DNA of 64,000 nucleotides from Glycera tridactyla. Lineage: Eukaryota. Below the pieces are notes generated by a model. That model was given only the letters and a program-made list of their open reading frames with translations, was not told where the DNA came from and searched no databases. The first letter of the stretch is position 1. Each line of letters starts with the position of its first letter. Shown here one piece after another: positions 1 through 64,000 of the stretch. The position numbers and the translations under genes were made by a program. The stretch is from NCBI GenBank assembly GCA_965644265.1, contig OZ286468.1:8370001-8434000 (forward strand), read 5' to 3'.

Positions 1-445
1 GCAACCCATGCTTAGGACATGTTTGAGTCATGGTGTAATTTCTTTTATTGATTGATTGATTTATTTTCAGCTAAGCTGGTGTGATATGATCAGGGTATTC
101 AGTTCATACAATCATCCATGTACACTTGTAGACCTGTGTTTAAGAAAGGCCCGCCTATAGCACTCTGTATGGTTTCTGACCAACTATGGATATTCAATTA
201 CAAGCTGGGCTCCAGAACGTTGGACATTCTGAGAACCATTTCTGGTTTCAGAGCTCATAATTTTGGATTTTGTGGTTGTGGAATTATCCATATATTTGGA
301 TGAATTCAGCAGGTAGCCTTGAAATGTTTGTTGGAGGCAAGACTGAGAGATTCAGATCATGTTCCGCTAAAGGTTAAAATCAAGCATTGATGCCAAAATC
401 TCAGACTCCTAGCATGGTTGGCTACTCCCCCAAGATAATCCGGAG

Positions 446-672
446 TCTTCAAGATAAAAGTCATGAAGGCGATCCCGGATCTTTTAAGAAATTTAAGCTT
501 CACCGAGATAATGGAGTAGACATAATATTCAAAATGACATAGTATCAAGAGATAATGCTGGATCTTCAAAATAATCGAGAATCTTCGAAATAATGCAGAA
601 TCTTCAAGATAATCAAGAAACTTCAAGATGATCTGGAATTTCAAGATAATGCATGATCTTCAAAATAATCTG
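446..672. repeat. Degenerate ~19-20-bp tandem repeat (atcttcaagataat core)
   Basis: Repeated tcttcaa(g/a)ataat units, dense at 560-672. Confidence 0.75.
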
Positions 673-2838
673 GATTCCTGTGTGATAATTCTCTCTTTGA
701 CCCATGGATCATGAATGACCTGAATATGCTGGTGTTGAAGTTGGTGGCGTTGAATGGTCTCTGATGGCTGTATGGTTGTCATATATCATGGGGGGGGGGG
801 GGGGGGGGAGCTAGTGCTGTCTCATAATGCAATGTTCTCCAAGCTGCACTTGATGATCTCCGTAGCCTGTGCTCCTGTGCTTGCAATCAGCCAAACAGCC
901 ACACACATAGGCAGGGATATCCGGACTCTGTATCCTGTGCCTATAGAAGTCACATCAAGTTGGAAATGGGCATGTACAAGCCATTTATCATGTGCCCAAT
1001 CACTGCATTGTATCCAACAGATTTTGATGAGTTAACGTGAGTTATGGCACAAAGAAATGTAAGATGACGCATAAATACAGCAACAGCGTGCCCTAAAGGC
1101 CCATCGACCTTCCCAAGTCAGGAAATCCCTGCTAAAGCTTCTCTCATTTTGTGAAACAAGTTTGCTTATCTTTAGCCAGATCTCCATCCGTAAACAATTA
1201 TTTGCTCAGATCATGTCAGTGTATCACTTCCTCATGTTTGGAACAGGGAATGGAATGGGAAGATTTCAAGCTCCAAAATCACATTAAAATACGTACAGTA
1301 TTTCGGATTTCTAAATTTTATGGAATACATATAAAAAATGTGTTCATGAAAATAGAATTAATTGCTTTAGTTTGGTGAAAGACTGGTATCTGGCAATGGA
1401 TTGAAGCATGGTTTCAGCCAAAATTACCTTCATGCCAATGGCTTCGAAGCGCATAGCTCTAAAAATACGACACTGCATGGTGAAGCATGTTCCACTGTTT
1501 GAATAGAATCAGTCAAGTTCAGTTTTGAGAGCATTTAGACTCGATGAGACAGCCCTGGCGGTACGGAATGGGAATCACCTGATGCGAATCTTCAGGGATT
1601 CATGAGGTTGAAAGTCGAACAAAATCTGAGGGCATTCCACCTCAATGGATAATTTTATGATGATAACTAGAGTACTGGTTGTATTTGATTTATCCATATA
1701 CGATATATGATATATCTCAAGGAGGAATTGACTGTTTTTAAAACCATTATACCTATGTCATTGTCGATATGTTATACTTGTTTGTACTGAACTGTGACAG
1801 TCCGAAATTCTGAACGTACACACAGTGCATGACCAATTACTCACGTTTTACTGTGATGATGATGATGATAATTAAGATGTCTCCGTACTCCGTATATTAT
1901 CCCTTCATTTGACTGTATTTACAACTCAACTCATGTTGAATTTGACTGTATATACTACTCTTCATCCTCATGACTATATCTCATTGACCCTTAACCCTCC
2001 AGCTTTTATTTAATGCACCAACCTCTGTAAATGATTGTCATCATTTGACCTTTTCGACCTATTTGCTGAACAAAATTTTCTCCTGGATTGTGTCGAAATC
2101 ATATTCACTTATTAAAATCTTTCGAAACCATCACAATATTTTGACCCAGCTACGAGCAGTTTTGGAGATGTGATGTATTCGTGGCTTCGCTACTGTTCTC
2201 TCGCATTTCTATATGTCAGAAATTTATATTGACAGTGGAATCAGTCAGCAAACGAGGCTTTCTGAGGCCTGAAATCTCGATGAAGCCTTGAACTAACTTG
2301 TTTGTGAATCTAGAACTGGCCAGGATAACTTTTGGCTGAAATATTTCGGTCAGAGAAAATTTCAGTCTTCTTTGAAATCTAAGGAAGACTCGAGGTTTTC
2401 TAACAATAAACAGACGATAGAGTTTTCAATATTTATTTAGATGCATGAGATCCTGCACAATCCTGGTATGAGCAGACTATAAGATCATTTTCAGTGCTGT
2501 TTCTCTGTCATGAGGATGAATGGATCGAAGTAACTGATCACTTACGTCACCGTAATTTCCAGGAGATCGGGGGACATAGATCAGGGTGGACACACAGCTG
2601 ACGTCACAGCTCACGACGTAGACAACATGCATACAACAGCAACTGCCCGCCGCTTTCTCTAACTACTAATTGCCTTCTTCTCTCACCTCTCATCACACAT
2701 GAGCTGAAATAATAACCCCATTAACTCTCACTTTTGGCATTCAACTCATGAAAATTAACATCGAAGGTTAGCATCGTGTCTGACTAGTATTTGTAGCTTG
2801 ATTGTTACAAAGGACATGATGTTTTCAGCCCACTTGCG

Positions 2839-2926
2839 TACAGTTGAACCTGTGACGAGAGATGGCATTAAATGTCACCAAAAAGTGGTCTCTCATCCGG
2901 GGTCTCTCATCGCACGTTTCACTTTA
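2839..2926. mobile_element. Internally deleted copy of the CAGT-TIR MITE
   Basis: tacagttgaacctgtg ... cacgtttcacttta with aaaagtggtctctc inside. Confidence 0.5.
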
Positions 2927-4123
2927 CTTAATGTGGTGCCCCGTGAGATGTGAAGATAGTATTGCTAAAATGCTAGGCACGAGGACAATCTGCTGATGTC
3001 CCTCAATAATCTCCTTAATTTGGGTAATTTATCGCAGAAGTTGGAAACTGAAAACTTCCATTTTTGCATTCCCACACCTGGGAAATCATTCCCCTTCTGG
3101 CATAATATCAGGCAATATAACAGACATATATGGATACCAAAAGGTTGATTTATCTTATGAATTTAGCTATTGCTTAAAAAATTCAGTTTTTTCCCATCTT
3201 TTTAATATGCCCGCAATCACTGAAAACAGATGGTGAAATTCACTTCTGTATGAAAGTTATTTTGCTCACGAAGCAATGCCTAATAATAGAGCATCCCGGA
3301 ATTCAGAATAACTGGGTCAGTGGATATCATTGTTGACACATCGGGATTCATGCTCCCCAGATTCTGACCTCCTCAATGAGATGCACGTGACTCATGGTTG
3401 AGTCATGGTCGCACAAACATGAAGTCCTATGTTGGCCACTGTGACACTACAGTCACAAACATGATGCGTACTGATGAATACAACAGTGCAAATAATACAC
3501 TGTGGCACTACACTCACATTTTGTAATATGTGAGCTGGGACCCAGGCTTCACGGGGTAATCAGCAGTGCCCCAGACGTCCTATGTTGGCCCATGTGATCC
3601 TGTAAGCTACTATAAACCACAAAAAAATGACCATCCTGCTCTTGGGTCATTCATGTATTGATTCTACCACAAAGTGACTGCAGACAGTAGTGACTGTTCA
3701 GCTGCAGTATGTGGATCCACCTCAACTACATTCAGAGGTAGCTGCCCATTGGATGATTTCATTTGTGCCTGAACTGGTTTTAAATACTGAAAGTTTGGTG
3801 ACCCATGAACATAATTGTAACATGAACAAAACAGACACCCACCCTCAACTATCAGGGGGCTCGACAATGTCATCAAATACTAACTCACAACAAGCACACC
3901 ATGTGCATGATGATCGGATAATTCAAACTAATGGTATTTCAAAAAGATGGACTCATGACAGTTGCTGTTCCAAAGCAAAATCGATCTCCGAGATTTGATG
4001 TGACATAATATTCTGACTGATATTGACTGATATTGTGCAGTATTTACTCGCACACAGATGATTGATATGAAATTATTTGAGCTCATGTCTTGTGCCTTGT
4101 TGCCATCTCATTCCGTTTTACAG

Positions 4124-4214
4124 CATCACTCTCAACACGTTGACGTTGGCGGTTGAGAGTCCACATGTCTACACGCAGGCGGGTGTAGCCCTCTCGGTGA
4201 CTGGTATCGCACAG
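4124..4214 (+). CDS. FLOT1: FLOT1 exon 4 variant a (91 nt): [30 protein letters not shown]
   Basis: Acceptor ttccgttttacAG, donor cag|GTagac; 1 nt plus 30 stop-free codons; homologous to FLOT1 residues 41-70. Confidence 0.94.
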
Positions 4215-4757
4215 GTAGACACAAATCCTCCCTCGCTCCCTGAGCCCCTCTCTCAACTCACGCCGCTGCAGGCAGATGACGTGTCCATGTTCGGTCAATG
4301 TTGAAACATTGAATTGTTGTATTTCAATGTTGAAGCAGCTGTCTATCGCAGTTAGGTAGTCCTTTCAGTGTTCACTAGATGTCAGGACACCATTTGCCTG
4401 CAGGATTGTTGTTTGCGAAGCTGCGGTCAAAGCTCAGCATTCTGTCCAACAGAAGTTGTCAGAAACCATGCCATACCACGATGAGTGACTCCGTATTCGA
4501 AAAAATTGTTTTAATTTGATAAAACGAACAAAATTCCACCCTTGTTTAATTATCAGGAGCATCTTGCACTCTGTCATTCAATAAACTTGAAAATTTGCAT
4601 AGTTGCGATTTTGACAAATTAATAGAAATACTGTGGTATTGGTCATACCTGGCTACGGTTGGTGACAGGTGCTGTGGCTTTTGAGCCGTGAGTGGAGTGC
4701 TCGGCCCACCTCATTCTGAGTTTACCGCGCTGCGCCTGGCGTCCATACCTGCCAATC

Positions 4758-4799
4758 ATCATCATCGTCATCGTCCTCCTCCTCCTCCTCCTCCTCCTC
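4758..4799. repeat. (ATC)n-(CCT)n microsatellite
   Basis: Direct inspection. Confidence 0.9.
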
Positions 4800-7290
4800 G
4801 CCATACCCACTGCCGCTGCCCACTTGCTCCTGTCCTTGCTCATAGGCCATTGTGTGAACCTTCTCTCTCATCTCCGTAGAACTCTCATCTGGTTGTGACT
4901 CCTGGGGAAAGTCGGTTATCAGAATCCGCGATTTCTTCTCTTTCCAGACCCGCATTCAGTTACCTGTGATCGGCATCCCTTTCTGAAAGATTCCCAGACT
5001 TTTTTTACTGAAAGTTCCTTGTTGCCAAGTGGCCAGTGTATTGATGATCACAGAGATTTGGTCTCATATAACAGAATTGATCTGTATTTTGAGGTGGGAT
5101 TGCCAGATTTGACTACAGTAAACTTCTCCACCTTTTTACCTCCTTTCTTGGAAGGAGAATTTTGCGTTTCTGTAACCGACTTTTCCTGATATCTCATTCC
5201 ATTCATTACCACTTACACCTTCTGCTGCGTCAAGTTGTCTAAGCACTTGCGGTGCACTGACGCATAGTCTGTATTGGTGATCCATGAACCACGGTGCTCA
5301 CCGAGTGTGCATCCATCTCAAAATTCACATAGAATTAAAATCACCATTGAAATAGGTATGGGCTATGAATTTGGGAGAAATTTCGATGTTAAATATCATA
5401 AGCGGTTGTTCAAAGTATGCTGTATTGGAATGATGACAGACGAAGACAATGGCCTTCCAATGTGGCCCTGTCCGCCATAGCCCTACATGTTGGGCCATAC
5501 CATAATATTATGCACCATTTTCTCTTCGTCACAACCATGAAACCAGTCATTATGGAAATGAACTGCTTTGCATTATTTCGCATTCCCGTACATTCCATAG
5601 TCTGCTGGTGCCTAAACTGACCCAGGTGGTATCAGCGTACAACCCGTTTAGTTGTCGCATCGAGACATGTGCCCTTCATGGAATCACCGGCCAGTTAGCA
5701 CACTCTATCGCAGTCTTTTTTCCTTCAAGCTCAGTTCTCACTGGTTGTCATTCGATGACACACAAACACCACATTTTCAGATTGTGTTATCCAGAAGGTG
5801 AACCAGCATTTCATAATTCTTGCACTCAATTCTGTAGCACGGTTGAGAGAATGGTTTTATGAGGCGCCCAGTACTCCATCTGGTGATTCTCGGGAGAGAC
5901 ACAGACTGCGAAATATGTGGGAGCTGTGATAGGACATCCTTCACTTCTCACATCTACACCAACATCATTTAATTTTGAATTTGAATTTGAATTCAAATTT
6001 AATCTGTGTTATGTGGTAGTCGAAGAATGCAGTGGGTAAACTGGTTAACCGCTCTTACTCTTGAGTAAAATCCATGATTGGAGCCAACGCTCCCATATTA
6101 CACGCATTCTTCAGGTTCTAACATTATTCACTTTCCATACACTTCCTCCTTTCCCCCAACACCATCCCGTGCAGTCACGGGGAAAAACGCTGTAGCATTC
6201 CTGTGAACTTGATACTTGTACTTACATAGATCATTTCAAAATATCTAGTCAGGAAGTCATCCTGGACTGTGAATATAAAGATAGGCCTAGCAGCGATTAA
6301 AATACATGTTAGGCCGTGGTTTCATGGGCTGATTTTTTGCACCGATCATCGAGAAATTGCAGCCATCTGCTGGGTATGTGCCACTGAAAAGATGATCAAG
6401 ATGTGATTCAGGGAATGAATTTGGCTGGAGTTATAGTGCCATGCTCATTCTAAATGCATCCTGGGCTCAAATATCATGAGCAAAATCAGTATCTGCTCTG
6501 GAATTCAACATATTCCAGATTGACCATCAGTATCAGTTCACAGCAGTATTCTTGGCTGATATGGCACTTCCGAAGTTAGGAGATTTTGACGCTGTCTAAT
6601 GTTTTGCAAACACTCGTAAATGAGAAAGGACATCTTATACAGTGGTTGACCTTCTATTTCTGTTCATGATGCCCCCTTTCATCTTCCACCCATCCAGTGA
6701 CACGCGCATACATTAGCACACGGACACTTACATGCACAAACTAACTTGAAAACGATACTTGAGTTAGGGAAAATGCGCCTATTCCAATCCTCGTACCAGT
6801 AGATAGGATCACCTCTCAGGTTCTTTGCTAATAGTTATGAACGAGTAGGGACACTCCATGGACACTATCATATTGTGCATTAAAGTATCGTCTCATAGTA
6901 TCTGAAATTCTCGCCAGGTTGATAAATTGACCATCCTCGCTGGACTCATTGCTTCCATAGGCTGAGAAAGACAGTGTCACTATTACGATAATAATCTTAC
7001 TTATATTTTCATCATTTGAAAGTTTTGCGCTGATTGGAATCATCTCACGTGGCTTAATTTTTTTCAGATTGCTGCAGAGTTGTGGTTGCCTTTGAAATTA
7101 ATCAAGCCCTTATTTTGCTATTTGTACGCCACTAGCTGCCGTTAGCTGGATTGTGCTTGTCAGTCAAGTCTAGAATAAGTCGTTGTAGTTGTGTGAGGTT
7201 TGGAAACACGCGGTTGATGAGAGACAACCCGGCAGAACGTGCCTCGTTTTGGCGAGACACACTCAGCTGCAATCTCATTCCGTTTTTCAG

Positions 7291-7381
7291 CATCACTCTC
7301 AACACAATGACGCTGGCTGTTGAGACCACACACGTCTACACACAGATGGGCGTAGCACTGTCGGTCACGGGTATTGCGCAG
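7291..7381 (+). CDS. FLOT1: FLOT1 exon 4 variant b (91 nt): [30 protein letters not shown]
   Basis: Acceptor ttccgtttttcAG, donor cag|GTagac; 26/30 aa identical to 4a, with 12 synonymous and 4 non-synonymous codon differences. Confidence 0.94.
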
Positions 7382-9638
7382 GTAGACACATCACACCCAC
7401 CCTCCCACTATCCCAACCTGACTAAATCCTTGGAAACAAGTCAGCAAATGACATCACTGCCACCTTTAGATCAAGCACAATCTATAGTATTTCACACTAG
7501 ATTTCGTCTCGAAACAAAATACTTCAACATTGTAATAGTCACAAAGATTTCACGATATTTCGGAGGGTCCTATGCTGGAGTATTTGTGACAAATGTGTTA
7601 TAGACCAGAGCTGCAAGGAAGCAAATGTCACAACTAAAAATCATGCAGGATCACTTTTGAAGAAATATCACTTGGTCACCTGCATATAGAATATGAATGC
7701 ATTCACTTGGTTTGAATTATCTTCACAGCTGGATGCCTCAGGAATACCTCAGGGTGCATCATCACTTTTATTGGGCCTGTCCATGAATCTAGCCAATCAT
7801 TACTTGAAATTAATCTGCCGAGCAATCATTTTATTACGAATCACAATGTTCGATATGCTGATTATCCCCGCAATAGCACAACAGTTTCTCTCCAGATAGT
7901 AAACACCCACCGAATAGCGTTAATTTCTTATCATATTTGCCACCTATGAGACCTGCATATGCCGTTATCTCTTAAATAATGGCACATTCACGTTGTTCCA
8001 CTTGCACAAGGAGTTTGCAAGCTTCTAGAGTGGAGTTTGCTTTCCAAAGAGCACTCCTTGCCGGCGTAGAGATGTGACTGTAACTGTCCGTAAATCTCTT
8101 CTGTTTAATTACTAATCAATTATGAAAATGCTGAAGTTTCCTCAATTAATTCTCACTAAAATTTCACTGCTTACTCATCTCATAGGTCCGCCTTCATGAC
8201 AACAAATATCGTTACATTTGTATGCTTAAGTTTGATAAGTTATATTCATTCAATGAACTAAGTATTTAATTCCGACCTCTTTGCAGCATTCACCATTTCC
8301 CTCTTCTGGCACTGTAGCACCAGTATTCCAGTAGAGCGCCCACATTTAGTGCCTTGAATGCTCTTTGAATTTGGATCCGTTGCGAATCGTAAACCACAGC
8401 TAACGATTCTGTAAAGGCTCCATGTTCAGCGCCTGGTTGGGCTCACGCCATCATACAGTGAGAGTTGATGTCATTTGTTGACAGGGATGTTCTCTAAATG
8501 TGACCTAACAGCAGGGCATGCTGCTGTCTGAACGTCAATGCCAGGCTAAAACAGCGCAAACTCAAAATGGAGAATGCAAATTTGATATCTTGTTAGTATT
8601 TCTAGTCTAGTAAATAGTAAAAATTGAACTGAAGCTGTCGCAGATCAATCTCAACAATCTTATCGCCTTTTTTCTCCCGAAGTATAGGTTTTCCTTGTGC
8701 ATTCTTTATGTCAGGCTAACCTGAAACATGGAATTCACATAGAAAAAATCCAGGGTTTGCTCTTGAGCAGGGCCAAATTTCTGCTAGCTCTTGCATGCGG
8801 AGCACATAAAATGTGCCATCCAGTTTTACTGAGAGGTGGTGAAGACTATGAGCGTGTTAGCCTTGGTGTCTGGCTATAGCTACTCATTGTTCGGTACTTG
8901 TGTTAGCTCTCGTTGTTGTAGCTTAGCGCCATCTATGTCAGCGTGACAGACGCAGCAGTTGTGAGGTAGTAATGAGAACACAATCCTCCGCCATCTTGAC
9001 GCCAGGCCAGCAGAACGTCCGACATCACGACCCATGCCCGCTCGCCTTCCCCGCCCCCGCTGCTACCCTCCTCGCTGCTCTCACTCGCTCATGCCCGGTC
9101 AATGCTGATTGGGCCACCATTGCTCTGCTCATCCTCCCCCTTGCTCTCATTTGCATGTCAGTTTCCTCTGCTCGCTCACCATATCCTCACACCCGCTGCG
9201 CCAGTGTTAACTTAGCACCCGCTGCTCACTGATGCATTACATAAGAATGCAGTTACCCCGCTCAAACCGGAACCACCCGACACTCACCCAATCAAACCAT
9301 CCTCAAGAAGAAGCAAAGATCTTTATTGAAAACAAGGAATGAAGGACAAGTTGCACCTTTCTGATTGACACGTTTATGCTCAATGTGTGGTCTGGCTTTG
9401 GGCCATCCCACACGTCAGCTGTTGGTTCTGTGAACACAGGTGTTCAAGGGTTTACTCATCAATCAAGAAATAATCATGCAGTCTCCCTCGCTATGGAAAT
9501 CACTTGCAAGCAAACTTGTAAGATCTTGAAATGATACTTTAATTGAGTAATATATAAGACTGTTAGAAATTGCAATTTATACTAAGGAAACACATGTAGT
9601 CCCCTTTTTTGGTCTGCCGAACCCAGCGCATCTTGTGG

Positions 9639-9820
9639 TATAGTAAAACCTGTCTTGAGAGACCGCCCCAAATGCCGACAAAAAGTGGTCTCTCAAGACA
9701 GGTGGTCTCTCATTGGAGGTATATTTGACTATGTCAAATAGTGAAGAGCCGGTAAAAAGTGGTCTCCCATTAGAGGGTGGTCTCCCAAAAGAGGGGTCTC
9801 CCAAGACAGGTTTCACTGTA
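9639..9820. mobile_element. Tc1/mariner-type MITE (TA-CAGT...ACTG-TA family), 182 bp
   Basis: Terminal inverted repeats ta-tagtaaaacctgtcttg / caagacaggtttcactg-ta; internal GGTCTC repeats; near-identical copy at 40450. Confidence 0.8.
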
Positions 9821-11717
9821 CTGCCCGTTTCCGTCACTGTCTCATTTAGTGTTTTTCTGAGGAGAAGAGGATTCGAGCAGTGGTACAAGTTTGATTGTGT
9901 GTGCTACACGAGAGGGAGACTGCCAGTTTAATGAAACTGATATGTTTATAAGGTCCGCTAATCTCCCCATCTTTTCATTTCTACACGGTTATTTGGTAGT
10001 CGATTAGTATGAATGAATGACAGCGATCACCTGCATTTTGCATGAAGTTCAACTTTCTAATTCAAGGACAATTGCCTGCCTACTTCAAAATCACGAATCA
10101 TACCACAATGTAACCTTACTTACATGTAGGATCGTTATAGTGTTAAAGATGTTACCATGATATTGTTCCTTTGGAATATTTGCAGTTAAATGGTGCTCTC
10201 ACTTGTGCAAGATTTTACTTGCCTCTTTGTACACGCATCATTCAAATCTGTGATTGAGAAGTTTTTTGAGTTCCGGTCTGATGCTGGGAGGCAATTCAAA
10301 CATCAGGACCGTGCATATGAACATTCAAAATGCATTCTTGGTACTTGTATATTACCGGAGGACCATTTAAAAGATAATGTTGACAGTTCAAAGATAATGT
10401 TGACTGTTCAGTTATACCTCTTGTCAGATGATTACCCCAGTGATCACATGTATGCATGAAGATCACATGGGAAGGGCTTTTGCCTTTTCGACCCATTAAT
10501 GTTCGATAATTATGATATTTTTGCCCGTGGATGCTATCAACCAATAAGGTTGATCTCTGGTGGAGTTTTGACCTCCATGTGAATGTGGTGTGCCTGCGTG
10601 CAGCTTGGGCACAGTCACATGTTTATAACTGACTTCCAGAGCTATTGAGCTTGACTAACTAGGGCTTGACCCTCCGATCCTCAGCGCAATTGCCCCGTTC
10701 GCAAGTCGTCACTGAGGTATACTTGCCCGAACAGTGAATGTCCTTGCCTCACTTATTTTAGGTATATAACTATCCCTCAAATGAACTTGCCATTATGGCA
10801 TGTAGGCATGATAATCCACTTGCCTGAGAACAAATTTTACTCATCCCAGGCAGAGAGCAATGGTTGAATTCGAGCCCTGCTGATAGACACTGGCTTCAAA
10901 CCAGAACCAGCATTTCAAACTTACGGTTGCTGGTCATGAGAATTACTCAGGAAGCGGAGAGTAATTTTACCAAAATTCTGGCTTTACCTGCTCACTGCCA
11001 TACTAAATACAACTTTGTGTTTGAGGTGATCCTGCTTGACTACATTTTTTTTCCAGATTATGGCAGATGTTAACGATGATGGTTGACTGATTTCCCGACT
11101 TACTGTTCATTTTGAGGTAGACTTGTGTGGCCCCTCTCCCACTACTGTCTGACAACATTTCATGCACTGCTTACAGTTTCTGGGGGCTCCGCAACGGCGA
11201 CAGGGACGTCACTCATTTCTTAACTAACATCCAACGCTGCTGCCTTTCTAATAACTCGTGTTTTGCCGTTGACAGGAACAGTTTTGGACTGTAATGTACA
11301 ACTAACGATGCATGTTCTATGATTTATGCCACTCATCCAGTTCATTTTTTCATATTTCAAAGAGCACTGATTGTCTGGACAACTGAGGCACATTTTACCG
11401 TGAACAGTTCAATGCTAATTGACAAAATTACTTTGTAGTGCTTGCTATTCATTTCTTTGTGTTTTGGTAACATCCCCCTTATCCATAACTGTACTGTCAC
11501 TCTGTGTTGTGGAAAAGGAGTGTGCAAGTTGAAAACCAAGTGCCCATGAAAGTTGACTGTTTACAATCCAGTACATGTGGACTTATATTTCACATACTAA
11601 TATGACTTTCATTTCTAGCGGCATAGAATCTTGTATCTATATATCTCACCGCTGATGGTGGTTCCCATGGTTCACGAATGTCCCTTCCTATAATATTTCA
11701 CTGTCCAGGTGTTTGGT

Positions 11718-11956
11718 TCATATGCCATCCTCTTGGAGTTTGGTTGTCTTAGCGTCTAGTTGTGATGCAATGCTCTTGTTAGCTACTCCCACTTGACAAC
11801 CTTCCTGGTTCCACATCAGCTCGTCTTCAGGGTTTGTGATATTGAAATCTGCTTTCTTGTCCACCTCTGACTCGCTGGATGGTGATGCACTTCCATCATT
11901 TACCCATCCATCGTCTGGAAACGGTTCACTTTGCATCCCACTACAACAATCTGCTC
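11718..11956 (-). other. Possible terminal coding exon of a nested or decayed antisense gene
   Basis: Minus-strand acceptor cctttcatatcaacAG, then 2 nt plus 78 open codons (ADCCSGMQSEPFPDDGWVND...KLQEDGI) to TGA; no family recognised. Confidence 0.3.
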
Positions 11957-12825
11957 CTGTTGATATGAAAGGACGATGAGTGTCTGTGATTATAATCTCA
12001 ATTCACCTCCTGTTTGCGATCCAGTCGAACCTGACCAAAGGTGTGCCCACTTGTCTTTTTCAACCCCCAATTTTCAAAATGAGCACCCTGGAGTGATCTT
12101 TCAAAAAATGATAGATAATTCAATTCAATTATGGCACCCTGTTTCTGGCAGAATTTTTCTGAAAATGTAAGAAATTGCCAGAAATCTCGCTGGTGGATTC
12201 AGAAAATATACATTTTAGTATATGTTTCAGAAAATTCACCCATACTTCGGAAAATTCTGTGTCATTTCATCAACATCACTGTTTCTTGAAAATTGGTTGA
12301 ATATTGAGTGCATGGAAGAAGGGTTCTCGGCCTGAATGCCTCGCTAAAATGCTGTTATTATACTTGTTGGCATACATAATATAAACGATATAAAAATATG
12401 ATCCTCAGGTGGTTTTTATTCAGCGCAATGATTGATTATGAAAACACAAGTAAATCCCAGCACCAGTGTGCATTGAATGCAATCAATTACAAGTTGCAGC
12501 GCTGCATTGTCGGAGAAATCATTGATTTCACGATTGTGCCTACAAACTGCAATCATCTAGATATCGAAACGAATATCTAATAAAAAACCTCTTGACAATT
12601 TGTCCCAGCCTAATAGGATATTCGTGCCTACAAATTTTCACATTCAGGCATGGAACTCGTCCCTTCCACTGCCCATAAAATGTGGTCCTGTGATATCTTT
12701 CATGACTGCTGATTTGCTGTCCTCTATTCGCATCCGAGCTGTTGAACTGCCCACCCTATCATTAGTACTAGTTTCTGGGAATTACATCCCTTTTGAACTG
12801 TGTTGGTATCTCTTTGTTTGGATCG

Positions 12826-13209
12826 GTCAATCTGATGGTTACATGTAGAGGTCACATGGCGATCCGGTCAAACTGATGCTTACATGTAGAGGTCACATGA
12901 CGATCAGGTCAAAGTGAGTGGTTACATGTAGAGGTCACATGACGATCAGGTCAAACTGAGTGGTTACATGTAGAGGTCACATGGCGATTAGGTCAAACTG
13001 AGTGGTTACATGTAGAGGTCACATGAAGATCAGGTCAAACTGAGTGGTTACATGTAGAGGTCACATGACAATCAGGTCAAACTGATGGTTACATGTAGAG
13101 GTCACATGACAATCAGGTCAAACTGATGGTTACATGTAGAGGTCACATGGCGATCAGGTCAAACTGATGGTCACATGTAGAGGTCACATGGTGATCAGGT
13201 CAAACTGAG
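12826..13209. repeat. Minisatellite, about 9 x 41-42 bp
   Basis: Unit acatgtagaggtcacatg(g/a)cgatcaggtcaaactga(g)tggtt starting at 12841, 12882, 12924, 12966, 13008, 13050, 13091, 13132 and 13173. Confidence 0.95.
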
Positions 13210-13306
13210 ATCATGCTGCTGATGATTACATTTAGAGAGGTGAGATGGTGATTGGGTCGTAATAGTGGTGGTTACCTGTAGAATTTGAATAGTGATCCTA
13301 GTGGTG

Positions 13307-13361
13307 AGGTCATACTTAGGTCATACTGAGGTCATACTGAGGTCAGACTGTGGTCATACTG
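13307..13361. repeat. 5 x 11-bp tandem repeat (AGGTCAtactg)
   Basis: aggtcatactt aggtcatactg aggtcatactg aggtcagactg tggtcatactg. Confidence 0.9.
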
Positions 13362-14500
13362 ATGATGCCCTGAGAAGCATCATTCTTCATCTTAACTGTG
13401 TCACAAAAGACGAGGACCCCGTTTCTGTTATGAAACGTTAGCAAATAACATTAGTTACAACTGGATAATCTGTTAGGGAGAGTTCCAAGCATTGTTCCCG
13501 CCCCATTGGATACGAGTTCTACCTTCCAATTCTCTGTCTCGTTTGTGACAGCTTGTCTTTGCTTCATTCTCGGTCGCGCTCCAGTTTTTCAAAGGTGGCA
13601 TTAATTAGATTTTCATTTCATACCCTGATTGAAAATTTCTTCACCGTATTCTGTTCAATACAAAGAAGTTGTTGGTTGAATTGCAGAGCTTCTGTCTCAT
13701 TTTCATCACGACAAGTGAGCTTTTATATTCTGAATGGAGATCTGGGCAGTTGAGAGTTTCTGCTATGAATAATCCTGATCAGTAGAGGGTACTTGACTGA
13801 TTGCTCTGTTGTCTTGTTTGTTCTTGGTACTTGATGGCTTCTCCCACTCACATTGCCATGACATTCTCTGCTACTTTGGAGTTTCATACAGCCTAGATTT
13901 CTACCCACTGACTTGACATTTTTGATGACTGTCTGACTTCCAGCACTCTCAGTTCTTTACCAACTGCTATGCGATATCATGATGACGATTACATTCATTC
14001 TTGGATCTTGCTGTCCATGCTTGAGACTTTAGTTCCAGCCTTCTGTTAAAACATTATAGTAATACCTTTCTTTCAGTGAAAACATTTCAGCCACAATCAT
14101 TGTTCATTTGTTTCTCACTGACACTGTTGCCCACTGACCTTGTATATACTCACTCTGCCCAGTTGTATTATGCCATTGCGCAGTCATAATACAGACTATT
14201 ATGTCTGTTTGATGTTGTAACATAAACCAATATTCTCGTGTTTTCTACTGACTAATGCGGAAGACATTGAATTGAGAGTTGCAAAGCTTGACAAATATGT
14301 GAACTCTCAGAAAATGGCATATTTCATTCCTAGCAGATGACTCAACATCTGCCTCATCATAAGAAAGCATGATCATATTCAAACCTGGAATCATGAATTT
14401 TGTCCATCACTCACGACTAGTTGGTTGTCTTTCACTGTCCGACTTTCTGATTAACACTCACAGATTCACATGAAATTCACCCAGTGTTGTGTTCTTATAT

Positions 14501-14683
14501 CAGTGATGCAAGTTTTCAGGTAATTTCCTGAATTCAGGAAATTTGTCATGCAATTCCAAATCCAAAAGTTTCTGGAATCAGATTGAAAGTTTCAAATCTG
14601 GTGGTTTTTGAAGTATAGGGAGGTAGTTTCAGGAAATTTGGTCAGGTTTCAGGAAATTCTATCTTAGTGCACTTGCATCACTG
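14501..14683. mobile_element. MITE with perfect 13-bp TIR CAGTGATGCAAGT (hAT-like)
   Basis: cagtgatgcaagt / acttgcatcactg; internal ttcaggaaatt repeats; related sequence at ~26588-26738 and 41097-41588. No clear 8-bp TSD. Confidence 0.65.
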
Positions 14684-15074
14684 TGATATATCATTGTCGA
14701 ATCTCAGATATCCCTCGACTCACTCAATGAATACCGGCGAATCATTGTCACTGATTCTTTGTGAGCATTTCCTTTATGTATTTTGGAAACCACAGATGAA
14801 ATAAGCTGCATGCAGACTGCCATTCTGGTGACATCCCTTGTCTTTGGCCAGTCAGTAACTCCATCCTGACTACTGCCTTGGTTGACCACTCCGTTAGTGG
14901 TCATTGTTACGGTGTACATACCAGCACCACCTCCCTAACCATCTGTGAGTGGAACAAGAACTGTGACAGATGTTGATGGAACATTCCTCAAACCATATTA
15001 TCCTAGGATAACTAGTGACATTCCTTCAAATTTTTGGCTGCGAATCATTTCACCTGTTATGATTACATACTGAG

Positions 15075-15093
15075 GACCACCAGATGGCGCTGC
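15075..15093 (+). promoter_or_regulatory. CTCF-like motif about 125 bp upstream of exon 4c
   Basis: ACCACCAGATGGCGCTG closely matches the CTCF core CCACCAG(G/A)(G/T)GGCGC. Confidence 0.55.
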
Positions 15094-15216
15094 CTGCCAC
15101 TGGTACCTTCGGGCATTGCAAGGGATAAGCAGCTCTGGTGTGAAATGATCACCGAAGGTATTCAGAATTTCCGGTCTAAGACGTAGATAAATCTGAACAT
15201 GATTGGTTGTTTTCAG

Positions 15217-15307
15217 GATTACTCTTAATACGATGACTTTGATGGTTGAATCCCCCCACGTCTACACCCAGATGGGCGTCTCCATCTCGGTAACGGGTAT
15301 CGCCCAG
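15217..15307 (+). CDS. FLOT1: FLOT1 exon 4 variant c (91 nt): [30 protein letters not shown]
   Basis: Acceptor ggttgttttcAG, donor cag|GTacga; intact frame; absent from the supplied ORF track. Confidence 0.93.
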
Positions 15308-17437
15308 GTACGACGACGAGTGTCTCGCTCCACTACTGGAAACGACAAATGCATTTCTTAAAACGAACGACAAGTTAGCTAACTGTTCGCATGCCTGAAT
15401 GATAGTTTACTAAACAACTTACAAAAACTAAAAGACATGAAGCAGTTGGTCCAGTGTATTTCCTAATTCATTGATTTTTCATCATTCTATTTTTTACGGA
15501 TTTGCTTGATTGACATGATCGTCTATTTTTTGACCTGGTCGAACCTCATGACTGGTAGCTTGACATTTCTAGAGGCTTACCCCATTCCTGCACAGTGTTC
15601 GCACCCTTCAGTATCCCGATGAATTCATCCCAATACTCGAGGACATTCATGAACATGACTGACATGCTATTGACCTGCCAAGAATTCTCGATATTCACAC
15701 TTTGAAGATGTGCTCACATGTCAAGCAACCGCTCACACCTGATTTGGTTATATACTTATGATTCAGAAGTTAAGCTTGCATGCCATTTCATTCGATTCCA
15801 TTCAATTTCATTCTCAGAGTAGGATAAAGCAGACATTACGTAGTCAACTAGTCAGTACCCCTGATAGAGCTGATTCGATTCAACTATTTGAAGAATTGCC
15901 AATTGCCATTATATCACACTCATTTCTTGGTTGATCTTTTCATTAGGTTAGACAGAGACCATTCCAGTTTTAGATGATGAGAGGAGCTTCATTTATTTGA
16001 AAACTTTCATCAGATAAAATAGTCATCTTTCACTTTTTGGAGTGTATAGAGGTAGTGATACTCCTATTTCACAATTCATGATTAAAATGAGTAAAAATTA
16101 TTCTGACTGCATTTGTATTTGTCTCAGAAAGTTAGCTAGGATCTTCTACTTCATTACTTCTTCCAACTAGATAGAAATTGCTTGCTCAGTTTTTCCGCAT
16201 GGTAGTCATCATCTCGCAGTTTACTGAATTGAGGTAGGATCAGTCACTCCTCATTTTTATGAGAGCAGAACATTTTTATTCTCCTCAAGATGAAGTAATC
16301 TTGCAAGATAAAGATAAGGGAAATATTCTTTTCACTTTCTTCACTTCCTGACAGGCTGCTGGGCCCTTGCGTCCTTCAAACTAAAAATGTCATGAGCCGT
16401 AATACAAAATAAATGGCCTCTCCCTATCTATCAATAGTTTGAGATGACAAACCGGGCCCAGTTGACCCATGGACTTCGATGGGCCAGAAAGGCAAAAATG
16501 GGGTTGAGGGCCCATGTACACAAACAATATGAAGCTCTGTCTGATAACAGACTTGAGGAATTGGCCATGAATGCTGTGATGCTTCATTCAGTAAAGGCCC
16601 AGATCTAACCTGGTGATCTGCCATTTCATTTGTGTGAACATTTTGCAGCAATAGCAATTGCCATGGTTCATTCCCCAAATTATTGACCAACCTTCTAAAT
16701 TTGTGCATTCTTATGTCCCTGCACCTATCCAGCAGATATCATAGACCTGTATACTCATGCCATGTCATCAAAAAAAGCCAAGTGCAATAATTGAGCTTTA
16801 CAAAAAGCAGATTTTTTCATCAGAGGCCTATTTAGATTGGAAATATTTGGTGTACTTGAGCCCATTAAGGTGGAAGAAGCATGCATGTTTAAACAACATC
16901 GAGAGTGATGTTAGTTATTTGATGCTGGCCGAGTGGCATTCACTAGCATCGTCGTCGTCGTATAGCAGCTAAGGCATCTTTGCCGCTGCCGTCGGCCGCT
17001 GCCATCATTCATCCCGGTGATGGGATTATTGATCCATGAACGATGATGAACGCATGCCGCTTCCGATCTTCCTCATCCTAGCGCCACCTATGAGAGCAGC
17101 CTGCCATCACACACTACCGCACCACACCTTCTTGGTGCTCGGAACTCCCCGGGTTCATGTATCAACTACTACCTCGAAATATGGCATAATTACGGGAAGA
17201 TTAATTTACATGCATTTTAGAAAGGTCATTCTTGAACAATATTGAGGACTATTTCTGTGGGCCCAAAATGTAGTTTGGAGATGGATGTTGGTGATGTGTT
17301 TGTGGATGTTCCTGTTGGTCCATCACTGCCACCAGCTGATGTCACGTCCTCACTCATACACTGCAGCATTGACACTAAATCCAGACCAATCATGACATGG
17401 ATCAGCTGGATTTTATCTGTGTTTCGACATAGAAAAT

Positions 17438-17727
17438 CAGTGTCCAATCTAGAAATCGACCTCAGTTGGGGGAACGCCCCCCTCTCTGAAAATAGGGAGG
17501 GGGATTTTTCCAGGCAATGACATGATGTTTCAAATAAATGAAAGAAATGAGCTTGGTAGTGTGTCCAGGTTAAAACAACTACCAGGAAACAGAATTGACA
17601 ACGTCATCTAAATGCACCAATTTGGCTATCTGAAGGGGTGAAATGCACCCCTCCATCCGGAAACTAGGGGCGTCCTGTCACGTTTGTGGGGCCATTCACC
17701 CCAATACCCCCGCTGGATTAGACACTG
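17438..17727. mobile_element. MITE-like element with 15-bp imperfect TIR
   Basis: cagtgtccaatctag / ctggattagacactg (13/15). Confidence 0.45.
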
Positions 17728-18602
17728 GAAAATGAGCTACATTTCAGCAGCACCAAAGTGAAACAGATCACAGGAGATTCCAACTGCTGGGGAGTGCCCT
17801 TGAAAAAACACATTTTGCCCCCCCCCCCCAAAAAAAAAATGTTGTTAAAAATATACCCACTCATCATCGGCTCAGGATTTTTATGTCAGGAGGTTTTAGG
17901 TCCACTGCCATTTCACTCTCATCTCTCCAACGTCCACTGAATTGGTCTCTCTATCTCACGCACTCACAATCACACTTGCTCTTAGTAGATTAAGGTCGTG
18001 AGTTAAGGTCGTGAGTTATCCTCTCAGTCACTTCAGGCAGTCATATTAGATTAGAAGTCACACATGGCTATTTCTCCTCTCACTCCTATTCTCTTGGCTG
18101 TCACAAATTGCACAGGCTTGGTTAGGGATGTATCCATATCTGCATCAAAACCTTTTGGAAAAAAGAAACAAATTTACTCAACTTTGCATAGACACTGCAC
18201 CACAACTGCTTGCAAGTTTTGAAGCATTTCGGATTCATTGGAAACATGACTTTTGTTCTTGAAAGCATTTGCATAGTTGCACCATACGATCCCATGTAGA
18301 ATAATACTGGACTGTCAAACTGGTCTCGTTGAGTTTTCTTCGGTAATCTTGGCTAAAGTGCACAAAAAGTACTTTGTTATTTGTATCATGATATCTATCC
18401 AACCACATGATTATCTATTTTTCATTCCAACCTGTTATTTCTCTTGCATCTTACATTTTATGGCCATCCAGTTTCAGTCTCAAATAATCCTGCCTGGGTC
18501 GCAGTGAAGTTAAGCCCTACTCAGTCAATCAATCAAGTTTCATGGCCACCAATTCTGAGTCTCAAATGATCCTGCCCAGATTGGAGGGACATTGAGCCCT
18601 AC

Positions 18603-18632
<30 letters not shown>
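18603..18632. repeat. (TCAA)n microsatellite
   Basis: Direct inspection. Confidence 0.9.
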
Positions 18633-18634
<2 letters not shown>

Positions 18635-21390
18635 CCACTAACTCTGAGCAAATGGCATAGTAATAATTTATGAGCATGTTATAGTAGGCCCAAAACATCA
18701 TTGGAATGTGGTATTTCAGCCTGAATATCACAAATGCTATTTTGTTTCAATGAGGCTTGAAGTCATATCTATTAATCCCAGGTTTAGGGCGACTGCTGTT
18801 GCTCAAGATAATGGATACATATGATTTCAAACGTAGAGAGAGGACAGTTATTTCAGGGAGTCATAAGCTATCATAAACAAACTAATTATTACCACTGTTT
18901 GAGGAAAGAAAGGCCAAGGACAGTCCATTTTTCTTGAATAAAAAACTCAACAAGGCGTCATGTTTGATTGTGCAGAATTATTTGTTTGTCGGATTGTATG
19001 GCTGTATACGTATTGTCTGAATATTGCACCATTTTGCATTCTCGAACCCCATTTTCCTGTCACATGTATCGTTGGTCACGTGTCACAGTTCCGTGTCGTG
19101 TTTGCACCACATGCATCCATGTTCTTGACATGTGTGTCAGTCAGTCTCATTGTCTTTAGGAGAACCCCCGTCTTTTCCCAGATCAGTTGTCTCAGCTTTC
19201 ACCCTCCCAGTTAGAATTATTGGTAGCTAAGCGATGAAAACGATACTCAGCTTTAATACATCAGCTTCAATGCGACATGAATATTGTTTGTCAAAAGGGG
19301 AAGGAATCCTATTCGGTATTGAATTCAAATACTGATGGCTGGAAATATGGCATGCTCAGAACTCGGAGAATATAGAGGAGCAGGACACTCTCCTGTTTAC
19401 CCAAGGGCTGAGAATTGCTACATTAGTAACAACCTGATTTTCTGTTCTCATACATTGGTCAATCTGATCACTGTACATGCCTTTAGTCAAACCTGCCTCA
19501 ATGACCACCGAGGCCTGAAAGTTAGGTACCTCAGAATGTCTTCCAGAATTTCTCTTGGACTAAATTTACCCGTTCCATGGTAGCCTACAGATCCCTTTTT
19601 AGGATGACCAAGGGAAACGTTTAGAGGCACGTTACACTGATTTCTCTGGCATGGTGATTAGAGAGACGTATGCCTTGACAGGACGGTGTGACAGACTGAA
19701 GTACCCGATCTCACGCTGATTGGGGTCACCACAGGGTCACTACACATAGAGGGAACTAGACGACCTGACAGCCACGCATTCTCATCACTCAAGAATCTTT
19801 TCCGAGAGTTTTGTGTGTTTCCCCATCGCAAATTGCAAGAATTGAACTTTGATATCTTGCTTCATCCTTATAGATACTTGCTATTTCCAATCTCGCTATT
19901 ACTTTCCTCTCCAACTTGGCATATATTTGGATATGTGCACAGAACTCTAATATTATTGAATTTCTTCGCTGAGTGGAGCACTGGAATATTTGTACACGGT
20001 TGTCTTCTTTTTGAATGAATTGCAATTCAACTTGGCTTTGGTGTTGCCTTGCCTCCTTCAATACATATGTACTTCAGCCTTATCATGATAAAACCTACAT
20101 GGTTTAGAGTACTTGTGCAGGAAATGCTCCATGAAACTAGTTGACTAATGAAGCATCAGGATCAGCTTCAAATAAAAACATCACGATAGCTTTTCTGTTT
20201 ACTGGACACCATATCCCGTTTACCACTCCCTCCCTGACTATGTATATGTGTGCTGGAGACGCAAATACTCTGTACCGCAAATACTCTGTACCGCATGTAG
20301 ACTGTTTTTATTTTCATAGCTACCGACTGGTGATGATTTCACAGTTAATTCCAGTATTTTATGTGGAATAGCATCATCTGCATTCATACTCTTCGACTAC
20401 CTGTAACCGTGTTGATTTTGGTGTATATCATAACTGTTTTTGTTTTACAACAATGTGCCCATATTATATGCGGGTATATTAAAATTTGTGGGAAGGTTTA
20501 TGTAAGTAGCTCAAGATGATGTTAAAGCTTCTGATGCGCTGAAGATTGGGAAGATGTGGCTGTCAAAAGTGGTGATATTTGCAAATGTTGCCACCTCTTG
20601 GGGGCCCACATATGCTCTCAATTCCACTGTACAGGACCTATAAAGGCAAAGGCTTGAGTTTCTCCTATACTTACCTACACCTCGTGAGCCTCGTGACTCC
20701 CCAAGCTCTCCCACTGGAGCAGCATGACATATATCGATAGAGCACTCAATGATGTATCCACAAACACACGTAAACATCAAATTTATCAGCAAGTGTGATG
20801 AATTTGAAGGGATTATGTGTGCTTGACAGAATGAAGCCTGACTCAAAATCTTGGCGGTTTGAACTTTCAACTCCGAGATAGAAGAATATTGCTCTGGAAG
20901 TGTTTTCTCTTTTGACACCGATTACATTATAAATCATAGCAGTGCTGATATATGTCATCTTGTGGAGTAGATCTTTCAGTGCGACGTACTCCTTGTTATA
21001 CATAATCCTTATGCTTAAGTTCTTTGCATCATGGATGTCAAGGTACTCACTCAATTACTTTTTCTTATCAACTTATAGCAACGAAATCCAATTTTGAGAT
21101 CTATTCTTGGCCAAAATAGCATGAAAGCAACTGCATCCTTGATGTATATCTGTGTACGTGTGTGCGTGTGTGAGCGTGTATGGCGACCAAGCTGCATGTC
21201 ATTGCCATGTCGTTAGGTGGAATGAGCGAGGCCGCTGCCACAAACACCGCCGCTGCCACTCTCTGGTAGTGCCGCTCCTCCTGTGTGTTGTCGTCCTGTG
21301 CTACGTATACTATATATCGCTGCTGCTGTCTTTGGTCTGTCCGTTGTTGTTGTGGCTGTTGTTGTAGTTTGACCGCTGCTCTGTTTACAG

Positions 21391-21481
21391 GATCTCCCTG
21401 AACACAATGACACTGACCGTCGAATCACCCCAGGTGTATACTCAGTTAGGTGTTGCCATCTCTGTCACTGGCATAGCACAG
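21391..21481 (+). CDS. FLOT1: FLOT1 exon 4 variant d (91 nt): [30 protein letters not shown]
   Basis: Acceptor ctctgtttacAG, consensus donor cag|GTaagc; starts ISLNT like human FLOT1. Confidence 0.95.
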
Positions 21482-22347
21482 GTAAGCCCGGGCCCTCTGC
21501 TCGCCAGATTGCCTCCATGCAAATTTTCTCACCCTGACACCTGGCGGCGAAAATCTGTCATAAAGTCGGGTGAGCAAATTGACGATGGAGTCCTGGTAAA
21601 TGAGCACGGTCCAAGGATCAGTCGAGACACTATGCAATTGTCACTTCCCACATATATTCAAAGATGGCCTTGATCCGTATTCTCACACTACTCAAAAGGG
21701 GGCGCTCTTGTATCAGTCGTTAATACTCCATTCCACTGGTTCTCACCAAGGTCTATCTAGTCGCCCGTATGCTTGCTTACGGGGCCTTTTGGGTATTCTG
21801 GTGCCGGACTTGATACTGCTTTACGTTAACCTATAACGGAATGATGCTTGCCGCCCCGTTGTCCGCCGAATAGTCTGAATCTCATCTTGTGCCGAGTTCT
21901 CGTAGCTGCCATCGAGATTCACTCGTCACTCTCTCACCGCTTGCTGGTTGATGTCCTCCCATGAGCGTCCGTCCACATACCTTGACCTGATTACTGCCTC
22001 ACTTGCCAACATTACTCAGCTAATCAATTCATGATACCTAACGAGAATTTGTTGTTTTTCCGAGTTTGCATGCATACTAACTCAGTTTTATGTCATTATG
22101 TTAATAAAATTTGGTTTGAGTTTAAAGAGAGGTTTTAGATACCTGTGTTTGGGAGTCGTTTGTGAACACTAATACTCAAATATCATGGCCTGATATAACC
22201 CAAACTTCAATTGGTTACCCAGATGCTCTATCCAGTTATCCTGAGCGGGATCTTTGATGAAATGTCACAGCTTTAAACCTCAGATTTTGTCAGGAGAAGA
22301 TTTCAAGAGTAGTCAAATAATTCCAACCCTTATTTCCTCCAACCTAA

Positions 22348-22565
22348 CAGACCTTCAGATTGCTGGTGGGCCCAGGCCTGTGGCCTGCATTTTTGCCTCT
22401 TTGGCCCATTTATCTCACCTACTATGGGTCCACTGGCCCATCTTTGTTGTGCCTTTTGAACATTGATGAATAGTAGATGACCCATCATTTTGAGTTATGG
22501 CCCATGATATAACTAATTCATGGGCTGTTTTGGCCCACAGACCTGTCAGAAAATCTGAAGCTCTG
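22348..22565. mobile_element. GGCCCA-rich MITE; related copies in reverse orientation at ~16380-16530 and ~43200-43350
   Basis: TIRs cagaccttcagatt / aatctgaagctctg (13/14); the internal catgggcc..ctcaaaatgatggg.catct motif recurs at 43215. Confidence 0.55.
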
Positions 22566-25500
22566 ACCTAATTTCTTATAGCCAATTTAGCTAAAGTCTT
22601 GTCCACTTTTGTAGCCAGATGGGAAAACCATTGACTCCTGGCTAACTGGCTAGGGCCGATGTATTTTGATTAGAATCGGATCAGTTCACAGATCACCATC
22701 ATCTAATCGATCAGCTGATGAAGTGCCAGTTTTAGAAGGATTTGGCATCATTAAATTGGCGGAGGGCCCTGTGGTGTAGAAGCCACCCGTTGCTCGTTGA
22801 GAGACTGGCTGCCGCGGATAGGAGAGTCTGCTTGACATGAAATATGCAGGCTTTATGTAATAATAGCTGAGCTGACGGATATTATTAGCTGTATCACGCG
22901 AGCAACTATCAAATCCTCCTCTAAATTAAGAGATACCTTCTTGGAGGGACTGCAGAGTCCATTTTCAGGGTTACATCCAGAGGGGGGCATTTCACATATT
23001 TGATCAAGTGTAACTATCAAGGAAGGGCATGTTTGTGAAATTATCAGGGGCCATAATGCCTGCTGAATCAGTGAGATGGTCACCCTTATTCCCATTTCAA
23101 GAGGTTCTGTGGATGAAGGCCCCTTTCCTTGAAATTTCAGGGGGCAAATGCCCCAAATTGAGAAATCCTCACTGCACCTTGGCAGTGGGTAAAATCAGCA
23201 TTTTCATTTTAAAGAATCTGAAAGCTTGCTCAGTTCTTGAGCTGTGAATTCTATGAATTCTTACTAGGTTTGTGGTACAGTGAAATGATGAGATTCACTT
23301 GCCCGCACGTCCAGTTCACTGGCCTGATCTTTGGTCCAATATTAGTTTAACACACTGGAAGGCTCTTTGGGAATTGCCATGGAAGTTTCAGGGCCATTGA
23401 TATTGAACAGTCATTCATGCTTGTTATGCAGGGGTTTAGCCAGGATCAGAAAACTATGAGCCAAAAGATTCGCAATTCACCATGTAGACCGACAAAGATT
23501 ACACAATACGAATTAATTCAAGTTACACTAAATCAACAGCCACTTTGTGATTTTCCATAATATTGCTTGATTCTTTCATTAGTACTTGTTCTACTGTGTT
23601 TACTGCAGGTATTTTGGTAAAATGCATCATGAGATGTAGGATTTCATCACAATAAAATTTTCATGATCCGAAACCAAGTTGTAAGTTCCCTAGCAGGAGA
23701 GCTCTATTCTTTGGTCAATTGTTATTTTCATGAAGAAAGAAAGAAATAATCGTCTAGATAATGTATTGGAAACGGTCCATTTCTTCGCTCTCAAATAATC
23801 CAGGCTGGGTTAAAGAGAACCTACTGGGTCAATCAATATGATCCCAAATGGCTCAAGGGCTGATGGCTGGCTAAAAACCTGTAGGTATGTATGCGGGATG
23901 GGAACGGCAACGAGGGTAGGCAATCAGGTCAAGTTGTGTTTATCTGTTCCACGGCTGCGGTGAGATTACCGTAGCAGCGTTGTCCACGTAGCAGCGTTGT
24001 CCACCCGTTGCATTGCCCCTCACGTGTTCATTACAGCCCACTGCCTGACTAACACCCGAGAATTTCAACCTCCACAATCAAGGAATTGTAAGGAGCCATT
24101 GTCATTTTCCTGATGCTGCGATGCTAGTTGCCACTTGCACAATCTAGCTTCATTCATCGCTAAATTAGAAAAGCTAATTAACCGTTGACATTAGAAAGTG
24201 AAAGTAAATTCACATCATGCTTGTGTGGCAAAATTGGCAATAATTTATTACAGGTGAACCTCCAAATATTGAGAAAAAAATGGCGATGCATAACAATTTT
24301 GTTGAAATTAAATGATAATTTCACGGAGAGATTATTGCATGCTTGGAATCCATCATCAAGTTTGTTTTGTGGGTTCAGACTCAAATCTTTAGCATGGCAA
24401 CAACCGCCTGCAGTTTTGTTGTTACTCAGTGAGAAGTCGTTGTTGTGTATTCTCCAAAGCTAATGCCTTTCCTTGTTGCAAGCACTGCACTCAGTTTATA
24501 ATAAAAGCATTATTATCAGGCTTGAGTGTCAGCCTCCAGTCGTTTGTGTAGTTGGATATACCATCTTAATGCTCACTGTATTCATTTTAGGTACCAGTAG
24601 GTAGAGGTGTTTCTGAACAGCCAGATACTTCTACTTGACAACCTTCATTTTGTATTCCAATTTATTGGGGGTGTGCTGGAAATGTTCTGGAAAATCTCTT
24701 GAATTTTTTTCACCCAGAGTCTGTATGAAGCATGCAAATATACATTGTACAAACACAGATGCCCATTTTCCGTAGTATAGGAATTAAGTGTGCTCAATGA
24801 TGCATTGCTCGTATGCGCACCAAGGCTTATCGTGCACATCAGGAATATGACAGTGATAAATACATTCATCAAATACATGAATTTTTGAGATTAACGACTG
24901 ACTACATGAAACTGTTCTTGTTGATTCTCCCCTGTTTAATTTGTTTGTTGCGTTCATATACACATGTATTTGAATGCGAGGTTTGATTGGCAATTATTTC
25001 CTAAGCCTCTTTGTACTTCTCTGCCTGTTATGATTTCCCTCCTTGACCCTCTGGTTGCTTTTTGTATTGGTCCACTCGGCGGTGTTAAGACTGTGTTAGA
25101 TTTGCCTGTGTTTTGACCGTGGCGTGATTCGCACATTGTCTGCAGCATCCCTGTCTTGTTGGTATTTGCCAGTTGTGATTTGATTATGATAATTTGGGGC
25201 TGTTTTTTCCTAGCCTGTGTCCAGTTTGCCAGGCCGCTCCTCAGATGTGTGTGTTGTCTGATCGTACCTGGCTTAAATGTTAAGGACAAAAGTAGATCAC
25301 AAAACATGGAGCAAATGATTGATACAATTTTCTTAACATATCTACAAAAATGTATGTAGTTATCCCATTGATAGATCTATCTATAATACACATATATATA
25401 TAAGATGGGGAAAGAAGAGTGATAGGAACATTGGCATGGTTGCTGATAATGAATAACTGTTAAGTTAAGATAAGAGTTGTTTATTAGTAGTTATCCATAG

Positions 25501-26989
25501 GTAGCCTATTAACTGGACAGTCTGATGTATTTGACAGGTATAAATGCCGAATCCCAGGCTCGTATATTATGTTTGTGATATGAGGATGCTCAGTGGTACA
25601 AAACCTGATACCTTGTTATTGCTCAGACTCTCTTGAAAGCAACATCTATCTATGACTTAATAAAAAATCCTCATGATTCAGGTCAAATACAGTTGCTTGC
25701 ATGTTGCTTTTATGCGAAGACATGGCATGCATCAGCTATGGAACGTCATTAGATATATATTACTCGATGTAGAAGATTCACGATGTAGAAGATTCACGGT
25801 ACTCACAGTCATAGTTTGAAAGTCATTCAGAAGCTTTCAGGGATGCCATCCGGCCCCTTTCGTCAGCTGATGGCACATGCATCATGGTAGCATCTATATT
25901 ACTGTTCCTGTTGCTAACAGAAAATATATTTGCTAGACCTTGTAAGTTGTAACATGCTCAACTCTCAAGTGGTCATTGTAATCATCGCCTGAGATTGCAT
26001 CCTCTTGTGACGATTCATATTCGGCTGCAAGTTTTTCATTTGTTTTGGACTGGTACTGAAATCTCTGTGACAATTACAGAATAAAGCAAAATTACCTTCT
26101 CATAACCGAGAAAACTTGCGATCTAGATACTTGAATGAAAAGGTTGAGATGTCAGTCTGAAGTCAGTAAAGCTTTGCTGTTAGCAGTCGATGTTAAATCT
26201 AAGTACGCCTTCTTGACTCTGACAACACTACATGACGGAGTCTGGCTTTATTGGCAGCCACATTACCCCCACTTTCTTCACGGTATCCTTCCCGGAAGCA
26301 CATGTTTCCGCAGGCATCAAACCCTGTTAGTCAAATTCCAACATCAAAGACAATTCAACTTTGATGCCTGAAGATGCATATCATACTTCAAAGCTGGTAC
26401 AAGTTTTGATTTCCTGGGAAATGATGTGCTATTCTGGGAACGATACGGTACCTGTTCATGTCGTTTCCCCTTTGTCTGGTAATCCTCTGTTACTGATGCC
26501 TCTCTGTCCGGGTTGGTATCTGATTGCCCCCTTTTCGTGATGTGATAAGTCATAGGCCCCATGCTCTTATGAGAATCAGTTTGTATCCAGTGAGGCTAAT
26601 TTTCAGGAAATTCACTGGAAAATTTGAAAATCTAAAGTTTTTGGAATCAGGCTGAACATTTCGAATCTGGTGCTTTTGGAAGTATATTGGCGTAATTTCA
26701 GAAAATTTGATCAGGTTTCAGGAAATTCTGTTTCACTGCCTTGGAATTATTTGTATCAGTTAGTCATTAAATTAAAAACCATGGATAGTATTTTTGTTGG
26801 CTTTTCTGGTGAGTTTGTTTATCTTGGGGGTACATATATATATATATCCTTGGTTACTGGTTTTCTTTAAGTGGAACCGACGCCAAAATGAATGTCCGAT
26901 TTTCTCAATTAATATGATATAATAGGTAATCTGACATATAACTATCCAGTCGTCCTCGCTGAATATCGACACATCATATCTTAATTCCA

Positions 26990-28330
26990 AAACGAAATTC
27001 GCGAAATCGAGATCCCAGGTTGTTTATTTACATTCGAGGCCGCCGCCATTTTGTGACGTATGACTAGGAACACATGGAGAAGCCGTCTACCGGCGAATAA
27101 CCCGAGTAAAGCCAATGGTGATCAGGACATCGTATAGGAAAAACATCCCTGCGCCTCGAATATTTGGTATTTGTGTTAGAAACGTGGCAAATGTGTGGGA
27201 AACATCCTAACAAACGTGCTCGCCATCTTGGATTTGCGACAGAATCAGTATTTGTTCAATTGGAATAGACGTAACACGAAATTCACGGGATGAAAGGGCG
27301 CCATTGAAGAACATCTTGCCATACTCGGCCAGAAGCGTTGTGCTAGAACGATCGCCACACGTTTACTATCATGATTGAAGTCGCGAAAAATCGGCAGAGT
27401 ACTGCATAATACCTACATGAACGTGTCTGACGATTCGGATTCTTGCACAAACGTTTATTTTCCTCACAAATGGAGGGTGAAGTCACATCGATGGCAGCGA
27501 GAAAACTGCATATCATGCTCGCGAGGAAGAAGATCGCCGAGAGGAGCCGGAGTTAAAAAGGGGCGTGGCTTAGCAGCCGAAAGCGCACGCGTGCGCGTGA
27601 AAAAGCGAGCCGAACATTGCCGAAGCTGATTCGGCCAGTCTCGGCTCGATCTGGAAACGAGGCTGCGAAGCAAACATGGCGGCTCCCGAGTGCTGAAGAC
27701 TTCGTTTGCAGTTGATTATATCTGGATTAAACATCGCTTAGCTGCTCAAACTAGACGAACGATACACCAAACGCTTGTATGATGACTATTTCACCATCAC
27801 GATTTTTCGTATAACGGGATTTGACGTATAAGTCGTGTATTTCGCTGTGCAAATGTGCGAGAGTAGTTGTCAATCTGCAAGACAAGAGTTTCGCCGATTT
27901 TCGGCCGATAATTCGTCGTTCAACCTCGTGTTGTGAGAGAAATACGTTTCCAATCGTGAATCCGTGAATACCATCGCATTCGCAAAGGAGTTCTTCATGA
28001 ATATGGCGAGTTTGACAATTCTATCTTCGAAATTGGCTTTGTCAGAATTGTTTTTCGTACACAATGTCTAGCCTTGACAGGCTTTCTCCATGTATTTCGC
28101 GTCGCGCGAAAGCTCCATGTGTTCCTAGTACTACGTCACTTCCGGTTTCCTGCTCATCGCTGGCTACGAAGCCGTGAGGAGAATTCGTCAAAACATCCAC
28201 TGTTTGTGTCAATTATTCGATTAAATGCGAACTCTCGTCTAGAAATCGTCAAGTTTATCGTATAGTATATGTATTACCCTTGCTATTCGTGCAAAGCGGA
28301 CCCGTAGGTGTCGCTGACACTTTAACAGTT
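26990..28330. promoter_or_regulatory. Intronic CpG island with housekeeping-type promoter motifs, probably bidirectional
   Basis: Sharp rise in CpG density. YY1-like GCCGCCATTTTG (27042) and AACATGGCGGC (27673), CCAAT (27112), CTCGCGAG (27518), GC-box GGGCGTGGC (27561), palindrome GCGCACGCGTGCGC (27583-27596, NRF1-like), ETS-like CACTTCCGGT (28137), and TGACGTA at both ends. Confidence 0.7.
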
Positions 28331-31300
28331 TGCGGCAATCCTTGTTTTTAACCTCCAGGCTTATCTTCCAAGTTTGACATCGAAAAAGAAAATCAATATC
28401 TGAAAAATTTACAAAGTTTGCGGGGACTGTATAAGCTGGTGCATATTGTGTTAAACCTCATCAATATAGGATATACTTAACTGCCTCCTGCACACTTGTG
28501 TGTCCTTGGCAATTCTCTCATAGAATGGCTTCGAAAAATATGGTGAGAAAGGACAATATAATCCCTCATCGGGAATTTCCTATATGTACGCAGTTCAAAT
28601 AATGCATCAGTAACTCACATATCAGTATGTACTCCAAATATTTGTTTGGTGGTGGCATCTTCAGAGGTTAAATTACCTGTCAAATATCAGTAGACTAAGG
28701 TTTTTCTCAGTTTTGGGTGCACACAATAAGCTATCAAAGATGGCAGCCAACTTGTCCCAGATGTCCGCTTGCCTTGCATTGGCAGATACAGTACCAGTGA
28801 TGGCAGATATTGGCGAAGGTAGTTGTCTGAAGGCAGTTGTTGGCAGTTGTTGAGGAAGGCACATATCCATGACTGTAGGGACTGCTGTGAGTTAATGATA
28901 ATTCACATAAACTGCTAGCAGCACCTGGGGGTGTACAATTGTACTACACATATTCTCTGCCATCTGATGGGGTATGTGGTTAAAATTCAGACTGTCATCT
29001 GGTGGATCATTCGAGTAAACCAGTTATAGCCTCTCCTTGGCATAGCTTTCCATTATTTTTGACATGCCACTTTTCCAGATGCCTCTTTGGTGTAAATTTC
29101 CTCGAAACATTCCTGCTGTTTGTAGAAACTTTGAAAGAAAGTCTAAGAGATTTTTTTTCTAGAATAGTGTCTGTATCGATCTTCAATAGTAAATAGAGGC
29201 AGTCCTCTGGCCAAGGTGGCAGGTCAATCTCGAAATGTACCAGCGTACCTCAGAAGTTGCGCCCAAAATACTAACCCAATACCAGATATCTGATTTCCCT
29301 CCATCCGGCAGTGAATGCTATAAATACTTCCCGTCTTTTCCTATCTCAGAATTCTCACATTGTGCATGATATTCTGGACAAGTGGATTCAGTATGGACGT
29401 CACACATGGATTATCATGCATGTGTGAATTTCTTTAGATTTTCATCAGACAGGAGAAGTGGTCTCTGGAGACTTTCCCCATGCTGATTGCATGGGCTTCA
29501 CTGCATGGGTACTGCTTCTCATTTCATTCATCTTGATCATTGTAAATGGGAGCTAATAAATGACTGATACATTTCTTTGCTGCATCTCCCTCTTGTTTTT
29601 GTGATATTTCTTTTGTTGGAATATGTTCCTTGATTGTTGGACATTTATCTGTAGACAAAGTGATACCATGCTGCCATTCTGTTCTTTGAATTTTTCGTTC
29701 TTTTCCTGGTTTTCTTTGTGGAGGAAGATGGAAGCATCAGACCATCAGTCATGTCTGCATCCAGTCCAAACTAGGGTAGAGTGAGAGTAGGGGGGTTTCA
29801 AAGTTGTTGCTTTGTTCTAGCTAGGTGTCGCTTGCCAAACTTGTCTAGTATTTGTTAATGTGTCAGGTAGGCTCCTGTATTGCAAGATCTGATTCTTTTG
29901 TCAGGAATCCCTGCTGAGCAATGGCCAATTTACCTCCCATCATATCGCATTTATATCTCGCATCTGTATACACGATACACATTCTAGGAACTTAAATCTA
30001 GTATAGTTCATTACACATGCACCACAAACCACTGCACAAAGCTTTCATCAGCTAGATCAGAATAAGCCTAGAAAGTGTATTATAGCACTTGATTTCGAAA
30101 ATCAGTGGTCCATGTCCAAAATCGATGAGCAGGTGTCTGTTAGTGTATGTTATAGTCCACATGGGGTACACATTTGACTTTACAAACGACTTGTACTGTG
30201 TATTTTGTCTCAGTGCTTCTTTGGCATTTTCTTGACATTGTTGTCCTGGTGTCTGTCTGTACCTCATTTCCCATCTGATACTCTCTAGTGTGTGGAGGCT
30301 TGAATGATGTTAAATGTTGTCTTTACTTGAATGATCCCTTACCTCGGTGTTAAGAACTGATGAGAAAGTCATTGGGTGACTCCTGTCGACTTAATTGCAT
30401 CATGAAATATTCAACAAGATTTTCCCTATGTGATCGCCTTCCTTGAATTTTGAATCGAGGATGTTGAATGTTTCATATTCTTTCTCATTTATGTATCATT
30501 TCCACTAGATCTGTGCATGAATTCAATTTGATTCGGTGATTGCATCGGGAACATATTGTGAATGTTTTGTGATTATCAGACATTAATGCTAAATGGTGGT
30601 TTGACGGAAATGAACGGGAGATAATGAGTGCTATGGTAGATCTCAGTCAATAGTTCCATCTTATTGACTCATTATTGATAGTGATGTTTGTGATTAGCAC
30701 ACATTTCTTGATGATGGTGTTGATGATGATGGTAGAGGTGGTTTTGTAGACTTGCGCACCCCGTGTACCGTATAGTCGTAGGTAGATGTGCTACTGTACG
30801 CAGCTTCAACCCCCCCTTCTGTCCCGCCTGACCGTCCCCACCCCCTCATCATTAAGTGTCAGTATACACACACAGGGCCAGTGTGGTTGTTCTCTGTCTA
30901 TATATTCATACATCTAGTTGTCGTAGTGCATGCAGGGTGTGCAGCTCATGTTTATTAAATAACCATGCAGCCGGTATTTGTTGATAATGCAGTTCCATCT
31001 TTTCGTCGAGACACCTCTTGTCAGCCATCTTCTCGCCCTCTTAGCATCTGCTAGATGAATTGGGACTGAAAAATTCAAATCTGAACAAGACGCTAGTCAC
31101 ATTGAAACCATCTTATCTGAAATGTGTCCCATTTCACGTTTCAGAAAAATACATATTTTGAAAAATGATTTTGACATTGCAATAGAAACTTTGGTTTAGA
31201 TGTGTTGCATTTAGGGTAGATGGCTGACTGGAAGTGACCTCTTGATGAAGGATGGAACTGATCATTTGATAAATTTGAATATGTGTTATTGTTTTTGTTG

Positions 31301-34300
31301 CATTGATTCCATCCTGATTCGGGCCAGTTACTGACATGGTGATGGTTTTTATAGCTACCGTAATTTGTTTTGTACAGGATCCAGCTGCACATGCCCATTA
31401 TCCATAGAGTTGATACCAATGGTGAATTTTGATTTCAAATGAAGTGCCTTTTACCCGGGTATAGAACCTCCAACTGGCATTACTTAGGATTATCTGTATC
31501 CCTTAAAAAAAAAACACCATTTGTATCACCATTGTGATAGCATTGAAGATAGGATGGATGTGTGTCTGGCAGGTGCAACTGGGACTTTGTATGGGCAGGG
31601 TGCTATGACCCAAGTACATGGGACTCAATCATTTTATGATATTGTCAAGATGTATTGGAAAGTGGAGAAATGATCCTGCTAAATTCAGACATTTTTCATA
31701 CAAAGATATTCAGATAATCCTCCCAGTGTTCGGTTGTATACCACAGCAGCTTCACCTTTGGCCTTTGACCTATATCTAGAGCAGGTGTATTTAAGTGTCC
31801 CCACATTTAATCTTCATATTTGATGTAACACACACACACACCTGAGCCTAATCCTGGCTTATACCCCGAGGACACAAGAGTTCATTCATCAGTCAGGCCT
31901 GTCTTGTAGCCTGGTGGGCTGCTCTATCAAATATCAATAAGGACACTCGAACTGCATTCTACCTAAAATTCAGGGGATGCACATAGATGTGTGTGAACTC
32001 TACACTAATGGTTGCCCTCCTGGCACAGGCTGGCAGATTTGCTTTCAGAGCAGGTGATTTTATCGATCTGCCTGCCCGATGGGCGGGTACTCACTCAACC
32101 ATCATTTAAGCCATGAATTTATGCATGCGGGCTGGTGAAAATGACAGGGAGGGCAGGTGAATATCACACTTCACCTGCTGGAAGGACAGATGAAGAAAAA
32201 AGTTAATGTAGAGCCCTGGCACGATGCAGAACATGCAGCTTCTACAGATGAGGAACATATGGCATAGTCAATCCCGTGGGTTGATACATGCCTTCAAACC
32301 TCAACCAAATAGCTGACCAATCAAATAGCTAACCAGATTTTATCCAATGTCAAGGTCTTGAGGTAGGGGATGAATAGTCCCAATTGTTCTACCCTGCGAT
32401 AGTGCACTTAAGTCCCTTTATGGGTAGTGCTGAGGACATGATCATCTTGAAAAATGGGGAATCCTAAACATTATTCCCTCATCGGTAGGAGTGTTAGGAG
32501 TTGGAATCTGAGTTGTTATGATCTTTAGAAAACTGAATGTCCACAACATGGAACCCTTTTCCGATATTATACTAGACCCTAGCAGGCCATGGAAAATATG
32601 CCTGAATAATAATGAATCTATACAAGCAAGCTGAAGGTCGGGAAAACGGAAAGCCGCAGGTGGCTGATTGGACGGAGAGATGGATATCAAACAAATGCAG
32701 CAAGGTGATCTTAGCACAAGATGGATGGGAGAGGTTGGAAGGATGGCAAGTACAGGGACGGTTTCTCTGAAAATATAGTTCCACCTCGTAATGAAGCCTG
32801 ATCTCAGAAATGCTCTCTGCTGAGCGGACCTGCTCCCATTTACGGGGCTCCTGTATATTAGTGTAATGAGCCACTGGCCAATTTGGCATTCTTGCATTTA
32901 TTTGGTCCTAATTAGATTACGGCTATCCATAATAAGCCGGAATGAGGTGGCTGGTATGGAGAGACACGCAGGCTCTGTATCGGCCTGCTGTGGTATACGA
33001 TCGGAAAACGGGCCGCAAATGGGTCCCGTGGGATATCTCAAATGACTTCAACATTCTCGTTTTAACGAGGATCTCAGATCAATCTAATTCCGAGAGTTGC
33101 TGATGCTGATTTTGAGGCTTATCTAAACTTGTTAAGTGGTGCATGTCATTTGCTTCTTCGATAACATTTCCTAATCAACCCTTCTCATTCCTGGGTTTAT
33201 ATTAAGTCCTCATTTTTCCTATCAAAATATAAAATTGTGCATTTGATTTGGAGTTGATATCATATTGACTCAAAGACAGGGAACTTTCCCCATCAGAGTT
33301 AGTTCTGAAATTGAGTGTTTAAGATCTGTTTAGAATGATGTGCTGTTTTCTCAGTATGGATATTCTCTAGGATTATTAGATCATATATTCCTACATGTTT
33401 GTTTACATATTTTTGAAGATTGTGTATTTATAGATTATTACTTGTTTAAAGTTGAGACGTAGCTGCTTGATATTCATGATCAATTCTTGTAAATGATATG
33501 TATCTAAGTTAAGTTGAAATATTATAATTGAATAGTGAATAATGAAAGTCTGAGATTATTTTGAGATCAATTAACAGTGCTATCAATAATGAGATTTTTG
33601 ACACTTATTGAAACATTTTTCAAGTATATTTATCTGAGAAATAATGAGAATGTTTTTTGTGAAATTTGAATATATGTATTTGTTATTTGTTATGCATATT
33701 TGATGACTTGTCACCATTTTATGACACTGTTTACTTGTCTTTTTTTGTTGACTTTTTCAGATTTCCATGTTCTGTACTCCGTTGGATTAATGATATAGAG
33801 GTCAACAACATCATTCCTGGAATGCAAAACATATCAAAAAGAGAGAGCCTGTGTTTGGACCATCTTTCTCATATGTTGACTTCAGTGGTCAGATCTCAAA
33901 ATGCTAAGACAGACTTTCAACCATATTGTCTTTCATATATTACGAATAGGCCAGAATAGGCCAGAATAGGCCAGAGCATATCATCAGTGAAATTGATTCA
34001 CTATGGAGATTCTGGATTCACTTACCACACCTATGCTGAAGACATTTTGTCAGCATCAATAGATATTTATCCAAGTCCAGTGGGGTACAGAATGGCCTGT
34101 ATATGCTCGAATACTCCAGCTAAGCGAGTATGTACGTATGTATTTGTGGCCTTTTGACTTCACTCTTTCACGTGTATTCTCCAGCCGTAATCCTCCTCTG
34201 GAGACACTTGATTTACTCAACAAAATTCCTTTGAACGGAAGAATACCCTGCTTCTGTATTTGAGCATATACATCATGTTTCATGTCTCCAAATGTGTCCC

Positions 34301-35159
34301 TGCATGAATCGAAGTGACTGAGTATCTGAATCAGATTGATTGATTGAATAATTGACTGACTGTGCTGGATGAATCAATGAAATGTCTTGAGTCTTGTCTT
34401 GTGAGATGAATAAAAGTGGGCAATATTCAGCCTTCAACTCTATACCACAACCCAATCATAGTTTTGACAAGGAAATAGCAAATATGTTCTGAAATTTGAA
34501 CAAATCGGCTGCAATAAAGGAGGTCAACTGGGATCTCAGTCACCTGCACGGCCATGTGAACACGAGCGATTATCAAACATTGCCGGAAGATCATTAGACG
34601 TTGTCGATGTCCTGAAATAGAAGCGGCTTCCGATTGTTTCATCGGCTGGTTGCTTATAGAGAGAAGCCTGCCAGCCAGCATATGGAAGCGAGCAAATATG
34701 GCGGGACTCCTTCACTAAGCATGAGAAACATCTCAAGAAGGACCCAGAAGCTGTCAATTGCACTTGGGTTGTGTCATTGAGTGACATGGTCAAGCACGTG
34801 TTGCATTTAGTGAAATGGTCCTCAGATTATGATCAGGCCCAGTGTGTATCAGTAACGATGGCTGTGCTAAGGATAATATCACAGATTGGGGATCGGGTCG
34901 CCTTCATTAATTCAGTCCCAAACTTGAGCTTGAACCCTGTGCTTTCCACTTGTGTACAGTGACCTTGCCCTACCACCAGTATATTACCCAGGATTCCTGT
35001 GTGGCACTAATTCTTGTTGACAAATGTGGGGCAGGCAGGTGAACTGCGACTTTCACTCGTGCCAAATAAACAATTTTGAAAAAATTACTAAATATTTCTT
35101 TACGAGGTTGTCTCACCTTACCTGATGCTAGGTGGAATTAACTTACAATATTGCCAGTC

Positions 35160-35292
35160 TGTGTTTGTGTGTGTGTGTGGGGGGGGGGGGTATGTGTCTG
35201 TATGTGTATATTTATGTCTCAGTTTGTCTGTTTGTGTCTATATGTTTGTCTGTCTGTCTGTGTTGGGCCATATCATATCTGTCCAACTATCC

Positions 35293-35324
<32 letters not shown>

Positions 35325-35400
35325 GTGCATGCCTGCTGTGGGTATGTGTACATGTGGGTGTGTGTGTGCACGCATATGTGCGTGTGTATTTGTGTGAGCG
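35160..35400. repeat. (TG)n-rich tract just upstream of exon 5a
   Basis: Long GT dinucleotide runs ending about 95 nt before the 5a acceptor. Confidence 0.9.
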
Positions 35401-35493
35401 TGCAAGCATATGTTCTGTAAAGTGTGAATGTGTGGGGTGCTTCCATCTCCCACCTGACTCCCATATTTGGGTATATTACCTTGACCCATTTAG

Positions 35494-35637
35494 GTGAAGA
35501 TTCAGGGTGGTCACGAGGACATGTTGGCTGCTGCTTGCCAAATGTTCATGGGCAAACCCGAGGAGGAGATTCGTCAGATTGCCACGGAAACGCTTGAAGG
35601 CCATCAGAGGGCCATCATGGGCAACATGACAGTCGAG
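35494..35637 (+). CDS. FLOT1: FLOT1 exon 5 variant a (144 nt): [48 protein letters not shown]
   Basis: Acceptor ttgacccatttAG, donor gag|GTagcc; 48 codons, phase 0-0; homologous to FLOT1 residues 71-118. Confidence 0.95.
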
Positions 35638-36766
35638 GTAGCCATGTCTACTAGGCCAACCCTATCCCATCCTGTCTCTCCTCAGTGTTGTGTGTTTTAG
35701 TTACCATAGCAATCAGAACAAAGTCAGGTCACCGGCTGGTTTTTTGCCACAAACTACATACATGTGTTTTGTTGAGTTGTGGTTCTGTTGCGAAATAATT
35801 TTGGCGGTGTTATTCTTTGAGCTATCCTTCTGTTGGTTTTTTGGATTGAAATAATAGGTAACCGGTTTTGGCTTCTTAGATTTCAGCCACTGGAACTCAT
35901 TGTTGTTTGGCTTGCCTTCTCGAACTAATTGTCCCTATTGGGCCTGGAATTTCTGTAGATTTTCATGTCTGGATTCACCTAGATGCTTTTTGAAATTAGT
36001 GTTTTATCACCGTTTTCGGAGTGACCTTCCTTTCTGCTGGTTGTACATGGACACGATTCCGATGTTATCTCCACCGGGTGCTGGTGTCAAAAGACGTCGC
36101 AGAATATTGTTGAGTCAGAAGAGCGCCATCTTTAATGAAGAATTGGAATCTCCTCCCCATCTCCATGAACTAATGAAATTGTTTGTGTGTTTCAAAATTT
36201 CACTATGTCTTCAAATTGGACTTATCTTGCTGAACATCAGTTCATTATCCTATGAAGCCCCTGATGCCTTAGAACAGGGTGCAACAGTTTTCCCTTTGAC
36301 CCTTCACCAGGTGATATTTCTAATAATCCGAGTGAAGGCTATCAGAAATCACTTTCGAAATCGCATCATTTTGATCATTATGTGGACGCTGCTAGATATT
36401 GTGATGATATTTGTTCAAGTTAGTCTACTCAGATCTAAAATTTCACCTAGATACATTTTTACCTGACACTCATGTGCGCCGCTGCCAAAAACTCCTGTAA
36501 ATATCTAGATGTGGTCTATCAAATATCATGCAATATTTACTGGATGGTCACTTGATCCACCTCACCGGCGGGAGATAACAGCAAGAATTTTGTGGTAGGT
36601 AGTCCCTCTTTCTCCACAGACGATCGATCGAAGATGTGCGGAAGTTCGAAAACAAGATAGGGGAAGGTAACGTATAGGCGCTGCGTCGCCGATGCGAAAC
36701 TGCCAGTATGGCAGGCGGGGCGAGCTGCGAGCATGATGTTAAGCGTCTGGCGGTGGTACGTTTCAG

Positions 36767-36910
36767 GTTAGAATACAAGGCCAAAGTGTGGAAATGCTTG
36801 AGACGGCCTGTCAACAGTTCCTCGGCAAGACCGAGACCGAGATTCGTCGCATCGCCCTCGAAACGCTAGAAGGCCACCAGAGGGCCATCATGGGAAATAT
36901 GACCGTAGAG
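36767..36910 (+). CDS. FLOT1: FLOT1 exon 5 variant b (144 nt): [48 protein letters not shown]
   Basis: Acceptor gtacgtttcAG, donor gag|GTagtg; 35/48 aa identical to 5a; absent from the ORF track. Confidence 0.94.
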
Positions 36911-62111: not shown

Positions 62112-63587
62112 CGTCTATTCATGGTGTTCTTGAAAAGGTTAGACATCCATGGTTTAATACCTAATTCTTGTGTCGTCATTCATGAAACATGATGCTGATA
62201 GTTTTCTTAATGCCTGAGGACTGATCTGTTTTCGCTTGATGAATAATTATAGTACATATCATCAATCAACAAAATTTGACTCCCATCCAACCATAGTGAC
62301 CCACAGTTGTTGAGGACTTTGACAATGAAGTCACAGATCAACAAAAAGTGGCTGTTTCGCCCATAGAAATTTGCTATTTGGGCTCTTTAAATAAACTCTG
62401 AGAAATTCTAGGAATTTGTAGGTTTTTCCACAATATATAAATGCGAGACAATTTTATAGATGTACATGTATATATGTCTTTATAAAGTTTCAAGGACATT
62501 GATTCCCAAATGACCCATGTGGTGTAGGGAGGACATTAAACAGTGCTCAATCAAATCAATCAAGGAAATTGACAGCATGTAACATTTGCCAGAGATCTGT
62601 TGGCTACCCTGATCAGAGTCGAATTTCACCAAGAATTACAGAATATTTTGTAAGGATTCTTTCTGTAATGGCTTCCTAAGAGAAGCGTCCCGACTATGAG
62701 CACCTTTATTTTGGCCAAACATCTCCCGGATCATGTCTGATGTGATTATCTGGATTGAGGCCAGTAGTGAAAAAACGCTTGCATCATCAATAAAAAATTA
62801 GACTCAGACTTGCTGTACAATAGCCCCTCATTTCAAGAATCTACTTGACAGATAGTAAATATTTGGATAAAGGCATAAATTGCTTGTGATGGCTCAAGAT
62901 CAGAACACAATCTGGTAGCATCAAATAAGCTTAGGTGCATTGAATTACTTTGCAATATAGATAAAGTTATGATTTACTAATCACTTGAACATAAAGTCTA
63001 CAGTCTTTTTAGGTAACTTACCAATTTCCACTGAATGGAAGCCACTTTTTCTGTGATCAATATAGATGGAATATTTTTCATGTTACTCAACTTTTTATTT
63101 CTCTTTTTTTTTTAGTGAAGAAAGTATTATATTTAGAGTATTAGATTGATCTGGTTTGTTATTGGAGTGAGCATGCATGACAATGTGAGTTCATTCGTGT
63201 GACATCACCCTTCATCATCATGCTCTCGCAACATAAATTGTACAAAATATTGAAACTGATGTTGTTGAAGATCCTCTTAGGATCCCTCCATGAGATGTTT
63301 GTATGGTATAGTACCCCACAAGAGGTTCATGAGGTTGATCTGTAAGCCATGTCTAGACCTGTTGAAGTGTTTTCTAGCCTTGTAATGTGATGTTATATCA
63401 GAGAATTGACCTTCAATCACGGGAACTGACATTGGTCTTGCCAGGATTGAACTCCAAACAGGAAGTAAATATGGCCGGTCATGTCAGAATTGACCTAAGC
63501 ATTTCGGAAGTGGGAATGGCACTGTCTGTATCTATTGACAGAGCATTGACCTCTTAACAGAAATTAAAATTGGCTCTGTCCGCTAGT

Positions 63588-63870
63588 ATTGACCTTCAGC
63601 AGGAATTTTAAATGCCTTTTCTGTCAGCTTTGACCTCCCAACAGAAAGTAAGAATGACCTCTTGTCAACATTGACCTCCCAACCGAAAGTATGAATGACC
63701 TTTCTGTCAGTATTGACCTCCCAACAGAAAGTGAGAATGTCTTTTCTGTCAGCATTGACCTCCCAACAGAAAGTGAGAATTCCCTTTCTGTCAGCATTGA
63801 TCTCCCAAAAGAAAGGAAGAAAGCCCTCTCTGTCAGCATTGACCCCCAGCAGAAAGTAAGAATGCCCTTT
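63588..63870. repeat. Minisatellite, about 6-7 x 40-42 bp
   Basis: Unit tctgtcagcattgacctcccaacagaaagtgagaatgacctt; ttgacc recurs at 63631, 63671, 63713, 63755, 63797 and 63839. Confidence 0.9.
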
Positions 63871-64000
63871 GTGGCCTTTTTCACACATATATTGTTAAAA
63901 TGTCTCAGTGCAATGAATCCCCTCAAATGTGACGTTTCATCACACTGGGCATGAAAATTACATCCGAGATACTCCTCATCATATTGACATTCAAACTCTG

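Follow-up and report, generated by a model that had tools for sequence, protein, structure and literature searches.

Frame-based exclusion is one of the four textbook mechanisms of mutually exclusive splicing, and rests on an exon length not divisible by three and on the NMD of transcripts with double inclusion or skipping. Exclusion by competing RNA structures is known from arrays of three or more homologous exons in tandem with long introns between them, i.e. exons 4, 6 and 9 of Dscam and the clusters of 14-3-3 xi and Mhc in insects, where every variant has a selector next to it that can pair with a common docking site (PMC6071210, PMC9013439). Flotillin-1 is a subunit of the 44-mer flotillin cage, and the solved human flotillin-1 chains (PDB 9bq2, 9l3g), which belong to the same protein family as the gene described here, hold one sequence for residues 41-70. 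In the flotillin cage, the SPFH1 domain is half membrane-embedded, and touches the SPFH1 domain of the neighbouring flotillin-2 via less conserved loops (PMC11260169, PMC13000311).

Public annotation already holds clusters of the same kind in other phyla. Equal-length flotillin-1 isoforms that differ only in the 30-residue segment encoded by exon 4 (the counterpart of human residues 41-70) are found in Lingula (3 variants), Haliotis rufescens (5), Mytilus (3), Sinanodonta (3) and Bradybaena (2), the sources being RefSeq isoform sets for the first three and GenBank gene models for Sinanodonta. In the molluscs the segment encoded by exon 7 is swapped as well, and in Lingula that of exon 3. The genome of the sea slug Plakobranchus carries two tandem copies of exon 4, each of 91 nt, and Ridgeia, the one annelid genome examined, has a single exon 4. 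A full-text literature search found no paper on flotillin-1 exon swapping.

In this paper, we describe a four-member exon-4 cluster in a stretch of 64,000 nt from the worm Glycera tridactyla (hereafter the window). Our reading, which we hold to be very probable, is that tandem duplication of exon 4 of the flotillin-1 gene has given rise to four mutually exclusive exons, the choice among which is made by splice-site use with NMD as a backstop. The four copies are as follows.

Exon 4a, 4124..4214, plus strand: 91 nt, AG before and GT after, weak 5' splice site GTAGAC; matched by phmmer against the PDB to flotillin-1 residues 41-70.
Exon 4b, 7291..7381, plus strand: 91 nt, AG before and GT after, weak 5' splice site GTAGAC.
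Exon 4c, 15217..15307, plus strand: 91 nt, AG before and GT after, weak 5' splice site GTACGA.
Exon 4d, 21391..21481, plus strand: 91 nt, AG before and GT after, consensus-like 5' splice site GTAAGC.

The number of copies is as originally predicted, since a tblastn search of the window with the 4a peptide returned exactly four strong matches (E 5e-16 to 1e-12, with amino-acid identities to the query of 80-87%), the next match having an E value of 0.47; an independent repeat search of the window recovered the same four-member family (D2). Each copy consists of 1 nt plus 30 codons in an identical phase, and encodes the counterpart of human flotillin-1 residues 41-70. Over the six pairs of copies, dN/dS is ~0.07-0.12 and the synonymous sites are saturated or almost so (pS 0.54-0.91), and thus all four are old and under purifying selection. 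No convincing nested gene was found in the introns of the cluster, which hold only two ORFs of at least 110 aa, one crossing exon 4b and the other being a 135-aa frame on the minus strand. An Rfam scan of the window gave no match.

By its sequence, the host gene is flotillin-1. A PDB search with exon 4 matched flotillin-1 with an E value of 1.5e-5 vs 1 for flotillin-2, and tblastn with full-length flotillin-1 homologues recovered the whole gene, with exons collinear over residues 1-420. The gene lies on the plus strand, from ~23 kb upstream of the window to ~4.5 kb past its end, and has three alternative first coding exons. The nearest proteins to the flotillin exons of the window bear PF01145 and PF15975; Pfam searches with single exons, which are too short, gave no family above the cut-off. 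The best database match to these exons reaches ~91% identity (174/192 residues), and the worm's own proteins were not among the matches in protein database searches with flotillin-1. A separate flotillin-2-like gene is located on C18 of the same genome. Downstream of the cluster, the window contains the following exons, two pairs of which are paralogues.

Exon 5a, 35494..35637, plus strand: 144 nt; holds the stop codon reached after any copy followed by 4d, or after skipping of all exon-4 copies.
Exon 5b, 36767..36910, plus strand: 144 nt; paralogue of 5a, a similar pair being present in Ridgeia.
Exon 6, 47364..47483, plus strand: 120 nt, single copy.
Exon 7a, 54129..54224, plus strand: 96 nt.
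Exon 7b, 55017..55112, plus strand: 96 nt; paralogue of 7a, a similar pair being present in mollusc isoforms and in the Plakobranchus genome.

The exon-4 set of the worm is thus, by sequence, real, but of a kind already annotated in molluscs and a brachiopod. As in Lingula anatina, Haliotis rufescens and H. cracherodii, Mytilus spp. and Sinanodonta woodiana, the same exon is present in alternative versions of equal length, which vary at matching positions (9, 13-14, 18-19 and 22-23). The worm differs from these sets in belonging to another phylum (annelid-like), in having four sequence types of its own without the mollusc-type 'TK[HQ]G' variant, and in adding the exon-5 pair and the three alternative first coding exons.

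An intronless and intact flotillin-1 copy of 428 codons was found in the same genome (G000:C18:56182814-56184097), and contains exactly one exon-4 segment, joined to 5b-like and 7b-like segments. Its dN/dS relative to the parent gene is ~0.09. The exon-4 segment shares with 4a/4b the rare states A9, A19 and L23, which occur 6, 1 and 1 times, respectively, among 106 distinct variants; its nucleotide identity is 64/90 to 4a, 61/90 to 4b and 61/90 to 4d. On these few residues, the segment appears to be of the 4a type, and the old retrogene may be read as a fossil of a single-inclusion mRNA. It thereby illustrates a method, i.e. the use of a retrogene as a stand-in for missing RNA data.

The residues that distinguish the copies are those of the original prediction, namely positions 9, 12-14, 19 and 22-23 of the exon, to which we add position 2 (T/T/T/S) and position 6 (L/M/M/M). 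In the AlphaFold model of the closest full-length homologue, exon 4 forms the beta4-turn-beta5 hairpin of SPFH1, with strands at 48-58 and 64-75 and a turn at 59-63, and the variable residues sit around the tip of this hairpin; in the flotillin cage the segment that it encodes belongs to the five-stranded core of SPFH1. These hot spots also vary in the clusters of five other species (six clusters in all), and are the least constrained positions of the family generally. It is plausible, as had been proposed, that the variable residues tune one SPFH surface, although their low constraint across the family counts against this. The copy chosen would thus supply the beta4-turn-beta5 hairpin of a membrane-embedded, ring-forming domain, in variants that would differ mainly near its tip.

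Exons 4a and 4b had been taken for the youngest pair in a readable duplication history. They are the closest pair, with 73/91 nt identical and the rare Leu at position 23 common to both, which supports them as sisters; that they are young is not supported, as their dS is already ~1. A maximum-likelihood tree built from the four exons together with the retrogene segment and the single exon 4 of Ridgeia was unresolved throughout, and beyond the probable 4a/4b sisterhood we propose no order of duplication. The two exons also share the following flanking elements.

3' splice-site element of 4a, 4105..4123, plus strand: putative branch point CTCAT, pyrimidine tract and AG; shared with 4b, the identity ending sharply upstream.
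3' splice-site element of 4b, 7272..7290, plus strand: the same element as before 4a.
5' splice-site nonamer GTAGACACA after 4a, 4215..4223, plus strand: followed by a C-rich stretch.
5' splice-site nonamer GTAGACACA after 4b, 7382..7390, plus strand: followed by a C-rich stretch.

In the window, the 15-mer ATCTCATTCCGTTTT is present at two positions only, 4105 and 7272, so the common flanks had been correctly described. They had been taken as a sign of youth, but they are identical at 31/32 nt while 13/24 synonymous sites have changed; since the flanks are better kept than the synonymous sites, their likeness points to selection on splice signals rather than to recency. The selection of a copy probably takes place through the use of splice sites, with the weak 5' splice sites of 4a-4c and the conserved 3' splice-site element of 4a/4b as its likely components. 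With its consensus-like sites and canonical peptide, 4d is probably the default exon; as the 5' splice sites of 4a-4c are weak and that of 4d is not, skipping of 4d after an upstream copy would need active control. Each mRNA most likely carries exactly one exon-4 copy, by regulated choice and with clearance of mistakes by NMD; the single segment in the retrogene and the one variant per isoform in other species speak indirectly for this.

The frame arithmetic of the original prediction is correct, and all of the stop codons that it listed for double inclusion are present. Read as the second copy, 4b encodes HHSQHNDAGC before a stop, and 4c encodes DYS before a stop; 4d contains no stop in this frame, and the shifted frame ends in 5a at GCT TGA, or in 5b at the first complete codon. 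When every exon-4 copy is skipped, the CG at the end of exon 3 joins the GTGA at the start of 5a, and CGG TGA results. Thus, since 91 nt cannot be divided evenly into codons, the inclusion of 0, 2, 3 or 4 copies creates a premature stop, and NMD could clear such mistakes. What does not hold is the view of this frameshift as a built-in safeguard. The 91-nt length is ancestral, being found also in the single exon of Ridgeia and in both Plakobranchus copies, and the frameshift is therefore a free by-product of duplication; the backstop would have been inherited with it.

These observations bear on the alternative, that of the original prediction, that splicing is permissive and that NMD alone enforces single inclusion by destroying frequent double-inclusion products, which we consider unlikely but the strongest of the rivals. 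That multiple inclusion or full skipping always leads to a stop codon far ahead of the final exon junction speaks for it, and the likeness to textbook NMD-backed exclusion lies in the 91-nt length and the stops in every wrong combination; in the worm, however, the length is inherited, which sets it apart from the textbook case, and its NMD sensitivity is a prediction. The exon-5 (144 nt) and exon-7 (96 nt) pairs of the same gene are frame-neutral, so that the frame cannot police them and a different mechanism is required. Furthermore, without active repression, the strong sites of 4d would cause most mRNAs with 4a-4c to take 4d as well, and these would be wasted. Because of the ancestral length, the frame-neutral pairs and the consensus-like 5' splice site of 4d, NMD is probably at most a backstop for the choice of exon 4, and not the selector.

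Slightly less probable still is a choice by competing RNA structures, with one docking site and a selector beside each variant. The cluster resembles those of Dscam, 14-3-3 xi and Mhc in that more than two homologous exons stand in tandem with long introns between them, and one element of the downstream intron could form a 21-nt pairing with the 3' splice-site region of 4a and an 18-nt one with the corresponding region of 4b.

Weak candidate pairing element, 32933..32953, plus strand: shows complementarity with the 3' splice-site region of 4a (4100-4120), and to a lesser degree with that of 4b; not significant after eight tests.

No partner of this element was found beside 4c or 4d; its score with 4a lies near the 99th percentile of the scores of random intron windows, with eight flanks tested, that with 4b is ordinary, and the two are not independent, their flanks being copies of each other. 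Unlike in the insect clusters, an inverted-repeat scan, a custom stem search and a scored control of 1500 random intron windows found no docking site complementary to all four variants.

A third possibility, which we regard as very improbable, is that only the canonical 4d is used, and that old duplications left behind 4a-4c, or some of them, as relics without a use. Only the 4d peptide nearly matches (29/30 residues identical) that of the canonical exon in the nearest relatives, and one copy suffices in Ridgeia. Relics with a dS of ~1 or more, on the other hand, would be expected to lose the open frame, the exact length, the AG/GT borders and a dN/dS of ~0.1, and they would not keep the splice-signal flanks of 4a/4b better than synonymous sites; the 4a-type segment in the retrogene and the transcription of several exon-4 variants in other phyla also argue against this view. 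Finally, steric hindrance is ruled out by the introns between the copies (3076, 7835 and 6083 nt), which are long enough to splice, and U2/U12 incompatibility by the 5' splice sites GTAGAC, GTACGA and GTAAGC, none of which contains TATCCT, the core of the U12 consensus.

The cluster, with its four alternatives and its probable choice at the splice sites, illustrates an ordinary mechanism well and does not introduce a new one. Flotillins are usually treated as a fixed flotillin-1/flotillin-2 pair that builds one kind of 44-mer membrane cage. The isoform sets that stand unremarked in public annotation, together with the worm locus, indicate that exon swapping alters the membrane-inserted SPFH1 domain of flotillin-1 in many invertebrates: where the solved human chains have one sequence for residues 41-70, the worm has four to choose from. 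The solved cage structures allow the variable hairpin tip to be located on them, and isoform-specific assembly or lipid binding is testable. More tentatively, and as a reading that we hold to be less likely than not, flotillin-1 might be, in this worm and in lophotrochozoans at large, a combinatorially diversified cage subunit, whose exon-4 expansions arose independently in annelid, brachiopod and mollusc at the same exon and diversified the same positions. If this is true, three N-termini, four versions of exon 4, two of exon 5 and two of exon 7 would yield up to 48 isoforms in the worm, most of the variety would be concentrated in the membrane-embedded SPFH1 domain, and the differing hairpin tips may give rise to cages with differing lipid, partner or flotillin-2 compatibility.

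The DNA of the window (G000:C28:8370001-8434000, in a 2.04 Gb Glycera tridactyla assembly) is eukaryotic, with a G+C content of ~40%. In a comparison with the flotillin cages of known structure (9bq2 and 9l3g), the exon-4 peptide matched residues 41-70 of human flotillin-1 (E 1.5e-5) and flotillin-2 much more poorly; furthermore, the single-copy exon at 47364-47483, used as a library-wide query, returned full-length flotillin-1 relatives. Searches were run exon by exon and by reference; tblastn with these relatives, over the window extended on the same contig by 30 kb on its upstream side and 40 kb on its downstream side, recovered a collinear flotillin-1 gene:

Exons of the flotillin-1 gene, in window coordinates
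~-23025, -8270 and -5146: exon 2, in three versions that serve as alternative first coding exons, every one having its own ATG
-3339 to -3264: exon 3, 3' end CG
4124-4214, + strand: exon 4a, 91 nt, AG before, GT after
7291-7381, + strand: exon 4b, 91 nt, AG before, GT after
15217-15307, + strand: exon 4c, 91 nt, AG before, GT after
21391-21481, + strand: exon 4d, 91 nt, AG before, GT after
35494-35637: exon 5a, 144 nt
36767-36910: exon 5b, 144 nt
47364-47483: exon 6, single copy
54129-54224: exon 7a, 96 nt
55017-55112: exon 7b, 96 nt
64353-68477: exons 8-11, past the window end

Exon 4 would be one of four sites of alternatives in this gene, for which the predicted maximum is 48 combinations (3 x 4 x 2 x 2). 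The 96-nt exons 7a and 7b encode two versions of the beginning of the long coiled-coil helix. A run of 583 Ns (43489-44071) lies in the intron between exons 5b and 6, and a tandem array of about ten 41-42-nt units (12825-13250) in that between 4b and 4c.

The four-copy exon-4 cluster of the original prediction stands far beyond chance. In the window, tblastn with the 30-residue 4a peptide gave four matches (E 5e-16 to 1e-12; next best E 0.47) and no additional degenerate copies, and repeat finding returned the same four-member family, each member of which consists of one codon-completing nucleotide and 30 codons between AG and GT. In the six pairwise comparisons (Nei-Gojobori), pN was 0.08-0.14 and pS 0.54-0.91 (dN/dS ~0.07-0.12), and synonymous sites were saturated or nearly so in all pairs. 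That such old copies have kept an open frame, the exact length and their splice sites implies selection on all four. The four-member set of alternative exons is genuine and well preserved, and its copies are most likely used one per mRNA.

All the stops listed in support of a built-in frameshift exclusion were borne out. As the second copy in an mRNA, 4b brings a stop after ten codons (TGT TGA) and 4c after three (TCT TAA), while 4d is open throughout and the shifted frame then stops in 5a at GCT TGA; read into 5b instead, its first complete codon is a stop. The claim can be extended to two further cases: skipping of all copies joins the CG of exon 3 to the GTGA of exon 5a (CGG TGA, a stop in 5a), and inclusion of three copies restores the frame arithmetically, yet a stop is still met because the second copy is always 4b or 4c. 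The idea that nonsense-mediated decay (NMD) enforces single inclusion fared less well. The length of 91 nt is inherited, being shared by the lone exon 4 of the annelid Ridgeia and by the two copies in Plakobranchus, a sea slug; the members of the exon-5 and exon-7 pairs have lengths divisible by three, and the gene must therefore choose one copy of each by other means. Moreover, the 5' splice site of 4d is consensus-like (GTAAGC) whereas those of 4a and 4b (GTAGAC) and 4c (GTACGA) are weak, so that an mRNA using an upstream copy must actively skip 4d. These three observations make NMD clearance of wrong products, which we infer, a likely backstop rather than the selector; the frameshift stops are real but inherited, and probably secondary.

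Long (CA)n tracts occur in intron 3 before the cluster (~-950 to -735, in the upstream piece L005) and complementary (TG)n tracts shortly upstream of exon 5a (35155-35372), with predicted duplexes of up to ~-32 kcal/mol. Their pairing could loop out the whole exon-4 cluster, or the tracts could bind CA-repeat proteins; equally, the complementarity could be meaningless, since these are simple repeats. As to other means of exclusion, a search for a docking site complementary to sequence beside each variant yielded one candidate, at 32933-32953 within the intron that leads into exon 5a, able to pair with 4100-4120 (21 nt) and 7269-7286 (18 nt). Against 1500 random intron windows, with eight flanks tested, its pairing score was at about the 99th percentile for 4a and ordinary for 4b, and the flank search found no partner next to 4c or 4d; we regard this candidate as a lead only. 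Steric hindrance is excluded by introns of 3.1, 7.8 and 6.1 kb between the copies, and U12 incompatibility by the lack of a U12-type 5' site on any of the four.

The first reading had also taken 4a and 4b, from their shared flanks, as the youngest pair in a readable duplication history. They are the most alike copies (73/91 nt) and both carry Leu at position 23, found in one of 106 distinct variants of other animals, which leaves a sister pair as the best-supported reading. Their recency was not upheld: 13 of ~24 synonymous sites differ between the exons, while the flanks (19 nt before and 9 nt after) are 31/32 identical, the likeness ending abruptly beyond. The 19 nt ahead of each exon comprise a putative branch point CTCAT, a pyrimidine tract and AG. 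As the flanks are kept better than neutral sites, their identity suggests selection on splice signals, or on a regulator site, common to both exons and not a recent duplication. Maximum-likelihood analysis of the 90 coding nucleotides gave a tree with no resolved branching, so we claim no further order of duplications.

Searching the same genome with the closest full-length relative revealed an intronless, unbroken flotillin-1 frame of 428 codons on another contig (G000:C18:56182814-56184097; L011:2814-4097). This frame encodes a Band_7 and a Flot domain, runs collinear with every exon and contains the exon-4 segment once. No database protein is more than 74% identical to it, and relative to the parent exons it has pS 0.65, pN 0.12 and dN/dS ~0.09; the copy is probably a retrogene, old and functional. 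Its exon-5 and exon-7 segments are closer to 5b (109/144 vs 96/144 nt) and 7b (75/96 vs 66/96 nt). Its exon-4 segment shares A9, V10, A19 and L23 with 4a and T12 with 4b, A19 and L23 each occurring in 1 of 106 exon-4 variants elsewhere. Because the nucleotide preference for 4a is small (64/90, vs 61/90 for both 4b and 4d), the assignment to 4a rests on these rare residues. In the simplest reading, the source mRNA had one exon of the 4a type, or of the 4a/4b ancestor, which would independently, if indirectly, support single inclusion and use of a copy other than the canonical 4d. On the same contig, a flotillin-2-like gene (C18:78290445-78295878, minus strand; ~50% identical to the flotillin-1 query) had no duplicated exon segments, and in it a single open block corresponds to exons 4 and 5.

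In protein databases, many invertebrate flotillin-1 entries have several isoforms of equal length, and cutting these at exon borders revealed isoforms differing solely in the exon-4 segment, with three variants in Lingula anatina, five in Haliotis rufescens, three in Mytilus, three in Sinanodonta woodiana and two in Bradybaena similaris. The exon-7 segment is likewise swapped in molluscs, and the exon-3 segment in Lingula. In the Plakobranchus genome, the two exon-4 copies (AG/GT) lie 1.8 kb apart, with two exon-7 copies downstream (L014:17653-17748 and 19046-19141). Ridgeia, a tubeworm, has short introns and a single exon 4, yet two exon-5 copies of the same kind as 5a/5b (L010:15136-15279 and 16798-16941), so the exon-5 duplication may predate the exon-4 expansion or be independent of it. 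Exon-4 swapping is thus already present in public annotation for other phyla; no paper on the subject came up in a full-text literature search for flotillin combined with exons that are mutually exclusive or duplicated in tandem. The Glycera set is a further case of a known mechanism, not a new one.

The closest full-length relative, as modelled by AlphaFold (mean pLDDT 74.6; ~78-86 across the exon-4 region), has five N-terminal strands. Exon 4 encodes the last part of strand 3, then strand 4 (residues 48-58), the turn at 59-63 and strand 5 (64-75). By these limits, the variable exon positions 12-14, 19 and 22-23 are modelled around the beta4-beta5 hairpin tip; position 9 lies further down strand 4. 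In solved structures, SPFH1 is half embedded in the membrane, and adjacent flotillin-1 and flotillin-2 SPFH1 domains touch through less conserved loops on the five-stranded core (PMC13000311; PMC11260169). Among six exon-4 clusters from six species, position 19 varies in all six, positions 13 and 14 each in five, and positions 2, 9, 18 and 23 each in four. This recurrence at the same positions fits the proposal that the variants tune one SPFH surface, but these are also the most variable positions family-wide. The first coding exons (L003 ~6976-7026; L005 ~1731-1781 and ~4855-4905) are mutually homologous, each with an ATG and a GT donor; two start MGC or MGCC, a myristoylation/palmitoylation-type start resembling that of flotillin-2, and one starts MPFFYTC, resembling flotillin-1. 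Given these alternative starts, the gene may switch the membrane anchor of flotillin-1 along with its hairpin.
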